DNA of 64,000 nt from Bacteroidota bacterium (GTDB lineage: Bacteria > Bacteroidota > Ignavibacteria > UBA10030 > BY39): the NCBI GenBank assembly GCA_030682385.1, contig JAUXOG010000067.1, positions 8,790 to 72,789 on the forward strand, written 5' to 3'. This document shows, in pieces, positions 1-64,000 of this stretch (positions are counted from its first letter, which is position 1; each line of letters begins with the position of its first letter). The notes under the pieces are model-generated. The model was not told where the DNA came from. It saw only the letters and a program-made list of their open reading frames with translations, and made no database searches. A program made the translations under genes and the position numbers.

Positions 1-398
1 TGATTTAAGCTCCGTGAATAATGAATCCACCTACTCCCGAATGCTTTCGGTACTTCCGCTTGCACTTCGTTTCAGCGGACAAGTCGGCGGACAGGTATCG
101 AATAGTGAATAACGAATGCCGAAAAAAATTTGAAAACCGTGGCGGGATGCCCACACTTGTCCAGAGGTCCGGAGAGATTCCTTCGGAAGATGCTGCGAAC
201 TCAAGAATTGAGAAAAAGTTTGAATGAGGGGAGAAGAGTCGCCGCCCTGGAGATTATAGATTTTGATATATGCACTGTTTACCAATTAATGAAACTCCTT
301 TATGTTATTAGAAAGTTTGTTATCTATTGGTGCCAACTGCCGTAATCCACTGCCGGAAGTATAACATTTTTCGCGTATAAAGTCAAGCCTGCCTGCGC

Positions 399-472
399 CT
401 GCCCGCTGCCAGCCCGACATCTGTCTGGCGAGCAGGCGGGGTAGGCAGGTGTTTTTTTATTTTTTAGCGGAA
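399..472 (+). terminator. GC-rich hairpin followed by a long T-run, a rho-independent-like terminator. It belongs to the GC-rich CCTGCCCGC/GGCAGGCGGG hairpin family seen again at 26.7 kb and 62.4 kb
   Basis: gcctgcctgcgcctgcccgctgcc ... gcgagcaggcggggtaggcaggtg pairs as a long stem and is followed by gttttttta ttttttag. It sits at the tail of the unannotated 1-360 region. Confidence 0.55.
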
Positions 473-671
473 ATTTTTATTTTAAAAATATAAGTATTCA
501 CCCCCCACCCCATAACCTGTTGATATTAAAGAAATTATGGGTGTTATTTTAAAAAATATACATTTAAATATAGTGTGTTTTATTGTGTAATCTTAGTTTT
601 GCAAGTCGGATGTAAACAAAATCCGACCTACGCTAAGAACAAATTCCTCCTATCAAGAAATCGCTTCACGA

Positions 672-775
672 CTCCACTACTCCACTACTCCACCACGCCA
701 CCACGCCACTACTCCACCACTCCACTACTCCATTACTCCATTACTTCACTACCCCATACTCCTACCCACTATCTC
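672..775. repeat. Degenerate 8-bp tandem repeat (CTCCACTA and variants, about 13 copies)
   Basis: Direct reading: ctccacta ctccacta ctccacca cgccacca cgccacta ctccacca ctccacta ctccatta ctccatta cttcacta ... It overlaps the last ~10 codons and 3' flank of the minus-strand cyclodeaminase gene and produces the artefactual + ORF 575..985. Confidence 0.85.
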
Positions 776-1375
776 CATTATTTCGCTGCTCAACTTTTTA
801 CAAGTTTTCATTACCGATTCGACCTCTTCAGATTTCCATCCGACAAATTCAATATCATTAATGCCGGCGAGATTAATTTTTACATTCAAAGCGGCGCCTT
901 CGGCAGCAGCTTGAAGCATCAAAGCAGCTACGCCGGCATCGCTGACCGAGTTTGTGTTTCCCTTCTCTGCAACTATCTTGGCTAATGCAAGCGCATCGAC
1001 GCAGTGCTTCATAACTTCGAGAGGTATAAGCGTTGCCTCTTTTGTCGCTGATTGTATTGCTGCGCTGCGAATCGCCTTTTGTGCATCGCTCTCTTTCGGC
1101 AAGCTGTATGCTTCCATCACTTTGTTAAAAGCTTGCGTATCTTTATCAATCAAATCAGTAAATTGCTTACGGAGCGGTTCTATTTTTTCTAAAACCTTTT
1201 TTATTTCTTCTTCAACATCCCCATATTTCTTTTTGCCAATTGTTAAGTTGCAGACCATAGCGGTGAGTGCTGACCCAAGGGCGCCGGCTAATGCCGCAAC
1301 ACTTCCGCCTCCGGGCGCAGGCGAGTTTGAGGCGAGCTCATTTAGAAATTCTTCAACAGTTTTTTTTGCCAACAT
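749..1375 (-). CDS. Formimidoyltetrahydrofolate cyclodeaminase (cyclodeaminase/cyclohydrolase family, FtcD C-domain-like)
   Basis: 208 aa. The N-terminal SNSPAPGGGSVAALAGALGSAL signature is typical of the cyclodeaminase domain. It lies next to the formimidoyltransferase and hut genes. Confidence 0.8.
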   Translation of the reverse strand: MLAKKTVEEFLNELASNSPAPGGGSVAALAGALGSALTAMVCNLTIGKKKYGDVEEEIKKVLEKIEPLRKQFTDLIDKDTQAFNKVMEAYSLPKESDAQKAIRSAAIQSATKEATLIPLEVMKHCVDALALAKIVAEKGNTNSVSDAGVAALMLQAAAEGAALNVKINLAGINDIEFVGWKSEEVESVMKTCKKLSSEIMEIVGRSMG

Positions 1376-1424
1376 TTACTAACCTTTTTGATCCGCCTGA
1401 GGCGGATTGACTTTGGATTTTTTT

Positions 1425-2468
1425 TTATATCATATACTCGATGATTTTTTTGTTGGGGTCGAATGTTTCGAATTGGCTCAATCCTAAATACTGAGAAGCT
1501 AAATTTATCAAGTCCATTTCCGAAACATTCAGATTATTTAATTGCTCGCCTAAATAAAATTTTCCGGCAGCTATTAATGCGTCTTTTGGAACAAGTCCGA
1601 TAATTTCGCTGCCTGTAACCTCGACGCCGAGAGATTGCGCCTCCTTTTTAACTTCCTCGAAAGCAACATGCGGCATTGTATCATTGAAATTAGTCAGATT
1701 AATCGATATTTGAGCGATGTTGAAACGGTCGAGCAGCACACCCATAGCTTTTACCGATTTAAGCGATCCGGGAACATTCACAGTTTTTCCCTTTTTATCT
1801 TTAACCACTTCTCCCTTTTCGTTTTTCATTGGTCTGCCGCTTTCACGTATTCGTAAAGCAATTTCGTGGGCAATGCTTTTATCGTTGGTTTTTAAATTTA
1901 CATTGTAGGCAATCAGGAAAAAGCGGGCACCGGTAACCGTAGCTCCCGATTTTGGATTGAACTGTGTTGCGCCGGCAACCGGAAAATCGGGAAACCAGTT
2001 CGGGTCGTTCAATTTCTCGGCGAGTCCTTCGTATTCACCTTTCCGTATCGTTGCTAAGTTTATTCTGTCCGGTTTTGCAGCAGCTTCTTCGTATAAAAAA
2101 ACAGGGATTCCAAGTTCAGTGGCAACCCGTTGTCCATACTCATTTGCAAGCCGAACGCAATCAGCCATTGTGGTACCGCTTAAAGGAACGAAAGGAACGA
2201 CATCCACCGCTCCGAGGCGCGGATGTTCGCCTTTGTGATTTCTCATATCAATTAATTCGGATGCTGCTTTTGTCGTTTGGAAAGCTGCCTCTTTAACAGC
2301 TTCAGGTTCGCCAACGAATGTTACCACGGTACGGTTATAATCTTTGTCCGGTTCAACGCTTAAAAGCTTTACATTCTTTACAGAATCGATTCGCGATGCA
2401 ATTTCATCGATGATGTTCGCATCTTGACCCTCGCTGAAATTCGGGACGCACTCTACTAAATGTTTCAT
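1425..2468 (-). CDS. ftcD: Glutamate formimidoyltransferase (FtcD N-domain-like)
   Basis: 347 aa, N-terminal VECVPNFSEG motif, 5-gene hut context. Confidence 0.85.
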   Translation of the reverse strand: MKHLVECVPNFSEGQDANIIDEIASRIDSVKNVKLLSVEPDKDYNRTVVTFVGEPEAVKEAAFQTTKAASELIDMRNHKGEHPRLGAVDVVPFVPLSGTTMADCVRLANEYGQRVATELGIPVFLYEEAAAKPDRINLATIRKGEYEGLAEKLNDPNWFPDFPVAGATQFNPKSGATVTGARFFLIAYNVNLKTNDKSIAHEIALRIRESGRPMKNEKGEVVKDKKGKTVNVPGSLKSVKAMGVLLDRFNIAQISINLTNFNDTMPHVAFEEVKKEAQSLGVEVTGSEIIGLVPKDALIAAGKFYLGEQLNNLNVSEMDLINLASQYLGLSQFETFDPNKKIIEYMI

Positions 2469-2483
2469 TAAAAATCCTTTTTA

Positions 2484-3818
2484 TTAATATTCTAGAAATA
2501 CACCATTTTTTATAACACGATATACATGATTTTCGCCGAAGTGGTAAGGAAGAAATTTATAATTCGGAATATCCAAAATAACTACATCGCCCCGTTTGCC
2601 TATATCTATACTGCCAATTTCATTCGAGAGATTTAAAGCCGCCGCCGCATTAATTGTGGATGCAGTTAAAACTTCCTCCGGACTCATTTTCATGTGAGTG
2701 CAGGCGATAGTCATCATCAGGGGCATCGAGTACGACATACAGGAGCCGGGATTGAAATCGGTGGCAATTGCAACAACCACTCCATTCTCAATCAGTTTCC
2801 GTGCGGGGGCGTATTGATGATTTAGAAAGAAAGAAACTCCGGGCAAAAGTACTGCTGCAACATTTCCTTGTTTTAAGGAGTTGATACCATCATCTGTAAT
2901 ATGTTCCAGGTGGTCAGCAGAAACAGCGCCGATTCTTCCTGCTAATTCTGCACCGCCGAATGAAGTTAGTTCTTCGGCATGAATTTTTGGAAGCAGCCCG
3001 TGTTGCTTTCCGAGTGTTAAAATTTTTTCAGATGTTTCAACATCGAAGTAGCCTTTTTCACAGAACACATCGCAAAAGTCGGCAAGTTTGCGTTGCCCTA
3101 TGTAAGGTATCATTTGATCGCATATCAAACTAACATACCCGTCCGGATTATTTTTGAATTCGGTCGGGAAGGCGTGGGCACCAATGAAAGTAGATACGAT
3201 CGATATAATTTCTTCCTGCCGCAGTTCGCGGATAACATCTAACATTTTGATTTCTGAATCGAAATCCAACCCATAACCGCTTTTAATTTCTACCGTGGTT
3301 GTTCCCTGTTTCAGCATTGAAGTTAAATAACGGCGGGCTTTTTTCTTTAATTCTTTTTTTGATGCTTCGCGTGTTATACGGACGGAACTTAAAATGCCGC
3401 CCCCTTTTTCAGCAATCTCCTGATAAGTTTCACCGGCTGAGCGCATACCGAATTCGTCCTCGCGGCTGCCGCCAAAAACAAGATGAGTGTGTGAATCGAC
3501 AAAACCGGGCATCACGACTTTATCAGAACAATCGTATTCTATAAAATTGTTAGATAAGTTTTGGGGTAAATCCTCCATCTTTCCGAAGTGCGAAATAAGT
3601 CCGTTTTCGATTACCACGACGGCGTTCTCGACGATGCCCAAATTTCGCATTTCATCACCAACACGAAAGCGTCTATCTTTAGGAGATGTTAATTCCGACG
3701 AGAGAGTAACAAGCTGTTTTATGTTCGTTAATTTGAGATTCACATTGCAAAGATAAGAAAAGGGGGCTGATTTTGCAAAGTTTTTTTTATCGGTTGCAAG
3801 AAAAACCAACGCTGGCAC
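2484..3818 (-). CDS. hutI: Imidazolonepropionase
   Basis: PGFVDSHTHLVFGGSRE metal-binding motif with an amidohydrolase fold. The N-terminus is uncertain: the track start may be TTG/GTG, and the true start is probably downstream of 3818. Confidence 0.85.
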   Translation of the reverse strand: MPALVFLATDKKNFAKSAPFSYLCNVNLKLTNIKQLVTLSSELTSPKDRRFRVGDEMRNLGIVENAVVVIENGLISHFGKMEDLPQNLSNNFIEYDCSDKVVMPGFVDSHTHLVFGGSREDEFGMRSAGETYQEIAEKGGGILSSVRITREASKKELKKKARRYLTSMLKQGTTTVEIKSGYGLDFDSEIKMLDVIRELRQEEIISIVSTFIGAHAFPTEFKNNPDGYVSLICDQMIPYIGQRKLADFCDVFCEKGYFDVETSEKILTLGKQHGLLPKIHAEELTSFGGAELAGRIGAVSADHLEHITDDGINSLKQGNVAAVLLPGVSFFLNHQYAPARKLIENGVVVAIATDFNPGSCMSYSMPLMMTIACTHMKMSPEEVLTASTINAAAALNLSNEIGSIDIGKRGDVVILDIPNYKFLPYHFGENHVYRVIKNGVFLEY

Positions 3819-3956
3819 ATACCACGAATAAAAAATTCAGAAGAACTCGTTCTTGTGGTGTCCAGAAAAATCCCGCCGGTCAATTTCCGACATTAGAAAT
3901 AATTGCAAAAGTAATTCTGAAGCTGCCCTAACTAAAACAAAGGGAGTTCAGAAACA

Positions 3957-4268
3957 TTAACCTTTTCGTGTAAGTTCTAATCTGCTTGCGTGCTTTTGTA
4001 CGGCTAATTTTGTTGTGCCGATTTTCTTAGCAATTTTATCGGTATCAATTTTTCCGTACCATTTTTTCAGGTATTCGACGTTTTTAGGATCCCACGTAGG
4101 TGTCGGATTTTTACATCGAATCTTGTTAAGGTGAGCGGTTGCCCTTATAGTGTTTATACTCCTTCCAAGTAGCTTTGAAGTATAGATAACCCCGTTAGCA
4201 GGACAATGTTTTTTTAGAAGACTAATTTCTTCTTTTGTCCAACGCTCATATTTTTTCTTTTTTATCAT
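3957..4268 (-). CDS. Hypothetical small basic protein with two tandem ~40-aa HTH-like repeats
   Basis: 103 aa. WTKEEISLLKKH...NTIRATAHLNKI and WDPKNVEYLKKWYGKIDTDKIAKKIGTTKLAVQKHASRL are internal repeats. No family is recognised. Confidence 0.4.
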   Translation of the reverse strand: MIKKKKYERWTKEEISLLKKHCPANGVIYTSKLLGRSINTIRATAHLNKIRCKNPTPTWDPKNVEYLKKWYGKIDTDKIAKKIGTTKLAVQKHASRLELTRKG

Positions 4269-4340
4269 CTTCAGTATCTCCTATGTTATTTGTATCGGTA
4301 ATATATGAAATATGAAATTAAAGTCAAAACGTATGTGTAA

Positions 4341-4808
4341 TTATCCAACCTGAGTCGAGAGGAAGATGCCTACGCTCATTTGGCTGATTTGGTCTTGCAG
4401 TTCTTCGATCTGATCGATGTGGCGGTCTTCGTCCAACAAAATATTCTCTAACATTTCACGGGTTGCAAAATCCCTTACATCGCCTGCAAATATAATTACA
4501 TCGTTGTACATTTTAATCGCATCCGATTCTGAAGCGAGATCACTTGCGAGCATTTGCGGAACATCGGCTCCGATTTTTACAGTCCCGAGTTTGCTTACAA
4601 CCGGAGTTCCTTCCAGAAAGATTATTCTTGCGATTAGTTTTTCAGCGTGTTTCATCTCGTCGATTGCACGCTTTTCAAAAAGCTTGTGAAGTTTCTCGTA
4701 GCCCCAATTATTACACATCTCGGAGTGAACCATGTATTGATTAACTGCGGTTAGCTCGTCTGCTAAAAGCAGATTTAATTTTTCGAGTAGCTCTTTATTT
4801 CCTTTCAT
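4341..4808 (-). CDS. bfr: Bacterioferritin
   Basis: 155 aa with ferritin-like diiron ligand spacing (ELTAVNQY..E..H; EDRHID). Typical Bfr length. Confidence 0.85.
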   Translation of the reverse strand: MKGNKELLEKLNLLLADELTAVNQYMVHSEMCNNWGYEKLHKLFEKRAIDEMKHAEKLIARIIFLEGTPVVSKLGTVKIGADVPQMLASDLASESDAIKMYNDVIIFAGDVRDFATREMLENILLDEDRHIDQIEELQDQISQMSVGIFLSTQVG

Positions 4809-4849
4809 AGTGAGTCCTTTCGTTTAAAAATTATCCGATGAAATTGTTG

Positions 4850-6217
4850 TTACTCCACTTTTATTTGATACTGCTGTATTTTGGTATAAAGTGTTTTTAA
4901 ACTAATGCCAAGTATTTTAGCGGCTTCGGCTTTATTGTTTTGCAAGCTTTTCAATACACCTTCGATGTGTGTTTTCTCTACATCTTTTATTGGAACATGG
5001 CTGCCAATCAATCCGCTTTGTTCAAGGTTTTGCAGAAGGTTGGATGACCGCAATGGAAGCGATAAATCGTAAGGCTGTATCAAATCATCTCTCGAGAGTA
5101 TTGCTGCACGTTCGATCATATTTTCAAGTTCGCGTACATTTCCGGGCCAATCGTATTTTATAAGTACCTCCATCGCGGCTGGACTTAGCTGTTTACGGAC
5201 TTTCATTTTTAGTTTCTTCGTTAGGAAAAATTCTACTAAACGGGGTATATCTTCTTTTCTTTCCTTCAAAGTTGGCATCTCAATCGTGATGACATTCAGT
5301 CGGTAGAGCAAATCTTCGCGGAATCTTCCTTGTTTTACTTCTTCAACTAAATCTTTGTTTGTTGCGGAAATAATTCGCACATCCGATTTCAGTACCGCAT
5401 TACCACCAACACGCCGGAACTCGCCGCTCTGTATAAACCTCAATAATTTTGGCTGTATTAGCGGGCTTATATCACCGATTTCATCCAAAAACAAAGTCCC
5501 GTTGCCGGCGAGCTCAACCAAACCCTGCTTCATCGAACGGGCATCGGTGAAAGCGCCACGTTCGTGGCCAAACAATTCACTTTCGATTAGCGTGTCTGGA
5601 ATTGAGGCACAATTGAGGGCAACAAACGGCTTGTCGGCACGATCGCTGTTTTTATAAATAAAACTTGCTACTAACTCTTTACCCGTTCCACTAGCACCTT
5701 GAATTAATATGGTCGATTCTGTCGGTGCAATTTTCAAAGAAATATCTAAAACCTTTTTAAAATTCGGACTGCTGCCTATGATTTCAGTAGAACCGGCAAT
5801 ACGTAATAATTCAGCTTTTATTAATTGGTTCTCGCGAAGAAGTGTTTGCTTTTCAATTATTTTTTTGATCGTTCGGTGCAACTCGGTTGCTGAATATGGT
5901 TTAGTAAGAAATTCGTAAGCGCCCGACTTCATGCAATCGATAGCTATTCTTATATCGCCAACGCCGGTCAGCATAACCACATCGATATTCTGTAAATTTT
6001 CTTTAATAAATTTGAGGACATCGACACCATTGACCTTCGGCATTTTAATATCTAAAAGTGCAATGTCGAATGCTTTCGTTTGAAGCATGTTTATTGCCTG
6101 GACACCATCGGATACTAAATCAATATCGTATCCGGCAGTTTCCAAAAAATATTTCAGCATAAAACGGAATTCTTCTTCATCGTCCGCGATTAATATTCTT
6201 GTACTCTGTTTTACCAT
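4850..6217 (-). CDS. Sigma-54-dependent response regulator (NtrC/AtoC family)
   Basis: REC domain (ILIADDEEEF...D) plus AAA+ sigma-54 activator domain (GASGTGKELVA, ESELFGHERGAFTDA) plus C-terminal HTH (AAKILGISLKTLYTKI). Confidence 0.9.
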   Translation of the reverse strand: MVKQSTRILIADDEEEFRFMLKYFLETAGYDIDLVSDGVQAINMLQTKAFDIALLDIKMPKVNGVDVLKFIKENLQNIDVVMLTGVGDIRIAIDCMKSGAYEFLTKPYSATELHRTIKKIIEKQTLLRENQLIKAELLRIAGSTEIIGSSPNFKKVLDISLKIAPTESTILIQGASGTGKELVASFIYKNSDRADKPFVALNCASIPDTLIESELFGHERGAFTDARSMKQGLVELAGNGTLFLDEIGDISPLIQPKLLRFIQSGEFRRVGGNAVLKSDVRIISATNKDLVEEVKQGRFREDLLYRLNVITIEMPTLKERKEDIPRLVEFFLTKKLKMKVRKQLSPAAMEVLIKYDWPGNVRELENMIERAAILSRDDLIQPYDLSLPLRSSNLLQNLEQSGLIGSHVPIKDVEKTHIEGVLKSLQNNKAEAAKILGISLKTLYTKIQQYQIKVE

Positions 6218-6233
6218 AAATTAAGTATCTCCA

Positions 6234-7346
6234 TTAATAATTTTTAAAGTCGGTATCTACCGGGACTGCAAATCGGATCGTTGTTCCTTTGTTGGCTTCC
6301 GATTCTGCTAAAATATATCCACCGTGCACCTCAACTATTAATTTGCAGAGAGCCAAACCCAAACCGGTAGTTTTTTCTTTATTCGGAGTTTCCGGTTTGT
6401 ACTTATCAAAAATATGTAGAAGCATATTTCCGGGAATACCAACACCGTTATCGGAAACCGAAACTTCTACAAACTGACGCAGCGCCCCATCCTGTTCTTT
6501 ATGAATTGCCGTAGTACTAATCGAAATTTTTCCCCCCGTTGACGAGTATTTAATTGCATTATCCAAAATGTTAATTAGAACCTTCTCAATTTTTTCAGAA
6601 TCGATTTCTATAGTCGGAACATTTTTATCTATCGATAGTTCGAAATTAATATTTTTTGCTTTTGCGTCGGCTTCCAATCGGCTGCAAACGGCAGGCACAA
6701 GTTCGTCGAGGTTTACGGGCAATTTATCGAGTTGTACATTGCCGCTTTCTAACTGAGCTAAATCAATCAAGTCGTTTATCGTTGCATTTATTTTCATCAA
6801 TGTATGGTCGATGTGGTTTAGTAATTCTCGTTGCTTTTCAGATACAATATTATCAAGCCCTTTGTTTAAAAGACTAACAGCCGATTTTACAGCAGCAAGT
6901 GGAATGCGCAGTTTGTGCATGACAAGTGTCGGAAAATCAATCTGAATTTCTTGCAGCCTTCTATCTTCTTCGCGCGACCGTATTAATGATTTCATTTTAT
7001 CAAGCAACAAATCCACCTGTATCGGTTTTTCGAGGAAATCGCATGCACCGTATTTTATGCTTTCAACAGCGCTCGGTATATCCGCAAAAGCCGTAACCAT
7101 AATGATGTCGGTGTTTGGCGTTATTCGACGCAGAGTTTTTAATGCTTCGAGTCCATCCATTTCCTCCATTCTTATATCGAGTAAAATTATAGTGTAATCT
7201 TTTAATGCAACCATACTCAATGCTTCGTCCCCACTTGATGCTTCATCGACAAGAAATCCTTCTCCTTGGAGTTGATCTTTTAACATTGAGCGAAAATGTT
7301 TCTCGTCGTCAACAATAAGTATCCGATTAAAACTCTCTTTTTCCAT
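6234..7346 (-). CDS. Hybrid response-regulator receiver / histidine kinase
   Basis: N-terminal REC (ILIVDDEKHFRSML...DIRMEEMDG), an H-box (MHKLRIPLAAV) and a C-terminal HATPase_c (DNGVGIP...GLGLALC). Adjacent to the NtrC-like regulator. Confidence 0.8.
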   Translation of the reverse strand: MEKESFNRILIVDDEKHFRSMLKDQLQGEGFLVDEASSGDEALSMVALKDYTIILLDIRMEEMDGLEALKTLRRITPNTDIIMVTAFADIPSAVESIKYGACDFLEKPIQVDLLLDKMKSLIRSREEDRRLQEIQIDFPTLVMHKLRIPLAAVKSAVSLLNKGLDNIVSEKQRELLNHIDHTLMKINATINDLIDLAQLESGNVQLDKLPVNLDELVPAVCSRLEADAKAKNINFELSIDKNVPTIEIDSEKIEKVLINILDNAIKYSSTGGKISISTTAIHKEQDGALRQFVEVSVSDNGVGIPGNMLLHIFDKYKPETPNKEKTTGLGLALCKLIVEVHGGYILAESEANKGTTIRFAVPVDTDFKNY

Positions 7347-7494
7347 CTATGGCTCCTTCTATATGATTGTCTAACATATCGTATTTTATCGAAAAAGATT
7401 ATCAAAGTCAACTTTTTTTTGAAAATTTTACAAACGGTTGCTTTTTTATGCTTTTCTTAATAAATTTACAGAAATTTTACCCACGCAAAATCCT

Positions 7495-9054
7495 ATGAAA
7501 AAACTACAACTTGACGGAAACAACCTAACAATCACCAATGTCGCGGCTGCTGTTAATAATTTTAACAATATAAAAATAGATTTTACCAAAGATGCGGCGA
7601 GGAATATTAAGGCATCACGTACGATGGTTGACAATTGGGTGCGAAACGGAGATATTATTTACGGAGTTACTACAGGCTTTGGCGAATTCAGCAACGTTAC
7701 AATTAGCACCGAAGACATCGAGCAACTTCAGGAAAATTTAATTATGAGCCACTCAGCCGGTGTGGGCGAACCGCTGCCGCTCGAAGTTGTACGTGCGATG
7801 ATTATTTTGCGACTGAATGCACTTGCAAAAGGTTACTCAGGAATTCGTTATGAAACTTTGGATTTTGTTAGAAAAGTTTTCAATGCCGGCATCACTCCTG
7901 TAATTCCGTCGAAAGGATCTGTCGGATCCAGCGGCGACCTCGTTCAACTTTCGCATTTAGTTTTGACTATGATGGGAAAAGGAAAAGTTTTGTATGAAGA
8001 TATTTTAATGGACTCATCGATTGCATTAAAAAAGATTGGACTTGAACCGCTGCGTCTAAGTGCGAAGGAAGGTTTAGCTCTCATCAACGGAACACAACTG
8101 ATGACTGGATACGGAGCGTTAATAATGTTCGCAGCCGCTCAACTTTGTAAGATTGCAGATATTGCTGCAGCGATGAGCTTTGAAGCATTGAAAGGAACCG
8201 ATACAGCATTCGACGAGCGGATACATAATCTGAGACCGCACGAGGGACAAAAAATATCGGCAGCAAATTTACGCAAACTTATTGCAGGCAGCGAGATTCG
8301 TGAATCGCACCGTAAAGACGATCCTCGCGTTCAAGATGCTTACTCACTACGATGTATCCCGCAGGTTCACGGCGCTTCGCGCGATGCAATTAATTACGCA
8401 TACAATGTAATTGAAACTGAGATAAACTCAGTTACCGACAACCCGATAATTTTTCCAAAAGAAAAAATACATTTAGAAGGGGGCAACTTCCACGGTCAAC
8501 CGCTTGCTCTTGCACTCGACTTTACCGGAATTGCACTTGCCGAGTTTGCCAATATTTCGGAACGCCGAATCGAGAGAATGTTAAACGGAAATTTAAGCGG
8601 ACTTCCACGCTTTTTAACAACACGCGGCGGACTAAACTCGGGCTTGATGATAGCTCAATATACTGCAGCATCGCTCGTCTCTGAAAACAAAGTTCTTGCT
8701 CACCCGGCTTCGGTCGATTCGATTCCCACTTCAGCAAGTCAGGAAGACCACAACAGTATGGGGTCGATTAGCGCCGCAAAAGCATGGCAGATTCTGAAAA
8801 ATGTGCAAGCGGTTTTGGCTATCGAACTTATGGTCGCTGCACAAGCTGTCGATTTTGCCTCAATAAATGTAACGACTGCGAAAGTTATGAAGCTTGGTAA
8901 AGGAAGCGCTGCGGCTTACAAATTAATTCGAAAACATATTTCGCATCTAACCGGTGATAGAGTTTTACACGACGATATTTCGAAATCGTTGAACTTAATT
9001 ACAACGGGTGCTGTTATCAGTGAAACTGAAAAAGCAATTGGAAGAATTGAGTAA
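7495..9054 (+). CDS. hutH: Histidine ammonia-lyase (MIO-dependent aromatic amino acid lyase family)
   Basis: GSVGSSGDLVQLSH is a MIO-forming motif, an SSG variant of the usual ASG. About 520 aa. Start placed at MKKLQLDG (7495), not the track start 7438. Confidence 0.85.
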   Translation: MKKLQLDGNNLTITNVAAAVNNFNNIKIDFTKDAARNIKASRTMVDNWVRNGDIIYGVTTGFGEFSNVTISTEDIEQLQENLIMSHSAGVGEPLPLEVVRAMIILRLNALAKGYSGIRYETLDFVRKVFNAGITPVIPSKGSVGSSGDLVQLSHLVLTMMGKGKVLYEDILMDSSIALKKIGLEPLRLSAKEGLALINGTQLMTGYGALIMFAAAQLCKIADIAAAMSFEALKGTDTAFDERIHNLRPHEGQKISAANLRKLIAGSEIRESHRKDDPRVQDAYSLRCIPQVHGASRDAINYAYNVIETEINSVTDNPIIFPKEKIHLEGGNFHGQPLALALDFTGIALAEFANISERRIERMLNGNLSGLPRFLTTRGGLNSGLMIAQYTAASLVSENKVLAHPASVDSIPTSASQEDHNSMGSISAAKAWQILKNVQAVLAIELMVAAQAVDFASINVTTAKVMKLGKGSAAAYKLIRKHISHLTGDRVLHDDISKSLNLITTGAVISETEKAIGRIE

Positions 9055-9096
9055 TGAGCGGTGAGCGGTGAGCATTGAGCATTGAGCGATGAGCCA
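9055..9096. repeat. Heptamer tandem repeat TGAGCNN x6
   Basis: tgagcgg tgagcgg tgagcat tgagcat tgagcga tgagcca, immediately after the hutH stop codon. Confidence 0.85.
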
Positions 9097-9203
9097 TTCG
9101 ACTACGATCAGGGTAAACGTTGAGCGAAGGATTTTTGCATAGAATTGAATGCCCTGAGTGATTAAGAAATATTTTGTAAACAAACAATAGAAAGAAGATT
9201 AAT

Positions 9204-10295
9204 ATGAAACTTACAGAAAAAATAATCCGTGCGATGCCTAAAGTTGTTTTGCACGACCACCTCGACGGCGGCTTACGTCCGCAAACAGTTATCGATTTAG
9301 CCAAAGACCACGGTTACACAAAGCTGCCGACAAAAGATGCGGGTGAACTTGCCGAATGGTTTCACCGCGGTGCCAAACGGGGAAGTTTGCCTCTTTACCT
9401 CGAAGGCTTCGAACACACAACAGGCGTTATGCAAACCGAAGAAGCTCTCGAACGGGTAGCTTACGAAATGATGGAAGATATGAAGAACGATGGTGTTGTG
9501 TATGTTGAAACTCGCTTCTCCCCCATCTTCCATACAAACAAAGGATTGCATTGGGAAGAAATTGTAAATGCTGTTTTAAAAGGTTTAGAAAGAGGTAAAA
9601 AAGATTTCGATGTTGACTACGGTGTAATCATCGCAGCGATGCGAAATATGAAACTCTCGGAAGAGATGGCAGAGTTAGCTGTGGATTTCAGAGAAAAAGG
9701 AGTTGTAGGTTTTGACCTTGCCGGCGAAGAAGGTGGCTTTCCTCCTAAAAAACATGTAGAGGCTTTCCAATATATTCAACGTGAGAACTTTCACATTACA
9801 ATTCACGCGGGCGAAGCTTTCGGAAAAGAATCTATCTGGCAGGCAATCCAGTGGTGCGGCGCCGATAGAATTGGGCATGCTACACGGCTCATCGAAGATT
9901 TCGCAATTGACGAACAAGACCCGACACACGTAATTAAAATGGGATATTTAGCCCAGTATGTTTTAGACAAACGGATTCCACTCGAAATTTGTTTAACGAG
10001 CAATGTCGATACAGGTGCTGTAAAAAGTTTGGAAGAGCATCCATTCGGACTTTACTACCGCTACAAATTCAGAGTTACTTTGAATACCGACGACAAACTG
10101 ATGAGCAATACTACAATGACTAAGGAATACAAAATTGCAAACGAAGTGTTCGGTTTAGAGTTTGATGATTTGGAAAAACTATCCATCAACGCAATGAAGA
10201 GTGCTTTCGTACCTTACAAGCAACGGATCGAACTCATCTACAAAAAAATTAAGCCGGGCTTTACGAAGTTGAGAAGCAGCATGAAGAAAAAGTAA
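9204..10295 (+). CDS. add: Adenosine deaminase
   Basis: VVLHDHLDGG N-terminal zinc-binding motif. The C-terminal SNTDD-like region is TLNTDD. 363 aa. Confidence 0.85.
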   Translation: MKLTEKIIRAMPKVVLHDHLDGGLRPQTVIDLAKDHGYTKLPTKDAGELAEWFHRGAKRGSLPLYLEGFEHTTGVMQTEEALERVAYEMMEDMKNDGVVYVETRFSPIFHTNKGLHWEEIVNAVLKGLERGKKDFDVDYGVIIAAMRNMKLSEEMAELAVDFREKGVVGFDLAGEEGGFPPKKHVEAFQYIQRENFHITIHAGEAFGKESIWQAIQWCGADRIGHATRLIEDFAIDEQDPTHVIKMGYLAQYVLDKRIPLEICLTSNVDTGAVKSLEEHPFGLYYRYKFRVTLNTDDKLMSNTTMTKEYKIANEVFGLEFDDLEKLSINAMKSAFVPYKQRIELIYKKIKPGFTKLRSSMKKK

Positions 10296-10314
10296 TTTTC
10301 ATAAAAAGTTTTGC

Positions 10315-10358
10315 CCCAAACCCCGAATCGTTTTTTAACAATCGGGGTTTTTTGTTTC
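10315..10358 (+). terminator. Putative intrinsic terminator after add
   Basis: ccccga...tcgggg hairpin followed by a tttttt run. Confidence 0.5.
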
Positions 10359-10665
10359 ACCGATTCACCCGTTCTCCCCTTCTTCCTTTCTACCAGTCAA
10401 CAGCTACCGAGGATAACTAATTTCAGCATTCCACGGCTCATTATTGCAAACCATTCGTAAAATATTTCCTATAAGTTGATTTAATTTGACATAAATCACA
10501 TCGTTTTTTTTTTTTTTTGTTAGTAGTTTTTGAGGTTTAAAATTTGATTTTTTGCAATAAGATGTTTATATAATTACAAAGATAACGCGAAGGCAAAATG
10601 AAACTGAAAGAAACATAATTTATCAGCCGAATCTTTAGAGCAGGTTCAACAATACCAAAAACTAC

Positions 10666-11736
10666 ATGGAGAAGGATATGAAGTTTGGTGGAAAAATTAA
10701 ATACCTCAATCCAAAACTGAAAAGGATTCTGTATTGGGGGATAGCGACAGCTATTCTGCTATTTGCCCCATTTTGTGGGAAGGAAGCTCCGATGGAGCCG
10801 GGCAATTGCTTTGAGGCCGGGCCAATTTTGTTTGTTTCGGATAAAAGCGGTTTATGGCAGCTCTACAGTATGAACACAGATGGCTCCAATGTCAAGCAGC
10901 TTACATTTGATCCGAACTTTCCCGTTGATGAAGCACGCTGGTCGCCGGATGGAAAGAAGATCGTGTTTACAAGTATGGATGATAGAGTAGCTCCTAATCA
11001 GCGAGGACGAGCTCTTTATGTGATGAATGCCGATGGGACAGAACGATATAAACTGACAAACCCTCCATTCGAGGCATTTCATTATCCATTCGACACGCGG
11101 CCGGTTTGGTCGGATGATGGCAAGCGCATTGCCTTCTCCCGCCTAATGCCACCGGAGATGTCAGGAGACTTTGATACTTTCATGATTGACGTTGATGGAA
11201 AAAACGAACTAAGAATCACCAACTATAGAAACCTATTGGAGTTTGTGACTGCATTTGTTAATGATTCGACACTGCTTGGAACGTATTGTGATTATCGTAG
11301 GCCCGACCAGAAGGGGCAAATTGCATACCTTGACATAAGAACTGGGAATTATTTCAAAACGATAAGCCCTTATGAGAAAGATGATTCTAGTCCAGTGCTC
11401 TCTCTGGACAAGCGGAGTGTTGCGTTTAGCTCGTTAACAACCAAGGATGGTTTAAGGGGAAGATTTCTTAATCTTATGGAATCTGACGGGTCGAACCGCA
11501 GGCAGTTTTTTATTAGCTCGCGTCAATATGAGTATCCGGTTGAGTGGTCGCCTGACGGTCAGAGAATACTTTGCATAACGCAAGACCCGAATGTGAAAAG
11601 CGATCCTAATGATCCGTATAGTAACTTTCTTCAGGATATTCTGATAGTTAGCGTGGAAGATAGTTCTGTCCGAATAATAACACCATTTCCATACCGGGAA
11701 GCCTATTCAACAGCCACAAGCTGGCGGAGGAGGTGA
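10666..11736 (+). CDS. TolB-like PD40 beta-propeller repeat protein, membrane-anchored or secreted
   Basis: N-terminal hydrophobic segment. Repeated WSPDGKKIVF / WSDDGKRIAF / WSPDGQRIL PD40 motifs. Confidence 0.7.
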   Translation: MEKDMKFGGKIKYLNPKLKRILYWGIATAILLFAPFCGKEAPMEPGNCFEAGPILFVSDKSGLWQLYSMNTDGSNVKQLTFDPNFPVDEARWSPDGKKIVFTSMDDRVAPNQRGRALYVMNADGTERYKLTNPPFEAFHYPFDTRPVWSDDGKRIAFSRLMPPEMSGDFDTFMIDVDGKNELRITNYRNLLEFVTAFVNDSTLLGTYCDYRRPDQKGQIAYLDIRTGNYFKTISPYEKDDSSPVLSLDKRSVAFSSLTTKDGLRGRFLNLMESDGSNRRQFFISSRQYEYPVEWSPDGQRILCITQDPNVKSDPNDPYSNFLQDILIVSVEDSSVRIITPFPYREAYSTATSWRRR

Positions 11737-11947
11737 TGCCGTATGAGGGTGGATAAATAATTCGGGGTAGTGCTGGCATACTACCCCACTGAATCGGCAA
11801 ACAAGATTCTCGGAAGCAACAAGTTAGCTCTATCCCGAGTTTCCCGGGACATCGCGTTTTTGTTTGCCAATAGAAAGATAATATTCCGCAGGAATTATTT
11901 CAACAATTTGTTCTAACAATAAACATAATATATAAGGAGATTAAGCC

Positions 11948-14900
11948 ATGAAATTAAAATCAGCTTTATTTATAACTCTCTTCCTACTTCTCTGTTTGTT
12001 TGAGAATTTGCAAGGACAAAGGATTATCTCGTTCCGCGACAAACACGGGAATACCTTACAAGCCGAAGTGGATGAGAAAACCGGGAGTGCCAAGAGAATT
12101 TTTGGCCTCAATCTGAATACACGTCAGTATGGATATGACCGAAGCAGTCTAACATCTGAAACCGTGAAGCAGCTTGGCAAACGCCTAATCGATGATTACG
12201 AAGAAATCCTGAAGACATCTTCGAAAAATGTTAATTTGAAGAAAGTGGATACCGATGGTCAATGGTGGTTTGTCGAGTATGAGCAAACTTTTGCTGGGAT
12301 TCCTGTATACAGTTCAGAAGCTGGTTTCACAATTGATCCTCAAGGAAACATTGTTACTGCAGGTGCTGTCGTCTTTCCGAATATAAGCATACGAACACAA
12401 GCCACCGTCCCTTCATTTCAGGCAATGTCAAAAGTAAAAGAAGAATTCGGAAGCGATAGCGCTACTGTTGAAAACGAACCTGAACTGTTTATAATTCCAA
12501 TAGAGCATGAGGCAAACTACAAATATTATCTTGTATGGAAAATAGGTCTTTCTTCCCTTCATCCATTGAGAGATACCGTTTATTTCGTGAGTGCAGAGAA
12601 TGGCAGCATTCTTAAGCGTCTCAGTAACATCCGAAATGATGTTATCTATGGTACAATCACAGGTAATTATTATCCTCAGCGCAGTTATGATCCCCCAATA
12701 CGTGTGGCCTATCCAACCACGTATATCAGGATGTATGATAAATTAGGCCAGGATGTTGTCTCTACGAATGCTGACCAGAACGGCAATTATTCGATAACGT
12801 ATTCAGTGGCATATGCAACTTATTATCTCGATATCAACTTGCAAAATCATTGGATACAGTTACGCAATGCGAGTGATAAAATTATCAGGAATACTTTTGC
12901 TTTCACACGAGCATCAAGTATCAGGCATGATTATGAATGGCCCGCAGGTGATGCAACAAATGTTTGGTATCATGCCACAAAAATTCATAATTTCTATCGC
13001 GGTAGCCCTTTTAGCTATACTGGGATGGACTATCAAATGAAAGCAACCGTAGGATTGGGAACGGATAGGAATGGGGCAGCTGATGGCACAAACATTTTCT
13101 TCGGATCGCAAGGTGGTCAATTGTGGGCTCGCTCAAGCGATGTCGTCTATCATGAATATACTCACAACACAATCTATCGCATCTACGGTGGTTGGATAGG
13201 TAGCGGTGGCAACACACAGGCATCTGCGATGGATGAGGGAATCTCAGATTACTTTGCGTGTACGTTCAACAATGATCCCTTAATGGGGGAAGATGTTCTG
13301 ATTGACCGAAATCTGAACAACGACACTTTTACATGGGACCCTGACAAAGGACCACATTGGAATGGTCAAGTCATCGGTGGTGCAGTATGGGACTTTCGTG
13401 AAGTCGTCAGCAGAAATGTAGCTGATAATCTTGCTTTCAAAGCTTTACAGGTGGTGCCGCGAGCGAGAGACTTTCCCACATATCTCTACAACATAATGGT
13501 TGCCGACAACGGCACGTATAACGGCGCCCATCGTTCTCAATTACGAACAGCCTTCGCCGCGCATAGCATTAACACTACCGAGCCGCTTCTCCCTCCTGTC
13601 ATCTCCGGTTTTACGCAAACACCATCGGTAATCTATAGGGGTGGTTCGGGAACAGTAACCGCACATCTATCGCAAGGGAATGGAAATATATCATACACAT
13701 GGTCGCCTACCTTTTTCCCTCAAGGTGCCTCTGTTGTGAGTTTCGACGAAAATAAAGCAAATATCTATTACGGATACAGCAAGACAGTTTCAACCGATGA
13801 TAGTAAAATTCCTGCTACAACGCTAACATGCACAGCAATCAATGAGGTAGGTTCTTCAACTTTGACAACCTTTGTTTACTTTTCAAGTGGTGGCGGCGGC
13901 GGTTGCCCATTCGTTTATACCTGGAACGGCAACGAATATATAGAGGATAATAACATACTTCCTCAAAGTGTTTATACTCCACCAGAAGAAGGGCTTGTTA
14001 CAGATTACTATCAACTTTTCACTGAGCCAGTTGAAACTGAAGGTAAATATAAATTACGAGTGGGCGAGTTTGAACAGGAAATATCAACACTCGATCAGTT
14101 TAAATTGTTAATAGTTGACCATATACCTGAAGCTATGGTTTCAGCTAACGACAATGGAGAGATTAGCTTATACGCCAAACCAGCTTCGTTAACCAACGCA
14201 AATGTTGACGACGGCGATGTTTATAAATTGGTTTACGAGAGGGATGATAATTATGTTGAAACCGAACCCGACCAATCGATGCAGCTAACATTCGAGGACG
14301 GACAAGTTGGCAGCGATAAAGTGATGTTGTTGCAAGCCAGTTCGGATTTGAAAGTACCATTCGGGGCTTTAGAAAAGTTAAACGGAAAGAATATAAACCC
14401 GCAGGATATCAAAGCGCGGAAAAATATGTCGTACGTATGGGTGCCTGTGGATGTGCAAAATCATAAAGAAACAAATATTGATATTGGTATTGCTTGGACA
14501 GGAACAGCAAAATTAGATTATATAGAATTAAGCAATAAACTGAATTTGGATTATACGTTACATGAATCTGAACTGATTTCAGCCGAACATTCGCAGGACG
14601 GTGATGTTACCTCTTTACTACAAAATAGCGATGGAAACATAGTAGAATTAAAACCGCAAGAATGGGTCGATTTAGTTTTCACAGCCCCACCTTTATCAGA
14701 GGGTATGAAACGCTCGTTTATATTTGTATCGTGTGGAAGGTATGTAACAATACCCGAAGATAAAAAAGAAACTCAAACCTTATCCCAAAAGGGTGGTATA
14801 AATGAAAATGTGAGAACGGTGAAGTTACCTGTTAGTTACGAATTGTTCGACAATCACCCTAACCCGTTTAACCCGATAACCAAAATCAGTTACACGATCC

Positions 14901-15106
14901 CTGAACCTAATTTTGTATCCTTAAAAATCTTTGATGTATTAGGTCGTGAGATAGCTACTCTTGTAGCAGAGTATCAGGATGCTGGTTATAAAACGGTAGA
15001 ATTTTCCGGAGTGTCCACCAACGGCGGATTACCAAGCGGCGTATATTTTTACAAACTGCAAGCTGGTAGTTTTATATCTGTTAAGAAGATGCTGCTCGCA
15101 AAATAA
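11948..15106 (+). CDS. Secreted zinc metallopeptidase (HEXXH) with a T9SS C-terminal sorting domain
   Basis: Signal peptide, VVYHEYTHN zinc-binding motif. The C-terminal ~80 aa match the Por/T9SS CTD (FDNHPNPFNPITKISYTIP...GVYFYKLQAGSFISVKKMLL). Confidence 0.75.
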   Translation: MKLKSALFITLFLLLCLFENLQGQRIISFRDKHGNTLQAEVDEKTGSAKRIFGLNLNTRQYGYDRSSLTSETVKQLGKRLIDDYEEILKTSSKNVNLKKVDTDGQWWFVEYEQTFAGIPVYSSEAGFTIDPQGNIVTAGAVVFPNISIRTQATVPSFQAMSKVKEEFGSDSATVENEPELFIIPIEHEANYKYYLVWKIGLSSLHPLRDTVYFVSAENGSILKRLSNIRNDVIYGTITGNYYPQRSYDPPIRVAYPTTYIRMYDKLGQDVVSTNADQNGNYSITYSVAYATYYLDINLQNHWIQLRNASDKIIRNTFAFTRASSIRHDYEWPAGDATNVWYHATKIHNFYRGSPFSYTGMDYQMKATVGLGTDRNGAADGTNIFFGSQGGQLWARSSDVVYHEYTHNTIYRIYGGWIGSGGNTQASAMDEGISDYFACTFNNDPLMGEDVLIDRNLNNDTFTWDPDKGPHWNGQVIGGAVWDFREVVSRNVADNLAFKALQVVPRARDFPTYLYNIMVADNGTYNGAHRSQLRTAFAAHSINTTEPLLPPVISGFTQTPSVIYRGGSGTVTAHLSQGNGNISYTWSPTFFPQGASVVSFDENKANIYYGYSKTVSTDDSKIPATTLTCTAINEVGSSTLTTFVYFSSGGGGGCPFVYTWNGNEYIEDNNILPQSVYTPPEEGLVTDYYQLFTEPVETEGKYKLRVGEFEQEISTLDQFKLLIVDHIPEAMVSANDNGEISLYAKPASLTNANVDDGDVYKLVYERDDNYVETEPDQSMQLTFEDGQVGSDKVMLLQASSDLKVPFGALEKLNGKNINPQDIKARKNMSYVWVPVDVQNHKETNIDIGIAWTGTAKLDYIELSNKLNLDYTLHESELISAEHSQDGDVTSLLQNSDGNIVELKPQEWVDLVFTAPPLSEGMKRSFIFVSCGRYVTIPEDKKETQTLSQKGGINENVRTVKLPVSYELFDNHPNPFNPITKISYTIPEPNFVSLKIFDVLGREIATLVAEYQDAGYKTVEFSGVSTNGGLPSGVYFYKLQAGSFISVKKMLLAK

Positions 15107-15123
15107 ATTACAATACTACAAGT

Positions 15124-15178
15124 AGCCGGCTCCTTTAGAACATCAAACATTCACCGTTCTTGGAGCCGGTTCTTTTTT
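15124..15178 (+). terminator. Intrinsic terminator
   Basis: gccggctcc ... ggagccggt stem followed by tcttttttat. Confidence 0.7.
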
Positions 15179-15282
15179 ATATACCAAACCTTTGGCGAAT
15201 TACACCTATCTTGCTTTTTAAAACTAACTTTCCTAAATTTCACACGTCATTTTATAATTTTCCCATCAAAGGAGTTTGACTT

Positions 15283-15702
15283 ATGAATTTTTATCAATCA
15301 GGTTGGACTAAAGTTTTAACAACCTATCATCGCTTTGCGGGCAGTTGGGCTTGGATATTTCACCGCATCAGCGGCTTGGCTCTTACTGCTTATATCTTTA
15401 TGCACATCATTGCATTATCAAATTTACAGAAACATAAAATCGATGGCGGCAAAGCTTTCAACGAAGAAATGGCACTCTTCTCATCTCCGTTTTTCCTGGT
15501 AATAGAATGGCTGCTCTTCGCTTTCGTGCTGTATCATACTCTAAACGGAATTCGAATTGTGCTCGTTGATTTTGCCAATGGCGCCCGCTACCATAAGCAA
15601 CTTCACTATGCTGTTGTAACAATCGGTGTCATTGCATTCATAGCGATGGGTTATGTTATTTTCAGTCATCAAGTTAATAAAACTGTTGCAATGTTATTTT
15701 AA
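15283..15702 (+). CDS. sdhC: Succinate dehydrogenase cytochrome b subunit
   Basis: 139-aa polytopic membrane protein, first gene of a C-D-A-B operon. Confidence 0.75.
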   Translation: MNFYQSGWTKVLTTYHRFAGSWAWIFHRISGLALTAYIFMHIIALSNLQKHKIDGGKAFNEEMALFSSPFFLVIEWLLFAFVLYHTLNGIRIVLVDFANGARYHKQLHYAVVTIGVIAFIAMGYVIFSHQVNKTVAMLF

Positions 15703-15722
15703 AATTTATTTAGGAGCATTTT

Positions 15723-16076
15723 ATGTCGTATAAACATTTAGGTTCACGAAATTCAGGCGCACCCGGCTGGTTGTTTCAACGCATAACGGGAATTGTGCTG
15801 ATAGTGGCAATGGTCGGCCATTATATTCTAATGCACTACACTCCGACATCGGGACATTCATTTGCTTCAACTTTCGAGCGGATGCAAAACCCGCTCTGGA
15901 AAGTTTTTTATCTCTCGTTTGTTGTGGTTGGAATTTACCATGGCTTGAACGGAGTTTGGGGAGTTGTGCGCGATTTTAAAATGAAAAGATGGCTCAGTAT
16001 GACGATTCTCGGTGCGATGATTATTTTGGGCATCGCCTTTGCAGTTTTCGGATTTATGAATGTTCTGGTTTTTTAA
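15723..16076 (+). CDS. sdhD: Succinate dehydrogenase hydrophobic membrane anchor subunit
   Basis: 117-aa membrane protein between sdhC and sdhA. Confidence 0.7.
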   Translation: MSYKHLGSRNSGAPGWLFQRITGIVLIVAMVGHYILMHYTPTSGHSFASTFERMQNPLWKVFYLSFVVVGIYHGLNGVWGVVRDFKMKRWLSMTILGAMIILGIAFAVFGFMNVLVF

Positions 16077-16085
16077 AATAATGAA

Positions 16086-16101
16086 TCCGTTAGCTAACGG
16101 A
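16086..16101. promoter_or_regulatory. Perfect 16-bp palindrome TCCGTTAGCTAACGGA between sdhD and sdhA
   Basis: Direct reading. The same palindrome recurs at 24584-24599, with variants at 18722, 26837 and 42630. Candidate operator or RNA hairpin. Confidence 0.5.
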
Positions 16102-16137
16102 TGAACATTGAATTTAGAATAAAGAAGGATTTGTTAA

Positions 16138-17886
16138 ATGATTCACAAACACGATGTACTAATAGTAGGTGCCGGACTTGCCGGTTTACGTGCCGCGGTT
16201 GAATTAGCCGGCAAAGCCGATGTTGCAGTGCTTTCAAAAGTTTTTCCAACACGCTCGCACTCTGGTGCCGCTCAGGGCGGAATAGCCGCCGCTCTCGGTA
16301 ACGAAGAAGAAGACCACGTCGAGTGGCACATTTTCGATACTGTAAAAGGGAGCGATTATTTAGGCGATCAGGATGCGATTGAGATGATGGTATCGGAGGC
16401 GCCCGAAGTAATTATCGAACTCGAACACATGGGCGTGCCGTTCAGCAGAACAAAAGAAGGAAAAATTGCACAACGGCAATTCGGCGGACACACACGTCCG
16501 AAAGTTGGTGCCGACGGAAAAGAAACCCGAGTAGCAATTCAACGAGCTTGTTATGCTGCCGACAGAACCGGTCACGTCATTCTGCACACTTTGTATGAAC
16601 AATGCGTAAAGCATAATGTGCATTTTTATTCCGAGTATTATGTTGTTTCGCTTATTGTAAAAGATGGGGTCTGCCGCGGACTTGTTGCTTTCGATATTCA
16701 AACCGGCGAGCTGCATACTTTCCACGCAAAGGCAGTGATGTTCGGAACAGGCGGTTACGGAAGAGCCTGGAAAATTACATCGAATGCGTATGCGAATACC
16801 GGCGACGGAGTTGCGATTGCGTATCGTGCGGGGATTCCGCTAGAAGATATGGAGTTTGTTCAGTTCCATCCAACAGGACTTTGGAAGTTAGGAATTTTAG
16901 TAACCGAGGGTGCACGCGGCGAAGGCGGCTATCTTAAAAATAAAAACGGTGAACGCTTTATGAAAAACTATGCACCGACTGTAATGGAGCTTGCACCTCG
17001 CGATATGGTAACCCGCTCAATCACAACTGAAATTTTAGAAGGACGCGGGATTGACGGAAAAGATTACGTGCATCTCGACCTCACACATGTTGGTGAAGCT
17101 ACTTTAAAAGAACGCCTCCCCGAAATTATCGGCTTTGCTAAAACTTATGTTGGCGTCGACCCTGTAAAAGCGCCGATACCAATTCAACCGACAGCACACT
17201 ACTCGATGGGCGGAATTCCGACTTCTCTTTTCGGTGAAGTTTATTTAGATGAGAAGGGAACAATTCTTACCGGCTTTTATGCTGCCGGCGAATGTGCCTG
17301 CATCAGCGTTCACGGCGCCAATCGTTTAGGAACTAACTCGCTCTTAGATGGCGTAGTCCACGGTCGCAGAACAGGAAAACAAATTGCAAAATTTTTACAA
17401 ACTGCCGAGTTCAGTGAATTACCGGAAAATGCCGATACAGCCGACCGTGCAAGGATTGATGAATTGTTCGCTTCTACAAATTTCAAAGAATCGTATCATC
17501 ACATTAAAGATACGCTACGCGATAATATGATGGCAAAAGCAGGCGTGTACCGGAACGAAAAAGATTTGAAAGAAATGAAGCAAATAATTCATGAACTCCG
17601 TGAAAAATATAAAAATGTCGGTTTGCGGGATAAGAGTAAAAATTTCAACACCGAGTTAATGGAGGTTTTGGAGTTAGGTCATTTACTCGAATTTTCAGAA
17701 GTAGTTGTTGAAGGTGCGATTGCCCGTCAGGAATGCCGCGGCGCTCACTGGCGCACCGATTTCGAAAAGCGCGACGACACGAACTGGATGAAACACACAT
17801 TCGCATTCAGAACCGAGAAAGGCATCGAGTTAAAATACAAACCGGTTACAGTTACAAAATATCAACCGATGGAAAGAAAATATTAA
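16138..17886 (+). CDS. sdhA: Succinate dehydrogenase flavoprotein subunit
   Basis: [13 protein letters not shown] fold. [10 protein letters not shown] marks the covalent-FAD His region. 582 aa. Confidence 0.9.
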
Positions 17887-17926
17887 CCGGCAAATTACAA
17901 ATATCAAATTATCAATAGGCATAAAT

Positions 17927-18625
17927 ATGCAAGTAACATTCTCAATCCAAAGATACGATTCATCTAAAGACAAAAAGCCATATCGGCAGGAATTCAAATT
18001 AGACGTTGAGCCGACGGATAGAATCCTGGATTGCCTCGACCGCATCAAGTGGGATTTCGAAGGAAGTTTAACTTACCGCCGTTCCTGCTCTCACGGAATT
18101 TGCGGCTCGGACGCAATCAACATCAACGGTAAAAACATGCTCGCCTGTCAGGTTCTGATACAGGACATTAAGAAGAAACGTATTAAAATCGACCCTATTC
18201 CCGGAATGCCTATCATCAAAGATTTGGTTGTGGATACTACCGATTTCTTCGCAAAGTACGAAGTAGTAAAGCCGTATCTGATTGCAAAAAATCCTCCGCC
18301 AAAAGAACGCTTCCAATCAGTCGCAGACAGAGCGTTAATAGATGAAGCGGTTAACTGTATTTTGTGCGGCGCCTGCACAAGCTCCTGCCCTTCGATGTGG
18401 GGCAATCCAAATTATTTAGGTCCTGCCGCAATGCTCAAAGCTTACCGCTTCGCATTCGACAGCCGCGACGAAGCCCCCGCCGAACATTTAGAAGCAATCG
18501 ACACAAGCGACGGTGTTTGGCGTTGTCATACAATATTCAATTGTGTAGAAGCCTGCCCGAAAGAAATTAACCTCACCTGGCACATCTCGCAGTTGAAAAA
18601 GAAAATGGTGGAGAGAGAGTTGTAA
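17927..18625 (+). CDS. sdhB: Succinate dehydrogenase iron-sulfur subunit
   Basis: CSHGICGSDA (2Fe-2S) and CILCGACTSSCP / CHTIFNCVEACP (4Fe-4S and 3Fe-4S) cysteine clusters. Confidence 0.9.
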   Translation: MQVTFSIQRYDSSKDKKPYRQEFKLDVEPTDRILDCLDRIKWDFEGSLTYRRSCSHGICGSDAININGKNMLACQVLIQDIKKKRIKIDPIPGMPIIKDLVVDTTDFFAKYEVVKPYLIAKNPPPKERFQSVADRALIDEAVNCILCGACTSSCPSMWGNPNYLGPAAMLKAYRFAFDSRDEAPAEHLEAIDTSDGVWRCHTIFNCVEACPKEINLTWHISQLKKKMVEREL

Positions 18626-18687
18626 AAATAAGTAGTAAGAAGTAAATAGTATGTAGATGCCCTGATTCCGAAGTGTTCGGGAGCGGG

Positions 18688-18737
18688 GCTTTTTTGTTTA
18701 ACTCCTTCCAATTTTCTATTAATCCGTTAGCTAAAGG
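18688..18737. promoter_or_regulatory. Conserved 33-nt motif (GGCTTTTTTGTTTAACTCCTTCCAATTTTCTAT) followed by a TCCGTTAGCTAAAGGA near-palindrome
   Basis: 30/33 identical to 24607-24640 upstream of hemE. Contains TTTG and, ~20 nt later, TAtt, resembling the FCB-group -33/-7 promoter layout. Confidence 0.4.
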
Positions 18738-19023
18738 ATTTCTTTTTTGGCTCATCGAAAGGTTTGTTTACATTTCAAGATTCCTTTTTAGAACGTAGAA
18801 CGTTCTTTACTCATTTGACGCTCGAATTATACGATAAAACACATTCCATTCAACCGCACGATTTTACCCCCCCCCATAACAGCTATAACTCCTTATATTT
18901 CAACTGGTTATAAAAGGCAATTTTTTTGGCGAAAAAATAGGATTTTTAAAAAATAAAATATATATTACCAGCAAACAAATAAAAACAATTCGCTCGACTC
19001 TTTGAGCGGAAAGGACTGCGGTT

Positions 19024-20739
19024 ATGAAAAATGCATTTATTATTTTTTTTATTGCTTTCACTTTATTAATCAGTTTTTTTGATAGCGAGATAGTTTTAGC
19101 TCAAAATATTAAAAGGTTACAAAATTTTGTTGATGACCGAAAAAACAAAATAGACCCTTCATTTTTAATAGATGATTCTTCGCGAACAATTAATGTGGGG
19201 AAGTTACAAAACCAAAATGTATTACAACTGCTAACCGATACAACCGGCTGCCCGACTGAGTTGACAACGGAGATGAGACTTACTCCAGATATTGGTGGAT
19301 ATCCAACAATAGCACAACAGGGCGAAGATTACATACATCTAACATGGGATTTTGATGGTGATAAATTAATGTATGCGCGCTCGATCGATCAGGGTATTAC
19401 ATTCAATGTAAGAGACATAACAGATACAATTATGTTTCCTAAAGGTGTTGCATCGGCAAGAATATTAGCAAGCGAAAAATATGTCTATTTATTTTTCCTT
19501 TCGATGAGTGGAGGACAAGACATATCGCCTGTTTATATGATTCGTTCATCAGATAGAGGTGAAACATTTGATACCCCCCGTATTACAACTAATATGAATG
19601 CAGTTACAGCTACATTTCAGTGGCAGGCAATTTCAGGAGACACAATAGTTTTATTACACAATCGTTATTTACACTATTCCACAAGTGCCGGTAATACCTG
19701 GCGAACAAAAAGGAATCGCTTGAGTTTTTTGCTAAAGGAATCGCGTTATGGTTTAAATAAAATTATAATTAATAACGGCATTGTACACATCATATATGAA
19801 AAATATATATATAACAAATATCGGAGACGATATGTAAAAGAAGTTTTATACCGACGGACAGCAAATTTAGGCAGGAGTTGGAGCCGTCAGCGAGTGCTTT
19901 CAGCTATAGATGGAAATACATCGTGGAACCCATTAGGTTTAACAGCTTCAATAAACGGAGATATATATGCTAGCTGGCGTGAGCATAGGCTTGGTAGTTA
20001 CAACGGATTGAGTGGTAGTTTTGCATATCGCAAGTCGGAGGATAATGGATTGAGCTGGGGACCAGAAATTGCATTAACACAAACACCCGAGGCATATCCC
20101 GCTGTAATGCCAATACATGTTAACAGTTACACAGGTAATCCCGTAGCAGTTGTATGGACAAAAGACACAACAAACATTTTCTTTGGTCCTTTTATTTCAC
20201 AAGTAAAGGCACGGATATCTTTAAATAGAGGTAATACCTGGTGTCCGGAAGTACAAATCACACCGGAAGATAATTCAGGTGCCAATGCAGTTTGTGTTTT
20301 AAATTCGCGTATATTAATACTTTATAGTAAAAATATGTTACCAGGACTTGGTGAGTGGGCTATCCATATGAGATCTGCCCCTTTTAAAATACATTCATCA
20401 TCTCAGTTTCAAAATAACGGTGGGGGCGAACTTGGCAGTGAAGAACTTGGAAAAATTATACTTGAGCAGAACTATCCCAATCCATTTAATTCTAATACAA
20501 ATATTGTATTTTACGTACCATCATTTATTGAAAGCCCTGTTGTTACATTAAAGGTATATAATCTGCTGGGGCAGGAGGTATCAGCGATAATTGAAAACGA
20601 ACAAATCGAAAGCGGCGAACATACGAAAGAATTTAATGCTGCACACCTGTCATCTGGTGTGTATTATTATCAGTTGAATGTTAGAGATGACGAAGGACAA
20701 GTATATAGAGAAATGAAGAAATTATTGATAATTAAATAG
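19024..20739 (+). CDS. Secreted BNR/Asp-box repeat (sialidase-like beta-propeller) protein with a T9SS C-terminal sorting domain
   Basis: Signal peptide. SxDxGxTW-type repeats (SSDRGETF, STSAGNTW, SEDNGLSW, SLNRGNTW). C-terminal NYPNPFNSNTNIVFYVP...GVYYYQL CTD. Confidence 0.7.
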   Translation: MKNAFIIFFIAFTLLISFFDSEIVLAQNIKRLQNFVDDRKNKIDPSFLIDDSSRTINVGKLQNQNVLQLLTDTTGCPTELTTEMRLTPDIGGYPTIAQQGEDYIHLTWDFDGDKLMYARSIDQGITFNVRDITDTIMFPKGVASARILASEKYVYLFFLSMSGGQDISPVYMIRSSDRGETFDTPRITTNMNAVTATFQWQAISGDTIVLLHNRYLHYSTSAGNTWRTKRNRLSFLLKESRYGLNKIIINNGIVHIIYEKYIYNKYRRRYVKEVLYRRTANLGRSWSRQRVLSAIDGNTSWNPLGLTASINGDIYASWREHRLGSYNGLSGSFAYRKSEDNGLSWGPEIALTQTPEAYPAVMPIHVNSYTGNPVAVVWTKDTTNIFFGPFISQVKARISLNRGNTWCPEVQITPEDNSGANAVCVLNSRILILYSKNMLPGLGEWAIHMRSAPFKIHSSSQFQNNGGGELGSEELGKIILEQNYPNPFNSNTNIVFYVPSFIESPVVTLKVYNLLGQEVSAIIENEQIESGEHTKEFNAAHLSSGVYYYQLNVRDDEGQVYREMKKLLIIK

Positions 20740-20790
20740 CTAAACAAATGTTAAATAGTATTATTAACAAAACTAAATTACAAAATTAAA

Positions 20791-23700
20791 ATGAAAGGGA
20801 AAAAAATGAAAACTGTACATTTTTTATTGAGTCTAATTTTTTCAATTAGTACCTGCGTAGTTCAGGCGGACGAATGGAAGTCGTTGAATGGTCCACCTGC
20901 AGGAGCCGCGGTACGAGATTTTTCTGTTGTCAATTCCACAATCTATGCAGCCGATGCAGTTCGACTATCAAAATCAATAAATACAGGTGTTAATTGGTCG
21001 CAAACACTGGCTTTGGTCGAAATGCCGTTAGTTGTATCGGCAAATCCAGCCAATGCAAACCTGTTAATAGTTGGCAAGCTTGATACAATTAAATATTCAA
21101 GCAACGGTGGTGATTCGTGGAGAAACATAGAAACATTAATGAAGCCAAATCGGCTTACTCGCTCACCCGATGTTTCTACTTTTGATAAAGTTTATCTCGG
21201 CACAAATTTTAAACCTGATAATTCATCATTAAGGAATTCAACTGATAATGGGTGGGGATGGAGTGATATCGGTTATTTTCATTCTTCAGCTACTGCAACA
21301 AATATAACCGATATTGCAGTAAAAACGGGTACAAATAGTATAGAAATTTGGGTATGCGGGACGAAGAAAGGTATAAGCACAGTATATAATCCTAAACGGG
21401 GAGTTTGGCGAACGACAGACGGTGGAGTTAATTGGAATTATATCGGGTTGTATGATAAAGAAGTTACAGCCATAGCTGTGCACCAAAATATAGTTATGGC
21501 AGGCGATGCCGCAGGTAAGTTGTATCAGAAGGATGGTATTTCAGATTTTCTGCCAGTTCCCGGATTCAAGAGTACTGATGCAAAAAAGGTAAATAATATA
21601 CAGAGAATCAATGATAAATGGTATGTTGGAGCCAAAACAGGAGCATTCCGGCTTGATAATGCAGTATGGAAACATGTATTGAAAGGTCGCAATGTCTTTT
21701 CAATTAAATCGGATAATAATACAATATATGCTGGAACCGACCGAGGTCTGATGAAATCTACGGACTATGGTGAAAGTTGGAGTGAGGTAAATTATACAAG
21801 CACTCGTAGTACTGGTGTATATAGCGTTGTCTCTAAAGATAATTATGTATTAGCATTACACAAAGAAAGTAGTAAATATTTTATCATCAGCCGTTATGAA
21901 AACGGTGTATGGGAAAAGATAATCGACACTTTTTTAGAAGACAAATTTATAGGTAGAAATATCATATTTCACCCGTCAATTGATACTGTTGTTTTTGCTG
22001 TAGGTTCAATAGATACTGCTGGTGATCGAGCAGTTATATATAAATCGATCGATAGAGGATTAAATTGGTATAGAGTATTTACATCAACCGGTAAAGGTGG
22101 GCAGATACGGGTTGAGGGGTTATCTTTTTCTAATGGCTGTAATAATATTTTTGCTTATGGCCGTTTTGGTAAGTTCAGTGGAGTTGAAAGAAATGTAATT
22201 GCCAGTACTGATAACCTCGGAGAATCGTGGAATGAAAATTATAACCCTGTAGATGGAGGGAATAAATTAGTGAGCGCTATCATTTCCCATCCAACGACAA
22301 CATCTTTATTTGCAGCTCTGCCCTCTGGAAGCATCAAAGGTTTATATCAAACAACAAATTGTGGTTTTGCATGGCCAAGGCATCAAGCTTTTAGAGGTAA
22401 ACCAATTTCTAGTCTTGCTATGGATATGAATAATCCAAGTTATCTATACACAAGTGGAGGAAGGTTTGTTTATAGGATTGGAATAAACAATACAGATACA
22501 TGTAGAATAGGAAAATTTAGTGGAGTAGATAATATTATTTTAAAACCTAATGTGAATGATAACTTATTTGCTATTGTTAGATTCGCTGGAAAAGATAGTA
22601 TAGTCAGATATTTAGGAGGTAGTAATTTACTCCAGAGCTGGGAAGTTTTCGGCGATAGGTTGCCAAGGAAAAAACATATTAATCAAATCTCATTTTCAAT
22701 AACACATAGTGATACATTATATGCTGCAAGTGATTCAGGTGTTTACAAAATCTATGCGCCGACTAAGCCAATTTCAATTGCGTGTCCTGATGGATTTAAT
22801 AAAATTGCTTCTATCGGCTCTGATGAACAATTAATAATAAAAGAAACGTTCACAATAGAATCAGATCAAACAATGTTAATAGATGCAGGCGCAACACTTA
22901 TTTTTTCACCGGGTGCACAACTTCGTGTAAATGGTCATTTAATTGTTCAGGGTACACCTGAAAATAAAGTCCGTTTTATATCCGAGAATCCATCTCAGCG
23001 CTGGGGCGGAATTTATCTTGCAAAAGATTCACGTGCCGATATCGAGAACGTTGAAATCACCGGTGCGGTTGCCGGTATTATCGGCACAAAAGCTGAATTG
23101 AATATGAGTAACTCAGACATAAAGAATTGCTTAATCGGTGTAGGGCTTTATGGTAAAACAAGTGAACCATCACAGATAAATTTTACAAACATCGAACAGA
23201 ATGCCTGGGGCATAGCCACACTTGACGGCAGTGATGCGGTGATAAAAAATAGCCGTATTGCTGGCGGTCAGAAAGGTGTTTTAATCGAAGCAAGTTCTCC
23301 GGAGTTTTACGGTAATACCATTAGCGATAACAGCCAAGTCGGAGCTGTCATATATGCCAACGGTTATGCCCGATTCGGCAGCATCTCACCAAATCAACAA
23401 GGTTCAAATATCATTTCAAATAATGGAAGCGCGCAAATTCTTGCTTTCAACGGATATGCATTTCTCGGTTACACGGATGGCAATTTTGTTCTCGGCGGTA
23501 ATAATACAGTTATCACTCCCGACCCTTACATTCCTATCGCTGTAACTCTTAATAATTCACAAATGAATGCAATGCTTACAAACTGGGGTACAACCAACGT
23601 AAACCAAAATGATTTTATTACTGATGCAACATCACAAATTGCTTATACTACGCCATTATATGATCCTGAAGAAATTGATATGATGTTTTCAGATGCAATG

Positions 23701-24546
23701 CAATATCGCTCAACAGGTAATCATGGATATGCAATATACAATTATCAAAACATAATCAATTATGGTGATTCGCACGAGGCAGTCCGGGCATTTGTTGAGC
23801 TTCGGGAAACATATACGGAACTATTGAATGCCGAAACCGATCAGATGGCGCAGTGGCGTAGTTATTTGCAGACTCTACATCAACATCCAAATCCGTTAAT
23901 CGTCAGGTCTGCCGTTGTATGGTTAGCACACGAGTATGCAAATGCCGATATGCTTGAAGAGGCGCTTGCTAAATATGAGTCGGCACTCTCGCTTCCTCTT
24001 AGTAATGATACTCGAATTTCGGTATTGTTATCAAAGATGTTATTAGAAGGTTATGAGTCGGATTATATAGATGCAGCAGAAGAAACATTCCAACAGCTTA
24101 AAACACAATTTCCAAATGATGAACGGACACAACTTGCTCAACTGCATTATGAACTGCTTTCGAGCGAGCAGTCGGTTGAATTGTTTGCTAAAACATCCGG
24201 TTTTAAAGTGTTGATGCGCGAACTGCCCAAATTTCTAAAAGCTGAGCAAAAATTAAATAGCATACCTCAAGAATTTAGGATTGAACAAAATTATCCTAAT
24301 CCGTTTAATCCGAGCACGCTTATAAAATACCAGCTTCCGCAAGCTAACAAGGTCGAGATAAAGATTTACAATATCTTCGGACAGGAAGTGAAGAAGTTAG
24401 TAGATGAAGTGAAAGATGCAGGATATTATGAGATAGTTTGGAACAGCGACAACAACACGGGCAGCCATGTTGCAAGCGGTGTTTATCTTTACAGGCTAAT
24501 TGCTGGCTCGTACACATCTGTAAAGAAGATGATCCTGATGAGGTAA
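20791..24546 (+). CDS. Large secreted protein with BNR/Asp-box repeats, a right-handed beta-helix region, and a T9SS C-terminal sorting domain
   Basis: 1251 aa with a signal peptide and multiple SxDxGxSW repeats. NxxGxxI/V beta-helix-like repeats at aa 700-900. C-terminal NYPNPFNPSTLIKYQLP...GVYLYRL CTD. Confidence 0.7.
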   Translation: MKGKKMKTVHFLLSLIFSISTCVVQADEWKSLNGPPAGAAVRDFSVVNSTIYAADAVRLSKSINTGVNWSQTLALVEMPLVVSANPANANLLIVGKLDTIKYSSNGGDSWRNIETLMKPNRLTRSPDVSTFDKVYLGTNFKPDNSSLRNSTDNGWGWSDIGYFHSSATATNITDIAVKTGTNSIEIWVCGTKKGISTVYNPKRGVWRTTDGGVNWNYIGLYDKEVTAIAVHQNIVMAGDAAGKLYQKDGISDFLPVPGFKSTDAKKVNNIQRINDKWYVGAKTGAFRLDNAVWKHVLKGRNVFSIKSDNNTIYAGTDRGLMKSTDYGESWSEVNYTSTRSTGVYSVVSKDNYVLALHKESSKYFIISRYENGVWEKIIDTFLEDKFIGRNIIFHPSIDTVVFAVGSIDTAGDRAVIYKSIDRGLNWYRVFTSTGKGGQIRVEGLSFSNGCNNIFAYGRFGKFSGVERNVIASTDNLGESWNENYNPVDGGNKLVSAIISHPTTTSLFAALPSGSIKGLYQTTNCGFAWPRHQAFRGKPISSLAMDMNNPSYLYTSGGRFVYRIGINNTDTCRIGKFSGVDNIILKPNVNDNLFAIVRFAGKDSIVRYLGGSNLLQSWEVFGDRLPRKKHINQISFSITHSDTLYAASDSGVYKIYAPTKPISIACPDGFNKIASIGSDEQLIIKETFTIESDQTMLIDAGATLIFSPGAQLRVNGHLIVQGTPENKVRFISENPSQRWGGIYLAKDSRADIENVEITGAVAGIIGTKAELNMSNSDIKNCLIGVGLYGKTSEPSQINFTNIEQNAWGIATLDGSDAVIKNSRIAGGQKGVLIEASSPEFYGNTISDNSQVGAVIYANGYARFGSISPNQQGSNIISNNGSAQILAFNGYAFLGYTDGNFVLGGNNTVITPDPYIPIAVTLNNSQMNAMLTNWGTTNVNQNDFITDATSQIAYTTPLYDPEEIDMMFSDAMQYRSTGNHGYAIYNYQNIINYGDSHEAVRAFVELRETYTELLNAETDQMAQWRSYLQTLHQHPNPLIVRSAVVWLAHEYANADMLEEALAKYESALSLPLSNDTRISVLLSKMLLEGYESDYIDAAEETFQQLKTQFPNDERTQLAQLHYELLSSEQSVELFAKTSGFKVLMRELPKFLKAEQKLNSIPQEFRIEQNYPNPFNPSTLIKYQLPQANKVEIKIYNIFGQEVKKLVDEVKDAGYYEIVWNSDNNTGSHVASGVYLYRLIAGSYTSVKKMILMR

Positions 24547-24572
24547 AATTTCATTCTTAGATTTTTTAAAAG

Positions 24573-24616
24573 AGCCGATTCAGTCCGTTAGCTAACGGAT
24601 GGGTCGGCTTTTTTGT
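24573..24616 (+). terminator. Intrinsic terminator whose loop contains the TCCGTTAGCTAACGGA palindrome
   Basis: agccga ... tcggct stem plus tttttt. The palindrome at 24584-24599 sits inside the loop. Confidence 0.6.
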
Positions 24617-24643
24617 TAAATTCCCTCCAATTTTCTATATTTA
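24607..24643 (+). promoter_or_regulatory. Conserved 33-nt motif. Candidate hemE promoter (TTTG, 20-nt spacer, TATATTTA)
   Basis: Near-identical copy of 18688-18720. The TAnnTTTa-like element ends 17 nt upstream of the hemE ATG. Confidence 0.4.
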
Positions 24644-24660
24644 ACAAAAACTATTTAATT

Positions 24661-25710
24661 ATGAAATTACAAAACGATTTATTCTTAAAAGCATGTAAAC
24701 GCCAGCCGATCGAACGAACGCCGATCTGGATAATGCGACAGGCGGGGCGATATTTACCTGAATACAGAGCAATCCGTGCAAAGACGGATTTCCTCACGCT
24801 TTGCAAAACTCCTGAACTCGCAGCCGAAGTTACAATTCAACCTGTGGATATCATCGGTGTGGATGCTGCGATAATTTTTTCCGATATACTCGTTATTCCC
24901 GAAGCTATGGGAATGGAGCTAATTGTAGAAGAAGGCAAAGGCGGACCGCAATTCCCTTCACCTGTTCGCAGCACATCCGAAATTAATAAACTCGCGATTC
25001 CCGACCCATACGATAAATTAAAATATGTAATGGATGCACTGAGTTTAACAAAACAAAATTTGGAAGGGCGTGTTCCGCTCATCGGTTTTTCAGGTTCACC
25101 CTGGACGCTGGCAACCTACATGGTTGAAGGAAGAGGAAAGCAGGAATTTAAAATTATTACCGAACTGATAAATGAACGACCAAAAGATGCTCACAAACTT
25201 TTGGATAAACTCGCCCGCTCAGCCGCTGATTATTTGAGCGCTCAAATTGAATCGGGTGCGAACGCAGTTCAGATATTCGACACGTGGGGCGGGATTCTTC
25301 CACAAGAACAGTTCGAAGAATTTTCTCTGCGTTACATAGAGCAAATTATTGCAAGCATAAAACGCAAGGATGAGCCAGTGATTGTTTTCTGCAAAGACTG
25401 CGGGCATGCCCTTGAAGCAATTGCAAACACAGGATGCGATGTGGTTGGATTAGATTGGACAGTTGATATCGGTGAGGCACGAAAATTAATCGGCAATAAA
25501 GTGGCACTTCAGGGAAACATGAATCCTCACAAGCTTTATGAGGATGAGGAAAAAATACGCGAAGAAGCAAAGTCGATACTTGAGAAATTCAGTAAAGGCA
25601 GCGGACACGTTTTTAATTTAGGTCACGGAATTCTACCCGATGTTCCTGTTGCACATGCAAAAGCATTGGTAGATGCCGTGAAAGAAGAGAGTGTTAAATA
25701 CCATAAGTAG
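24661..25710 (+). CDS. hemE: Uroporphyrinogen decarboxylase
   Basis: PIWIMRQAGRYLPEY N-terminal signature. Start placed at MKLQNDLF (24661), not the track start. Confidence 0.9.
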   Translation: MKLQNDLFLKACKRQPIERTPIWIMRQAGRYLPEYRAIRAKTDFLTLCKTPELAAEVTIQPVDIIGVDAAIIFSDILVIPEAMGMELIVEEGKGGPQFPSPVRSTSEINKLAIPDPYDKLKYVMDALSLTKQNLEGRVPLIGFSGSPWTLATYMVEGRGKQEFKIITELINERPKDAHKLLDKLARSAADYLSAQIESGANAVQIFDTWGGILPQEQFEEFSLRYIEQIIASIKRKDEPVIVFCKDCGHALEAIANTGCDVVGLDWTVDIGEARKLIGNKVALQGNMNPHKLYEDEEKIREEAKSILEKFSKGSGHVFNLGHGILPDVPVAHAKALVDAVKEESVKYHK

Positions 25711-25711
25711 A

Positions 25712-26689
25712 ATGGATAATAAAAAAACGGCAGTAATACTTTTTCAGTTAGGTGGGCCGGATTCGCTTGATGCGGTCGAACAGTTTCTCTACAACCTATT
25801 CTGCGATCCTGACATTTTCGATTTTCCTTTAGCATTTCTTTTGCGTAAACCATTAGCGGCAATTCTTTCACAATCTCGCGCACGTGTGGTTAAACATCAC
25901 TATATCACGATCGGTGGTAAATCGCCAATACTCGAACTCACACGTCTTCAAGCCGATGCACTCGAAACCGAACTCCGTAAACATATTGATGCAAAAGTTT
26001 TCGTTGCTATGCGGTACTTTTCCCCGACAATTGAATCGGTGGTTACAAGTTTATCAAAATCGGATTTCGACCGTTTCATTTTGTTTCCTCTTTATCCACA
26101 CTACTCAAAACCAACTTCAGGCTCTAGTTTTAATGAATGGAACCGACAGTGTAAAAAAGTAAAGTTCCAGCCGAATCAAGAAATCTCTATAAATAATTTC
26201 CACGATAATGATTTATATATTGATTCGTTGGTTGATCAAATTAATAATTCGTATAAGAAGTTTGAGAACATACCCGCAAAAGAAATTCACATCGTTTTCA
26301 GTGCACACGGAGTTCCCGAAAGTTTAATAGCAGCGGGCGACCCGTATAAAAGTCAAACAGAGCGGACTGTTGAATTAGTTACTCAGCGGGGAAAATGGGA
26401 ATCGCCGCACACATTATGCTATCAGAGCAAAGTCGGACCTTTGAAGTGGTTGCAGCCAACTTTGCAGGATACGATAAAAAGATTAGCGGGAACCGGCACA
26501 CGATATTTGTTAGTAGTTCCGATATCTTTTGTATGCGAGCACATCGAAACGCTACACGAAATTGATATACAAACCCGCGCATTGGCAGAGGGGCTTGGTG
26601 TGAAGCAATTCGAGATGATGCCGGCTTTGAACGCACATCCGAAGTTTATTGAAGCGTTGAAACAGATGGTTTTAGAAGTAATTAAGTAA
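25712..26689 (+). CDS. hemH: Ferrochelatase
   Basis: Ferrochelatase fold, about 325 aa, immediately after hemE. Start chosen at MDNKKTAV so it does not overlap hemE. Confidence 0.8.
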   Translation: MDNKKTAVILFQLGGPDSLDAVEQFLYNLFCDPDIFDFPLAFLLRKPLAAILSQSRARVVKHHYITIGGKSPILELTRLQADALETELRKHIDAKVFVAMRYFSPTIESVVTSLSKSDFDRFILFPLYPHYSKPTSGSSFNEWNRQCKKVKFQPNQEISINNFHDNDLYIDSLVDQINNSYKKFENIPAKEIHIVFSAHGVPESLIAAGDPYKSQTERTVELVTQRGKWESPHTLCYQSKVGPLKWLQPTLQDTIKRLAGTGTRYLLVVPISFVCEHIETLHEIDIQTRALAEGLGVKQFEMMPALNAHPKFIEALKQMVLEVIK

Positions 26690-27003
26690 ATTGGTTCATT
26701 GAATCAATGCCCGCCTGCCTTAACGGATTCAATTTAGCGGGCAGGGATAAATTAACAAATGAAAGAATCTTTTCTGAATATCGAATAATGAATAATGAAG
26801 TGTGCCTTAGTGTCCGTCAACTGACGGATTTGTGTCTAGGTGACAAAAAGCTGAGCCACTAATTCCACGAATATGCACACGAATTAGTGTATATTAGTGT
26901 AACCTGCCCGACGGCAGGCGGGTTCGTGGCGAAAAATTAACCCACATGGTGTTAAAAATCTTCTCTGATAATTTAATAAATCTCTAATGACAAATTTGGA
27001 TCA

Positions 27004-28401
27004 ATGGTTTCACAAAAACTTAGAAAAAAAGTTGTAATAATAGGCGCTGGAATATCAGGATTAACAACTGCATACTGGCTTCAACAAAAAGGTATCGACG
27101 TAACTGTTCTTGAAAAAGATTCTGAAGTAGGCGGGACGATGAAAACTGTAAACGAAAACGGCTGGCTCGTGGAATCGGGTCCAAACAGCGCGCTTGAAAC
27201 GACACCGTTGTTCAACCAGCTATTTACCGACTTAGGAATTCTTGATGAACGCATTTACGCCCACGAAGCATCCAACAAGCGATATATATTGAGAGATAAT
27301 GTTTTGCATCCGTTACCGATGAACCTGCCCGCTTTTCTTAAAACAAAACTATGGAGTATAAAAGGAAAACTACGCTTACTAAAAGAACCTTTTATCGGTC
27401 GCGCTGAGAAGGAGGAATCTATTGCTGAGTTTGTAGAGAGAAGACTTGGACGAGAATTTTTAGATTATGCAATCAACCCTTTTGTAGCCGGTGTTTATGC
27501 GGGAAATCCGGAAGACCTTTCGGTTCGCTCTGCATTTCCAAAACTTTATGCACTCGAAGAAAAATACGGCGGGTTGATTAAGGGAATGATTAAAGGACGC
27601 AAGGAACGAAAGCAGCGCGCCGAGAAAGCAAAAGATTCGGCAAAAATGTTCTCGTTCAAAAACGGGATGCAAACATTGCCGAGAGCATTGAGCAAAGTGC
27701 TTGGAGATACGGTCCATTTAAATGCGAGTGTTATAAATATAATTCCGACTAAGATTGGCGAAAGAAGAATTTTTGTAACAACATATCAGCAGAATGGAGA
27801 AACAAAAAGTGTTGAAAGCGATGCTGTGATTTTAGCAGTTCCTTCATACGTTGCATCCAGCATTATAGAGCCAATCGATCCTGAAACTTCAAAAGTTCTG
27901 AACTCAATCTATTATCCTCCTGTAGCAGAGATAGTTTTGGGTTACGCGAAGGAAAATATAAATCGGGATTTGGATGGTTTCGGATATCTAATCCCTGCAA
28001 AAGAAAATCGAAAAATCTTGGGTACAATTTGGTCGTCAACAATTTTTCCGAATCGAGCGCCCGAAGGATTCGAATCGTTTACAACATTCGTAGGCGGTTC
28101 CCGCAGCCCTGATCTGTTAGAAAATAGCGATGAAAATATATTGGATATTACAAATTCAGAAGTGAAATCTTTAATCGGTATCAGTGGAAGTCCTGCTTTC
28201 AAAAAAATTATACGATGGGAGAAAGCAATTCCTCAGTATAAATTAGGATACTATAAAACTATCGCAACTATAGAGAGGTTTGAACAGAACTTCGGCGGCG
28301 CCTTTATTTGCAGCAACTACCGCGGCGGCATTTCGGTAGGTGATTGTGTGATGAGTGCGGAGAAAATCGCTGAATACGCTACAAAATATTTATCTAAATA
28401 G
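27004..28401 (+). CDS. hemY: Protoporphyrinogen oxidase (HemY-type FAD amine oxidase)
   Basis: VVIIGAGISGLTTAYWL...LEKDSEVGG dinucleotide fold. 465 aa, in the hemE-hemH neighbourhood. Confidence 0.75.
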   Translation: MVSQKLRKKVVIIGAGISGLTTAYWLQQKGIDVTVLEKDSEVGGTMKTVNENGWLVESGPNSALETTPLFNQLFTDLGILDERIYAHEASNKRYILRDNVLHPLPMNLPAFLKTKLWSIKGKLRLLKEPFIGRAEKEESIAEFVERRLGREFLDYAINPFVAGVYAGNPEDLSVRSAFPKLYALEEKYGGLIKGMIKGRKERKQRAEKAKDSAKMFSFKNGMQTLPRALSKVLGDTVHLNASVINIIPTKIGERRIFVTTYQQNGETKSVESDAVILAVPSYVASSIIEPIDPETSKVLNSIYYPPVAEIVLGYAKENINRDLDGFGYLIPAKENRKILGTIWSSTIFPNRAPEGFESFTTFVGGSRSPDLLENSDENILDITNSEVKSLIGISGSPAFKKIIRWEKAIPQYKLGYYKTIATIERFEQNFGGAFICSNYRGGISVGDCVMSAEKIAEYATKYLSK

Positions 28402-28481
28402 GCATAAAATTTCAAAAAAAAAATCAAGAGGCAAAAGGATTAATGGTCAGGGGTCTGTCTAAGTTTCTTATTACTCAACCT

Positions 28482-29342
28482 TTAAATTCTTATTGATAAA
28501 GTGACTTTGCTCGACCGTGTAGTATAGTCCGAGTAAAACTCAAACTTAATTTTATTATTTTCAACGTAAACTTTTTCCCCCTCACTGCTGATTGCATCGG
28601 AAATGTTAAATATGTAAATTGCGCCAGCAGCAATAAAGCATCCTAAGCTTATATCTTCATATAAATTGGTTTGGTCATTATAATAATCTCGGAGTGCCTG
28701 TGTCCTTGAGTTCTCAGCGTCTGTCTTTGCTGTTAATTTCAAATTGTGAAATATAAAAGCCGCAGAAACCAGTATTACTTCAGTTCCTGCGATCAGAAAT
28801 CCTTTTGTGTTTTGTCCTTTATATAATTGACCCCAACCCGGTAATAATGTTGAACGCCAAACAGGTGAGAAAGAACTTGGTGGTGATTCAAACCCCTTTG
28901 TTTTGGGAATCTTCACTAAGCTCCAAAAAGTGTATGACGTACCCTCAGTTTCTTGGTATCTTTCTTCTTCAATCAGACCCCGTATGGTTATAGACTTTCC
29001 ATCTATTGCCAATTCTCTCGCACTCTTTCTCACTAATTCGATAGATTGGTTGTTATTCAAATTTCGTTGTATGAGATACGAAGTATCACGCTGTGATGCA
29101 GTAACTACAATTTCTCTGCTCTGTTGGATTCGATAGATTGCATCTACCAGCGCTTTTTCATGTGCATCTGAATAAGAAGAATCGCTCGTGCCGATACCGA
29201 TAAAATAATCGTTGAGGTATCCTTTTGGTGTTTCGTCAATCCAGCGTGGGTGATCTGATTGGTTGCTTTGCGCGTTAGCCCGTAGGAGAAAAAATGCCAG
29301 CATCATTATCAATGCTGGCATTCGCTTGATTACTTTCAACAT
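28482..29342 (-). CDS. Hypothetical secreted/membrane protein, LPP20-like N-domain plus a C-terminal transmembrane segment
   Basis: Signal peptide MLKVIKRMPALIMMLAFFLLRANA. LLPGWGQLYKGQN is followed by a hydrophobic helix. Confidence 0.4.
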   Translation of the reverse strand: MLKVIKRMPALIMMLAFFLLRANAQSNQSDHPRWIDETPKGYLNDYFIGIGTSDSSYSDAHEKALVDAIYRIQQSREIVVTASQRDTSYLIQRNLNNNQSIELVRKSARELAIDGKSITIRGLIEEERYQETEGTSYTFWSLVKIPKTKGFESPPSSFSPVWRSTLLPGWGQLYKGQNTKGFLIAGTEVILVSAAFIFHNLKLTAKTDAENSRTQALRDYYNDQTNLYEDISLGCFIAAGAIYIFNISDAISSEGEKVYVENNKIKFEFYSDYTTRSSKVTLSIRI

Positions 29343-29350
29343 TATGATCC

Positions 29351-29953
29351 TTACTTAGATTGGTCTTTGAGTTCTTTCAAAAGATCATCAGCAACTTTTT
29401 CGGCTTTCTGGTTATTTTCCTTTTGGGCTTGCTTCTTCATTTCATCATATGCGCCATAAAGCGATGCCTGATAATCTTTCTTTGAGATTTTTAGACGAGT
29501 GTAGCAATTGTAAGAATATGTCAGACCGCTTGGCTCGTTCTTCTCAACTTTTTCCCAATACGATTCCGGGCTGGTAACGCCCATGATTCGTTTGGTATCG
29601 GATACCCAAGCAATTGCAAACGAGCTATAACGACCGACATCACCATCGCTCATGTTGGCGCCTTGCAACGCTTGAGTAGTTTGTGTTTTAACTTCGTTCC
29701 CCATTGTGTTAACAAGCTTTTGCATACCGTCTGCATTGGCTTGATTCATGCCGAAGGACATATCGTATGCTTTGGTCATAACACCTGTAACGTAGAGATC
29801 ACCGTCTGTGAACTCGCTCGTTTTCATGAGCCAATCGGGCTTACTTGAAGTGCTTGCATTGATTGTTTTTTCTTCACCGATTTGCATTTCTTTGGAGCCG
29901 GAGCAGCCGAAGATTGAAAAGGCAAGTACTAAAATTAAAGCTATGAATTTCAT
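29351..29953 (-). CDS. Hypothetical lipoprotein (LPP20-like)
   Basis: Lipobox LAFSIFGCSG. DGDLYVTGVMTKAY resembles the LPP20 family. Confidence 0.45.
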   Translation of the reverse strand: MKFIALILVLAFSIFGCSGSKEMQIGEEKTINASTSSKPDWLMKTSEFTDGDLYVTGVMTKAYDMSFGMNQANADGMQKLVNTMGNEVKTQTTQALQGANMSDGDVGRYSSFAIAWVSDTKRIMGVTSPESYWEKVEKNEPSGLTYSYNCYTRLKISKKDYQASLYGAYDEMKKQAQKENNQKAEKVADDLLKELKDQSK

Positions 29954-30028
29954 AAGAGTCTCCTTATTTTAATGATTGATGTTGGATGAACTTCAGTTCG
30001 TCATATATGTAAAATGAAGTTTGGATTG

Positions 30029-30592
30029 CTATCGTTGTTTTGATGTTATTGATAAAAGCTGTACTGTATCGAAAAATAACTTTCGGGATTTTTTCAATTC
30101 TTCCTTGACGGTGGCTAAAGAGAATTTACCGCCATGAACAATGCTGTTTCTACGGTCTCTTACAATTTCCAGTTCTTTCAATAATCTCGGTGATTCGGAA
30201 CTAACCTTCTTTCCAGTCGCATCTTTGAAACCTTTAGTAAGTCTTTCAGATATTTTCCAATGAATTTTAAGGTAGCATTCTTTGGACATTCCAATTTTCT
30301 TTGTGTCCAAGTTATCTCTTAGCCAGGCAGAGACAAAAAGTTCAAGTGCTGAAAAATACGAGACCAATGCTATCCACTTCAACCGACTTTTCTGAATGCC
30401 TTGTGCTTCTTCAGCCCTTGCGCCTAGTTCATCCGCGATTGCCGCATAGTTGCGTGAAATAGCTCCCAGAAATTTGTACCTACACTGGAAGCCGCATTTG
30501 GGACACTTCATCAATGTTGCAAAGCTTCTCCTATTTTTAGTCTGGGGCATCATTTTAGTTTTTCTGCAACTTGGACAAGCAGCACCGTTCAT
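30029..30592 (-). CDS. Zinc-ribbon protein with a C-terminal R-x4-H (HEPN-like) motif. Candidate toxin or defence effector
   Basis: CPSCRK-x19-CPKCGFQC forms a CxxC...CxxC ribbon. RRNSIVHGG near the C-terminus fits the HEPN Rx4-6H signature. The ATG at 30592 is preferred over the TTG track start at 30613. Last gene of a tight three-gene operon. Confidence 0.4.
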   Translation of the reverse strand: MNGAACPSCRKTKMMPQTKNRRSFATLMKCPKCGFQCRYKFLGAISRNYAAIADELGARAEEAQGIQKSRLKWIALVSYFSALELFVSAWLRDNLDTKKIGMSKECYLKIHWKISERLTKGFKDATGKKVSSESPRLLKELEIVRDRRNSIVHGGKFSLATVKEELKKSRKLFFDTVQLLSITSKQR

Positions 30593-30614
30593 ATTCTTAC
30601 CTAACGAAATCAAT

Positions 30615-30875
30615 CTATTCGCCTTTTATTCTTCTTCTAATTTTCCGATGCGGATCGGGGTTGTTCGGCCAAAGGCTGGGTCCCTTGCGAGGTTTCACAG
30701 ACTTCTCTACAGGAGGTTCTGCAATTTTCTTCCAAATCCCATTTCCTAAATTCTCGATGCAATTATTACTTTCTAAGTATATCTTTACCTTCAGGAAGTT
30801 TCGATGTTCCTTTTCATTAAATTTCTCTCCAATTTCCATTTTACGAAAGGTATTTTCTATCCAGGGATTAAACAT
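30615..30875 (-). CDS. Hypothetical 86-aa protein with a basic C-terminus (middle gene of the three-gene operon)
   Basis: ATG start confirmed. 1-nt gap to the downstream gene. No family recognised. Confidence 0.4.
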   Translation of the reverse strand: MFNPWIENTFRKMEIGEKFNEKEHRNFLKVKIYLESNNCIENLGNGIWKKIAEPPVEKSVKPRKGPSLWPNNPDPHRKIRRRIKGE

Positions 30876-30887
30876 AAAGCCTTCCCC

Positions 30888-31187
30888 TTAATTTTCATTG
30901 GGAAGTTGACTTAAAAAAACTTTTACTTCCTCAGTGGTATAAAATTTCTTTTTGGGTAACCATTGTTCACCATCCTTTTTCTGATAAGAATAGAAAGGTG
31001 AAGAAGATTTATCTTGAGCAACCTTCAAGATTCTCTTTTCCTCTGATATAATGATTGCAACAGCAGTAACTTTGTCCTGAGTAGTGTGTGTCCATGGGTC
31101 ATTGCTAAGATGTTTCAGCGGATTCTCAATTTCTGTCAATTTGAAGTTGAGTTCAGATTCATCTGGAGTTATATTTTGTGGGTACAT
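30888..31187 (-). CDS. Hypothetical 99-aa protein (first gene of the three-gene operon)
   Basis: ATG start confirmed. 12-nt gap to the next gene. No family recognised. Confidence 0.4.
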   Translation of the reverse strand: MYPQNITPDESELNFKLTEIENPLKHLSNDPWTHTTQDKVTAVAIIISEEKRILKVAQDKSSSPFYSYQKKDGEQWLPKKKFYTTEEVKVFLSQLPNEN

Positions 31188-31669
31188 ATGTCGTTGTGCC
31201 TTAGTATTTATTCAAATGAAACTCACTTACTTCTCTAATCTTATTTGAAATTCTAACTTCATCAATAATACCAACAATTCCATAAAAAAAAGTTCCATTA
31301 TTATAAGAACCTATCGTAGGTGGGTAACCAGAGCCAGTTGAGACAAAACTTCCACTAGCAAGATCAACTTCCCGTTGGAGAACACCGTCAATAAAAAGTC
31401 GCTCTTTACGTGTTACAAAGTCGACCTGTGCTACCACATGATACCAGACACGTGAATGTAGTGTCGTTGAATGGATTATGGGCCACCCCCCCGTTGTATG
31501 TGCACCAAAGAAGATAGCCGAGTCGGGAGATGTAGCAAGCTGTACTTCGCCATCATTTCCGTTATAGTAGATATCCTTGCCCTGGTGTCCAATTTGTAAC
31601 TTTGACCCACGCTTCAATTGTCTGCTGTTGCGGTACAGACCCAAAAAGCGAAGTGCCGAGCGTAACTGG

Positions 31670-33175
31670 GGTATTATAATCCCAGATTGTTCAATAGGGC
31701 ATAATTTCTAATGACCGCCATTAGGAAAAAGCATAGCTAAGTTGTTATTTTATAGTAAGTTGTGCTATATTAGTCGAGCATAAAAACGATAATTTAACGA
31801 GTAAGAAAAGCATACATCAAAATGGAACTAAAAATCGAGTTTACCGACAAAGAGATCACTCCTTGGGGCGGCATGGTTTTAATGAAACAGTTGATAGAGA
31901 AGACAAAGATAAATGAAATATTAGAACGTCTTCCACTACCTGCTCAAAACTCAAATCGAGGTTATAACCCGATACAGTTGATAAACAATTTTTGGGTAAG
32001 CATATGGAGCGGAGCCAGTCGTTTTGAGCATTTAGAAGTGACAAGAATGGACAAAGTAATACAGAAAATATTTCGTTGGAAACAAATGGCTGGGCATAAA
32101 TCTTTCCAAAGATATTTTAAGAAATTCGGACAAGCAGATAACCAGCGAGTATTTACCGAACTATTCAACTGGTTTTTCAAACAGATAAAATTCGATAACT
32201 ACACATTAGATTTAGACTCAACGATAATGACAAGATATGGGAATCAACAAGGGGCGAAGAAAGGTTATAATCCGAAGAAGCCGGGGCGAAATAGTCATCA
32301 TCCTTTGATAGCATTTGTAGCAGATGTACGAATGACGGTAAACTTTTGGTTAAGAAGCGGGAACTCATATACAACAAATAATTTTTACAATTTTCTTGAA
32401 AACACCTTTGAGCGATTAGAAGGAAAGACTATAGGACTCTTAAGAGCAGACAGTGGGTTTTATGATAAAAAGATATTAGAATACTTGGAAAATCGAACAA
32501 AACCGGTCAATTACATAATAGCGGCAAAATTTTACAGACCTTTAAAACTAGCCATAGCAAGAGAGAAAACCTATTTAAGATTAGATGATGGGATAGAGAT
32601 AAGTGATACTATGTACCAAAGTCCTGAATGGGAAAAACCAAGACGTATGATAATAGTAAGACAAGAAATAAACCTACGTCCAAAAGCAACGGGAAAGCAG
32701 TTGCGGTTATTTGGAGAAGAAGAAGTATATAAAAATTACCGTTATAGTTGTTTAATAACCAACCTTAGCTTGTCGGCAAAGATGATATGGGATGCATACC
32801 GAAACAGAGCAGATGCAGAGAATCGAATAAAGGAATTGAAAGAAGATTTTGGAGCCGATAGTTTTAATGTAGAAAATTTCTTTGCGACTGAGGCAGCACT
32901 AAACTTTGTAGTGATGGGTTATAATTTGATGAGTTTATTTAGACAAGCAATACTACAAACAAAAACACAGCAACAATTAAAAACACTACGGTATAGAGTA
33001 TTTGCTATTGGCGCATACATTACAAAAAATGGTAATGATAGGATATTAAAATTATCATTAGCAATGAAACGGCGAAGCTGGTTTGAAGGACTTTGGTCGA
33101 GTACAAATCTTTTCAGCTGGCCGTTTGTTGCATTAAAAGAAAATTTCTAATGACAAATCTGGGATAATTAAAACT
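31670..33175 (+). mobile_element. Insertion sequence, IS4/IS1380-family-like, ~1.5 kb
   Basis: One transposase ORF. Imperfect terminal inverted repeats TTATAATCCCAGATT (left) and AATCTGGGATAATTAA (right). Boundaries are approximate and the target-site duplication is unresolved (possibly AACT). Confidence 0.7.
31822..33150 (+). CDS. DDE transposase (IS4/IS1380 family)
   Basis: 442 aa. NSHHPLIAFVADVRMTVNFWLRSGNSYTTNN and LLRADSGFYDKKILEYLE are characteristic DDE_Tnp_1-like blocks. Confidence 0.8.
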   Translation: MELKIEFTDKEITPWGGMVLMKQLIEKTKINEILERLPLPAQNSNRGYNPIQLINNFWVSIWSGASRFEHLEVTRMDKVIQKIFRWKQMAGHKSFQRYFKKFGQADNQRVFTELFNWFFKQIKFDNYTLDLDSTIMTRYGNQQGAKKGYNPKKPGRNSHHPLIAFVADVRMTVNFWLRSGNSYTTNNFYNFLENTFERLEGKTIGLLRADSGFYDKKILEYLENRTKPVNYIIAAKFYRPLKLAIAREKTYLRLDDGIEISDTMYQSPEWEKPRRMIIVRQEINLRPKATGKQLRLFGEEEVYKNYRYSCLITNLSLSAKMIWDAYRNRADAENRIKELKEDFGADSFNVENFFATEAALNFVVMGYNLMSLFRQAILQTKTQQQLKTLRYRVFAIGAYITKNGNDRILKLSLAMKRRSWFEGLWSSTNLFSWPFVALKENF

Positions 33176-35109
33176 TCTGGCATTTCCCCATTTCCCAACA
33201 ACTATTGCTGCATTGTTTGATATTCCGGTGTGTCCATTACCACTTGCATCTGCGACTGTGTTACCACTTGTTTCATCAAAGTGATAAAGTGCAATTGTAT
33301 TAGCATCGGTGGTATAAGGTCCACTATTAGAAGAAAGTGTTGTCACGTTTCTTTCGTTCGAATCACTCGTTAAGTTGCTATTATTCACTACCCTCACTTT
33401 GAAATAGTAAGTTGTATTTTGAGTCAATCCGCTCACCGTTGTGCTCGTAGTTGATTTGGATGCAATTGTCTGATATAACGTTCCTGAACTCGGAGTGAAA
33501 CTGCTTGTGGTTGATTTATGAATCTCATACTGTTTAAAATCAGCATCATTATTCTGGCTCCAACTCAAATTTACAGAAGATGTAGTAATGTTGGTTGGAA
33601 CGTACAGCGTTACAGACGTTGGGTTGCTTGCCGCCGGAACAGTCATAGAAACATTAACTGAATCGTTTCCGCCATTTGACGTAACGCTGAGCTTTCCCGA
33701 ATAATTTCCAGCGCCTAAACCAGAGCGATTTACATAAACATTTACAGTCATTTGATTGCTTCCGTTAGAAGGATTCACTGTCAGCCAATTTTGGTTTGAA
33801 GAAACTTGCCAGTTCAATGTACCAGACCCGCCGTTGGAAATATTGAAGTTTAAATTTGTTAATGTGCTGCCAAAATCCAATTGCTTTGTAGATAATGCTA
33901 ATGTTGGAACAGTTGGAGTCCTCATTTGAATTGCGACAGATTGACTTCCTCCATTTGAGGTAATATTTACTTGACCTGCATAACTATTTCCAGCCGTCAA
34001 TCCCGCCCTACTTACTTGAACTGTTACTACGTCTGTTTCGCTTCTTGTCGAATCATTTGTCGGAACGACGGAAATCCACGCTTGCGGAGATGCTGCTGAC
34101 CAGTTGAGCGTTCCCGTTCCCGTGTTAGAGATATTGAACTGAAGATCAATTTTGTCTAACCCAAAATCAAGTAATAAAGGCGAGGCGGTAAGTTGAGGTA
34201 AATTAGGATTCTGTACAGTCATAGTTATTGCAATATCTTTATTGCCGCCGTTGGAAGTGACAGTCAGTGTATTGTTGTAATTTCCATAGCTTAGTCCAGT
34301 GCGATTTACAGTTAAAGTTAGTGTGCTGGTGCCTGTCGTTAGCGATCCAGAAGCCGGATTCACTGTCAACCAATCAGCACTTTTGATGATAGACCAATTT
34401 ATAGTCCCAATTTGTGTTGTGTTCGTGAGTATGCAAGTTAAAGTTGTGATCCCAACGCCAAAATCAAGATTAGAACTTGAGACAGATAATTGCGGCAATA
34501 ATAATTCTAATTGAATGTCCGCAGACGCAGTGTAGCCTTCCTTCACTGCTACATTGATTGAGTTTTGTTTATAACCATCCTTAGTTGCAATTACACTATA
34601 TTGCCCCGATGAGACATTTGAAATCACGTAATTACCAAAACCATCCGTTGTTACTACAGAAGTCGTTGGATTAGTTGTAATAAGTGCACCTGATAAACCG
34701 TTATTAGTTATTTTTTCAGCAACCCTACCACTTATTTTTGTTTCAACTACTGGCACTTCCGTAGGTTTCTGTTTGCATGTGTTGAATAAAAATATTACTG
34801 TGATGATTAAACTTATTATTAAACATTTCATATGCTACCCTACAAATGACCCAATAATAAATAGCTTCCGTTATATGTGAAGATCTGCAGGTAGAAAACT
34901 ACCTACGTTATCTATGTGAAGTCTGCCAATGATTAAGTTTCTGAAATAATATCTGAATGTCAAGTAAAAAGGAGTAAACGAAGTAATATGCAAACACAGA
35001 GAAATTAGTAAATGTTTTAAAACAAAAATTAGGAATTTTCACCAAATTTCCTTATTAATTTATTACTTTTTTAACAAACTTCAGCACAACGAATATTCAT
35101 CAGTAGATT

Positions 35110-35952
35110 ATGGCAAATATAAAATTATTTGAAACAAAAAAAATTCGTTCTCAATGGGATGAACAAGAGCAGAAATGGTATTTTGCAATTGTTGATGTTG
35201 TTGCAGTGCTAACTGAGAGTGTTGATGCTCAGGCGTATTGGCGAAAGCTAAAAGAACGCCTTAAAAAGGAGGGAAATGAAACCGTGACAAACTGTCACGC
35301 TTTGAAAATGCAAGCAATGGACGGAAAAATGCGCCTCACCGATGTGGCAGATGTCCAGCAGATGCTTCGTCTAATCCAATCTATTCCTTCTCCAAATGCA
35401 GAACCTTTCAAACTCTGGTTAGCAAAAGTTGGGAATGAACGACTTGAGGAAATTGAGAATCCCGAGCTTGCACAAATGCGTATGCGTGAAATATATAAGG
35501 CAAAGGGTTACAGCGATGAATGGATCGAAAAGCGTGTCCGCGGCATTGCAGTAAGGGATGAGCTTACGAATGAATGGAAGAAGCGGGGTGTGAAAGAAGC
35601 AAAGGAATATGCAATCCTCACTGCCGAAATAAGCAAAGCCACATTTGGTTTAGTGCCAAGTGATTATAAAAAGCTAAAAGGATTAACGAAACCGCAGGAG
35701 AATTTGCGCGACCATATGAATGATCTTGAATTAATTTTTACCATGTTGGGCGAAGCAGCCACAACGGAAATAGCTCGAAATAAAGATGCGCAGGGTTTTC
35801 CTGAAAATGAGCAAGCCGCAGTCGAAGGTGGTACAGTGGCAGGAAATGCCAGAAAAGAATTGGAAAAGAAATCGGGCAGACAAGTAGTAACAAGTCAGAA
35901 TTATAAATTATTTTCAGAGAAAAAGGTACGACAACTAAGAAAGAAAAAGTAA
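35110..35952 (+). CDS. DinD/Bro-N-like (phage antirepressor-like, DNA-damage-inducible protein D family) protein
   Basis: KIRSQWDEQEQKWYFAIVDVVAVLTES ... AQAYWRKLKERL ... IQSIPSPNAEPFKLWLAKVG resembles the DinD/Bro-N N-terminal module. Identified from sequence memory only. Confidence 0.5.
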   Translation: MANIKLFETKKIRSQWDEQEQKWYFAIVDVVAVLTESVDAQAYWRKLKERLKKEGNETVTNCHALKMQAMDGKMRLTDVADVQQMLRLIQSIPSPNAEPFKLWLAKVGNERLEEIENPELAQMRMREIYKAKGYSDEWIEKRVRGIAVRDELTNEWKKRGVKEAKEYAILTAEISKATFGLVPSDYKKLKGLTKPQENLRDHMNDLELIFTMLGEAATTEIARNKDAQGFPENEQAAVEGGTVAGNARKELEKKSGRQVVTSQNYKLFSEKKVRQLRKKK

Positions 35953-36011
35953 TTTGTTAACATAAAATAAAGACAAACAAACCTCAGATATAAATTTCGT
36001 TAGGAGATTAC

Positions 36012-37523
36012 ATGGAAAAATTTAAACAAAGCGTTTTTGAACTAATCAGCCAAACATCGGCAAACTTACCGCCCGATGTCCGCAAAGCAATATCAAAAGC
36101 AATGGGCGACGAAACGCCAAACACACAAGCCGCACTCGCACTCAGCACAATTGCCATCAACATTGATATGGCACAGCAAAGCATTGCCCCAATTTGTCAG
36201 GATACGGGTATGCCGACATTCTTCATCCACACACCTGTCGGTATAAACCAAGTTGCGATGAAGAAAGCAATCGAAGAAGCAATTGTAGAAGCGACGAAAG
36301 CAGGAAGACTACGTCCGAACTCTGTTGATTCAATCACGGGTAAAAATTCTGGAAATAATCTCGGTCCCGGAACTCCCGTTTATCACTTCGAACAGTGGGA
36401 GAAAGATGATATCGAAGTTAAGCTTCTTCTCAAAGGAGGAGGATGCGAAAATAAAAATATCCAATACTCGGTTCCTGTAACTTTAGAAAATTTAGGGAGA
36501 GCTGATAGAGATTTAGAAGGTGTGCGAAAATGTATAATGCACGCAGTGTGGCAAGCACAAGGACACGGTTGCAGTGTGGGGTCGCTTGGAGTTTGTATCG
36601 GCTCCGACCGAGCGACAGGTTACGACTTAGCAAAGCAACAATTCCTAAGAACTCTCGACGATGTAAATCCTAATCCACAACTTGCTGAACTTGAAAACAA
36701 AATAATGGAAGATGCCAACAAACTCAACATCGGAACGATGGGCTTTGGCGGCAAAACTACTTTAATCGGATGCAAGATTACTGCTGCTAACCGATTGCCA
36801 GCAAGCTTCTTCGTGTCTGTCGCATACGACTGCTGGGCATTCAGAAGGTTGGGCGTTATTATAGATCCGAAGACGGGAGAAATTAAGAGTTGGCTTTACA
36901 AGGGTACAGAAGAAATTAAAAAGATGGCAGACTATGAGAATATCAAGCTGACAGGAAAAGAAATAAAAATAGATACACCGATAAGTGAGGAGAAAATCCG
37001 CTCACTAAAAGTCGGCGATGTTGTTTTACTGAATGGAATAATTTACACGGGACGCGATGCCATGCATGCGTATCTTGTTAAACACGACTCGCCTATTGAT
37101 TTAAAAGGCGGAGTAATTTACCACTGTGGACCTGTTATGTTAAAGAAAGATGGCGAGTGGTTTGCCAATGCAGCCGGTCCGACGACAAGCGGAAGAGAAG
37201 AACCTTATCAAGCCGATGTTATTAAAAAATTTGGTGTTCGTGCTGTTATCGGTAAAGGTGGTATGGGAAAGAGGACTTCGGATGCCTTAAAAGAATTCGG
37301 AGCAGTCTATCTCAACGCAATAGGGGGTGCGGCACAATATTACGCAAAGTGTATTACTAAAGTGGAAAGTGTTAATTTTCTTGAAGAATTCGGCATTCCT
37401 GAGGCAATGTGGCATTTACGCGTTGTTGATTTCCCGGCAATCGTTACAATGGATGCTGCCGGAAACAGCTTGCACGCAGATATCGAAAAAGCTTCAGCAG
37501 AAGAACTCAAAAAATTTGTATAA
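36012..37523 (+). CDS. fumA: Class I fumarate hydratase (Fe-S hydro-lyase, fused alpha/beta)
   Basis: 503 aa with a CQDTGMP catalytic-region motif. The C-terminal beta-domain is fused. Confidence 0.75.
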   Translation: MEKFKQSVFELISQTSANLPPDVRKAISKAMGDETPNTQAALALSTIAINIDMAQQSIAPICQDTGMPTFFIHTPVGINQVAMKKAIEEAIVEATKAGRLRPNSVDSITGKNSGNNLGPGTPVYHFEQWEKDDIEVKLLLKGGGCENKNIQYSVPVTLENLGRADRDLEGVRKCIMHAVWQAQGHGCSVGSLGVCIGSDRATGYDLAKQQFLRTLDDVNPNPQLAELENKIMEDANKLNIGTMGFGGKTTLIGCKITAANRLPASFFVSVAYDCWAFRRLGVIIDPKTGEIKSWLYKGTEEIKKMADYENIKLTGKEIKIDTPISEEKIRSLKVGDVVLLNGIIYTGRDAMHAYLVKHDSPIDLKGGVIYHCGPVMLKKDGEWFANAAGPTTSGREEPYQADVIKKFGVRAVIGKGGMGKRTSDALKEFGAVYLNAIGGAAQYYAKCITKVESVNFLEEFGIPEAMWHLRVVDFPAIVTMDAAGNSLHADIEKASAEELKKFV

Positions 37524-37723
37524 AATATAAATTTTATACATCGTCAACTTGAAAATTAGATATTTTACTGTTATATTACTTTCAGTTTAATCTGTTCATT
37601 TGTTCTTCCAATCCGTTTTGGACATATCAGTTCTTAAGGGAAATAGTTCTTATCGAATTTTTTTTAATTAGTTCTTAAATAATAATATTTGATAATCTCA
37701 AAAAAAATCAAAGGAGAATCAAA

Positions 37724-39004
37724 ATGGCTACACTCAAAGCAAAACTTGCTGAAATTATTCCTGGTCTTCGCGATGAGATCAAAAATCTCGTGAAAGAGCA
37801 CGGAGCAAAAGTAGTTTCAGAAGTAACAGTCGAACAATTATACGGTGGACAACGCGGCGTTAAATGCCTCGTTTGCGACACCTCTGAAGTCCCACCTGAC
37901 AAGGGATTGATAATTCGGGAGCGACCAATCGGTGAAATCAAAGACAAACTTCCCGAAGAAATTTTTTATTTACTCTGTACCGGCGAATTGCCCGATGCTG
38001 ATGCGCTCAAATCGCTGCAAGCCGATTTAGAAGCACGGCAGGATGTTCCGAGTTATGTATGGGATGTTTTAAAAGCAATGCCCAAAGATTCGCATCCGAT
38101 GGTAATGCTGAATACAGCAATACTCGTTATGGAAAAAGAATCGGTTTACCGTCAAAGATATAACGAGGGTATGAAGAAAGATGTTTACTGGGAACCGATG
38201 TTGGAAGATGCACTTAATTTGATGGCACGACTTCCGAACGTCGCAGCCGGAATTTATCGTATGCGTTTCAATAGAGGAGATAGAATCTCTCCGAAAAAAG
38301 GACTCGATTGGGCTGCGAATTATGTACACATGTTAGGTCTGCCCGATCCAAACGGTGAGTTCACAAAACTGATGCAGCTCTATTTAACTCTACACACCGA
38401 CCACGAAAGCGGTAACGTAAGCGCAGCAACTACTGCAACAGTTTCATCGGCGTTGAGCGATCTTTACTATGCAGTATCAGCCGGATTAAACGGACTTGCC
38501 GGTCCTTTACACGGACTTGCAAATCAGGAATGCCTTGCCTGGATTCTTGAGACGAATAAAAAATTCGGCGGCGCTCCGACTCCCGATCAACTTAGAACTT
38601 ACGCTCAGGAAACTTTGAACGCAGGAAGAGTGGTACCGGGTTACGGACACGCAGTATTAAGAATCACCGATCCACGCTTTGATGCTTTCTTGGCATTCGG
38701 CAAAAAATATTGCAGCGGTGATCCTGTGTTCGATTCAGTTGCACATGTATTCGATGTTGTTCCCGATGTCTTGAAACAAGTTCAGAAAATTAAAGACCCG
38801 TGGCCCAACGTTGATGCAGGCTCAGGTGCATTGTTGTATCATTACGGTATGACTGAATTCGATTACTATACAGTTCTGTTTAGTGTATCGCGTACACTCG
38901 GCGTGTCAGCCCAAGCTATTATTGCACGTGCGATGGGCTACCCGATTGTCAGACCGAAGTCGGTTACAACAAAATGGGTAAAAGCTCAGGTAACAAAAGC
39001 TTAA
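37724..39004 (+). CDS. gltA: Citrate synthase
   Basis: GYGHAVLRITDPRF active-site signature. 426 aa. Confidence 0.9.
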   Translation: MATLKAKLAEIIPGLRDEIKNLVKEHGAKVVSEVTVEQLYGGQRGVKCLVCDTSEVPPDKGLIIRERPIGEIKDKLPEEIFYLLCTGELPDADALKSLQADLEARQDVPSYVWDVLKAMPKDSHPMVMLNTAILVMEKESVYRQRYNEGMKKDVYWEPMLEDALNLMARLPNVAAGIYRMRFNRGDRISPKKGLDWAANYVHMLGLPDPNGEFTKLMQLYLTLHTDHESGNVSAATTATVSSALSDLYYAVSAGLNGLAGPLHGLANQECLAWILETNKKFGGAPTPDQLRTYAQETLNAGRVVPGYGHAVLRITDPRFDAFLAFGKKYCSGDPVFDSVAHVFDVVPDVLKQVQKIKDPWPNVDAGSGALLYHYGMTEFDYYTVLFSVSRTLGVSAQAIIARAMGYPIVRPKSVTTKWVKAQVTKA

Positions 39005-39028
39005 CAAATTGATTGTTATCTTCAATCC

Positions 39029-39066
39029 AAAGCCGACTCAAATAATAAGGGTCGGCTTTTTTATTA
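39029..39066 (+). terminator. Intrinsic terminator after citrate synthase
   Basis: aagccgac ... gtcggctt stem plus ttttttatt. Confidence 0.75.
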
Positions 39067-39106
39067 CATTTGCACATTTACAAAATTTTTAGTTTCTTAT
39101 TTCGAA

Positions 39107-39901
39107 ATGAAAGCCAACATCAACGGAATACGCATATACTACACAGAAAGCGGTAATCCTGCAGGACTTCCCGTCGTTTTCATACATGGTTTTCCTTTCA
39201 ACAGTTCAATGTGGACTCCTCAATTAAAATCAATCTCCGGCAAATACCGTGCGATTACTTTCGATGTAAGAGGTCACGGCGAAAGTGACTTCGGCGATGG
39301 GCAATTCTTGATTGAATTTTTTGTTGATGATTTATTCGGACTGCTCGACTATTTAAAAATTGAGAAAGCTGTTTTAGTAGGACTTTCGATGGGCGGTTAT
39401 ATCGCACTTCGAGCAATTGAACGCCATCCTGAGAGAGTTGCCGCATTGGTTTTGTGCGATACAAAATCTGCAGCCGACACGAACGAGGTAAAAATCAGAA
39501 GAGCACGGCAAATTCAGATTGTAAAGAGTGTAGGGATTGCCCGGTTTGCAGAAGATTTTTTAAAAGCAATTTTTTCGGAAGAAACTTTTATACGTCTTCC
39601 AAGCATCGTTGATATGATTAGAAACATTATTTTGAAAACTTCGCCGCTCTCTGTTGCTTCGACATTAATTGCACTGGCAGCAAGAACCGATACGACACGA
39701 GCTTTACCGGAAATAAAAGTTCCGACTTTAATAATGGTCGGCGAGAGAGATACACTCACAACACCTGCCGATGCGTTGGAGGTGAAAAATCAGATACCGA
39801 ATTCCGAGATGCACATAATTCCCAATGCCGCACACATGAGCAATTTAGAAAATTCTTCTGCATTCAATAAACACCTTTTCGATTTTTTAGAGAAGATTTG
39901 A
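39107..39901 (+). CDS. Alpha/beta-fold hydrolase
   Basis: VVFIHGFPFNSSMW and nucleophile elbow GLSMGG. 264 aa. Confidence 0.8.
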   Translation: MKANINGIRIYYTESGNPAGLPVVFIHGFPFNSSMWTPQLKSISGKYRAITFDVRGHGESDFGDGQFLIEFFVDDLFGLLDYLKIEKAVLVGLSMGGYIALRAIERHPERVAALVLCDTKSAADTNEVKIRRARQIQIVKSVGIARFAEDFLKAIFSEETFIRLPSIVDMIRNIILKTSPLSVASTLIALAARTDTTRALPEIKVPTLIMVGERDTLTTPADALEVKNQIPNSEMHIIPNAAHMSNLENSSAFNKHLFDFLEKI

Positions 39902-40183
39902 TTTTTATTTGGACTTATGTATATTAGCGTCAGTTTTGTTTTATAAAAGTTATCTCACGGGATAAAGACAACTATGGTTTACACGCATGTTCTCAATAGA
40001 GGGCTTGGTATTAAGAGTCCGTTAGACTGAATTAGTTAAGGATGATAGATATGCACAACCTATTTTTAAATATTTACAAAATAAACGAAAATCGAAACAT
40101 TTGGGTGATAGATATGCAGCGCCGTGCATATATGTATTCGTTAATAAACTAAACGGTGCAGTATAAGCAATAGTTAGGCATAA

Positions 40184-41302
40184 GTGATGATTGAATTAAA
40201 AGGAATAAAGAAGTTTATGTTAATCATAGGTGGAGTTATTTTTTTAACAATTATTAGTTTCCTTTTAGTATTGATTTTTATGAGTTCTGGAAAACCCAAC
40301 CAATTTCTTGATAAGAATGGGAAAGTGTTTAAAAACAGCATATCAGAAAAAGTGTTTCTAGAAATAAATGGCACAAGGCAAGGGATGTTTATAAAGGGAG
40401 AGAACTTAGATAATCCTATCATTCTTTATATGCACGGCGGAATGCCGGATTATTTTTTAACAGAAAAATTTCCGACTCAGCTAGAAAAGAACTTTACAGT
40501 GGTGTGGTGGGAACAACGAGGTTGCGGTATATCGCATAATTCGAATTTAACAAATAATTATACAACTTTGGATCAACTTGTTGATGACTCCATTACATTA
40601 ACTGAATATCTGTTAAAACGCTTTAATAAGAAGAAAATTTATTTAATGGGTCATTCCGGCGGTACTTTCATTGGTGTTTATGTTATTGATAAAGTTCCAG
40701 AATTATATTATGCATACATCGGCATCGCTCAGATGTCCGATCAACGCAAATCGGAAAAGATTGCCTACAACTATATGCTTAGTAAATACCAAGAATTAGG
40801 GAATCGAAAAATGGTTGAAGTTTTACAGCGTATATCTCTCGGATATAATGGGGAATTACCAGACGAATATGTAAAAATTAGAGACGTTGCAATGCACGAA
40901 CTTGGTATTGGAACAATGAGAAAAATGAAAAATCTAATCACAGATCTTATTCTTCCATCATTGTTGTTTAGTGAATACACAATATCAGAGAAGTACAATT
41001 TATGGGTTAATAAATCACAATCGGGTATCAGCCAAAACTGGAAAAGAATGATAAATACAAACTTAATGGAAAGTAAGAATTCTTTTCGAGTTCCGGTTTA
41101 TTTTTTTCACGGTATTGATGATTATACTTGTTCTTATGAATTGGCAAAAGAATATTTTACAAAAATCAAAGCTCCAATAAAAGGATTTTATACATTTTAT
41201 CAATCAGCACATAGTCCGATATTCGAAGAACCTATAAAAATGAATAAAATATTAGTCAATGATATAGTGAATTCAAGAACAGAGTTAGCAGATAAAATGT
41301 AA
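40184..41302 (+). CDS. Alpha/beta-fold hydrolase with an N-terminal transmembrane anchor
   Basis: N-terminal transmembrane helix. HGGMPDYF oxyanion region and GHSGGT nucleophile elbow. Confidence 0.65.
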   Translation: MMIELKGIKKFMLIIGGVIFLTIISFLLVLIFMSSGKPNQFLDKNGKVFKNSISEKVFLEINGTRQGMFIKGENLDNPIILYMHGGMPDYFLTEKFPTQLEKNFTVVWWEQRGCGISHNSNLTNNYTTLDQLVDDSITLTEYLLKRFNKKKIYLMGHSGGTFIGVYVIDKVPELYYAYIGIAQMSDQRKSEKIAYNYMLSKYQELGNRKMVEVLQRISLGYNGELPDEYVKIRDVAMHELGIGTMRKMKNLITDLILPSLLFSEYTISEKYNLWVNKSQSGISQNWKRMINTNLMESKNSFRVPVYFFHGIDDYTCSYELAKEYFTKIKAPIKGFYTFYQSAHSPIFEEPIKMNKILVNDIVNSRTELADKM

Positions 41303-41432
41303 TGGGTAATGGGTAATGCCTAACCAGCGCCTCAACGCCGACCGCCATTTTAGTTCGGTGGTTTTGTGATTTTTGAAATTGTGTTTAAGTTATAGTTTGT
41401 TGTTCTAAGTGTTCGTTCTAATTAATTAACTT

Positions 41433-41490
41433 ACAAACTGCACTTGCGAATGCAATCCTCCAGAGGCGGACAGGCTTAAGTGCAGTTTGT
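41433..41490. repeat. 13-bp perfect inverted repeat (ACAAACTGCACTT / AAGTGCAGTTTGT) with a 32-nt loop
   Basis: Direct reading. Followed on the + strand by ttaatcttt. Possible weak terminator or regulatory hairpin. Confidence 0.6.
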
Positions 41491-41572
41491 TTAATCTTTG
41501 GCAATGCGTTTTAGCTTAGCTTCCTTGTTCTGGGCGGCGGGTTAGGCGCAACGTCGTTAGCCTGCAATAACA

Positions 41573-41863
41573 ATGGTACACTATCTCATTAAATATTATT
41601 TTGCAATTACTTTTGGTTGTGTATTTCCGATAATGTTAATTTTAAACATACTTCCACAACAATCATTGCATTCGTTGATATTTCCATCAATTAGGTGGGC
41701 GGGTATCATTGGAATATATTTAACATACTATCTTTTTGAAAAGAAAAATTACTGGGTTTTATATTACAATCTTCGGCTTCAAGGTATTTATATTCTTTTC
41801 AGTATTGCCGTTGTATATGAAATATCTACTTTTTTAGTTGGTTTATGGATTCTAAAAAGTTAG
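41573..41863 (+). CDS. Small hydrophobic membrane protein (about three transmembrane helices), hypothetical
   Basis: 96 aa, very hydrophobic. Overlaps the start of the downstream ABC ATPase, which suggests translational coupling. Confidence 0.45.
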   Translation: MVHYLIKYYFAITFGCVFPIMLILNILPQQSLHSLIFPSIRWAGIIGIYLTYYLFEKKNYWVLYYNLRLQGIYILFSIAVVYEISTFLVGLWILKS

Positions 41864-42468
41864 TTGTTGATTCAATTGTATTTAGGTATGCCACCAAAGA
41901 GATACTTCGAGGAATATATTTCGATTTAGAATTAGGCAGTATTTGTGGTTTGTATGGAATAAATGGTTCAGGAAAAACTACGCTTATTAAAATTATCGCA
42001 GGTTTATTGAAACCGGCAAGTGGCTCAATATTTATTGCTGGCAAAGTATTTAATTCACCACAATTAAAAGACCGTTTTTCTCAGATTTCGTTTTTATCGC
42101 AAGAAAGTTTTTTACCTGACGATTTACGTGTTAAAGATTTGATAAGACACTTTCCTAAAGATAGTGAGCAGTTGTTGGCAGATGAAATGATTTCAAAATA
42201 TCTTAATCAAAAAATTTATTCTTTATCCACTGGAGAGCGAAGATATATTGAAGTTAGATTGATTTTGTCATTACAAAGACCTTTTGTTTTATTAGATGAA
42301 CCATTTACTGGACTTGAACCGATTAAAATTGAAAAGGTTGTTCAATTACTTCAGAAAGAAAAAGAAAATGGTCGAGGAATATTACTCACAGATCATTATC
42401 GCCAATACGTTTCTTCTGTAATTGATAGAGCATATCTATTAAACGAAGGTTATTGCAAAACAATATAA
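41845..42468 (+). CDS. ABC transporter ATP-binding protein (short, 207 aa)
   Basis: Walker A GINGSGKTT, signature LSTGERRY, Walker B LLDEPFTGLE. Confidence 0.8.
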   Translation: MDSKKLVVDSIVFRYATKEILRGIYFDLELGSICGLYGINGSGKTTLIKIIAGLLKPASGSIFIAGKVFNSPQLKDRFSQISFLSQESFLPDDLRVKDLIRHFPKDSEQLLADEMISKYLNQKIYSLSTGERRYIEVRLILSLQRPFVLLDEPFTGLEPIKIEKVVQLLQKEKENGRGILLTDHYRQYVSSVIDRAYLLNEGYCKTI

Positions 42469-42735
42469 CGTAATTGCAGGCTAACCAGTCACTCAAACTG
42501 ACATTACAACCGCGCGCGCCTGAGTTGTGAGTGTTGAATTATTAAATGACAACACACGATATAACAGCACATTTTAAATTTAAACTTTTAATCGACGCGC
42601 TGGAACATTGCAACGCAGGTTAGTTCCAGTCCGTTAGGCAACTAAAATCTGGTGTAGATATGTTTAATATAAAGAACGTATCTGTTAGGAACGTAAAACG
42701 TTCTAAGCTAACGGACGTTCTAAAGGAAAAGAAAA

Positions 42736-43128
42736 ATGCAAATTGACCACTTTGTTTTAAACGTGAACGACATCGAAGAAACTATTAAGTTCTACAAGCG
42801 CGTAGTGGGTGCGGAATTGGTAGATTATGAAGCATGGAAATCGGGGTCGGTAAAATACCCGGCACTTCTTTTCACGCTCCAAAAAATTATTCTCCATACA
42901 CTAACCACAAAAGCTGAAATTAACTCAGCCAACCCACAAACCGGCAGCGCAGATTTTTGTTTCCACTGGGATGGAAATATTTCAGCAGCAGTTGAGCATC
43001 TTGCCCAACACGGTGTATCAGTCGAGCTTGGACCTGTCGAGAGAATGGGAACGCACGGAAAAGGGAAAAGTGTTTTCTTCAGAGACCCTGAAGGAAATTT
43101 GCTTGAGTTTATTAGTTATTTGCCGTAA
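42736..43128 (+). CDS. Glyoxalase/bleomycin-resistance/VOC family protein
   Basis: 130 aa. VDHFVLNVNDIEETIKFY ... DPEGNLLEF is typical of the VOC fold. Confidence 0.7.
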   Translation: MQIDHFVLNVNDIEETIKFYKRVVGAELVDYEAWKSGSVKYPALLFTLQKIILHTLTTKAEINSANPQTGSADFCFHWDGNISAAVEHLAQHGVSVELGPVERMGTHGKGKSVFFRDPEGNLLEFISYLP

Positions 43129-43203
43129 GTTTGAAATATCAATATAGTTTTTTATCTTGTAGTTGCAATTAATAATGCTAAGTATAAAAAGGAGAACTGT
43201 AAA

Positions 43204-43680
43204 ATGAAATATTATCTGATTTTCTTCGCACTAATTTTGACTCTGTTTGAATACTCATTCAGTCAAACAAAATGTTATCCTTGGAAGGAATTTGAGAAAT
43301 CCGGGTTTACATATACTGAGTTAGAGTCTCTTTACACAGAGGCGGTCAATATAGATACGGCAACTTTTACAGCTTTTAAAGGTAGAGAAGACGAATTGTA
43401 TAAGGCATGGGTGAAACTATTGCAGGATATATCTGCTTTTCTTTGGAAGAATAATTTTAAATGGGGAACAGCAACTAACTGTTGGAATCGGTTCTACTTC
43501 GATAAAGATGGAACAATCGAACACTACATCTATAAGATTGACGAATTTGAAAAAGCAGAAGAATTTGAAAAACTAATGAATAAATTTATTCAAGATTATA
43601 AATTTCCACTAACAGCAGAATTGAAATTTAAGCAATGTGGTTATGCGCAATTTCAAGATAAAAAGGAAAAAAATGAGTAA
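43204..43680 (+). CDS. Hypothetical secreted protein
   Basis: Signal peptide [21 protein letters not shown]. No family recognised. Confidence 0.45.
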
Positions 43681-44650
43681 CCAAATTAATAACTTTCAGC
43701 GTCTTCGACGCACACGCATGAACCCTATCATACGTTCGATGGTACGCGAAACCGAGCTTTCAAAAAACGATTTTATATATCCGCTGTTTGCAGTGCCGGG
43801 AAATAAATTCAAGAAGGAAGTCTCTTCCATGCCCGGTGTCTATCAGATGTCGGTTGATGAAATCGTGCGTGAATGTGTTGATGTAAAAAACCTCGGAATA
43901 CCTGCGGTCATTCTTTTCGGCATCCCCGAGAAGAAAGATGAAGTCGGCAGCGGCGCATACGATCCGAACGGTATAATCCAGCAATCAGTTCGCGCAATCA
44001 AAAAAGAAGTCCCTGAGCTTTATGTAATAACCGATGTATGCCTATGTGAGTACACCTCGCACGGACACTGTGGAATTGTTAAAGGCGATGAAATATTAAA
44101 CGACCCTTCAATCGAATTGTTAGCCAAAGAAGCACTTACACACGCACAAGCCGGTGCCGATATGGTTGCACCATCGGATATGTTCGACGGACGTGTAAAA
44201 GCAATCAGGGAAATGCTGGATAAAAATAATTTCCACAATCTACCGATAATGTCGTACGCTGCAAAGTATGCATCCGGATTTTACGGACCATTCCGTGAAG
44301 CCGCCGAAAGCACGCCGCAGTTCGGCGACAGGCGCTCGCACCAGATGGATCCTGCAAACTCTGACGAGGCAATACGGGAAGTTGAAGCGGACATTGAGGA
44401 GGGGGCTGATATAGTTATGGTCAAACCGGCGCTTCCATATCTCGATATAATCAGGCGCGTGAAAGATGAATTCAGAATGCCGACGGCTGCATACAATGTT
44501 AGCGGTGAATACTCGATGATTAAAGCGGCGGGTAAATTAGGTTGGATTGACGAACAGCGGGTGATGCTTGAAGTTCTAACCAGCATCAAACGTGCGGGCG
44601 CTGATTTGATTTTAACTTACTTTGCAAAAGATGCGGCAAAGTTGCTTTAG
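43673..44650 (+). CDS. hemB: Porphobilinogen synthase (delta-aminolevulinate dehydratase)
   Basis: [18 protein letters not shown]-terminus. Active-site lysine regions (VKPALPYLD). Start placed at MSNQINNF. Confidence 0.9.
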
Positions 44651-44829
44651 AACAATTACCATTGTAGCGGATGTCCAATAAAGTGAAATTTTGTCTTAGT
44701 GTTATTTAGTGAACTTGTGTCTTAGTGGTAAATATTGTTCTTTAATTTTTTTTCTATTACCACTTAGACACTAAGAACACTTAACCCACGAAGAATTTTT
44801 GGACAACCTCTATCTGCTTTTCTTTTCAA

Positions 44830-45840
44830 ATGCCAAACCCAACCCAACACCATATTAAAAAAGTTCTTATAACAAGTGGGACAGGCTTCATTGGCTCCAA
44901 CCTTGCCGAAGCTTTATTGAAAGAGGGCTGCCAGGTCCGCATACTCCTGCGGGATAATTCAGACTTACGTGCAGTTAAAGGTTTAAGCGTTGAGCATTTT
45001 ATCGGAGACATACTCGACAAGAATTCTTTGCGACAAGCAATGGATGGATGCGATACGGTTTTTCATACAGCCGCAATTGTGGCGATGTGGAAGAAAAAAG
45101 GAACGGAACAAAAGGAGGTGAACGTCCTCGGCACTAAAAACGTAGCCGAAGTCGCTCTTGAAACAGGCGTTAAAAAATTCGTCCACACAAGTTCAATCGC
45201 TGCTTTAGGTTACCGCACCGACGGAAAATTATCCGACGAGACAACCGATTTCAACTGGAACACACAACTCACGTACAAATATTCAAAACACTTAGCCGAG
45301 CTTGAAATATTTAAAGCCATCGAGAAAGGACTCGACGCAGTAATTGTTAATCCTGCTGTAGTAATCGGACCAAAGGATTACCGATTTCACGGCGGTTCGC
45401 TGATTAAAAGAGTAAGCAGCGGCATGGTTCCTTTTTACATTGATGGTGGAATAAACATCGTTTATATCGATGATGTCGTCTTCGGACATATCCAAGCAGC
45501 GAAGGTTGGAAGAATTGGTGAAAGATATGTTTTAGGAGGAACGAATCTTACCATCAAAGAAGCATTCGAACAGGTAGCTGAAGTGGTTGGAGTTACTCCG
45601 CCAAAATTTAAAGCCCCAACACTTTTAGTAAAGTCGGCTGCAAAATTTTTTGATTTGATAAGCAGTGTTACGGGGAAAAAACCTTTTATCAGTTCCGATT
45701 TGATTGCGAGTATCGGAATAAATTTTTGGTTTAACACTGAAAAAGCAGAGCGAGGATTTGGATATCAGATAACACCGTTTAAGGAAGCGGTGAAAAAAAC
45801 TTATGTGTGGTATAAAGCGGAGGGGTTGTTGGAATCATGA
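44830..45840 (+). CDS. NAD-dependent epimerase/dehydratase (extended SDR family)
   Basis: VLITSGTGFIGSNLAEAL Rossmann motif and a YKYSK (YxxxK) catalytic motif. Confidence 0.8.
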   Translation: MPNPTQHHIKKVLITSGTGFIGSNLAEALLKEGCQVRILLRDNSDLRAVKGLSVEHFIGDILDKNSLRQAMDGCDTVFHTAAIVAMWKKKGTEQKEVNVLGTKNVAEVALETGVKKFVHTSSIAALGYRTDGKLSDETTDFNWNTQLTYKYSKHLAELEIFKAIEKGLDAVIVNPAVVIGPKDYRFHGGSLIKRVSSGMVPFYIDGGINIVYIDDVVFGHIQAAKVGRIGERYVLGGTNLTIKEAFEQVAEVVGVTPPKFKAPTLLVKSAAKFFDLISSVTGKKPFISSDLIASIGINFWFNTEKAERGFGYQITPFKEAVKKTYVWYKAEGLLES

Positions 45841-45927
45841 AATAGTGGATGAATGGTTAATGATTGTGTTTTGTATTTTTCGCAGTTCTATATTCATCAT
45901 CCTTGATTACAAATTGGTAAGGTTGGT

Positions 45928-46212
45928 TTATTTTGTTAGATGGAATTCTTTTTTACAATGGAGAAGAGCCAATATTTCAATTTCTTCTCCTGAAATTTCG
46001 TAAATTAATCTATAGGAATATATTATTAATTCTCTAATATTCGTTTCATTCATCTCGGGAACAATTCTACCCATCGAAGGAAAAAGACTCAAACGCTCTG
46101 CTCTCTCTATGATTTCTGTTGTAACTTTTTTAGCATAGTATTTTGAATCTTTAGCAATAAAATCATGTATTTGCCTTAAATCGTTCTTGGCAGGAATCGA
46201 CCACTTTACCAT
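45928..46212 (-). CDS. Type II toxin, RelE/ParE family
   Basis: 94 aa, MVKWSIPAKNDLRQIHDFI...LLHCKKE, typical ParE/RelE fold signature. ATG overlaps the upstream small ORF stop (ATGGTAA). Confidence 0.75.
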   Translation of the reverse strand: MVKWSIPAKNDLRQIHDFIAKDSKYYAKKVTTEIIERAERLSLFPSMGRIVPEMNETNIRELIIYSYRLIYEISGEEIEILALLHCKKEFHLTK

Positions 46213-46385
46213 GTTTCAATTTCTTTTTTTAATTCCTCCGTTGAAACTACTTCATTATTTTGTACGGCTGACTGTCCTCTTTTAATTTTGTCTATCACAT
46301 ATAAATGATACATAATGTCTTCAATGTCAACATCTTCTGGTAAATTTGATATCGACTCGATTATTTCTTTTTTAATTACTTGCAT
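46206..46385 (-). CDS. Putative antitoxin (addiction-module component, about 59 aa)
   Basis: Read directly off the minus strand: [59 protein letters not shown]. 4-nt overlap with the toxin. Below the ORF-track size cutoff. Confidence 0.6.
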   Translation of the reverse strand: MQVIKKEIIESISNLPEDVDIEDIMYHLYVIDKIKRGQSAVQNNEVVSTEELKKEIETW

Positions 46386-46512
46386 ATGTTTGCCTTATCT
46401 CTTAATGTTTGATTATAAGCTAATAATAAAAACTTTAATTATCAATTCTATGCTTTTTGTTTTGCAGTTTTATATTTCTTAAATTTCACAAAAATATTTT
46501 TAAGTCAATTAT

Positions 46513-47802
46513 ATGAACACATCAAAGTCAGATACACTATTCGAAAAAGCAAAACAATTAATCCCCGGCGGTGTGAACTCGCCCGTGCGGGCTTTCAAAT
46601 CTGTAGGCACAAATCCTCTATTCATACAAAAAGCAAAGGGTTCCAAACTATGGGATGCCGATGGAAACGAATTCATCGATTACGTTGGCTCGTGGGGACC
46701 GATGCTGCTTGGGCATTCACATCCAAAAATAATTGAAGCAATTAAGAAAACTGCTGAAAACGGAACAAGCTTCGGCGCCCCAACCGAGCTTGAAGTGATG
46801 ATCGCTGAATTGATTACGAAGATAATGCCTTCAATCGAAATGGTTCGAATGGTAAACTCAGGCACAGAAGCAACAATGAGCGCAATCAGGCTTGCACGCG
46901 CATACACGGGTAAAGATAAGATGATCAAATTTGAAGGATGCTACCACGGACACGGCGATTCGTTTCTAATAAAAGCCGGTTCGGGGGCTATGACTTTCGG
47001 AGTCCCTGACAGTCCCGGTATTCCGAAAGGCATTGCCGATTATACTTTGACTGCGCGCTTCAATGATATCGCTTCGGTTGAGGAATTGATTTCGAAAAAC
47101 AAATCAGAGATTGCCGCGTTAATCGTTGAGCCCGTTGTCGGAAACATGGGATGCATTCCGCCGCGAGAAAATTTTCTGAAACAACTGCGGCAGTTATGCA
47201 CACGGGAAAATATAGTTCTGATTTTCGATGAAGTGATGACCGGGTTTCGCATTTCTCTCGGCGGTGCTCAGGAACTTTACAAAATTAAACCAGACATTAC
47301 CACACTTGGCAAAATTATCGGCGGAGGTTTGCCTGTTGGCGCTTACGGCGGCAAAAAAGAAATAATGCAATTGGTTTCACCAAGCGGACCTATGTATCAA
47401 GCCGGAACGCTATCGGGCAATCCGTTAGCTATGGCGGCGGGGTTTGAAATGCTTTCGATTATTTCACAAGATAAATCTGTTTATAAAATTCTTGAGGAAC
47501 GGTCCGCACAATTAGAAAATGGGATGCGGGAGACTCTGCAAAAATTTAGTTTGAATTACAGGATAAACAGAGTCGGTTCTATGTTCACTTTGTTTTTCAC
47601 TGATAAAGAAGTCTTTGATTATGATAGTGCCAAAACATCGGATACTAAAAAGTTCGCTTTATATTTTAATGAGATGTTGATGCAGGGAATATATTTAGCT
47701 CCGTCGCAGTTTGAAGCTGCATTTGTTTCGGCGGCACATTCTACGGAAGATATTGAAAAGACAAATCGAGCGTTTGCTGAAGCGATTAAAAATATAACGT
47801 AG
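46513..47802 (+). CDS. hemL: Glutamate-1-semialdehyde 2,1-aminomutase
   Basis: Class-III aminotransferase with a PLP-lysine region ([17 protein letters not shown]). 429 aa. Confidence 0.9.
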
Positions 47803-48182
47803 AGACGTTCCATGGAACGTCTCCTGTCTTACGCACTGGGACACCCAAAACCAAGAATTGGAGTTTTATAAGATTAATAATTAACATACCGCTCCTACGG
47901 AGCGGGTAATATATTCTTTGATACATAGCTACAGACATACGAGTCCTACGGACTCGATAAATGGTAGTTATGAAACGACTCCAAAGGAGTCGAATGTCTG
48001 TAGTATTTGAAATATAAAATAATACCGACCCCAGCGGGGTCGAATGTTTGTATGTATTTTCCGTCTTACGCATTGGGACACCCGTATCCAAAAGTAAAAT
48101 GCGGTTTTTGGTAATATTTCTAAAGATTTTTCGTTTTTGTTAAAATTGTGCGGAAGTCAGGAGACGTTCCATGGAACGTCTC
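47802..48182. repeat. Copy 1 of a ~340-bp multi-hairpin intergenic element, bounded by two identical 22-bp palindromes (GAGACGTTCCATGGAACGTCTC)
   Basis: The core 47824-48160 is highly similar to 62190-62540. It contains four CGAnTCC-N3-GGAnTCG-type hairpins (ccgctcctacggagcgg, cgagtcctacggactcg, cgactccaaaggagtcg, cgaccccagcggggtcg). It also has two internal direct copies of CGTCTTACGCAYTGGGACACCC. Confidence 0.8.
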
Positions 48183-48258
48183 TACTGCATTTTTTTCCAA
48201 CACAAAAGCCATCCCGAAAATCGAGATGGCTTTTGTATTTAAATAAAATTTAAACTTA

Positions 48259-49734
48259 CTAATTTCCGACACTGCCATAAAGGAATGCAGTAGCATTTCC
48301 ATTCGAACCGCTTACAGAAATTTTTACCACAACCGGCATAATCTGTGGTGTTCCGGCTGGCGTGGCATCGACCACAGTAAGTGTGAAATCAGTTCTTCCA
48401 GGACCGCGGAAGAGATAATCGTTTAATGGTTCATCGGGTAAGCCGCCAACTTTTGCAGCCCAGTTAGTACCTTCAGGTGGCGAGAATTCGATGGTTGATG
48501 AGATTTGGGTTCCCGGTGCAAGTGGATTTCCGTGTTGGTCGGATATATTTACGCTAAACGTTTGCGACCCACCGCGCGGAACGTTGATTGTATAGGACGG
48601 ACTTACGCTAATGCCTGGAACTCCGGAGAATAGTATTATAACGCTATCTTTAACAATAACGCCATTTTGTCCGATAGTTTGAGCATAAATCCATGCATAG
48701 CCTGGTCCAAATCCGGGGACAGCGTAATTTGGTAATGGATTGCCGCTATAAAGAGTTGCTGTTGTTTGTCCTTTTATATCGGTATAGCGCGCAGCAGTTA
48801 CGATACCACCTGTTGTATTAAAATAAACCGCCGTCCCTTGATGAACAGGATTGCTATATTTATCTCCAACCTGTACAAGGATTTCGTTCGTCCTTCCAAT
48901 CCAATTGTATGCGGCAAAGTTAGATTGTTTAGGACCGATTGAAAAATAATTCTGGTCGGGTAAACCGGCATTTACGACGACACGAGTTGGTGTTGAACGA
49001 ACCCAAACTCCATCACTCTCTCTTCTCAACGAAGCGACTATCTGAAGGACACCTGAAATCGTTCCGCTGTTCACAGTCGTTGCGACCCGCCCCGCTGAAT
49101 TTGTTAACGACCACGAAGGTGAAACATAGGCGCCTCCTGCAACCGGAGGTCCTGCAATAGAAAAGGTTACAGTATCACGCTGCGAAATACTGATTGGAAA
49201 TCCAAGTGAATCTCTAACTTCATATAGTATTATAGCAGTTTCGTTACCCCCAACTCCATAAACTTTTATATCAATTGTTTGTGGACCCATGAAGGCAATT
49301 GTTTGAGGCATACCTGAGCCGGGCGGAATTCCACCACCACCCCCAATTGTTGTTGTTGTATCGAGTGTGATTGTAATCGGAGGAATCGGATATTTCGATC
49401 CAACTTCTACTTCAAATGTGAAGGGGGATTCTTCTTTGTATCCTTCTTTTTTTATATTCATTGTTACATTTAACTGAACCGCAGGCTCAAGTGTAAATTG
49501 AAAGTAATAATTCCCATCTTGATCTGTTGAGTCGATCATCGGAGTCAAACCGCTTGCAGTTAAATTTACTTGTACATCCTTAACCGGTAATATCATATTT
49601 TGCTTTTGCTCTACGACTTTACCGGATATTATCACAAGTGTTTCCTCTTCTACCGGGGCTACCTTGTCCGTACAGCTATAGAGTGTGAATAGAAACAGAG
49701 CCGCAAGCAGACACATCAATATTTTTATTTTCAT
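48259..49734 (-). CDS. Lipoprotein with carboxypeptidase-regulatory-like and Ig-like beta domains, last gene of the pilus cluster
   Basis: Lipobox LFTLYSCTD. ISGKVVEQ beta-sandwich N-domain. Gly/Thr-rich Ig-like repeats. Confidence 0.45.
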   Translation of the reverse strand: MKIKILMCLLAALFLFTLYSCTDKVAPVEEETLVIISGKVVEQKQNMILPVKDVQVNLTASGLTPMIDSTDQDGNYYFQFTLEPAVQLNVTMNIKKEGYKEESPFTFEVEVGSKYPIPPITITLDTTTTIGGGGGIPPGSGMPQTIAFMGPQTIDIKVYGVGGNETAIILYEVRDSLGFPISISQRDTVTFSIAGPPVAGGAYVSPSWSLTNSAGRVATTVNSGTISGVLQIVASLRRESDGVWVRSTPTRVVVNAGLPDQNYFSIGPKQSNFAAYNWIGRTNEILVQVGDKYSNPVHQGTAVYFNTTGGIVTAARYTDIKGQTTATLYSGNPLPNYAVPGFGPGYAWIYAQTIGQNGVIVKDSVIILFSGVPGISVSPSYTINVPRGGSQTFSVNISDQHGNPLAPGTQISSTIEFSPPEGTNWAAKVGGLPDEPLNDYLFRGPGRTDFTLTVVDATPAGTPQIMPVVVKISVSGSNGNATAFLYGSVGN

Positions 49735-49769
49735 AGCTTTTTTCCTAATATATTCTTTTAAAAAATTCT

Positions 49770-51026
49770 TTATTTACTTTTATACCTATCGAGTTCCTTA
49801 TCGAATTTTTGCCGCTGTGTCTCAATCAGGTTTTCCTTTACTTTTCTTGCCATTCTTTCGTGTAAAGTTGGAACGAGTTCGATCTTTAAAAGTATAGTTA
49901 ATTCTTTTTTTGATGTTAAAACTTTGTCGTAGCCGAAAATATATCTCAAGCCAAAAACCCACCACGGCAAATCTTTTAATATCGGAATACCACTTCGTTC
50001 CTTCGAATCAAAGTTTGAATATAAACCACCTATCACAGCTTCTTCGCCATCAATCATCAATAAAACAGTTTTAGCTCTGGTTCTACTGATAGTTGGGGCT
50101 TCGCCGAGGGCGGTGATTACGCTTCTCTCAACTTCGAGGTCTAAATAAACAAATTCATTTTCACCTTCTTTAATTACATACGGAGTAACTTCGATAATCG
50201 TACCAGTAGGAATCTGTTCAATAACAGTATTTCCCGCGAAGTCTTTTTTCTTCACAGAAATATCTTCACCGACCTGTATCTTTCCTTTTTCGCTGGATCG
50301 CACAACTATTTGCGGATTGGATATTACCTCGCCCAAATTATTTTCTGAAAAGAGACGGACTATGGCATCTAAATTTCCAAAGGATAAATCGACACCCTTT
50401 AATGCAAGATTAAAGAGAAGAGTATCGCTCACTTTTTTGGCAGTTTGCTGTTCGATAGTCAGTGATTTAAATTGATCATCGGGTTTGCTTCTAAAAAATT
50501 TCCAATTAATACCCGATTCATGCATTTTGTTTAAATCGACATTGAAGAAGACGGCAGAAATCTTAACTTCGCGGCTGTTCATATTTACCGGTTCTTTTTC
50601 GAATGCCAGCCCGCCTGTCGCTTTGTCGGTTACTGCTTCACCCTTTGCTCCTGTAATCTCAAAATAGTCTTGATATTCTAAATACCATAAATTGTTGATT
50701 TTAAGTATTAATTCCAGTGCGTCCTGCCAGTGCATTGCTTTTATATCGATACCGATTGGTATGGCTCGTTTAGAGGGATCGATAATTAGTTTCCCAAGGT
50801 ATTTTTTACTGACATCACTTAGAGCTGCGATTGCTTTATCGAACGGGGTGGTTTGTGCGATAGAGGCTATCTCGTCCTTGGATACAAATTCTCTTAGGAC
50901 TCGTTTTTCAGTTTGGGAAAAAGCAACTTGTTCAGAAACGAGACTAAAAATTAATAGTAGCGCAAATAAAGTTAATAAGTTTTTTTTTAATGTTTTCATT
51001 TTGTCCTCACTTCTGTTTTTGTCCAT
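49770..51026 (-). CDS. pilQ: Type IV pilus secretin (PilQ/GspD family), short form
   Basis: Secretin C-domain signature VISNPQIVVRSSEKGKIQVGEDI ... GIPILKDLPWWVFGLRYIFG. Signal peptide present. Confidence 0.8.
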   Translation of the reverse strand: MDKNRSEDKMKTLKKNLLTLFALLLIFSLVSEQVAFSQTEKRVLREFVSKDEIASIAQTTPFDKAIAALSDVSKKYLGKLIIDPSKRAIPIGIDIKAMHWQDALELILKINNLWYLEYQDYFEITGAKGEAVTDKATGGLAFEKEPVNMNSREVKISAVFFNVDLNKMHESGINWKFFRSKPDDQFKSLTIEQQTAKKVSDTLLFNLALKGVDLSFGNLDAIVRLFSENNLGEVISNPQIVVRSSEKGKIQVGEDISVKKKDFAGNTVIEQIPTGTIIEVTPYVIKEGENEFVYLDLEVERSVITALGEAPTISRTRAKTVLLMIDGEEAVIGGLYSNFDSKERSGIPILKDLPWWVFGLRYIFGYDKVLTSKKELTILLKIELVPTLHERMARKVKENLIETQRQKFDKELDRYKSK

Positions 51027-51891
51027 AACGAATATTCAATTCAAATTTTTCTATTATACCACCCTTGTTCAACGTACATTCAATACGTCCGAGAACCGGG
51101 TCAACCTTAGTTACATAGCCTAAATAAACCTCATCGCCCTCAGTCAGCGCCCGCATTTTATTACTCTGGTCGATTACAAAAGCTTTGCCGGGCACTACAG
51201 CTTTTAAATCGGAACGCTCAATTTCAACCAGGTCATCAAGGTTGGGGGGCAAATCTCTAAGTATTAATGGTGCAAACGGGTCGGTGGTTAGTGTGGCTGG
51301 AATCAGCTTCTGTTCGCCTGCCGACGAGTAAAGTTCGGGAATCGACGAAAAGTAAGCATCTAAAAGTATTTGGTAAGTAACCAACAACTCGGTTTCTTTA
51401 GTTTCCTTATTTGTAGTTTCTAAACCGCGTAATGCCATCGCATTAATTTTATATAAGAGCCGGTTGTTTTCGAGATACCAGATGAAGCGGAAAAGATTTT
51501 CAAAGGGTGCCTCGCCTTTTAAATTGTAAGTATTAAATCCATAATTTTGTGCGGCATTGGCACCTACGAAAAGCATATCTAATTTTATTTCGCCACTTTT
51601 ACCAATCAACTGATTAATATAATTATATGTTTCGCCGGTAACATTAACCGGTGGGATATCTTTGTTTCTCGATTCCCATCTTTCTTTAGTGCTAACTAAT
51701 TGCTCGCTTAAAGAATTAAATTGATTGACTAAGTCGGGAGTGTTTTGCAGTTCTGCATCTATCGTCTGTATTTGTTTTTGTATAGTTCCAATTTTTTTAG
51801 GCAGATGCGCGCTCCTGAAATAAAAACCGATTGCTAAAATAATCCCTAGAAGAACTCCTAAAACAATTGTATTTCGTAATATATATGACAC
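51007..51891 (-). CDS. PilO-PilP fusion pilus assembly protein
   Basis: N-terminal transmembrane helix plus coiled coil (PilO-like). C-terminal DPFAPL...beta domain typical of PilP. Confidence 0.6.
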   Translation of the reverse strand: MSYILRNTIVLGVLLGIILAIGFYFRSAHLPKKIGTIQKQIQTIDAELQNTPDLVNQFNSLSEQLVSTKERWESRNKDIPPVNVTGETYNYINQLIGKSGEIKLDMLFVGANAAQNYGFNTYNLKGEAPFENLFRFIWYLENNRLLYKINAMALRGLETTNKETKETELLVTYQILLDAYFSSIPELYSSAGEQKLIPATLTTDPFAPLILRDLPPNLDDLVEIERSDLKAVVPGKAFVIDQSNKMRALTEGDEVYLGYVTKVDPVLGRIECTLNKGGIIEKFELNIRYGQKQK

Positions 51892-51908
51892 TTCATCCTC
51901 CTAATCTC

Positions 51909-53522
51909 TTAATGTGGTTTTTCTTCTGATTGTTGGGCCGATCCAGTCTGTTGACTAGACGGCGGTTCGTTTTGCCGAATTTCGATACCTTTGGGAATGC
52001 TAAGTTCATAGTTGTAAACCGTTTTTTCGCGGATCTCTTCTTGAAGTACTTTATTTAAAATTGCGTTTGAATTAAGTTGTGCAATTTTGGGAATTCTTGA
52101 GCGATATATTGCAAAACCGTTAAATACTAAATTTCCTCCTTGGGCACCTTTAAGGTCGGTAATCCAGAGAGAGTTGATATTTTCGATGGAATGCGAGACT
52201 TTCTCGATTAACTGCGACCATTTATCATATCCCGGAACAATTGAATCATAAACTGAAAGTGCAAGACGATAGCGTTCGAGTTGGTCATTGAGACTGCTAA
52301 TTTTAACTTGTAGTCTTTGGTTTTCTTCTAATTGTGCTTGCTTTTGTACAAGAATTTCTTTTTGGGAATGTAGTTCGGAATTGAGCATCGATATTTGATA
52401 AGTGAAATAAAAAGTACTGAAAAATATAAGACTGAGAAGTAGATACCCGTGCCAGCCTAATTTAAAAGCACGTTGTTCTTCGCGGATAAACTCGGGAAGT
52501 AGATTGATTGGATAGAACGCAGGATTATTTTCGTCTAAAATTTTCCATGCGGTTGCTATTGCCACTGCATATTCGGGTATAAGTTCTTGCGTTTCGGGGG
52601 AAAGAAAACTTGTATCAAGATAAGGTGTTTGCAAATACTGGATATCGACTTCGGGTAATTGGTCTTTTAGAAACTCGTCGAAAGTACTGCGGCGGCTTTC
52701 GCCCGCTAATAATATCCGGTCGATGCGTGGAATTCCTAAATTATCTTGTTCCAATAAGAGGCGGCTATAAACAGTATTTTGAATATTTATTGAATCGTAG
52801 CCTTCGCCTAATACCGGGGCGAAATGGAAGAACTCAGACCCTTTCATAAAAATCAAACGGGTAAACTCGGTGCCTACGTAAACGATAGCGCTGATTTCAT
52901 CAGGAGCGAAGCCGTAGTTAGCACGTGCTAAGTTCATTAGTGCAATATCTGATGTTTCTATTAGGGGAATTCTGGGAGTGCGGTTGTTGAGGAAGGGTTT
53001 AATGTCTTCAATTGTTCGGTACAAACTAATTCCGTCTTCGCGAACGGCGCAAACCAAGTTTCTATCGGATGAATAGAAAACATCAACCGCATCTTGTGCG
53101 GGTTGAACAGAACGAACTTTTTTTAACTCTTCTATGATTCTCTCTTTAAGCTTTGTCCCTTTCAGCCCAAAATCGCTCTCGATCGTATGATAGTAAACGC
53201 TTGGTTCAGAGATAGCATATCCAAGTAAGTACGACGTTGGTTTATATTCAGATAAGAGACCAATCAAAACACTGTTGTTGTCTTCACTGCTTTCAGGGCG
53301 ATCTGCCCCGGTTGGTATCGAGAATGTATCGGTTGTGGTTTCAGCGAAACCATCTGACAAATCTTTGAGCTGCCGTTCTTCTAATTTGTTTACGAGCGAG
53401 GCAACTTTTAGCTCATCAATAACAACACTTTTACCCTTCTTCGATAATTTAGCAAATTTAATTTCAAGGCCATCAACAAAAAGACCGACGGCACTTTTTT
53501 TATTACCTCTCATGGTCGCCAT
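51909..53522 (-). CDS. PilM-PilN fusion pilus assembly protein
   Basis: N-terminal actin-like PilM ATPase-fold region. C-terminal transmembrane helix (GYLLLSLIFFSTFYFTY) plus a coiled coil, as in PilN. Confidence 0.65.
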   Translation of the reverse strand: MATMRGNKKSAVGLFVDGLEIKFAKLSKKGKSVVIDELKVASLVNKLEERQLKDLSDGFAETTTDTFSIPTGADRPESSEDNNSVLIGLLSEYKPTSYLLGYAISEPSVYYHTIESDFGLKGTKLKERIIEELKKVRSVQPAQDAVDVFYSSDRNLVCAVREDGISLYRTIEDIKPFLNNRTPRIPLIETSDIALMNLARANYGFAPDEISAIVYVGTEFTRLIFMKGSEFFHFAPVLGEGYDSINIQNTVYSRLLLEQDNLGIPRIDRILLAGESRRSTFDEFLKDQLPEVDIQYLQTPYLDTSFLSPETQELIPEYAVAIATAWKILDENNPAFYPINLLPEFIREEQRAFKLGWHGYLLLSLIFFSTFYFTYQISMLNSELHSQKEILVQKQAQLEENQRLQVKISSLNDQLERYRLALSVYDSIVPGYDKWSQLIEKVSHSIENINSLWITDLKGAQGGNLVFNGFAIYRSRIPKIAQLNSNAILNKVLQEEIREKTVYNYELSIPKGIEIRQNEPPSSQQTGSAQQSEEKPH

Positions 53523-53590
53523 TATATATAGAACCTTTCATAAACTTATAAACAATTTAATAAATTGTTTTATCAAAAAAAAATACGAAA

Positions 53591-54814
53591 TCAATGTGTT
53601 ACTAAATTTAAAATTTGCTGGAGCCGACGCTTGTTATTTGCATAACTCATAGCATTTTCGAGTGAAATTCTCTTTGTTAAATATAAGCGCTTTAAATCCT
53701 GTTCTAAGGTAGTCATTCCTTCGTCGCCAGATTCAGACATCATCTGGTATATCTCGCTGGTATTATTATTTTTGATTGCTGCTTTTACAGAAGGATTAGC
53801 AACCATAATTTCCTTGGCTAATACTACTTTTCCATCTAAACTTGGAATAAGTTTTTGCGATATTACTAATTTAACAACATCTGCCAAACGATTACGTACA
53901 CGTTCCTGCTCGTATGGTGGAACTTCCCCGATAATTCTATCGATACTTTCAACCGCAGATGATGTGTGAAGGGTTGAAAATACTTTATGACCGCTGTCGG
54001 TTATTTCGAGGGCTGTCATAATTGTATCCGGATCGCGCATCTCACCTATCACTATAATATCAGGGTCTTGCCGGAGCGATTGGATAGCTCCTTCTTTAAA
54101 AGAAAGTACATCACGCCCAATTTCCCGATGCCGGATTATACATCTATCCGACTTATGCACATATTCGATCGGCGAAGCAATTATTACAACATGTCCATCT
54201 ACAGAATGATTGTTCGCGTCGATGATTGTATCTAATGTAGAACTTTTTCCTGAACCAGTAATACCCGTTACGAGTATCAAACCTTCCATCGTATGAGCGA
54301 GATTGAGTATTTTAGAAACATTCGAGTGAAAGTCTAATAATTTATACGGACGCACGATGGCATTTATAACACGCATATTCAATGCTAACTGGTCGAGGTC
54401 GAAGTAAGTATCGGCACGAAAACGGTACATCAGATCGTTTTTAAAAATAGTATATGAAAAATCTAAATTACGATTTTCGTAAAGAAATTGTCTTTGGCGT
54501 TCGAGCAAAATAGTAAGAATGATAATGTTGATTTCATCGAAAGTATATGAACCGGACGCGGTATCCGGTTTTTTATCGCCATAAATACGATACCAAATTC
54601 TCCCTTGCGATCCGAAGCCACCGATATCGATATCGGAGGCATGGTTTTCTTCCATCCGAATTAAAAAACTATCGAATAATTTTTTAATGATAGTACGTTC
54701 TTCAGGACCCTGGCGATTTACGAGGTCGCCGATAATCATCATTCTCTCGACACCATAAGCGGTATCGGGAATACTTGCTGTAATATGTTTTAATATTAAT
54801 TTCGCTTCTTCCAT
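53591..54814 (-). CDS. pilT: Twitching-motility retraction ATPase (PilT/PilU family) with an N-terminal extension
   Basis: Walker A GITGSGKSSTLD. Asp box, Walker B and His box (HTSSAVESIDRI) are conserved. 407 aa. Confidence 0.8.
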   Translation of the reverse strand: MEEAKLILKHITASIPDTAYGVERMMIIGDLVNRQGPEERTIIKKLFDSFLIRMEENHASDIDIGGFGSQGRIWYRIYGDKKPDTASGSYTFDEINIIILTILLERQRQFLYENRNLDFSYTIFKNDLMYRFRADTYFDLDQLALNMRVINAIVRPYKLLDFHSNVSKILNLAHTMEGLILVTGITGSGKSSTLDTIIDANNHSVDGHVVIIASPIEYVHKSDRCIIRHREIGRDVLSFKEGAIQSLRQDPDIIVIGEMRDPDTIMTALEITDSGHKVFSTLHTSSAVESIDRIIGEVPPYEQERVRNRLADVVKLVISQKLIPSLDGKVVLAKEIMVANPSVKAAIKNNNTSEIYQMMSESGDEGMTTLEQDLKRLYLTKRISLENAMSYANNKRRLQQILNLVTH

Positions 54815-54889
54815 TAATACAGAACTTTAATTATATCCTGATAAAACATTGAAAAATATAGTTTAATATATGAAAATTATTTACACTTG

Positions 54890-56305
54890 TCAATATTCAG
54901 GAATTCTAACATTTTCCCACCAATTAGCAATAGAGTAAGTTGACCGGTAAAAACCCGGAAAGAATGGCGGTCTTACACTTGTATTGCTAAGTCTTTCGTC
55001 ATAATAATACCTTTTCGAAAAACCATTTTTTAGTGTTGAACCGGCAAATTGCCCCACAGCTCCCCGTGTATTTTGTATGAGTCCACCGACTATTTTTAAC
55101 CAACCACTTACCGGACGTGAATTCCAGTCCTCAGCTGTAAATGAACCAGCCCGCGAAAAAATACTTGCATGAATTTCGCAATTAGTGTTATTTGCAGTGT
55201 TGTTAGATACGATAACACTTCCCTCAGAAACTAATCCTAACATATCGTCGCTTGTAATAATTGTTTGGGGATTCCGTTCATAAGTAACATCGTCAATTAC
55301 ATACATGTTATTTAACGATCCGATTGAGAGACGACCATCTAATTTACCCTTCACATATACTATCTGATTACCTAATATAACTCCGTTGAATCCTGCAGCA
55401 TTAAGTATGACAGAATCTACAATGGGACCTGCGGCGGAATTTCGTATATATGCTTTTCCGTCGTTATTGTCGGAGGTTCCGGCATTTAATTCTACCCAAA
55501 TATCATTTGTATATCTTTTGCCACCGGATGTTGAAGCGGCTATGAGTTCGTTCAGATCAGTTGGATATTGAATGGGTGCGACACCGGTCTCGTATCCTTT
55601 TTTAAAAATCGCATTACTTTGTCCGCTCCCGGGTTTCGGATTGAAAGCTTTTGCAGTTGTTACCTTTTCGATGAAAACCGGGCTGCCGCTTATATGTAAA
55701 TTACCGTTGGAGTGAACGCGGCCCCAAACCGTATCGCCGGTTATCCAGAAAACATTTCCCTCAAAATTGGTCATCCAGGCATACATCGAGAAGCTTTGGG
55801 CTAACTGCTTTGAAAAGAAAACTTCTACCGTATCGTGATAAGTTTTGGGAGGAATTCCCCGGGTGCTTGTAAATGTAGAAACTGTACGCAGTCGAAGATT
55901 TGTCATGCTTAAACTATCAACCCTCGCGGTAAATGAACCCCCTTTAAGGTTGCCCGAAGTAAAAGTTTGCGTTGTAATGACCCCTCGTAACCCTGGGTTC
56001 TGATATAATTTGCTGATGGAAGCATTTGCACCCATCACTGCAAGGTTGTGTGATTGTGAAACATCATAATAATATGCCATATTATCGATAGAATTAGATT
56101 CGAGCCAATTTAAGCGAGTACCAACTATTCCGAAAATGACTCCGAAACCTAACACAAGTATTATTGCGCCTTTGCCGAACATAATGTTTTCTCCTTTATC
56201 GTTTAAAATTTTGTGATGCGAGTCGAGTTTGCCGCCAGTAAGAACTTGAGAATAAAGCATTTTGTTCGCCCGGACGAACATCTCGTGGATCACGATATAA
56301 TGCAT
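54890..56305 (-). CDS. Hypothetical membrane-anchored pilus-associated protein
   Basis: Internal Met followed by a hydrophobic helix (MFGKGAIILVLGFGVIFGIV). No family recognised. Assignment is by position in the pilus cluster. The N-terminus may be shorter than the track ORF. Confidence 0.35.
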   Translation of the reverse strand: MHYIVIHEMFVRANKMLYSQVLTGGKLDSHHKILNDKGENIMFGKGAIILVLGFGVIFGIVGTRLNWLESNSIDNMAYYYDVSQSHNLAVMGANASISKLYQNPGLRGVITTQTFTSGNLKGGSFTARVDSLSMTNLRLRTVSTFTSTRGIPPKTYHDTVEVFFSKQLAQSFSMYAWMTNFEGNVFWITGDTVWGRVHSNGNLHISGSPVFIEKVTTAKAFNPKPGSGQSNAIFKKGYETGVAPIQYPTDLNELIAASTSGGKRYTNDIWVELNAGTSDNNDGKAYIRNSAAGPIVDSVILNAAGFNGVILGNQIVYVKGKLDGRLSIGSLNNMYVIDDVTYERNPQTIITSDDMLGLVSEGSVIVSNNTANNTNCEIHASIFSRAGSFTAEDWNSRPVSGWLKIVGGLIQNTRGAVGQFAGSTLKNGFSKRYYYDERLSNTSVRPPFFPGFYRSTYSIANWWENVRIPEY

Positions 56306-56813
56306 ACGAATTTTGAACTTCTAACGTAATCTCGACTATTTTAATCATTGCTAAATCAATTGAAGCAATCGGTGGTATGAGTGTATCCAATTGCCCTTGG
56401 CTATAATATCGCAGCCTAAAATCGGTTACAATTCCGATACTTTGGATTGCGCCCCCATTTACACGTCTGTGTAAAAAACGATCCCTCTCATTTTGAGTGT
56501 GAGCAAGTCCACTCACATGACCTAACCAATACTCGACTCTGTCGGGGGTACCGCTTCGATTCAAATCGGATAAAAAGGTGATCGCCGTGTCGCGCGCGTG
56601 AATAACGGTAGCTGAATCCTCATTTACACCGACACCCATATTCCGGAACTCCCCCTCAACAATTTGGACTATTGATATCAGCATTTGCTGAACAAGCACA
56701 TCGCCATTTATCAGTGTTGAATTTTCGCCTACAACATTGTTTGCATTAATTATACTCAGTAGCAATACGCCTCCGATTATTGTTGCTATTATTATATCAA
56801 GAAAAGTTGCCAT
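56196..56813 (-). CDS. Minor-pilin-like protein (N-terminal hydrophobic helix)
   Basis: MATFLDIIIATIIGGVLLLSII resembles a prepilin N-terminus, with an acidic residue at +4 or +5. 205 aa. Confidence 0.45.
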   Translation of the reverse strand: MATFLDIIIATIIGGVLLLSIINANNVVGENSTLINGDVLVQQMLISIVQIVEGEFRNMGVGVNEDSATVIHARDTAITFLSDLNRSGTPDRVEYWLGHVSGLAHTQNERDRFLHRRVNGGAIQSIGIVTDFRLRYYSQGQLDTLIPPIASIDLAMIKIVEITLEVQNSYALYRDPRDVRPGEQNALFSSSYWRQTRLASQNFKR

Positions 56814-56830
56814 ATCTTCCTCATTTTTTT

Positions 56831-57367
56831 TTAGTCAAAGTGAAAATATCCCATAACTATAGATGTTTTTAACGTATCGGTACTTAATGGTTGGATACGA
56901 CTGATATTTATATCAAGCCGCTTTACGAAAGTTCTGGATGTTACCTTTTGATTAATATTATCAGGGTTCACGTAATAGACTTGAAATGAAGTTTTGTATG
57001 TTCCAATAATTCCGGGATTTGAATTTTCAATTATCGAATAATTGTGCAAATCATCAATATCGTCAAACGTGGGAAAGCTTGTTTCGGGTTCTTCGTCTAT
57101 AGGAGGCGGGTTTTCAGGTCCCAATGAAGTGGGATTTTTTAAAAGACCCATGGATGCTGTTGTGATATTAGAATCTATTGTAGCTTCATCAAAATTTAAT
57201 CCGTTTGCAAGCTCCATATATGTAGTGGCAAGTGTCAGTTGGTTTATACCTAATTGAGAACTGTCGATTGTGTCTCCACTTCGTGCTAATAGCTGATAAA
57301 AAGAGACTATTAGGGTCGAGAAGAGTACAAAAGCTCCAATCGTTAGCAGAGTTTGGTTAGATGACAT
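56831..57367 (-). CDS. Minor-pilin-like protein
   Basis: MSSNQTLLTIGAFVLFSTLIVSFYQLL N-terminal hydrophobic helix. 178 aa. Confidence 0.4.
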   Translation of the reverse strand: MSSNQTLLTIGAFVLFSTLIVSFYQLLARSGDTIDSSQLGINQLTLATTYMELANGLNFDEATIDSNITTASMGLLKNPTSLGPENPPPIDEEPETSFPTFDDIDDLHNYSIIENSNPGIIGTYKTSFQVYYVNPDNINQKVTSRTFVKRLDINISRIQPLSTDTLKTSIVMGYFHFD

Positions 57368-57738
57368 ATTACCAGTCTCCTCTATTGTTATTTATTTTAG
57401 TAACATTAAAATATTCACTCAACATATTTTTGTTTAACATTGTAGCGCCATTGCGCTGATAATCGAAATCGTTTGTCGTATATCCATAAAAGTTTCTTTT
57501 TATTATGCTAATTACTTACAAATTACATTTGCATCAAGTCACTTTCTGTCTTCTCAGTCGCAAAAATCCGGTTGCAAAGTGAGAAGTATCACCATTAAAG
57601 GAACAATGGATATGCCAGGCAGGTATTATAAATTGTGGGGGTATAAAGATATAAGTTTTAGAAGGATAGTGAATGTAAAATGTGAAGAAAGAAAGGTAAA
57701 AATTACCTTCAACCCTTGTAATATCTACAATAATGACA

Positions 57739-59538
57739 CTAATCTTCAGTTGTTGTGGCAAGTATCTCCTCGAATGTTGTTACACCTTCCATCATCCTTT
57801 CCATACCGGCTCTACGTAACGACCACACACCATCTTTGGCGGCTTGTTCGCGAATTGCATTTTCATCTATATCGTTTCCTGCACTTACTATCAGTTGTTT
57901 AATTTCGCGTGTGAAATATAGAGCTTCGTGAATTGCACATCGTCCTTTCCAGCCCTGATTACATTTTTCGCAGCCGATTGGCTCGTAAAAAGTGCTGTTG
58001 TCCAACATCTCGTCTGTAAATCCAAACTTAATATAGATTTCTCTTTCTTTTTCATTTAAAGGCATCGGCTTTTTGCAGTTTTTGCACAAGGTTCGTATAA
58101 GTCGTTGAGCAACTACTATATTTATGGCATAAGCGATAAGGAACGGTTCCACACCCATCTTAAATAAACGTGATATTGCACTTGGCGCATCGTTAGTATG
58201 GAGTGTAGAAAAAGTTAAGTGACCTGTGTTTGCAAGTTTAATTGCAATTTCTGCTGTAGTTTTATCACGCATTTCTCCCACAAGAACTATATCAGGATCG
58301 TGCCGTAAAATACCTCGCATGGCACTGTCAAAATCCATCTTGGGACCAATCTTTAATTGTCTGGCTCCTCTAATAATGTACTCAACGGGATCTTCTACGG
58401 TTAGTACGTTTACAGTGGGATCGATAACCTGATGTAAGGCTGCTATTAGAGTTGTACTTTTTCCGCTTCCTGTAGGACCGGTTAATATCACGATTCCCTG
58501 TGGTTTTGAAATTGCTTTGTAGAAACAATCGCGTGCAGGTCCTTGTAAACCGAGTTTGTTCAAATCTGTAATTACTTTTCGATCATCGAGAACACGAATT
58601 ACAATGCTTTCTAATTTGTGGCTGAACTCGGTGGCTACTATAGGCATAATTGAAACGCGGAAACGCATTTGATGACCATCGATAACACGCTGGATAAAAC
58701 CATCCTGCGTCATTTCACGCTCGAAGCGGTCGATATTTTTCGACCTGTCCTTTACTACTGCGGCAATCGCTTCGGGCATTGTGTTCTCCTGTGTATGCCA
58801 AAGTTTTAAGTTACCATCTAATCGAAAGAGGAAATCGGTGCGGTTTCCTTCTCTCGCTATAATATGTATATCGCTTGCACCCTGGCGAACTGCTTCAACT
58901 AAAGCTCCTTCGACTAAATTTATTAGGGCGCTTTTACTGATTTCAGCTTCGAGGGCTTCTTCGTCAACGCCTTCTTCTTCTTTTACATTAATACCGATAT
59001 CCGATGTTTCAAGGAGTTTTAAAAATTCATTTTCAGGCGGGAATATTTTCTCTAATAAGTTTGTAATTTCTTTAAAGCGACAGTAGCAAACTTCGTATTT
59101 TTTAACACCGAAATTCCGTGCTATAACCGGGATTCGTTTATCGGTAGGATCGGCTGCTATGATTATCAGTTTCTCAGAAACTTTATCGTCGAACTTCAAG
59201 GGTATAATTTTGGTCTCTATCAACATCGAACGATAAGTATCTGGCAGACCTTCGACCGTTTTTTTTATGAAGGCGATGCGGGGTAGATCGAGAACCTCGT
59301 CGGCGAGATAGATTTCACGAAAGGCGTATAAATTGGCTACTTCACGAAATACAGCATCGTGATCGATTTGAAAATCTGATACAAGAATTTGACCCAAATT
59401 ACGGCGTTTTTTCTTATCCTCTGTATCTTTTATACGAAGCGAATGTTCTAATACTTCATAATCGATAATACCCTTCTTTAGAAGAGTATATCCTATTTTA
59501 TCAGTAATGTCGATTTCGGGCATATTTAAGTAAACCAA
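57739..59538 (-). CDS. pilB: Type IV pilus assembly ATPase (PilB/GspE family)
   Basis: N-terminal GSPII_E_N-like domain. Walker A LTGPTGSGKSTTL. A CxxC...CxxC zinc-binding tetracysteine (CKNCKK...CEKCNQGW). Confidence 0.9.
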   Translation of the reverse strand: MVYLNMPEIDITDKIGYTLLKKGIIDYEVLEHSLRIKDTEDKKKRRNLGQILVSDFQIDHDAVFREVANLYAFREIYLADEVLDLPRIAFIKKTVEGLPDTYRSMLIETKIIPLKFDDKVSEKLIIIAADPTDKRIPVIARNFGVKKYEVCYCRFKEITNLLEKIFPPENEFLKLLETSDIGINVKEEEGVDEEALEAEISKSALINLVEGALVEAVRQGASDIHIIAREGNRTDFLFRLDGNLKLWHTQENTMPEAIAAVVKDRSKNIDRFEREMTQDGFIQRVIDGHQMRFRVSIMPIVATEFSHKLESIVIRVLDDRKVITDLNKLGLQGPARDCFYKAISKPQGIVILTGPTGSGKSTTLIAALHQVIDPTVNVLTVEDPVEYIIRGARQLKIGPKMDFDSAMRGILRHDPDIVLVGEMRDKTTAEIAIKLANTGHLTFSTLHTNDAPSAISRLFKMGVEPFLIAYAINIVVAQRLIRTLCKNCKKPMPLNEKEREIYIKFGFTDEMLDNSTFYEPIGCEKCNQGWKGRCAIHEALYFTREIKQLIVSAGNDIDENAIREQAAKDGVWSLRRAGMERMMEGVTTFEEILATTTED

Positions 59539-60905
59539 CTAATTATATTTTGTAGTTCGATGAAGCCCATACCGGGGCGTTTCGGTTTTATAAATGCTGT
59601 CTCGGATGATACAAGTGTCAATCCTGTAAGCACTATCATAATAATCATTGTTATCCAGAGCTGTATAAAATCGATAGCATTTCGCATTTTATAACTGGTT
59701 TCTTTTTCATAGTATTCAGCCAATTGGTGAGCTGTGTGTTTGACAGTTCCAGTTTCTGCACCGCTATGAAAACGCGAGATTGCAGTCTTAGTAAATACAC
59801 CCGACGCTTCAAAAGCTTCTGTTATGCCTGCCCCTTTTTCGACCATCATCGGAATAGCGATGGTTTTTATTTGGGCTTCCATATATCTGTTTCCGCAAGC
59901 TTCGGCTGCCATTCTAATGACATCGATATTTTCGCCCGAACCGCTATAGAGTGCATGAAACACACGGCAGAATATTTCGATACTTGTTTTATGTAACAGC
60001 GACCCGATTGCCGGAATTTTCCAGATAAACTTGTCCAATATGTACTTTCCTCGAGGTGTTGTAAAAAATCGTATCGCAAGAATAATAGGGACTAATGTTG
60101 CAATCAAAATGACGACTATGTTATCGAGTATGAAATAGCTCAACTGGAGTGTTGCATTGGTCATTGGTGGCAGATCTATTTTCATTTTTGCAAATATCTC
60201 AGCCATCGGTTTAAATATCCATCCGATGTAATAAATTACAGCGGCGAAAAGGGCAGCCAATGTAACTAATGGCATAATGAGTGCACTTTTTAAATCTTTT
60301 TTAAACTGTGCCTGACGTTCAAGAAATTTTGCAGTACTTTCATAAATCTCAGCCATATTACCGCTTTTAGAAGCAAGCCCTAACATGTGTGCAGTAAATT
60401 TTCCGAAAACTGCTTCTTGTTTTACAAAAACTTTTTCGCTGTCTCTTCCCTGCTTCAGCTCCGTGTTTATTTCGCGTATCGTGTCCCTGAGTGTTTTATT
60501 CTCGATATCGTTTGTCATTAATTGCAGAATTTCGTTGTAAGGTAACTTTTGTCGTATCAAATCGGCACTAACCCGGACAAATGTTACAATATCAGCCATA
60601 GGTGGTTTAGGTCTTATATCGAATAGCTTTTTCCGGACATATAAAACACGAAAGCCCATTTTCGATAGGGCTTCCTGAACCTCTTCTTTTGTAAAGGCTT
60701 TTTGTTCACCGGTAGCAGGTTTTTCGTTACCCTTTTGTACTTTGTAAATAAAAGTACCCCGTATAGTCAACTTTAGAACTTTAAACTTCCTCTGCACAGC
60801 CATCTGGTTAGCTTTTTCCTTTGCGAGCCTGGGGCTGTCGGCTTCAAGAATACCTTGTACTGTTTTTCCGTTTGTTGATATTCCTTCTAATCGAAATTCT
60901 GGCAT
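59526..60905 (-). CDS. pilC: Type IV pilus inner-membrane platform protein (PilC/GspF family)
   Basis: Two T2SSF-type repeats. MPEFRLEGISTNGKTVQGILEA N-terminus is typical of PilC. Overlaps pilB by 13 nt. Confidence 0.85.
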   Translation of the reverse strand: MPEFRLEGISTNGKTVQGILEADSPRLAKEKANQMAVQRKFKVLKLTIRGTFIYKVQKGNEKPATGEQKAFTKEEVQEALSKMGFRVLYVRKKLFDIRPKPPMADIVTFVRVSADLIRQKLPYNEILQLMTNDIENKTLRDTIREINTELKQGRDSEKVFVKQEAVFGKFTAHMLGLASKSGNMAEIYESTAKFLERQAQFKKDLKSALIMPLVTLAALFAAVIYYIGWIFKPMAEIFAKMKIDLPPMTNATLQLSYFILDNIVVILIATLVPIILAIRFFTTPRGKYILDKFIWKIPAIGSLLHKTSIEIFCRVFHALYSGSGENIDVIRMAAEACGNRYMEAQIKTIAIPMMVEKGAGITEAFEASGVFTKTAISRFHSGAETGTVKHTAHQLAEYYEKETSYKMRNAIDFIQLWITMIIMIVLTGLTLVSSETAFIKPKRPGMGFIELQNIISWFT

Positions 60906-60957
60906 TTTTTTTATCCTCTATAAATTATAACCAATAATATAAAATTTTAGTATCACT

Positions 60958-61338
60958 TTATTGGAAATCACCGTTGAACGTATAAGGTCCAAATTTACCA
61001 TCGGCATCCAATTCAACCACGATTGTCCCATATCCAAATTTTGAAGTCGCTGTAAATTCTACAGAATTAGGAGATTCCAGATAAGTATATGTTGCATTCT
61101 CGTTATCTGCAAGATTAGCTGGTATATTTAAATTAAGATACGACCTGCTGCCGCCGCCTAAAGGTTCGGGTTTTAAACGATATCTATACGCATACTGCCC
61201 AAGATTCATCATATCGTTTATGATTGCATCCTTATTTGAGCTAACAGAGGTAGCCGTAAACAAATAAATTCCCACTACAATTGCGATTCCGACAATGATC
61301 ACACCAAGTATGAGCAGCATTAGTTGTTGTTGACCCAT
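60958..61338 (-). CDS. Atypical pilin-like protein (paralogue 1)
   Basis: 126 aa. MGQQQLMLLILGVIIVGIAIVVGI N-terminal helix with no canonical GFTLIE. Paralogous to 61454-61834. Lies directly upstream of pilC-pilB. Confidence 0.5.
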   Translation of the reverse strand: MGQQQLMLLILGVIIVGIAIVVGIYLFTATSVSSNKDAIINDMMNLGQYAYRYRLKPEPLGGGSRSYLNLNIPANLADNENATYTYLESPNSVEFTATSKFGYGTIVVELDADGKFGPYTFNGDFQ

Positions 61339-61357
61339 ATAGCGACCTTTCTGTTAT

Positions 61358-61420
61358 TCGCGTCATAAAATAAAACGCTGCCAAATATAAGAATTGTTAG
61401 TAAAAATTTCATTTGGCAGC
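61358..61420 (-). terminator. Intrinsic terminator between the two pilin paralogues (minus strand)
   Basis: GCTGCCAAAT ... ATTTGGCAGC 10-bp stem. On the minus strand it is followed by gttttattttatg. Confidence 0.65.
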
Positions 61421-61453
61421 GCATTGAACTTAAAAGTTTCCGTTGATACAAAA

Positions 61454-61834
61454 TTATTTGAATTGACCCTCGTATGCCCAATCAGTTAATTTACCTTCTG
61501 GGCCGAGTATGGCTACTACTGTTCCATAATCTAAGTGTGTTGCTGTAATTGTAACTTCATCTGCTTCGCCCACGACAGCTACATATGTAGCATTTTCGGT
61601 AGTTACTAATTTTGTTGGAATGGTATAACCGGTATAGGCACCAGCGCCACCGCCCATCGAGGCAGGACGGATACGATATTGATATGCATTTGCAGCAAGG
61701 TTGTTCATGTCGTTAATAATAGCATCTTTGGCGGATTGAACACTGCCCGCTGAAAACATTGTTATACCGACAGCGATAGCGATACCAACTATGATAACGC
61801 CCAAAATGATTAATAAAAGTTGTTGTTGACCCAT
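61454..61834 (-). CDS. Atypical pilin-like protein (paralogue 2, probably the major subunit)
   Basis: 126 aa. MGQQQLLLIILGVIIVGIAIAVGI. Own promoter candidate upstream and a terminator downstream. Confidence 0.5.
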   Translation of the reverse strand: MGQQQLLLIILGVIIVGIAIAVGITMFSAGSVQSAKDAIINDMNNLAANAYQYRIRPASMGGGAGAYTGYTIPTKLVTTENATYVAVVGEADEVTITATHLDYGTVVAILGPEGKLTDWAYEGQFK

Positions 61835-61929
61835 TGTGAAATCTCCTTATGTTGTTTGTTGTTGTTAGTTAGTTGTTAAAAAAAAAATTCTACTTACTGA
61901 AACTAATTATTATCTGATAATCCTAGTTT

Positions 61930-61945
61930 TACAACCCACGTGCCA
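61930..61945 (-). promoter_or_regulatory. Sigma-54-type promoter candidate upstream of the pilin gene
   Basis: The minus strand reads TGGCAC-GTGGG-TTGTA (consensus TGGCAC-N5-TTGCW). It lies about 85 nt upstream of the 61834 ATG. An NtrC-type activator is encoded at 4850-6217. Confidence 0.35.
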
Positions 61946-62126
61946 CCGGATAAAAATGTTAGAAATGGGATAAAACAAAGGATATAAGGATATACTTCAG
62001 CCAACTTATTAAAGGGGTAGGTAATAATTACCGAAATGGGTTGCATTTGTTACAAAGTCGGTAAAAATGCCTGAATATCGCTCTCCACTTCCTGTTTTTT
62101 CACTTTGTAATTCTTTATATCCTTCG

Positions 62127-62591
62127 CTCTGCTGGTTGCTGAGCTGTTAAACTGAGCTTGTCGAAGTTTTATCGAAGCTGGTTGCTCCCGTCTTACACAT
62201 AGGGCACCCAAAACCAAGAATTGGAGTTTTATAAGATTAAAAATTAACATTAGTTACAGACATACGAGTCGCCTTTGGCGACCTACGGACTCGATAAATG
62301 GTAGTTATGAAACGACTCCAAAGGAGTCGAATGTCTGTAGTACTTGAAATATAAAATAATACCGACCCCAGCGGCCTGCCCGCCGTCCCTCTTTTCGGGA
62401 CTTTGGTAGGCGGGGGGGCGAATGTTTGTATGTATTTTCCGTCTTACGCACTGGAACACCCGTATCCAAAAATAAAATGCGGTTTTTTGTAATATTTCTA
62501 AAGAATTTTCGTTTTTGTTAAAATTGTGCGGAAATCAGGTCTTTATTCTTATCTCTGCTGGTTGCTGAGCTGTAAACTGAGCTTGTCGAAG
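62127..62591. repeat. Copy 2 of the ~340-bp multi-hairpin element, bounded by 39-40-bp direct repeats (CTCTGCTGGTTGCTGAGCTGT(T)AAACTGAGCTTGTCGAAG)
   Basis: The core 62190-62540 aligns to 47824-48160 with two module swaps. One hairpin module is replaced by attagtta. The cgaccccagcggggtcg hairpin is expanded to a GC-rich hairpin containing GCCTGCCCGCC...GGTAGGCGGGGGGG. Confidence 0.8.
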
Positions 62592-62637
62592 CAACCATTT
62601 TCTAAAATCTTGTTTTCTCTCATGCAGCACCCAATAA

Positions 62638-64000
62638 TTAGTCAGCCCCATTTTCTACATAAAAAATTTTTATGGTATTCAATAAATGTTGTTCAAACAA
62701 CGGAAGCCCTGCAAGCATTACAACAATATTTCCCTTTTCAATCAATCCCTCATCTAAAAGTTTTTTCTGGATTTTCTCAAAGGCAAGGGCGGTGTTGTTT
62801 TTGAGATTTCTTAACACAATGCTCTGAACGCCCCACACCAAATTTAATTTACGGCTAACTGATTCATTCTCAGTTACCGCAATTATTGGTGCAGCCGGTC
62901 GGAAGTTTGCAACACGAATTGCAGCTTCGCCCGAAAAAGTTATAACTATTATCGCCGAAGCTTCTAACTGATCGGAAAGCCCAACAGCCGACCTTGCTAA
63001 CGAGTTATACAAATTGCCGCTAGAAAAATTGTGCACATGTTTTTTCTCAACTGATTTTGCAATTTTATCCATAATTTTTACAGCATCTATTGGATATTTG
63101 CCAACCGAGGTTTCGCCGCTCAACATAACCGCATCGGCGCCATCAAGAACGGCATTAGCTACATCGCTTACTTCGGCACGTGTAGGTCGTGGATTGTTGA
63201 TCATAGATTCTAACATCTGCGTTGCCACGATTACCGGCTTACCTAACTCGTTGCATTTTCGAATTATTTCTTTTTGAATTAAAGGTACTTCTTCGAGCGA
63301 AATTTCAACACCCAAATCTCCACGAGCTACAATTACACAATCGGCAATTTTTATAATATCGTCAAGCCGGTTTAAAGCTTCCGGTTTTTCAATTTTTGCA
63401 ATCACGGGAATATGCTGCTTTGAGTTTTGCGTAATATATTTTTTTATCTCTTCAATATCACTTGTCGAGCGGACAAAAGATAAAGCACAATAATCGATGC
63501 CATGCTTGATTCCGAAATCCAGATCGTTTTTGTCTTTCTCTGTAAGTGCGGGCGAACTGACTGCCACGCCGGGCAAGTTTATTCCTTTATTCGAGTATAA
63601 CTCGCCACCGTCGATGACTTTGCAAGTAATATTACTCCCCTTTACATTTATTACCGTCAGTTCTATTTTACCATCATCTATTAAAATTTTATCCCCTTTT
63701 TTTACATCTTGCGGCAGGTTCATATAAGTTGTGGGGATTTTTAACTCCGAACTTTTATGTGAATAGAAATCTGAATCGGTTGTGATAATAATTTTATCGT
63801 TTTTTTTAACCACAATAGGTTCGGTGTGTAGTTTTCCGATTCTGATTTTCGGTCCTTGCAAATCCTGAATAATCGCAATATTCTTGCCAGTAATTTTCGT
63901 GGCTTTTCTGATGTTTTGGATGTAATTGAGATGCTCGTTTTGCGTACCGTGCGAAAAATTCAAACGTGCTGCATCCATCCCCGCATCAATCAATTGCACG
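62638..64000 (-). CDS. pyk: Pyruvate kinase (5' end beyond the window)
   Basis: MDAARLNFSHG, K+ binding region and conserved C-terminal domain. The ORF runs off the window edge, so it is partial. Confidence 0.85.
   Translation of the reverse strand, partial: VQLIDAGMDAARLNFSHGTQNEHLNYIQNIRKATKITGKNIAIIQDLQGPKIRIGKLHTEPIVVKKNDKIIITTDSDFYSHKSSELKIPTTYMNLPQDVKKGDKILIDDGKIELTVINVKGSNITCKVIDGGELYSNKGINLPGVAVSSPALTEKDKNDLDFGIKHGIDYCALSFVRSTSDIEEIKKYITQNSKQHIPVIAKIEKPEALNRLDDIIKIADCVIVARGDLGVEISLEEVPLIQKEIIRKCNELGKPVIVATQMLESMINNPRPTRAEVSDVANAVLDGADAVMLSGETSVGKYPIDAVKIMDKIAKSVEKKHVHNFSSGNLYNSLARSAVGLSDQLEASAIIVITFSGEAAIRVANFRPAAPIIAVTENESVSRKLNLVWGVQSIVLRNLKNNTALAFEKIQKKLLDEGLIEKGNIVVMLAGLPLFEQHLLNTIKIFYVENGAD

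What the first reader, a model, noticed from the sequence alone, without database searches (positions are those of the whole stretch)
16086..16101. Palindrome family TCCGTYA-NN-TRACGGA in intergenic regions of respiration and heme genes
A perfect 16-mer TCCGTTAGCTAACGGA occurs between sdhD and sdhA (16086) and inside the terminator loop upstream of hemE (24584). TCCGTTAGCTAAAGGA occurs after sdhB (18722), and TCCGTCAACTGACGGA upstream of hemY (26837). Partial versions occur at 42630 and 42706. Five or more sites in 64 kb is far above chance for a 16-mer. The same half-site spacing with variable centre suggests a dimeric DNA-binding protein operator, possibly a heme/iron or redox regulator given the neighbouring genes, or a conserved RNA hairpin.
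Basis: seen in the sequence. Interest (0 to 1): 0.55.

Follow-up and report, generated by a model that had tools for sequence, protein, structure and literature searches.

The report
Dispersed mini-palindrome repeat, not an operator
The repeated 16-base palindrome near the succinate dehydrogenase and heme genes is real, but it is a tiny hairpin-forming repeat scattered through non-coding DNA of Ignavibacteria and related phyla, and there is no sign that it is a regulatory switch for respiration or heme genes.

Summary
TCCGTTAGCTAACGGA is perfect at 16086 and 24584, has one mismatch at 18723, and has a symmetric variant at 26813 (not 26837). The two "partials" are the halves of one copy split by 70 nt. 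Chance gives about 0.01 to 0.2 sites.

The operator reading fails its own test. Five close relatives (89-95% HemE identity) keep sdhCDAB and hemE-hemH-hemY, but none has the palindrome at the orthologous spacers.

- 62 are Ignavibacteriota. Others are Bacteroidota, WOR-3, Marinimicrobia and Caldithrix, with several copies per genome.
- About 93% of sites lie outside long ORFs.
- The 150 neighbouring genes hit 186 Pfam families, none more than 3 times.
- Conservation ends at an 18-mer, RTCCGTTAGCTAACGGAY.
- Copies are about 10 times enriched at the tips of longer, variable hairpins. They also replace loops of another repeat and of tRNA-like genes.

It is a short REP-like dispersed palindrome. 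The closest precedent is the 18-nt aAACCGTTgaAACGGTTt repeat of Caldithrix abyssi. It has no GTAG/CGTC tag, no nearby RAYT and no target duplication. How it spreads is unknown. Its local effect is most likely as a transcript hairpin; one copy caps an intrinsic terminator.

The parts
16085..16102 (.). Copy 1: perfect 18-bp palindrome ATCCGTTAGCTAACGGAT in the sdhD-sdhA spacer, inside the sdhCDAB operon.
   Evidence: RNA fold of 16076-16112 is -8.9 kcal/mol, z = -3.7. No T-run follows. Absent from the otherwise nearly identical spacer of L123 and from L124.
18722..18739 (.). Copy 2: decayed copy ATCCGTTAGCTAAAGGAT with one mismatch that breaks the stem. It lies just after the sdhB terminator and a promoter-like segment, upstream of a T9SS cargo gene.
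   Evidence: The fold is only -3.5 kcal/mol, z = -0.85. L124 has ...tatatttaatccgccaaaaac... at the equivalent place and L123/L125 have no copy. L001, the same strain, is identical.
24567..24615 (+). Intrinsic-terminator-like hairpin after the 1251-aa T9SS cargo gene. The outer stem is AAAAGAGCCGAUUCAG / UGGGUCGGCUUUUUU, followed by a T-run.
   Evidence: strand folding: -27.6 kcal/mol, z = -6.0, 0 of 200 shuffles fold as well. Sequence.
24583..24600 (+). Copy 3: GTCCGTTAGCTAACGGAT (perfect 16-mer with a G..T flank). It forms the tip of the terminator hairpin 24567-24615.
   Evidence: In L123/L124/L125 the terminators that precede the same hemE promoter segment have unrelated stems and loops.
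26812..26829 (+). Copy 4: sub-family variant GTCCGTCAACTGACGGAT (T>C and A>G compensating changes, centre AACT) in a 314-nt hemH-hemY spacer.
   Evidence: Fold -10 kcal/mol. The same variant occurs 5 more times in other genomes, and its reverse complement never appears on the + strand of those loci. The spacer is 41-81 nt in L120/L123/L124. In L125 it is 226 nt and lacks this hairpin.
42629..42716 (+). Copy 5: split copy. G-TCCGTTAG (42630-42637) and CTAACGGA-C (42708-42715) are separated by a unique 70-nt insert at the palindrome centre, upstream of a glyoxalase-family gene.
   Evidence: Inward-facing halves. The insert is unique among all held sequence. The halves pair and close a three-hairpin multiloop, -32.9 kcal/mol, z = -5.4.

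Best explanation
The sites are copies of a very short (16-18 bp) dispersed extragenic palindrome family, RTCCGTTAGCTAACGGAY, with symmetric sub-variants such as TCCGTCARCTGACGGA. It is a REP-like repeat found in Ignavibacteriota and, according to depositors' labels, in other FCB-group phyla.

Shown:
- Copies are gained and lost on a short evolutionary time scale rather than kept at orthologous positions.
- They sit almost only in non-coding DNA, next to unrelated genes.
- They lie preferentially at the tips of pre-existing hairpins: terminators, other repeats, tRNA-like arms. There they replace the original loop.

Inferred:
- Copies spread at the DNA level by an unknown hairpin-directed process. 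It leaves no target-site duplication and often deletes a few target bases. A trans-acting enzyme that handles single-stranded hairpin DNA is the favoured guess but is not demonstrated.
- Once present, a copy acts only as a moderately stable stem-loop (about -5 to -10 kcal/mol) in the transcript.
- In this window that means an extra hairpin inside the sdhCDAB mRNA between sdhD and sdhA. It could act as a 3'-exonuclease barrier or processing point, as REPs do in E. coli operons.
- It also means the cap of the terminator after the T9SS gene upstream of hemE, a decaying copy after sdhB, and one of several stacked hairpins in an expanded hemH-hemY spacer.
- The proximity to respiration and heme genes is local clustering of a repeat, not a regulon.
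For: Not chance: 3-4 sites against 0.01-0.19 expected.

Presence/absence:
- L123, L124 and L125 (HemE 89-95% identical) have sdhCDAB directly followed by hemE-hemH-hemY. L120-L122 and L126 have hemD-hemE-hemH-hemY.
- None carries the palindrome in any orthologous spacer.
- In the sdhD-sdhA spacer the flanks are almost identical to L123. Only the segment taataaatatcag is replaced by gaatccgttagctaacggatga.

Family elsewhere:
62 are Ignavibacteriota, 23 Bacteroidota, 7 WOR-3, 5 Marinimicrobia and 4 Caldithrix.
- One MAG (MNYQ01) has at least 14 copies and one 2.59-Mb contig has at least 5 dispersed copies.
- Only 8 of 122 sites lie deep inside ORFs of 200 aa or more.
- Conservation stops at -1 (A 68, G 29 of 119) and +1 (T 60, C 34).
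- Neighbour functions are diverse.

Hairpin-tip preference:
- 15% of sites have an outer stem of 6 bp or more, against 1.7% of intergenic controls (odds ratio 10.6, p = 8.5e-12).
- In MAG JAUWAR01 the repeat CATTGCGA-GGAG-x-CGAC-GAAGCAATC has x = TGAAA in two copies and x = the 16-mer in two others.
- L064 becomes a recognisable tRNA-Pro(CGG) only after removing the 16-mer from its D-loop and a second insert from its T-loop.
- L041 has tRNA-fMet-like copies with segments replaced by the 16-mer.
- The window has a split copy.

Variants and copy identity:
- Variants keep arm complementarity: TCCGTCAGCTGACGGA x6, CCCGTTAGCTAACGGG, TTCGTTAGCCAACGAA.
- Non-seed copies in the held loci number 4 exact, 8 with one mismatch and 9 with two. 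This is far more concentrated on the consensus than an operator set would be.

Orientation:
- The G..T-flank form is co-oriented with neighbouring genes 31:13 (p = 0.01) but not with GC skew (24:20).
- Centre-asymmetric variants lie 10 of 11 in one orientation relative to genes.

Published precedent: the 18-nt intergenic palindrome aAACCGTTgaAACGGTTt of Caldithrix abyssi. It has 38 exact copies, no conservation outside 18 nt, is judged not to be a TFBS, and is strand-specific (PMC5317091). Its core also occurs 7 times in my loci.
Against: - No mobilising enzyme was found. No HUH/Y1-motif ORF exists in about 830 kb of fetched loci, and no transposase family recurs next to sites.
- There is no conserved tag or target motif and no target-site duplication. 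The 'mobile' step is therefore inferred from presence/absence and loop replacement only.
- No strictly empty/filled allele pair at near-100% identity was obtained. The metagenome search with the sdhD-sdhA flanks found nothing.
- Exact identity of a 16-mer across phyla is unusual for REP-type repeats, which are normally specific to a species or genus. It could instead point to a conserved host factor that selects this sequence.
- Gene calls in the foreign loci are crude ORF maps, and the taxon labels are the depositors'.
- The RNA-level role is inferred. The element alone is not followed by T-runs more often than controls (11% against 16%).
Confidence: 0.68

Rival explanations
1. Operator of a homodimeric transcription factor controlling heme and respiratory genes.
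For: A perfect dyad-symmetric 16-18-mer, four copies within 11 kb around the sdh and hem genes. Copy 2 lies just downstream of a promoter-like segment.
Against: - Absent from the orthologous spacers of five close relatives.
- Copy 1 is inside an operon, copy 3 is inside a terminator stem-loop, and copy 5 is split.
- In other genomes the neighbours are functionally unrelated.
- 10 sites lie between convergent genes.
- Distances to gene starts range from 0 to more than 1000 nt.
- No regulator gene recurs nearby; MarR appears in 3 of 150 neighbours only.
- Copies also occur inside tRNA-like genes and other repeats.
Confidence: 0.04
2. Binding site of a conserved, non-gene-specific DNA-binding protein of FCB bacteria (nucleoid-associated or chromosome-organising, in the way parS, matS or Noc sites are). 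Site positions would turn over freely.
For: - An identical 16-mer across several phyla and strict sequence conservation rather than stem covariation alone.
- A few to a few tens of copies per genome, dispersed along a 2.59-Mb contig.
- The shared CCGTT..AACGG core with the Caldithrix abyssi palindrome.
Against: - Known sites of that type lie largely within genes and are positionally conserved (established knowledge). These sites are about 93% outside long ORFs and are not conserved in position.
- Enrichment at tips of pre-existing hairpins and loop replacement in tRNA-like genes and repeats is not expected for a duplex-binding site.
- G.T-type asymmetry correlates with gene strand, which points to a single-stranded form.
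Confidence: 0.1
3. A selected cis-acting RNA hairpin: a recognition site for an RNA-binding protein or RNase, or a stability or termination module. It would be retained because it benefits expression, not because it is a selfish or neutral repeat.
For: - Orientation bias relative to transcription (31:13, and 10 of 11 for centre-asymmetric variants).
- Compensatory arm changes.
- Location between cistrons and at gene 3' ends, and one copy builds a strong terminator.
- REPs in E. coli are reported to stabilise upstream mRNA (as cited in PMC5317091).
Against: - No positional conservation even among close relatives.
- One window copy is decayed and one is split.
- There is no T-run association.
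- Copies occur in pseudo-tRNA contexts where no benefit is evident.
- No Rfam family matches.
- This reading overlaps with the best explanation on what a copy does. It differs on why copies exist.
Confidence: 0.15
4. Chance similarity or an assembly or adapter artefact.
For: Short palindromes can arise from library or assembly artefacts.
Against: - Far above shuffled expectation.
- The same sequence appears in an independent assembly of the same strain (L001).
- It is found internally in contigs from many studies and assemblers, with a strong taxonomic concentration and extragenic bias.
- By contrast, 10 of the 13 hits in viral contigs lie inside long ORFs, which is what unrelated matches look like.
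Confidence: 0.01

Closest known systems
18-nt intergenic palindrome of Caldithrix abyssi (aAACCGTTgaAACGGTTt; Kublanov et al. 2017, PMC5317091)
   Same: - An 18-nt window with no conservation outside it.
- Tens of near-exact copies and an intergenic preference.
- Judged not to be a TFBS because copies lie between convergent genes.
- Hints of strand specificity.
- A host in the FCB group.
- A shared CCGTT...AACGG core.
   Different: - Different sequence and loop: a 4-nt AGCT centre against a 2-nt GA centre.
- That repeat was described in one species and assumed to be species- or genus-specific. This 16-mer is identical in MAGs labelled as several phyla.
- Hairpin-tip replacement and absence from orthologous sites were not reported there.
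REP / REPIN elements mobilised by RAYT (TnpA_REP) transposases (PMC3116915, PMC6006769)
   Same: - Short extragenic palindromes in many copies.
- Located inside operons and at 3' ends.
- Cluster and insert into or next to each other.
- Compensatory stem changes.
- No target duplication.
- Thought to act on single-stranded hairpin DNA.
   Different: - Shorter: 16-18 bp against 20-40 bp.
- A perfect rather than imperfect palindrome.
- No 5' GTAG head.
- Mostly singlets rather than inverted doublets.
- No RAYT-like ORF in any fetched locus.
- Not species-specific.
CGTC-tagged REPs (Di Nocera et al. 2013, PMC3733652)
   Same: - Stem of 8-9 bp with a loop of 4-5 nt.
- Found in Chlorobi and Bacteroidetes among other phyla.
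- No dedicated transposase known.
- Some REPs are reported to be inserted within palindromic targets.
   Different: No CGTC (or TGTC/CCTC) tag and no CCA tail. Positions beyond +/-1 are unconserved.
Intrinsic (Rho-independent) terminators
   Same: Copy 3 forms the upper part of a GC-rich hairpin followed by a T-run (-27.6 kcal/mol).
   Different: The element on its own is not followed by T-runs more often than control positions. Copy 1 lies inside an operon with no T-run.
Small dispersed repeats (SDR) and HIP1 of cyanobacteria; paired inverted DNA uptake sequences of Neisseria (from my own knowledge; SDRs are named only in passing in PMC3116915)
   Same: Very short dispersed repeats that can nest within each other or within hairpins. 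Neisseria DUS pairs form terminator stems.
   Different: - Not tested here.
- SDRs are 21-27 nt and HIP1 is an 8-mer abundant in coding DNA.
- DUS are single-orientation motifs at about one per kb, including in genes. Here solo half-sites are only mildly enriched.

Membership tests
Transcription-factor operator / regulon of heme-respiratory genes | Sites conserved in orthologous regulatory regions of related species | tested here: not met
   L120-L126 (HemE 89-95% identical) have no copy in the sdhD-sdhA, sdhB-hemE, hemD-hemE or hemH-hemY spacers.
Transcription-factor operator / regulon of heme-respiratory genes | Functionally coherent set of adjacent genes | tested here: not met
   150 flanking ORFs hit 186 Pfam families, none in more than 3 ORFs, with no heme or SDH enrichment. 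All-against-all clustering gives only T9SS-tail proteins at roughly the background rate.
Transcription-factor operator / regulon of heme-respiratory genes | Placement in 5' regions at a constrained distance from promoters or starts; rare between convergent genes | tested here: not met
   56 tandem, 10 convergent, 10 divergent. Distances to the next start range from 0 to more than 1000 nt (crude ORF maps).
Transcription-factor operator / regulon of heme-respiratory genes | Degenerate motif, with many more near-consensus than exact sites | tested here: not met
   Non-seed copies: 4 exact, 8 one-mismatch, 9 two-mismatch. Most multi-mismatch variants are symmetric sub-families.
REP / REPIN-RAYT | Short palindromic, extragenic, multi-copy sequence | tested here: met
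   18-bp palindrome. 114 of 122 sites are not deep inside long ORFs. One MAG has at least 14 copies. It is shorter than the usual 20-40 bp.
REP / REPIN-RAYT | Conserved unpaired GTAG (or GTGG) head next to the stem | tested here: not met
   No conserved position beyond -1 (R) and +1 (Y) in 119 sites.
REP / REPIN-RAYT | A RAYT (Y1 HUH transposase) gene flanked by copies in the same genome | tested here: inconclusive
   No ORF with the HUH...Y motif in the window or in about 830 kb of loci, and no transposase family among the neighbours. Whole genomes could not be scanned.
REP / REPIN-RAYT | Replicative unit is an inverted doublet (REPIN) | tested here: not met
   Nearly all sites are single; only 3 loci hold 2-3 copies.
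CGTC-tagged REP superfamily | Terminal CGTC/TGTC/CCTC tag and a short CCA-like tail | tested here: not met
   Flank composition shows neither.
Caldithrix-type 18-nt intergenic palindrome | About 18-nt conserved window, nothing conserved outside, intergenic, not enriched between divergent genes | tested here: met
   compared with the description in PMC5317091.
Caldithrix-type 18-nt intergenic palindrome | Strand specificity despite near-perfect symmetry | tested here: inconclusive
   The G..T flank form lies with the gene strand 31:13 (p = 0.01). Centre variants are 10 of 11 in one orientation. There is no relation to GC skew (24:20). The sample is small, partly non-independent, and the replication origin is unknown.
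Intrinsic terminator | GC-rich stem-loop directly followed by a U-run | tested here: not met
   Met only by the composite hairpin 24567-24615. For the element in general, T-runs follow 11% of sites against 16% of controls.
MITE (cut-and-paste DDE type) | Terminal inverted repeats flanked by a target-site duplication; a related IS in the genome | tested here: not met
   Direct repeats of 3 nt or more flank 4.3% of sites against 3.6% of controls. The window's IS (31676-33168, DDE_Tnp_1_4) has unrelated inverted repeats.
Known RNA families (Rfam 15) | Match to a curated covariance model | tested here: not met
   No hit at gathering score in the window. Only one chance-level hit at E <= 1 in 15000-28500.

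The most novel reading that the evidence does not exclude
The 16-18-nt palindrome may be one of the smallest self-propagating DNA elements. In this reading it is a 'hairpin-tip' element, identical in sequence across several FCB-group phyla. It would spread by replacing the loops of pre-existing hairpins (terminators, other repeats, even tRNA arms) through a still unidentified hairpin-processing enzyme acting in trans. That enzyme would be either conserved in, or horizontally shared among, these phyla. The Caldithrix aAACCGTTgaAACGGTTt repeat would belong to the same superfamily, defined by a CCGTT/AACGG core.
Probability: 0.3. Interest if true: 0.7.

Novelty: new member of a known kind. Interest (0 to 1): 0.42.

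Why it matters
For annotating this genome, the sites should not be read as a heme or respiratory regulon signal. They are repeat copies whose main local consequence is extra RNA structure, including one terminator cap and one intercistronic hairpin in the sdh operon.

More generally, three points suggest that short palindromic repeats in the FCB group form a wider, possibly mobile family than the single-species report implied:
- The identical 16-mer occurs in extragenic DNA of MAGs labelled as several phyla.
- It prefers hairpin tips.
- It can replace loops in other repeats and in tRNA-like genes.

If a dedicated enzyme exists, this family would give a tractable entry to how tag-less REP-like repeats spread.

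Tried and rejected
- Rfam at gathering score on the whole window, and at E <= 1 on 15000-28500: nothing relevant.
- tRNA scan of the window: none.
- Full-text search for the sequence in papers: no paper holds it.
- Metagenome scan with the conserved flanks of the sdhD-sdhA site, to find empty or filled alleles: 0 matches.
- Exact-protein look-up of the window's SdhB: only one 2.1-kb contig of the same strain.
- RAYT/IS200-type transposase, tested by an HUH...Y motif scan of all six-frame ORFs in the window and loci: none.
- Recurrent neighbour gene families: only T9SS sorting-domain proteins (21 loci, about the background rate for these genomes), a few histidine kinases and sigma-54 regulators, and MarR in 3 neighbours. 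No candidate cognate regulator or transposase emerged.
- Target-site duplications: not above control.
- T-run association (the terminator idea for the element itself): not above control.
- The window's IS element as a source: its inverted repeats are unrelated.
- Phage association:
  - 13 hits in viral contigs, but 10 lie inside long ORFs and several are duplicates of one sequence.
  - My three control palindromes gave 0, 1 and 0 hits. They contain CTAG or ACGT runs, so they are poor controls.
  - I draw no conclusion beyond 'no evidence for a phage link'.
- GC-skew test for a replication-strand bias: not significant.
- DNA-uptake-sequence idea: rejected, because solo half-sites are only mildly enriched and the motif is almost absent from coding DNA.
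Full report
**1. The observation**

The window is 39.6% G+C. Pfam confirms these genes:

| Gene | Coordinates |
|---|---|
| sdhC | 15283-15702 |
| sdhD | 15723-16076 |
| sdhA | 16138-17886 |
| sdhB | 17927-18625 |
| two type-IX-secretion cargo genes | 19024-24546 |
| hemE | 24661-25710 |
| hemH | 25691-26689 |
| protoporphyrinogen-oxidase-like hemY | 27004-28401 |
| hemB, hemL, citrate synthase, fumarase | further on in the window |

The palindrome sites are as follows.
- TCCGTTAGCTAACGGA is perfect at 16086 and 24584. TCCGTCAACTGACGGA is at 26813, not 26837.
- TCCGTTAGCTAAAGGA is at 18723.
- Shuffles of the window give 0.01 matches to the degenerate pattern and 0.19 matches to the 16-mer with up to 3 mismatches. 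The family is real.
- With its flanks the unit is an 18-mer, ATCCG...CGGAT or GTCCG...CGGAT.
- The two 'partial' sites are TCCGTTAG at 42630 and CTAACGGA at 42708. They are the two halves of the palindrome in inward orientation, 70 nt apart.
  - The insert is unique among all held sequence.
  - The halves pair to close a three-hairpin multiloop, -32.9 kcal/mol, z = -5.4.

**2. Anatomy in the window**

- Copy 1 lies 9 nt after the sdhD stop and 36 nt before the sdhA start. No T-run follows it, and the local fold is -8.9 kcal/mol.
- Copy 3 is the upper part of a long hairpin, 24567-24615, followed by a T-run. The fold is -27.6 kcal/mol, z = -6.0.
- Copy 2 carries a stem-breaking mismatch and barely folds (-3.5 kcal/mol, z = -0.85).
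- Copy 4 folds at -10 kcal/mol. It sits in a 314-nt hemH-hemY spacer full of other small hairpins.
- The bare 16-18-mer is a 6-7-bp stem with a 4-nt loop, -5.4 to -6.8 kcal/mol as RNA.

**3. Orthologous regions**

HemE homologues at 95, 93, 92, 90 and 89% identity led to loci L125, L124, L120-L122, L126 and L123.
- In L123, L124 and L125, sdhCDAB (L125 begins within sdhA) is followed directly by hemE-hemH-hemY. The two cargo genes of the window are therefore an insertion between sdhB and hemE.
- That insertion is accompanied by a duplicated terminator-tail/promoter-like segment, 18687-18719 and 24606-24638, 91% identical.
- None of these relatives has any member of the palindrome family in the sdhD-sdhA, sdhB-hemE, hemD-hemE or hemH-hemY spacers.
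- The sdhD-sdhA spacer of L123 is almost base-for-base identical to the window. The exception is that taataaatatcag stands where the window has gaatccgttagctaacggatga.
- The hemH-hemY spacer is 41-81 nt in L120, L123 and L124. In L125 it is 226 nt, shares one of the window's other hairpin elements, and lacks the palindrome.

**4. The same sequence elsewhere**

By the depositors' titles they break down as:

| Group | Loci |
|---|---|
| Ignavibacteriota (Ignavibacteria, Ignavibacteriaceae, Melioribacter) | 62 |
| Bacteroidota | 23 |
| WOR-3 | 7 |
| Marinimicrobia | 5 |
| Caldithrix | 4 |
| Other FCB (Stahlbacteria, Chlorobiota) | 2 |
| Unclassified | 5 |
| Outside the FCB group | 10 |

- One MAG (MNYQ01) has at least 14 copies on different contigs. 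One 2.59-Mb contig has at least 5 copies spread along it.
- Only 8 of 122 sites lie deep inside ORFs of 200 aa or more. With a crude ORF map, 15 of 124 sites fall inside any ORF of 90 aa or more.
- For contrast, 10 of 13 hits in viral contigs lie inside long ORFs. That is what unrelated matches look like.
- Alignment of the flanks of 119 sites shows conservation only at -1 (A 68, G 29) and +1 (T 60, C 34) and nothing further out. The unit is 18 bp and is not part of a larger repeat in general.
- Between genes, the arrangement is 56 tandem, 10 convergent and 10 divergent, with very variable distances to gene ends.
- 150 flanking ORFs hit 186 Pfam families, none in more than three ORFs.
- All-against-all clustering finds only type-IX sorting-domain proteins recurrently, at roughly the rate expected for these genomes.

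There is no heme or respiration theme and no recurrent regulator.

**5. Evidence that copies are inserted, preferentially at hairpin tips**

- 15% of sites have a further complementary outer stem of 6 bp or more within 4 nt, against 1.7% for intergenic control positions (odds ratio 10.6, p = 8.5e-12). The outer stems differ from site to site.
- Within one MAG (JAUWAR01), the repeat CATTGCGA-GGAG-x-CGAC-GAAGCAATC has x = TGAAA in two copies and x = the 16-mer in two others. Related genomes carry x = other TCCGTC...GACGGA palindromes.
- In Caldithrix the 16-mer sits at the tip of a hairpin with covarying outer stem inside a roughly 100-nt repeat.
- L064 holds a sequence that ARAGORN recognises as tRNA-Pro(CGG) only after the 16-mer is removed from the D-loop and a second roughly 16-20-nt insert from the T-loop.
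- L041 holds, next to a real initiator-type tRNA-Met, truncated copies in which segments are replaced by the 16-mer and by similar palindromes, TTCCGATAATTATCGGAA and TTCGTTAGCCAACGAA.
- In these cases, and at the sdhD-sdhA site, a few target bases are replaced rather than simply interrupted.
- There is no target-site duplication: direct repeats of 3 nt or more flank 4.3% of sites against 3.6% of controls.

**6. Variants and strandedness**

- Other family members found in the same loci keep the two arms complementary: TCCGTCAGCTGACGGA six times, TCCGTCAACTGACGGA five times (the window's copy 4 type), CCCGTTAGCTAACGGG, and TTCGTTAGCCAACGAA.
- Non-seed copies are concentrated on the consensus, with 4 exact, 8 one-mismatch and 9 two-mismatch, against about 0, 0 and 0.3 in shuffles.
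- Asymmetric forms give a weak orientation signal.
  - The G..T-flank form, which would extend the stem by a G.U pair, lies on the strand of the neighbouring genes 31:13 (p = 0.01). It shows no relation to GC skew, 24:20.
  - The centre variants AACT and AGCC lie on the sense strand in 10 of 11 cases.
- The sample is small and partly non-independent. I treat this only as a hint that one strand, RNA or single-stranded DNA, is the relevant form.

**7. What it is not**

- No Rfam family matches.
- The element alone is not followed by T-runs more often than controls, 11% against 16%.
- No ORF with the HUH...Y motif occurs in the window or in about 830 kb of loci.
- The window's only IS (31676-33168, a DDE transposase that splits a surface-protein gene) has unrelated inverted repeats.

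**8. Comparison with the literature**

- No paper in the searched library contains the sequence.
- The Caldithrix abyssi genome paper describes an 18-nt repeat aAACCGTTgaAACGGTTt (PMC5317091). It has:
  - 38 exact cores;
  - no conservation outside 18 nt;
  - an intergenic preference;
  - sites between convergent genes, which the authors take as evidence that it is not a TFBS;
  - strand specificity given by the central dinucleotide;
  - a stated resemblance to REPs, though shorter and in fewer copies.
- The present element has the same size and behaviour and shares the CCGTT...AACGG core. The Caldithrix-type core also occurs 7 times in my loci.
- REP/REPIN elements are defined by a GTAG head, by doublets, and by a RAYT gene flanked by copies (PMC3116915; PMC6006769).
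- CGTC-tagged REPs have 8-9-bp stems and 4-5-nt loops, occur in Chlorobi and Bacteroidetes, and lack a known transposase. Some REPs are reported inside palindromic targets (PMC3733652).
- The present element lacks both tags. I therefore file it as working like a REP and as a new member of the short, tag-less palindrome kind first noted in Caldithrix. It is not a member of the GTAG or CGTC superfamilies.

**9. Mechanism, with what is shown and what is inferred**

Shown:
- The family is non-random and extragenic.
- It is not conserved in position.
- It is associated with unrelated genes.
- It is enriched at hairpin tips.
- It can replace loops in other repeats and in tRNA-like genes.

Inferred:
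- Copies spread at the DNA level by a hairpin-directed process that leaves no duplication. A trans-acting enzyme for single-stranded hairpins is my favoured guess, but I found no candidate.
- In the window, the copies act only through RNA structure: an intercistronic stem-loop in the sdh transcript, a terminator cap before the hemE promoter region, and inert or decaying copies elsewhere.

The clustering of four copies within 11 kb resembles the weak clustering noted for the Caldithrix repeat. I regard it as local spread, not regulation.

**10. Verdict**

- The hairpin alternative is right in form.
- The element is a new member of a known kind of short dispersed palindrome.
- The points of wider interest are its identical sequence across phyla, as labelled by depositors, and its hairpin-tip replacement behaviour. 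Both need whole-genome and experimental follow-up.

Noticed in passing
window 19024-24546, with 18687-18719 and 24606-24638: Two T9SS-sorting-domain cargo genes are inserted between sdhB and hemE relative to relatives L123/L124/L125, where sdhB is followed directly by hemE. The terminator-tail/promoter-like segment GGCTTTTTTGTT(T)AA(C/A)T(C)C..CCAATTTTCTAT is present on both sides of the insertion (91% identical).
   Followed up: partly
window 18790-18806 and 42673-42721: A second small palindromic motif. AGAACGTagaACGTTCT lies about 50 nt downstream of copy 2. Four GAACGT/ACGTTC units lie inside and next to the split copy, upstream of a glyoxalase-family gene. It could be a separate repeat or a genuine operator.
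   Followed up: no
window 26690-27003: The hemH-hemY spacer is 314 nt, against 41-81 nt in relatives. It is built from stacked hairpins. These include a GC-rich hairpin, cctgcccgacggcagg, inserted into an element (gccactaattccacgaat...cgaattagtg...) that L125 has without the insert.
   Followed up: partly
window 47839-48161 and 62202-62539: A non-coding repeat of about 330 bp, 94-99% identical in three blocks. One copy is downstream of an Ig-like-domain protein gene and the other downstream of the pyruvate kinase gene (both on the minus strand). It contains perfect hairpins such as GAGACGTTCCatGGAACGTCTC just after the first copy.
   Followed up: no
window 31676-33168: An IS element (DDE_Tnp_1_4 transposase 31822-33150, with 22-nt imperfect inverted repeats). 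It appears to split a minus-strand surface-protein gene into a BACON/fn3 part (33113-34831) and a Laminin_G_3 part (31201-31644).
   Followed up: partly
window 656-772: A tandem array of an 8-nt unit (CTCCACTA and variants), about 14 copies, overlapping the start region of the formiminotransferase-cyclodeaminase C-terminal-domain gene (749-1375, minus strand).
   Followed up: no
window 1391-1407: An intergenic hairpin, ATCCGCCtgaGGCGGAT, with the same ATCCG...CGGAT ends as the family but a different interior. L125 has a similar atccgcttacggcggat after sdhB. This may be a more distant relative of the family.
   Followed up: no
L064 85-175 (Ignavibacterium sp. MAG) and L061 2790-2835: tRNA-like genes carry the 16-mer in the D-loop. 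L064 is recognised as tRNA-Pro(CGG) only after removing this insert and a second one in the T-loop. Whether these are pseudogenes or expressed is unknown.
   Followed up: partly
L041 4380-5140 (MAG labelled Chitinophaga) and L048 about 7050-7240: Next to a real initiator-type tRNA-Met there is a duplicated block holding a small ORF plus truncated tRNA-Met-like copies. In those copies, segments are replaced by the 16-mer, by TTCCGATAATTATCGGAA and by TTCGTTAGCCAACGAA. The same arrangement appears in a second Bacteroidota MAG.
   Followed up: partly
L019, L032 (Marinimicrobia), L085, L104 (Melioribacter lineage): A longer version of about 34 nt, (a)agagattccaTCCGTTAGCTAACGGAtggaatctct, has the same outer stem in MAGs labelled as two different phyla. 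L056 and L102 share another outer stem (ttttccaa/ttggaaaa).
   Followed up: no
L005, L017, L031, L043, L098: Arms of the palindrome are locally duplicated in 7-12-nt steps, for example atccgttatccgttTCCGTTAGCTAACGGAtaacggaaacggat. This gives longer nested palindromes and suggests slippage or growth of the hairpin.
   Followed up: no

Follow-up and report, generated by a model that had tools for sequence, protein, structure and literature searches.

What does a tight cluster of three minus-strand genes, two of them encoding small orphan proteins, specify in the genome of an uncultured Bacteroidota bacterium? The cluster lies within a 64,000-nucleotide stretch of contig JAUXOG010000067.1 (assembly GCA_030682385.1), the whole of which we refer to as the window, and a sequence-only reading had proposed that it might be a small toxin-antitoxin or abortive-infection module ending in a zinc-ribbon protein with a HEPN-like motif. 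As we argue here, the product of the last gene is most likely a zinc-finger RNA-cutting enzyme, its activity being predicted, with an architecture like that of the E. coli defence protein RAZR. As a conserved unit, the three-gene toxin-antitoxin module is, judging by sequence comparison, not supported.

Gene layout and surroundings of the trio

All three of the postulated minus-strand ORFs (99 aa, 86 aa and the last gene) are present (Table 1). The 12-nt gap between the 99-aa and 86-aa genes had been given correctly; the 1-nt gap before the last gene, however, holds only for translation from the TTG at 30613, which yields a 194-aa protein starting 1 nt past the 86-aa stop, while the 187-aa form, starting from the ATG at 30592, is separated from that stop by 22 nt. 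The closely related genome L001 has ACG in place of this ATG, leaving TTG as the sole canonical start that retains the first CxxC. Co-transcription of the 99-aa and 86-aa ORFs is probable, and translation of the 86-aa gene may be coupled to that of the putative RNase gene; promoter and terminator counts equal shuffle expectation and are uninformative on transcription units. As only 13 nt separate the stop of the LamG fragment from the 99-aa gene, the trio belongs to a longer co-directional block.

Table 1. Features of the cluster and its surroundings (window coordinates; a dot marks features without strand)
Feature	Position	Strand	Remarks
286-aa DUF5683-like protein	28482-29342	-	co-directional; same order in L001
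200-aa lipoprotein	29351-29953	-	starts 75 nt after the HEPN stop; co-directional; same order in L001
Tract B	29830..30500	.	93-100% nucleotide identity to L001 vs 60-70% background
Zinc-ribbon + HEPN-like gene	30029..30613	-	194 aa (TTG) or 187 aa (ATG); pI 10.1
All-helical HEPN-like domain	30038..30397	-	residues 66-185 of the 187-aa form; from AF2 model and profile matches
Putative catalytic motif R145-D-R-R148-N149-S-I-V-H153	30134..30160	-	from translation and 5-member conservation
Cys4 zinc ribbon	30482..30577	-	C6-x2-C9-x20-C30-x2-C33 + invariant C37; from translation
86-aa ORF	30615..30875	-	basic, pI 9.9; Lys/Arg-rich C-terminal tail; orphan; no PGAP annotation
99-aa ORF	30888..31187	-	first of trio; acidic, pI 5.7; orphan; NCBI tag Q8K98_06570
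Tract A	30990..31140	.	90-95% to L001; inside the 99-aa gene, codons ~16-62
LamG C-terminal fragment	31201..31644	-	of a CarboxypepD_reg-BACON-fn3-LamG surface-protein gene cut by the IS
Insertion sequence	31676..33168	+	DDE_Tnp_1_4 transposase 31822-33150; 22-nt inverted repeats
Bro-N / DinD-like gene	35110..35952	+	PADLOC candidate defence family PDC-S13

The three ORFs look like real genes, beyond what chance would produce. All are intact in L001 at 61-90% nucleotide identity, with pN/pS values between the window and L001 of 0.32 (99 aa), 0.33 (86 aa) and 0.54 (last gene). At the matching position L001 encodes a 68%-identical homologue of the 99-aa protein, and the 86-aa ORF has a 56%-identical, 85-aa counterpart there (pN 0.285, pS 0.871). 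Although the 86-aa ORF is missing from the NCBI annotation, in which locus tag 06565 is directly followed by 06570, it is predicted by the Logan gene caller both on L001 and on L019, to which the window sequence is identical.

The trio and its defence-like neighbours form a small accessory patch, flanked on both sides by genes of housekeeping function (heme synthesis, fumarase, citrate synthase). The insertion sequence (inverted repeats 31676-31697 and 33147-33168), previously placed 1 kb away, in fact begins ~0.5 kb before the start codon of the 99-aa gene and splits the LamG surface-protein gene; the N-terminal part of this gene is found at 33113-34831, and L001 has an intact equivalent immediately before its 100-aa gene. 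The 200-aa protein, once labelled LPP20-like, has a lipobox and no LPP20 Pfam match at E<=1. The proposed DinD/Bro-N-like neighbour is borne out by Pfam Bro-N (E 2.6e-10), phrog_15286 (E 7.7e-103) and PADLOC PDC-S13 (E 5e-127); it is located 4 kb from the cluster. Together with a SIR2-like gene beside the cluster in L001 and the three-sequence family described below, this agrees with the accessory character originally ascribed to the neighbourhood. A defence island defined by composition was considered and rejected, as GC content is 0.38-0.41 both within and around the cluster, with no anomaly.

The zinc ribbon and the HEPN-like domain of the last gene

The N-terminal ribbon proposed earlier is real and conserved, although its central spacing is x20, not x19. 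All three close homologues keep its four cysteines and an unchanged R-N-x3-H motif, and the ribbon itself weakly matches models of zinc ribbons and of the HVO_2753-type zinc pocket. The RRNSIVHGG string that had suggested a HEPN RNase occupies residues 147-155 (187-aa numbering), so that the motif reads R148-x4-H153. Members of the HEPN superfamily share a conserved Rx4-6H with a polar residue (N/D/H) right after the arginine, as well as a second conserved acidic residue upstream, typically within Ex3[KR] (PMC3710099). The former pattern is seen in R148-N149-S-I-V-H153. As to the latter, all five family members retain E84 of the first helix, which lies outside any Ex3[KR] arrangement; R148, H153, W112 and R117 are likewise invariant (5/5), with either N or D following R148. 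Since an Rx4-6H string is expected ~0.5 times by chance in a protein of this size (our own estimate), the motif counts only through its conservation.

Profile searches point in the same direction. The top match is Pfam HEPN_RiboL-PSP, both for the window protein (E 8e-4, 19.8 bits) and for its homologue P0003 (E 1e-4, 22.7 bits), as compared to a curated cut-off of 28.4 bits that no HEPN model reaches, and there are weak matches to the PADLOC RT-associated HEPN model (E 0.006 and 0.015). A whole-library phmmer search (1.84 billion representatives) uncovered two remote relatives, P0004 and P0005 (E 4e-4 and 6e-4), which share 27-28% identity with the motif retained. P0005 matches Pfam HEPN_MAE_28990 with E 0.16, and NCBIfam models gave no matches to the remote relatives. 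Residues 267-418 of P0004, its homologous C-terminus, match the PADLOC Csx1/Csm6 CARF+HEPN (E 3e-6) and CARF_HEPN (E 9e-5) models, and thus the window protein is linked by transitive homology, through the P0004 C-terminus, to an accepted HEPN domain.

Of the structural checks suggested earlier, AlphaFold gave a mixed picture. HEPN domains have an all-alpha core, a helical bundle with the motif where helices 3 and 4 meet. While the AF2 domain-only model (pLDDT 69, pTM 0.63) is a four-helix bundle in which the motif closes helix 3, confidence in both this and the full-length model (pLDDT 56) is low to moderate, and Foldseek searches (two of the PDB, one of BFVD) yielded no specific fold match, the hits being small zinc-ribbon proteins or helical bundles of a generic kind (E>0.4). 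PDB sequence searches recovered only an HVO_2753-like zinc pocket (E 0.057), and not RAZR (9Y9C/9Y6U). Taken together, the HEPN reading of the C-terminal domain is favoured by the agreement of several independent, individually weak tests, with no model above its cut-off.

The view that none of the proteins belongs to a nameable family overlooked a precedent for the architecture of the last one: RAZR/PD-T7-4, the ring-activated zinc-finger RNase of E. coli, is a single-gene defence protein that combines a zinc ribbon with a HEPN domain (PMC13017515; see also the preprint by Vassallo et al., 10.1101/2022.05.12.491691). Aligning the window family with seven RAZR-family sequences using hhalign resulted in a score of 28.6 (P 1.3e-3, although the reported probability is only 13-18%), as compared to a mean of 13.2 (sd 2.5, max 21.1, n=150) for column-shuffled controls and 17.4 for the reversed control; the HEPN domain alone scored 24.6 (null 11.1 +/- 2.2, max 19.3). 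The alignment is collinear across both domains, with CxxC paired with CxxC twice and R145/N149/H153 paired with R146/N150/H154 of RAZR (R146-x3-N150-x3-H154), whose catalytic residues are R146 and H154 (PMC13017515). Pfam DUF4145 and PADLOC PD-T7-4, which readily detect the RAZR homologue in L008 used as a positive control (E 3.4e-13 and 1.7e-99, respectively), found nothing in the window protein at E<=1; by sequence, it is therefore not a member of the RAZR family.

Rarity of the family and the question of a three-gene module

The HEPN-like protein constitutes a new, tiny family: three sequences among ~15 billion proteins. A word-indexed search of 5.8 billion clusters returned only these three sequences for the HEPN protein, self and the L001 homologue for the 99-aa protein, and self only for the 86-aa protein, the last result reflecting the limited reach of this search for short proteins, as it missed the 56%-identical L001 copy. 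No homologues were found in species-representative genomes, metagenome contigs or viral contigs; likewise, tblastn gave nothing for the HEPN protein against phages and plasmids, or for the 99-aa and 86-aa proteins against phages. The remote relative P0004 is located in a recombinase island, adjoining a Panacea-domain gene. Of the close homologues, the only one more distant than that of L001, in L002 (66% identity), adjoins a PEGA/CarboxypepD_reg surface protein.

Does the trio recur as a unit? It does so only in L001, where the whole LamG-99-86-HEPN-lipoprotein-286 block is shared; as the trio is embedded there in the entire six-gene block, its recurrence reflects shared ancestry rather than independent co-occurrence. 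In L002 the synteny with the proposed partners breaks down: a different ORF ends 12 nt upstream of the HEPN gene. Kinship of this ORF with either the 99-aa or the 86-aa protein was rejected, as shuffled sequences equalled the score in 182-404 of 500 trials, the comparison extending over 39 residues only owing to the short L002 contig. That the two small proteins match no nameable family stands: neither has a significant match in Pfam, NCBIfam, PADLOC or PHROGs.

Comparison with L001 also revealed two near-identical tracts (Table 1). Tract B has its breakpoint at the zinc-ribbon/HEPN junction and runs from there through the HEPN domain and the 75-nt intergenic region, where 75/75 positions agree, into the lipoprotein gene, of which it takes in the first ~42 codons; the divergent segment between tracts A and B comprises the 99-aa C-terminus, the entire 86-aa gene and the zinc ribbon. 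An RNA-level cause of the tracts was rejected: the sole Rfam match at E<=1 is to the lncRNA family RF02125 and of chance level (E 0.65, 21.4 bits versus a gathering threshold of 48), folding z-scores range from -0.4 to +0.9, and comparison with L002 revealed no constraint at synonymous sites.

We favour, with a probability of roughly 0.5, the reading that the last gene's product is a small, very basic protein in which a Cys4 zinc ribbon is joined to a divergent HEPN-type, metal-independent RNase domain, and which is predicted to act as a conflict effector. The active site would consist of R148 (and/or R145), N149 and H153. By analogy with HEPN enzymes and RAZR/PD-T7-4, the helical domains would dimerise to form a composite active site, the protein would be inactive in normal cells, and the zinc ribbon would serve as a partner- or trigger-binding module; once activated, the enzyme would cleave RNA and cause growth arrest, in the manner of an effector of abortive infection or conflict. 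The comparisons show that the genes are real, that ribbon and motif are conserved, that the C-terminal domain is remotely homologous to HEPN domains, that the family is rare and that its setting is accessory; the RNase activity of this protein, its dimerisation, its trigger and its role in defence are what we infer.

Were the domain not a HEPN at all, the product could be a regulator or scaffold, for instance, that joins a zinc ribbon to a four-helix bundle of generic type, and in which the R-x4-H string and the weak profile matches would reflect helical-protein similarity. While this is consistent with every HEPN profile match falling below its cut-off, with fold searches yielding generic bundles only and with the frequency of chance Rx4-6H strings, we consider it rather improbable, given that the motif, complete with the typical polar residue after the arginine, is invariant in relatives that are just 27-28% identical, that the transitive link leads to Csx1/Csm6 HEPN domains and that the in-register alignment to the RAZR catalytic residues beats all shuffles and the reversed control. 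A role outside of conflict, as a nucleic-acid- or RNA-binding or RNA-processing factor of a cell-surface operon (BACON-LamG protein, lipoprotein, DUF5683-like protein) with the small ORFs as passengers, appears very unlikely to us. It would account for the preservation in L001 of the whole block of six closely spaced, co-directional genes, for the L002 homologue likewise lying beside a surface protein, and for the housekeeping flanks free of compositional anomaly. A housekeeping role, however, is hard to reconcile with a family that numbers three sequences among billions of proteins, or with the mobile islands in which the remote relatives reside and their HEPN domains of Csx1/Csm6 type; moreover, the trio is still intact although the upstream surface-protein gene has already been inactivated by the IS.

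The remaining question is whether the small proteins act together with the last one. In a tripartite toxin-antitoxin-like module, a zinc-ribbon HEPN toxin and its two partners would work as one unit, the acidic 99-aa protein being the likelier antitoxin and the basic 86-aa protein a regulator or adaptor. The close spacing (12 nt and, with the TTG start, 1 nt) agrees with this, as do the complementary charges, the equally narrow distribution of all three orphans and the location of the divergent segment. Furthermore, the L001 TTG, the only canonical start that saves the ribbon, abuts the 85-aa stop, which suggests translational coupling, and the L002 HEPN gene again lies 12 nt behind another ORF, which is compatible with partner swapping. 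Against this, the L002 ORF end is unrelated to either small protein, synteny between two closely related genomes that share a six-gene block carries no independent weight, tight spacing is not specific to the trio, given the equally tight 13-nt LamG gap, and the small proteins match no antitoxin, defence, phage or NCBIfam model. The defence proteins known to pair a zinc ribbon with a HEPN domain, RAZR and HEC-08, act as single genes (PMC13017515; 10.1101/2024.01.29.577857). On balance we deem a tripartite module of this kind unlikely. Quite doubtful is its bolder form, an undescribed three-component conflict module in which a RAZR-like putative RNase would be restrained or targeted by the two orphans, with the 99-aa C-terminus, the 86-aa protein and the ribbon forming an exchangeable specificity cassette that stays divergent and the HEPN core being swapped nearly unchanged between lineages.

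Relation to RAZR and other known systems

HEPN-MNT and three-gene toxin-antitoxin systems such as omega-epsilon-zeta are small operons that end in a toxin and have small upstream genes. The window operon resembles them in ending in a putative toxin and in having one acidic small upstream product, but it contains neither an MNT nucleotidyltransferase nor a recognisable antitoxin/regulator fold, and its partners are not kept in L002. The likeness to the RiboL-PSP-HEPN / AbiD-AbiF clade of HEPN domains (Anantharaman et al. 2013, PMC3710099; Pfam PF18735) lies in the Pfam match, which for both the window protein and P0003 spans the C-terminal half including Rx4H; the window protein has no L-PSP fusion and no ParB neighbour. 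The CRISPR ancillary RNases Csx1/Csm6 are similar via the HEPN part of P0004, whereas the window protein itself matches none of their models and has neither a CARF domain nor a CRISPR context. HEC-08 (Hma-embedded candidate) similarly unites an HEPN RNase domain with zinc-finger/zinc-ribbon-like modules within one protein, its Rx4-6H histidine being essential for defence (10.1101/2024.01.29.577857), but the order is reversed, with an N-terminal DUF3644 HEPN and C-terminal zinc fingers, and no sequence relation to the window protein was detected.

RAZR comes closest. Both proteins have an N-terminal Cys4 zinc ribbon followed by a linker and a C-terminal divergent HEPN domain, and the ribbon cysteines C6, C9, C30 and C33 align with C16, C19, C49 and C52 of RAZR. 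The zinc-finger domain of RAZR is its most variable region and determines specificity (PMC13017515); here, too, the zinc-ribbon part is somewhat more divergent than the HEPN part. RAZR is activated by assembling around phage ring proteins and acts through abortive infection. The window protein is ~30 residues shorter (187-194 aa versus 219-220 aa) and also contains a canonical Rx4H (R148), where RAZR has Rx7H. While RAZR is a single-gene system that typically abuts an integrase or mobile element, and in L008 overlaps an integrase gene, the window gene, from a Bacteroidota MAG, has no adjoining integrase and closes a run of three (or six) co-directional genes. The practical value of the predicted effector is modest, given the tiny family and uncultured host. 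If active, however, it would represent a second zinc-ribbon + HEPN effector lineage besides RAZR, sequence-unrelated or very distantly related to it, in uncultured Bacteroidota, would support the 'zinc-ribbon sensor plus HEPN RNase' as a recurrent design for infection-triggered RNases and would provide a minimal, 187-aa example for assessing the generality of RAZR-type activation features. Should the two orphan partners prove functional, they would contribute a layer of regulation that is absent from RAZR.

Gene layout and coding evidence

The cluster comprises three closely spaced minus-strand reading frames, the last of which encodes a zinc-ribbon protein with a HEPN-like C-terminal half. 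A gap of 12 nt separates the 99-aa and 86-aa frames, as the sequence-only reading had it; the 1-nt gap that it placed before a 187-aa protein holds only for a 194-aa form initiated at TTG, the ATG of the 187-aa form (used here for residue numbering) leaving 22 nt. On L001, a 6.3-kb contig with a close copy of the block, this ATG is replaced by ACG, and a TTG abutting the stop of the 85-aa gene is the sole canonical start that keeps the first CxxC; the more distant homologue on contig L002 starts with ATG. The Cys4 ribbon is present, with its spacing read as C6-x2-C9-x20-C30-x2-C33 rather than the x19 claimed earlier.

Close packing extends beyond the trio: only 13 nt separate the stop of the upstream LamG fragment from the first codon of the 99-aa gene, a lipoprotein gene starts 75 nt past the stop of the last gene, and a 286-aa gene follows another 8 nt on. 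Where the 286-aa ORF encodes its signal peptide, it contains a terminator-like hairpin (14-bp stem plus T-run); the palindromy may be coincidental, or the ORF may really begin further downstream.

L001 holds an equivalent block, in which a LamG protein gene precedes genes of 100, 85, 194, 200 and 287 aa. Compared with it, the 99-aa gene retains 68% amino acid identity (pN 0.164, pS 0.506), the 86-aa gene 56% (pN 0.285, pS 0.871) and the last gene 83% (pN 0.087, pS 0.162), and all three are therefore under purifying selection. The 86-aa ORF, intact in L001, was missed in NCBI's annotation of the MAG, in which Q8K98_06565 and Q8K98_06570 are adjacent locus tags; its product is recorded solely in Logan.

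Features of the cluster and its surroundings (window positions unless L001 is named)
Feature	Position	Strand	Remarks
Terminator-like hairpin	29292-29323	-
Tract B	29830-30500 (L001 1655-2330)		HEPN domain, 75-nt spacer, first ~42 lipoprotein codons
Last gene	30029-30613	-	194 aa from TTG 30613, or 187 aa from ATG 30592
86-aa ORF	30615-30875	-	middle of trio
99-aa ORF	30888-31187	-	first of trio
Tract A	30990-31140 (L001 1030-1180)		within 99-aa gene; pS 0.17
LamG fragment	31201-31644	-	upstream of trio
IS	31676-33168		DDE_Tnp_1_4 transposase; 22-nt inverted repeats 31676-31697 and 33147-33168; gene flanks 31201-31675 and 33169-34831
Bro-N/DinD-like gene	35110-35952	+	PADLOC PDC-S13 E 5e-127; phrog_15286 E 8e-103
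SIR2-like gene, 357 aa	L001 5021-6094	-	PADLOC Aga_SIR2 E 1e-6; Pfam SIR2 E 6e-4; 1.3 kb past cluster

Neighbourhood, distribution and mosaic identity

The cluster lies between hemE, hemH and a protoporphyrinogen-oxidase-like gene on the left and the Bro-N gene, fumarase and citrate synthase on the right. Immediately 5' of the trio is a CarboxypepD_reg-BACON-fn3-LamG surface-protein gene, intact in L001 and here interrupted by the IS, which may separate the trio from an upstream promoter. The DinD/Bro-N-like gene noticed earlier is indeed there, 4 kb from the trio; its strong matches include PDC-S13, a PADLOC candidate defence family, making it a candidate defence gene. Nothing in the 64-kb window resembles the far flank of L001; the two genomes thus differ in what lies beyond the cluster on that side. 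Given these neighbours, this differing flank and a GC composition showing no anomaly in or around the cluster, we regard it as a small patch of accessory genes with neighbours of defence-like character rather than as a defence island of the classical kind.

The zinc-ribbon protein family is new and very rare. A database of 5.8 billion clusters contains three sequences, namely the protein itself and those of L001 (87% identity) and L002 (66%), and scanning 1.84 billion representatives with phmmer (filter-only) brought in two more, both remote: P0004 (422 aa, matched at its C-terminus, E 4e-4) and P0005 (115 aa, E 6e-4). Searches of species-representative genomes, of metagenome and viral contigs, and of phage and plasmid records yielded no homologues. 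The 99-aa and 86-aa proteins have no relative besides L001 and match no family, in keeping with the sequence-only reading. The island that contains the P0004 gene (8001-9269 on contig L003, also on L004-L006) also encodes a serine recombinase and a protein with a SocA_Panacea antitoxin domain, besides several small orphan ORFs; the P0004 protein carries a Csx1/Csm6-type HEPN at the C-terminus, with no assignment for the N-terminal 280 residues.

Identity with L001 is mosaic. Against a background of 60-70% nucleotide identity and saturated synonymous sites (pS 0.75-0.9), tracts A and B are near-identical (90-100%, pS 0.06-0.19), with pS 0.063 and pN 0.042 in the HEPN domain and 75/75 identical positions in the spacer; zinc-ribbon codons 1-50 fall outside tract B (pS 0.49, pN 0.21). 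Compared with L002, synonymous sites are almost saturated throughout (pS 0.57-0.70), and the zinc ribbon is slightly more diverged than the HEPN domain (pN 0.22 vs 0.16-0.17). Neither tract gave an RNA folding signal or a meaningful Rfam match, and the simplest reading is that the tracts probably reflect recent recombination.

The C-terminal domain and readings of the trio

The RRNSIVHGG motif reported earlier is present (R147-R148-N-S-I-V-H153-G-G). In all five family members R148 and H153 are invariant, the residue after R being N or D, as are E84, W112 and R117; this conservation fits the published definition of HEPN (Rx4-6H, a polar residue following R, an acidic residue upstream; PMC3710099), except that E84 does not stand in the typical Ex3[KR] arrangement. 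HEPN_RiboL-PSP is the top Pfam match for two members across the motif-bearing half (E 8e-4 and 1e-4), and a PADLOC RT-associated HEPN matches at E 0.006 and 0.015. In P0004, the stretch homologous to our protein hits Csx1/Csm6 models in their HEPN portion (E 3e-6 and 9e-5), which links the domain transitively to HEPN. A domain-only AF2 model (pLDDT 69) predicts a bundle of four helices, the third of which ends in the motif, as would be compatible with the fold suspected earlier. Against this, Foldseek returned generic bundles alone, no curated HEPN profile cut-off was attained, and the model of the whole protein is of poor quality (pLDDT 56). Weighing both sides, we consider it quite likely that the domain belongs to HEPN, and distinctly unlikely that the protein is not a HEPN enzyme.

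The reading that we prefer, at a probability of roughly 0.5, is by analogy with RAZR, a published zinc-finger HEPN defence protein: the last gene would encode a zinc-ribbon plus HEPN RNase effector, predicted to be dimeric, metal-independent and silent by default, the ribbon serving as interface for a partner or trigger and the two small genes being co-expressed. A tripartite toxin-antitoxin unit, with which tight coupling, complementary charges and a common orphan distribution are all consistent, is unlikely; the three-gene module proposed earlier is not supported as a conserved one. Synteny with L001 is uninformative because the whole six-gene block is common to both, and in L002, the sole independent test, the homologue lies 12 nt behind an ORF end (L002 1-121) whose last 39 residues, all that this short contig holds, are unrelated to the 99-aa and 86-aa proteins. 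The L002 gene 3' of the homologue (922-2280) encodes a PEGA/CarboxypepD_reg surface protein, echoing the window's surface-protein neighbour; a non-conflict role within a surface-protein operon nonetheless seems quite improbable.

Comparison with RAZR and other precedents

RAZR (PD-T7-4) acts in abortive infection as the product of a single gene, in which a linker joins a Cys4 zinc ribbon at the N-terminus to a HEPN domain of the DUF4145 type (R146, H154). RAZR is activated by phage ring proteins, and its most variable part, the zinc-finger domain, determines specificity (PMC13017515). The tract breakpoint at our protein's zinc-ribbon/HEPN junction, seen between two alleles, is no more than a suggestive parallel to this variable domain. 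When viral contigs were searched with the primers published for PD-T7-4, L008 yielded a 219-aa RAZR protein overlapping an integrase gene (DUF4145 E 3e-13, PD-T7-4 E 2e-99), whose R146/H154 numbering agrees with PMC13017515; adding five homologues gave a comparison set of n=7. These primers bound a slot beside the same integrase on two prophage-type contigs (L007 9271-10382, L008 3027-4112), holding RAZR in L008 and, in L007, an unrelated 202-aa HEPN-like ORF with an EVRDAIAH motif and no zinc ribbon, so that the hotspot is fixed and its cargo has been swapped.

Aligned profile to profile, our five family members and the seven RAZR sequences scored 28.6 (P 1.3e-3, probability 18%) over 151 collinear columns, pairing both CxxC and placing R145-x3-N149-x3-H153 on R146-x3-N150-x3-H154; the HEPN parts alone scored 24.6. 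Column-shuffled nulls gave 13.2 +/- 2.5 (max 21.1) for the full alignment and 11.1 +/- 2.2 (max 19.3) for HEPN alone, and reversed controls 17.4 and 15.9, respectively. Neither the DUF4145 model nor that for PD-T7-4 detects the protein, which by sequence falls outside the RAZR family: the architecture is the same, whereas homology is very distant at most. HEC-08 is another single-gene defence precedent combining HEPN and a zinc finger (10.1101/2024.01.29.577857). The architecture thus has well-studied precedent, while the family itself is new, with two orphan partners open to experiment.

Follow-up and report, generated by a model that had tools for sequence, protein, structure and literature searches.

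Two repeat copies in unrelated contexts

The window (the whole 64-kb stretch of DNA that was analysed) contains two copies of a repeat, at 47823–48161 and 62187–62539, each with its own flanking direct repeat:

47823–48161, minus strand (the strand that the parental transposase gene would have): copy 1 of the putative MITE, 339 bp; termini alike at 12 of 14 positions, both ends collinear with full-length IS1634-family elements
62187–62539, minus strand: copy 2 of the putative MITE, 353 bp; terminal repeats at 62187–62200 and 62526–62539, internal box at 62440–62461

Near-identical copies had been predicted at these places, and the blockwise identity is indeed 94–99% (96% for 47839–47887/62202–62250, 99% for 47945–48037/62282–62374 and 94% for 48036–48161/62414–62539). 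The copies are further distinguished by three hairpin-sized indels. A 38-nt hairpin segment is present in copy 1 only, and copy 2 alone carries nested hairpin insertions of 12 nt (about 62271–62282) and 41 nt (about 62375–62415).

The neighbouring genes are confirmed as hemL and pyk, and the cluster beside the element encodes a secretin, a T2SSE ATPase and a T2SSF protein. Copy 2 has pyk on one side and the leading pilin-like gene of this type IV pilus/T2SS-like cluster on the other, a position from which it could influence transcription. This much of the predicted gene context stands, together with the view that the copies are independent insertions in unrelated contexts. The two 126-aa ORFs originally called pilins have a hydrophobic N terminus, but no family match above a curated cutoff; their sole Pfam listing is a sub-threshold MacB_PCD.

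The element ends are those of IS1634-family insertion sequences

Both termini carry imperfect 14-bp inverted repeats. Direct comparison of CCTGTCTTACGCAC (47823–47836, plus strand) with CCTGACTTCCGCAC (48161–48148, minus strand) finds 12/14 positions alike; the left end of copy 2, CCCGTCTTACAC, is more diverged. Ends of this type, allowing up to 2 mismatches, match the window three times, always at the two copies, against 0.2 matches expected by chance.

These same ends bound 1647–1650-bp elements in Ignavibacteria (loci L007, L008, L014, L016–L019 and L042–L045) that encode intact transposases of 511–512 aa. A stitched copy of the transposase covers the whole of the NCBIfam IS1634 profile NF033559 with 358.8 bits (E = 5.4e-107; the cutoff is 100 bits). 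P0124 matches Pfam DDE_Tnp_1, and P0141, P0149 and P0155 are annotated in their source records as 'IS1634 family transposase'. Two parts of copy 1 correspond to the ends of these elements:

47823–47877, minus strand: IS right end, consisting of the terminal repeat, the box GGGTGTCCCAGTGCGTAAGACAGG (encoding the transposase C terminus G-C-P-S-A and the stop) and decayed C-terminal coding sequence
48062–48161, minus strand: IS left end, about 100 bp, consisting of the terminal repeat (48148–48161), an untranslated leader and an internal box (48062–48083)

The last 28 nt of the element are identical to the right end in L003 (28/28) and differ at one position from the intact IS right end in L007 (27/28). 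The transposase ORFs of L005, L006 and L007 all terminate inside the right-end box, with the sequence ...FGCPSA*. The left end is collinear with positions 1–88 of the IS left end in L003, L007, L008 and L014 (65–70 identities over 91–93 columns). The internal box sits at an offset of about 78 nt in the small and the full-length elements alike, and in the latter this places it just upstream of the transposase ATG. The element is thus made up of about 100 bp from the left end of the IS and about 28–55 bp from its right end.

Inside the element, the right-end box recurs at 48062–48083, and this second copy reaches further than its counterpart in full-length elements. As reconstructed by eye only, this greater length implies a more complex origin, from a mini-element plus a second right end.

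The window itself gave no sign of transposase: tblastn of P0124 and P0149 against the 64 kb returned nothing below E = 0.3, and the internal ORFs of the element match no Pfam family. There is no full-length partner IS within the 64-kb window, and so mobilization in trans in this genome is something that we infer. The ends of a matching full-length partner would read ...GTAAGACAGG and CCTGACTTCCGCAC. Cas1/casposase-like integration was considered and rejected on the basis of the IS1634-like transposase fragments inside the longer relatives L003 and L002.

Each copy is flanked by its own target duplication

The sequences that adjoin the two copies are as follows:

47803–47822: left target-site duplication of copy 1, 20 bp, AGACGTTCCATGGAACGTCT; inner part of the hemL terminator palindrome, matching 48162–48181 at 20/20 positions and abutting the terminus
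48162–48181: right target-site duplication of copy 1, 20 bp; perfect (20/20), abutting the terminus
48160–48198, plus strand: intrinsic-terminator-like hairpin of hemL from a terminator scan, T-run kept; hairpin and T-run also directly follow hemL in the empty site
62112–62166: left direct repeat of copy 2 from local alignment, decayed, 55 nt; 20 nt (62167–62186) lie between it and the element
62540–62591: right direct repeat of copy 2 from local alignment, decayed, 52 nt; abutting the element terminus

The original prediction had given each copy its own flanking duplication, and this is what we see. It had also placed copy 1 between two identical 22-bp palindromes. The window holds exactly two matches to that palindrome, GAGACGTTCCATGGAACGTCTC (47802–47823 and 48161–48182), and dinucleotide shuffles gave 0 matches. 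The true duplication is 20 bp rather than 22 bp, because the innermost base on either side is part of the terminal repeat of the element. The strand-transfer sites of copy 1 are exactly symmetric within a perfect 26-bp palindrome, TAGAGACGTTCCATGGAACGTCTCTA, each lying 3 bp from an end of the palindrome.

An insertion-free site was sought and found in a related strain (L021 and L024), in which hemL is 92% identical and the neighbouring genes are the same. There the hemL stop codon is followed by a single AGACGTTTCATGAAACGTCT and then CTACTGCATTATTTTTTTT, and the intergenic distance is 100 bp, compared with 456 bp in the window. The presence of only one copy of the hemL terminator palindrome demonstrates that copy 1 inserted with duplication of 20 bp. 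A consequence of this insertion is that the hemL terminator hairpin is doubled; its left duplicate (47801–47824) has lost the T-run. The inserted element is, as had been argued, not an ordinary terminator.

The direct repeat around copy 2 is also present, although at 52–55 bp it is longer than the roughly 40 bp predicted, its left copy is offset from the element by 20 nt, and it is imperfect, with two mismatches and three gaps. The two sides align with a score of 79, compared with a mean of 16.4 and a maximum of 27 for shuffled sequences. We also considered whether the flanking palindromes might pair as a retron-like or terminator-like long-range stem. This was rejected, as the flanks of copy 2 and of the element in L001 are non-palindromic direct repeats.

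Long duplications recur at full-length relatives

Target duplications were found at the insertion sites of four of seven full-length relatives. The longest, at L007, is a perfect duplication of 404 bp, by which part of a thioesterase gene has been copied. The others are of 223 bp at L014 (125/125 visible positions match), 100 bp at L016 (87/87 visible positions) and 236 bp from comparison of L009 with L008 (30/30 visible positions). The small element in L001 has an 84-bp duplication (82/84 match). Overall, duplication lengths are 20, about 52–55, 84, 100, 223, 236 and 404 bp.

The comparison of flanks across copies that had been suggested yields long duplications at copies 1 and 2, at the L001 element and at these four full-length sites, but the pattern does not extend to every site: the full-length insertions L008 (as assembled), L039 and L042 have no flanking duplication, long or short, within about 2 kb. 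Chimeric assembly of the metagenomes, or recombination between copies, could be the cause. Within each of the sets L013/L016 and L042/L043/L045, one flank is common and the other is not.

A 2008 review describes long, variable direct repeats of 8–514 bp for IS1634 and IS1549 (PMC2266710). An element with long flanking duplications had originally been taken to fit neither an ordinary terminator nor a classical IS or MITE with short duplications; according to the review, such duplications are already a known feature of IS1634 and IS1549. Most members of the family make 5–6-bp duplications, so that long duplication is a trait of some members and not of the family as a whole. The review states that no mechanistic model had been put forward for the long variable duplications (PMC2266710).

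A REP-like hairpin array occupies the centre of the element

Between the two IS-derived ends lie hairpin repeats:

47889–47905, no strand assigned: extra hairpin with a 7-bp stem and 3-nt loop (CCGCTCC-TAC-GGAGCGG), within the 38-nt segment found in copy 1 and L004 and absent from copy 2
47929–48053, no strand assigned: array of three REP-like units, at 47929–47956 (inverted), 47976–48003 (direct) and 48026–48053 (direct)

In each REP-like unit a G+C-rich stem of 7 bp with a 3-nt loop precedes (A/T)ATGTYTGTA(G/T), and units one and two are arranged as an inverted doublet. In the minimum free energy fold, CTACAGACAT is paired with ATGTCTGTAG. Compared with shuffled sequences the element folds with z = -12.7 on the plus strand and -10.2 on the minus strand, values to which the palindromic flanks contribute in part.

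A scan of genome contigs gave four loci. Four homologues of the element were found, of which three are 94–99% identical in shared blocks; the fourth, L001, has its whole hairpin array in the opposite orientation with respect to the ends, and a whole-element alignment for covariation is therefore not meaningful. Scanning metagenomes with the hairpin-unit pattern recovered 12 contigs with the unit alone, outside any IS end, and no further complete copies of the element. The stems of the units covary (for example, CGACTCC/GGAGTCG compared with CGACCCC/GGGGTCG). Elsewhere in the window, beyond the two copies of the element, the unit tail has chance-level matches only. Rfam gave no match at the gathering threshold across the whole window, and for the copy 1 region chance-level hits only with E up to 10 (mir-548, MicF and snoRNAs).

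Origin of the element and alternative explanations

We conclude that each copy is very probably a non-autonomous MITE of an IS1634-family (IS4-related, DDE) insertion sequence resident in Ignavibacteria. The 1.5-kb transposase gene has been replaced by the REP-like hairpin array; these hairpins are cargo or nested repeats and do not themselves produce the duplications. In the mechanism that we propose, transposase from a full-length copy elsewhere in the genome would act in trans and bind both ends. It would then join the ends to the two strands of the target at points separated by 20 to about 400 bp, and repair synthesis would fill this long stagger to leave long direct repeats. A miniature mobile element was one of three explanations originally put forward, and that part of the prediction survives; the suggestion that it is of a new type does not, since the termini and both subterminal regions are of the IS1634 family.

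The core of the element invites a different reading, in which the whole element is a REP/BIME-type mosaic moved by a REP-associated tyrosine (Y1/HUH) transposase and resembles IS1634 ends only by coincidence. The short palindromic units, which carry a constant tail containing GTAG and include an inverted doublet, would fit, as would the occurrence of such units alone in many metagenome contigs. However, the insert is bounded by IS1634-type terminal repeats and not by hairpin units, the unit tail is at chance level in the window outside the two copies, and long duplications are also found at full-length IS1634 elements that have no hairpin array. Nor are target duplications expected from Y1 transposases; those of the IS200/IS605 and RAYT families are not known to generate any. 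We regard this reading as highly unlikely.

We give slightly less credence still to a structured non-coding RNA gene family, in which the hairpins and a three-way junction would be a functional RNA fold and the copies paralogous genes. The very stable predicted folds and the covariation of stems between units are what such a family would show, but the stability is about equal on the two strands, as DNA palindromes would give. About 150 of the 339 bp are IS ends with decayed transposase codons, and transposon termini, target duplications and an empty site are foreign to the RNA reading, as are the coming and going of whole hairpin modules between copies and the inversion of the array in L001. 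With no Rfam family at the gathering threshold in the window, and noise up to E = 10, this reading, one of the original candidates, has no support.

The remaining candidate, a site-specific recombination cassette or integrative element whose flanking repeats are recombinase-made attL/attR cores, is the least probable of all. Long direct repeats around an insert are the usual trace of site-specific integration, but here neither their sequence nor their length is shared from one site to the next (20 to 404 bp). They are ordinary host sequence, single in the empty site and thus duplicated target DNA. No recombinase gene lies in or beside the element; the only enzyme linked to it, in its full-length relatives, is a DDE transposase.

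Under the IS1634-derived MITE reading, the apparent anomaly of the locus is resolved as a transposon footprint, rather than as an RNA or a mobile-element class of a new kind. The finding also supplies clean natural cases, together with a matching empty site, of the long and variable target duplications that some members of the IS1634 family generate. For annotation, recognizing this family avoids mis-calls as non-coding RNA genes or CRISPR-like repeats in Ignavibacteria MAGs.

Beyond this, we tentatively raise two further ideas, and it is rather doubtful that either applies. The first is that the hairpin array belongs to an undescribed REP/REPIN-like family. Its unit may be a 7-bp covarying stem with a 3–4-nt loop followed by ATGTTTGTAG, widespread in environmental bacterial contigs, and the family may have its own mobilizing enzyme and nest in, or hitch-hike on, IS1634 MITEs. 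The second is that target DNA structure sets the strand-transfer sites in this clade; it may act as a guide, as the symmetric joins of copy 1 in the 26-bp palindrome would suggest. If the second idea is true, the Ignavibacteria IS1634 clade would lend itself to study of the unsolved mechanism behind such long and variable duplications.

Comparison with known systems

A literature search for IS1634-derived MITEs found no description of such elements. The closest relatives are IS1634 of Mycoplasma mycoides subsp. mycoides SC and IS1549 of Mycobacterium smegmatis, which belong to the same family as the partner transposase (a match to NF033559 over its full length). They share with the elements described here short, imperfect terminal inverted repeats and duplications that vary from copy to copy (20–404 bp here, compared with 8–514 bp reported for them in PMC2266710). 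Unlike IS1634 and IS1549, the copies in the window are 339–353 bp long, non-autonomous and without transposase, with a hairpin-repeat array at the centre, and they reside in the phylum Ignavibacteriota. Two further differences are an overlap between the right terminus and the transposase stop codon, and a repeat of the right-end box immediately ahead of the start codon.

Like classical bacterial MITEs (Correia elements and those derived from IS630 and IS5), the elements are small, non-coding, intergenic, multi-copy and structure-rich, with the terminal inverted repeats of a parent IS and target duplications. In classical MITEs, however, the duplications are short and fixed (2–10 bp), whereas here they range from 20 to >80 bp and differ in length at each site.

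The core units resemble REP, REPIN and BIME sequences in being short G+C-rich palindromes with covarying stems and a conserved GTAG-containing motif, and in occurring singly, in arrays and as inverted doublets. In classical REPs the GTAG lies immediately 5' of the palindrome, whereas here it is 3' of the palindrome and about 7 nt away. The inserted unit also differs from REP, REPIN and BIME sequences in being bounded by IS1634 ends and not by REP-like units.

Two copies of a hairpin-rich element

The window carries two copies of one element, as the original prediction held, with 94–99% identity in the blocks common to both (alignment, repeat families D2, D3 and D5). Direct reading and alignment give their extents, and three indels, each of them a hairpin, separate the two.

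47823-48161, 339 bp, copy 1 of the miniature element (MITE)
62187-62539, 353 bp, copy 2 of the MITE
38-nt indel with CCGCTCC-TAC-GGAGCGG, copy 1 only
12-nt hairpin insertion, copy 2 only
41-nt nested hairpin insertion, copy 2 only

Copy 1 is indeed bounded by two identical 22-bp palindromes: GAGACGTTCCATGGAACGTCTC has just two occurrences in the window, one at each edge of the copy (0 of 100 shuffles gave a match). Copy 2 also has a direct repeat of its own (62112-62166 and 62540-62591; alignment score 79 versus a shuffle maximum of 27), but this repeat is imperfect and spans 52–55 bp instead of the predicted ~40 bp; its right unit abuts the element and its left unit lies 20 nt away. The identities of hemL and pyk, beside copies 1 and 2, are confirmed, and the cluster between them has genes for a secretin, a T2SSE ATPase and a T2SSF protein. 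Adjoining these cluster genes are two paralogous 126-amino-acid ORFs (60958-61338 and 61454-61834, minus strand; start MGQQQL(L/M)LIILGVIIVGIAI) that look pilin-like, but nothing in Pfam or NCBIfam matched them above a curated cutoff.

Other repeats in the window are a tandem array at 656-772 (~14 copies of the 8-bp unit CTCCACTA and variants) and terminator-like hairpins, ATKAATCCGTTAGCTAACGGAT, and GGGTCGGCTTTTTTGTT with a common downstream sequence, at several intergenic sites (16081-16102, 18718-18739, 24579-24622 and 39049-39070).

Element ends match IS1634-family insertion sequences

Scanning the 21-nt box GTCTTACGCAYTGGRACACCC over one genome per species returned four loci, all in Ignavibacteria MAGs. 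One (L004) holds a copy of the element that is 95% identical and another (L001) a diverged copy; at the other two (L002 and L003) the box is the terminus of a longer element. The L003 element (1145-2563) has decayed reading frames, of which a C-terminal fragment matches the NCBIfam model NF033559, 'IS1634 family transposase' (E = 7.8e-21), and the transposase ends within the box GGGTGTCCCAGTGCGTAAG, which supplies its final residues, G-C-P-S-A, and the stop codon. This decayed copy keeps both ends and N- and C-terminal transposase fragments; small ORFs fill its middle, one opening with a PIN-domain-like motif, IYLDTSVINFL, spotted by eye. A frame-corrected transposase of 511 amino acids from locus L006 scores 358.8 bits across the full NF033559 profile (cutoff 100) and as a query retrieves thousands of relatives, including intact 511–512-amino-acid Ignavibacteria proteins labelled IS1634 family transposase at source. 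The full-length elements encoding those proteins measure 1647–1650 bp (1637 bp for the L039 copy), start with CCTGACTTC(C/A)GCAC and finish with GTGCGTAAGTC(A/G)GG.

These termini also bound the window element: CCTGTCTTACGCAC lies at 47823 and, read from the opposite strand, CCTGACTTCCGCAC at 48161. Compared directly, the two match at 12 of 14 positions. Transposase orientation corresponds to the window minus strand, and positions 1–88 of the MITE are collinear with the left ends of the insertion sequences (ISs); in both, a GGGTGTCCCA box lies ~78 nt into the left end, just upstream of the transposase ATG in the IS. The final 28 nt match the L003 right end at 28/28 positions and the L007 right end at 27/28. 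No transposase similarity was found anywhere in the window, and the small ORFs across the element matched no family. These shared ends, together with the lack of a transposase, identify the element as an IS1634-family MITE.

Insertion duplicated 20 bp of the hemL terminator

If the outermost base at either edge is counted with the inverted repeat, a perfect 20-bp duplication, AGACGTTCCATGGAACGTCT, is left around copy 1. The insertion-free site sought by the original prediction exists in a related strain (contigs L021-L025; hemL 92% identical, same neighbouring genes on both sides), where one palindrome copy, AGACGTTTCATGAAACGTCT, and then CTACTGCATTATTTTTTTT come after the hemL stop codon. The intergenic distance at hemL is 100 bp in this empty site versus 456 bp in the window, a difference of 356 bp, about what the 339-bp element plus 20 bp would add. 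The repeats beside the element represent duplicated target DNA. A recombination cassette is not supported, because the repeats are duplicated host sequence that is single in the empty site. The target was the hemL terminator, which consists of a perfect 26-bp palindrome, TAGAGACGTTCCATGGAACGTCTCTA, with a T-run after it. Both joins are placed symmetrically within this palindrome, 3 bp from either end, and insertion left the T-run with the right-hand hairpin alone.

Seven insertions, full-length and MITE, have duplications of 20–404 bp.

L007, full-length, 404 bp, perfect, 1492-1895 and 3543-3946
L014, full-length, 223 bp, 125/125 visible before the contig end
L016, full-length, 100 bp, 87/87 visible
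L009 against L008, full-length, 236 bp implied, 30/30 visible
L001, MITE, 84 bp, 82/84
Window copy 1, MITE, 20 bp, 20/20
Window copy 2, MITE, about 52–55 bp, decayed

Flanking repeats do not always accompany the element, however: the full-length insertions at L008 (as assembled), L039 and L042 have no duplication, long or short, within ~2 kb. Contigs L013/L016 and L042/L043/L045 have one flank in common and the other different, and the missing duplications may therefore plausibly stem from chimeric contigs joined at the repeat or from IS copies recombining with each other. The L007 duplication takes in part of a 4HBT thioesterase gene, so that a truncated version of the gene lies on one side and the complete gene on the other. 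Five of six insertions (L001, L007, L008/L009, L016 and window copy 1) read T|CCTG...CAGG|A; the adjoining host bases, T on the left and A on the right, may reflect a weak target preference or a true terminal repeat one base longer.

A second right end inside the MITE

Full-length elements carry GGGTGTCCCAG twice in one orientation, once at the stop codon and once shortly before the start codon. The internal box of the MITE runs on to GGGTGTCCCAATGCGTAAGACGG, forming a complete right end, so the 100 bp at 48062-48161 resemble a minimal deletion derivative in which left end runs straight into right end, with the hairpin array and a further right end (47823-47877) apparently joined on. In the diverged copy in L001 (6177-6537) both boxes are followed by a tail that resembles a left end, and the copy looks like an array flanked by two such mini-elements in direct orientation.

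The hairpin core

The middle of the MITE is not IS-derived. It comprises three units, in each of which a G+C-rich stem of 7 bp closes a 3-nt loop and leads into the tail (A/T)ATGTYTGTA(G/T).

47929-47956, hairpin unit 1, inverted
47976-48003, hairpin unit 2, direct
48026-48053, hairpin unit 3, direct

A metagenome scan with GGAGTCGAATGTYTGTAGWA found the unit on its own, with no IS1634 end nearby, in 12 contigs, unrelated to one another, often in arrays or convergent pairs and also singly, with loops of 3–4 nt and the tail (A/T)ATGTTTGTAG. Loci of this repeat family include window 47929-48053; L027 3947-3976 and 6280-6420; L029 528-650; L038 208-237 and 2541-2690; and others in L028-L037. Stems covary while the tail is constant (CGACTCC/GGAGTCG, GCACCCC/GGGGTGC, CAATCCC/GGGATTG, GAACCCC/GGGGTTC and TCGCTCC/GGAGCGA). 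As short palindromes in arrays and pairs with covarying stems, the units resemble REP/REPIN elements. The transposase gene start, ATGTTTGTAAG (M-F-V-R; L007 1999-2012, L008 near 2001), resembles the unit tail (window 47993-48003), which may be chance.

The predicted three-way junction, which might suggest a structured non-coding RNA family, is accounted for by the inverted doublet of units 1 and 2, and folding z-scores are very negative on both strands, as such palindromes give. In L001 the whole three-unit array points the other way with respect to the IS ends (it aligns with a score of 106 when flipped and 41 otherwise), whole hairpins differ between copies, and Rfam has no match for the window or the repeat family. 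The hairpins are palindromic DNA modules and do not make up an RNA architecture tied to one strand, and the non-coding RNA reading is not supported.

Relation to known IS1634 elements

The element has IS1634-type ends, its insertion duplicated host sequence and its full-length relatives behave alike. A transposase supplied in trans would strand-transfer the two ends tens to hundreds of base pairs apart on the two target strands, and gap repair would then yield the direct repeat. Copy 1 offers a palindrome-symmetric insertion with a matching empty site, which bears on the unsolved mechanism of long duplication; the REP-like hairpin family in the core is a second point of residual interest.

A new type of mobile element is not indicated: the ends and long duplications are those of IS1634-family elements, and this element adds to that known family. 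In the literature searched, no MITE derived from IS1634 is described, which is weak evidence that the element is novel as a family member. The family was defined by De Palmenaer et al., and its usual members duplicate 5–6 bp, with IS1634 and IS1549 making long, variable duplications of 8–514 bp (PMC2266710), as the titles of the primary IS1634 and IS1549 papers likewise state. The long flanking duplications once taken to fit neither a terminator nor a classical IS/MITE are thus a known signature of part of the family. An active Geobacillus member duplicates 6 bp (PMC8024623), and the long-duplication trait is therefore clade-specific.
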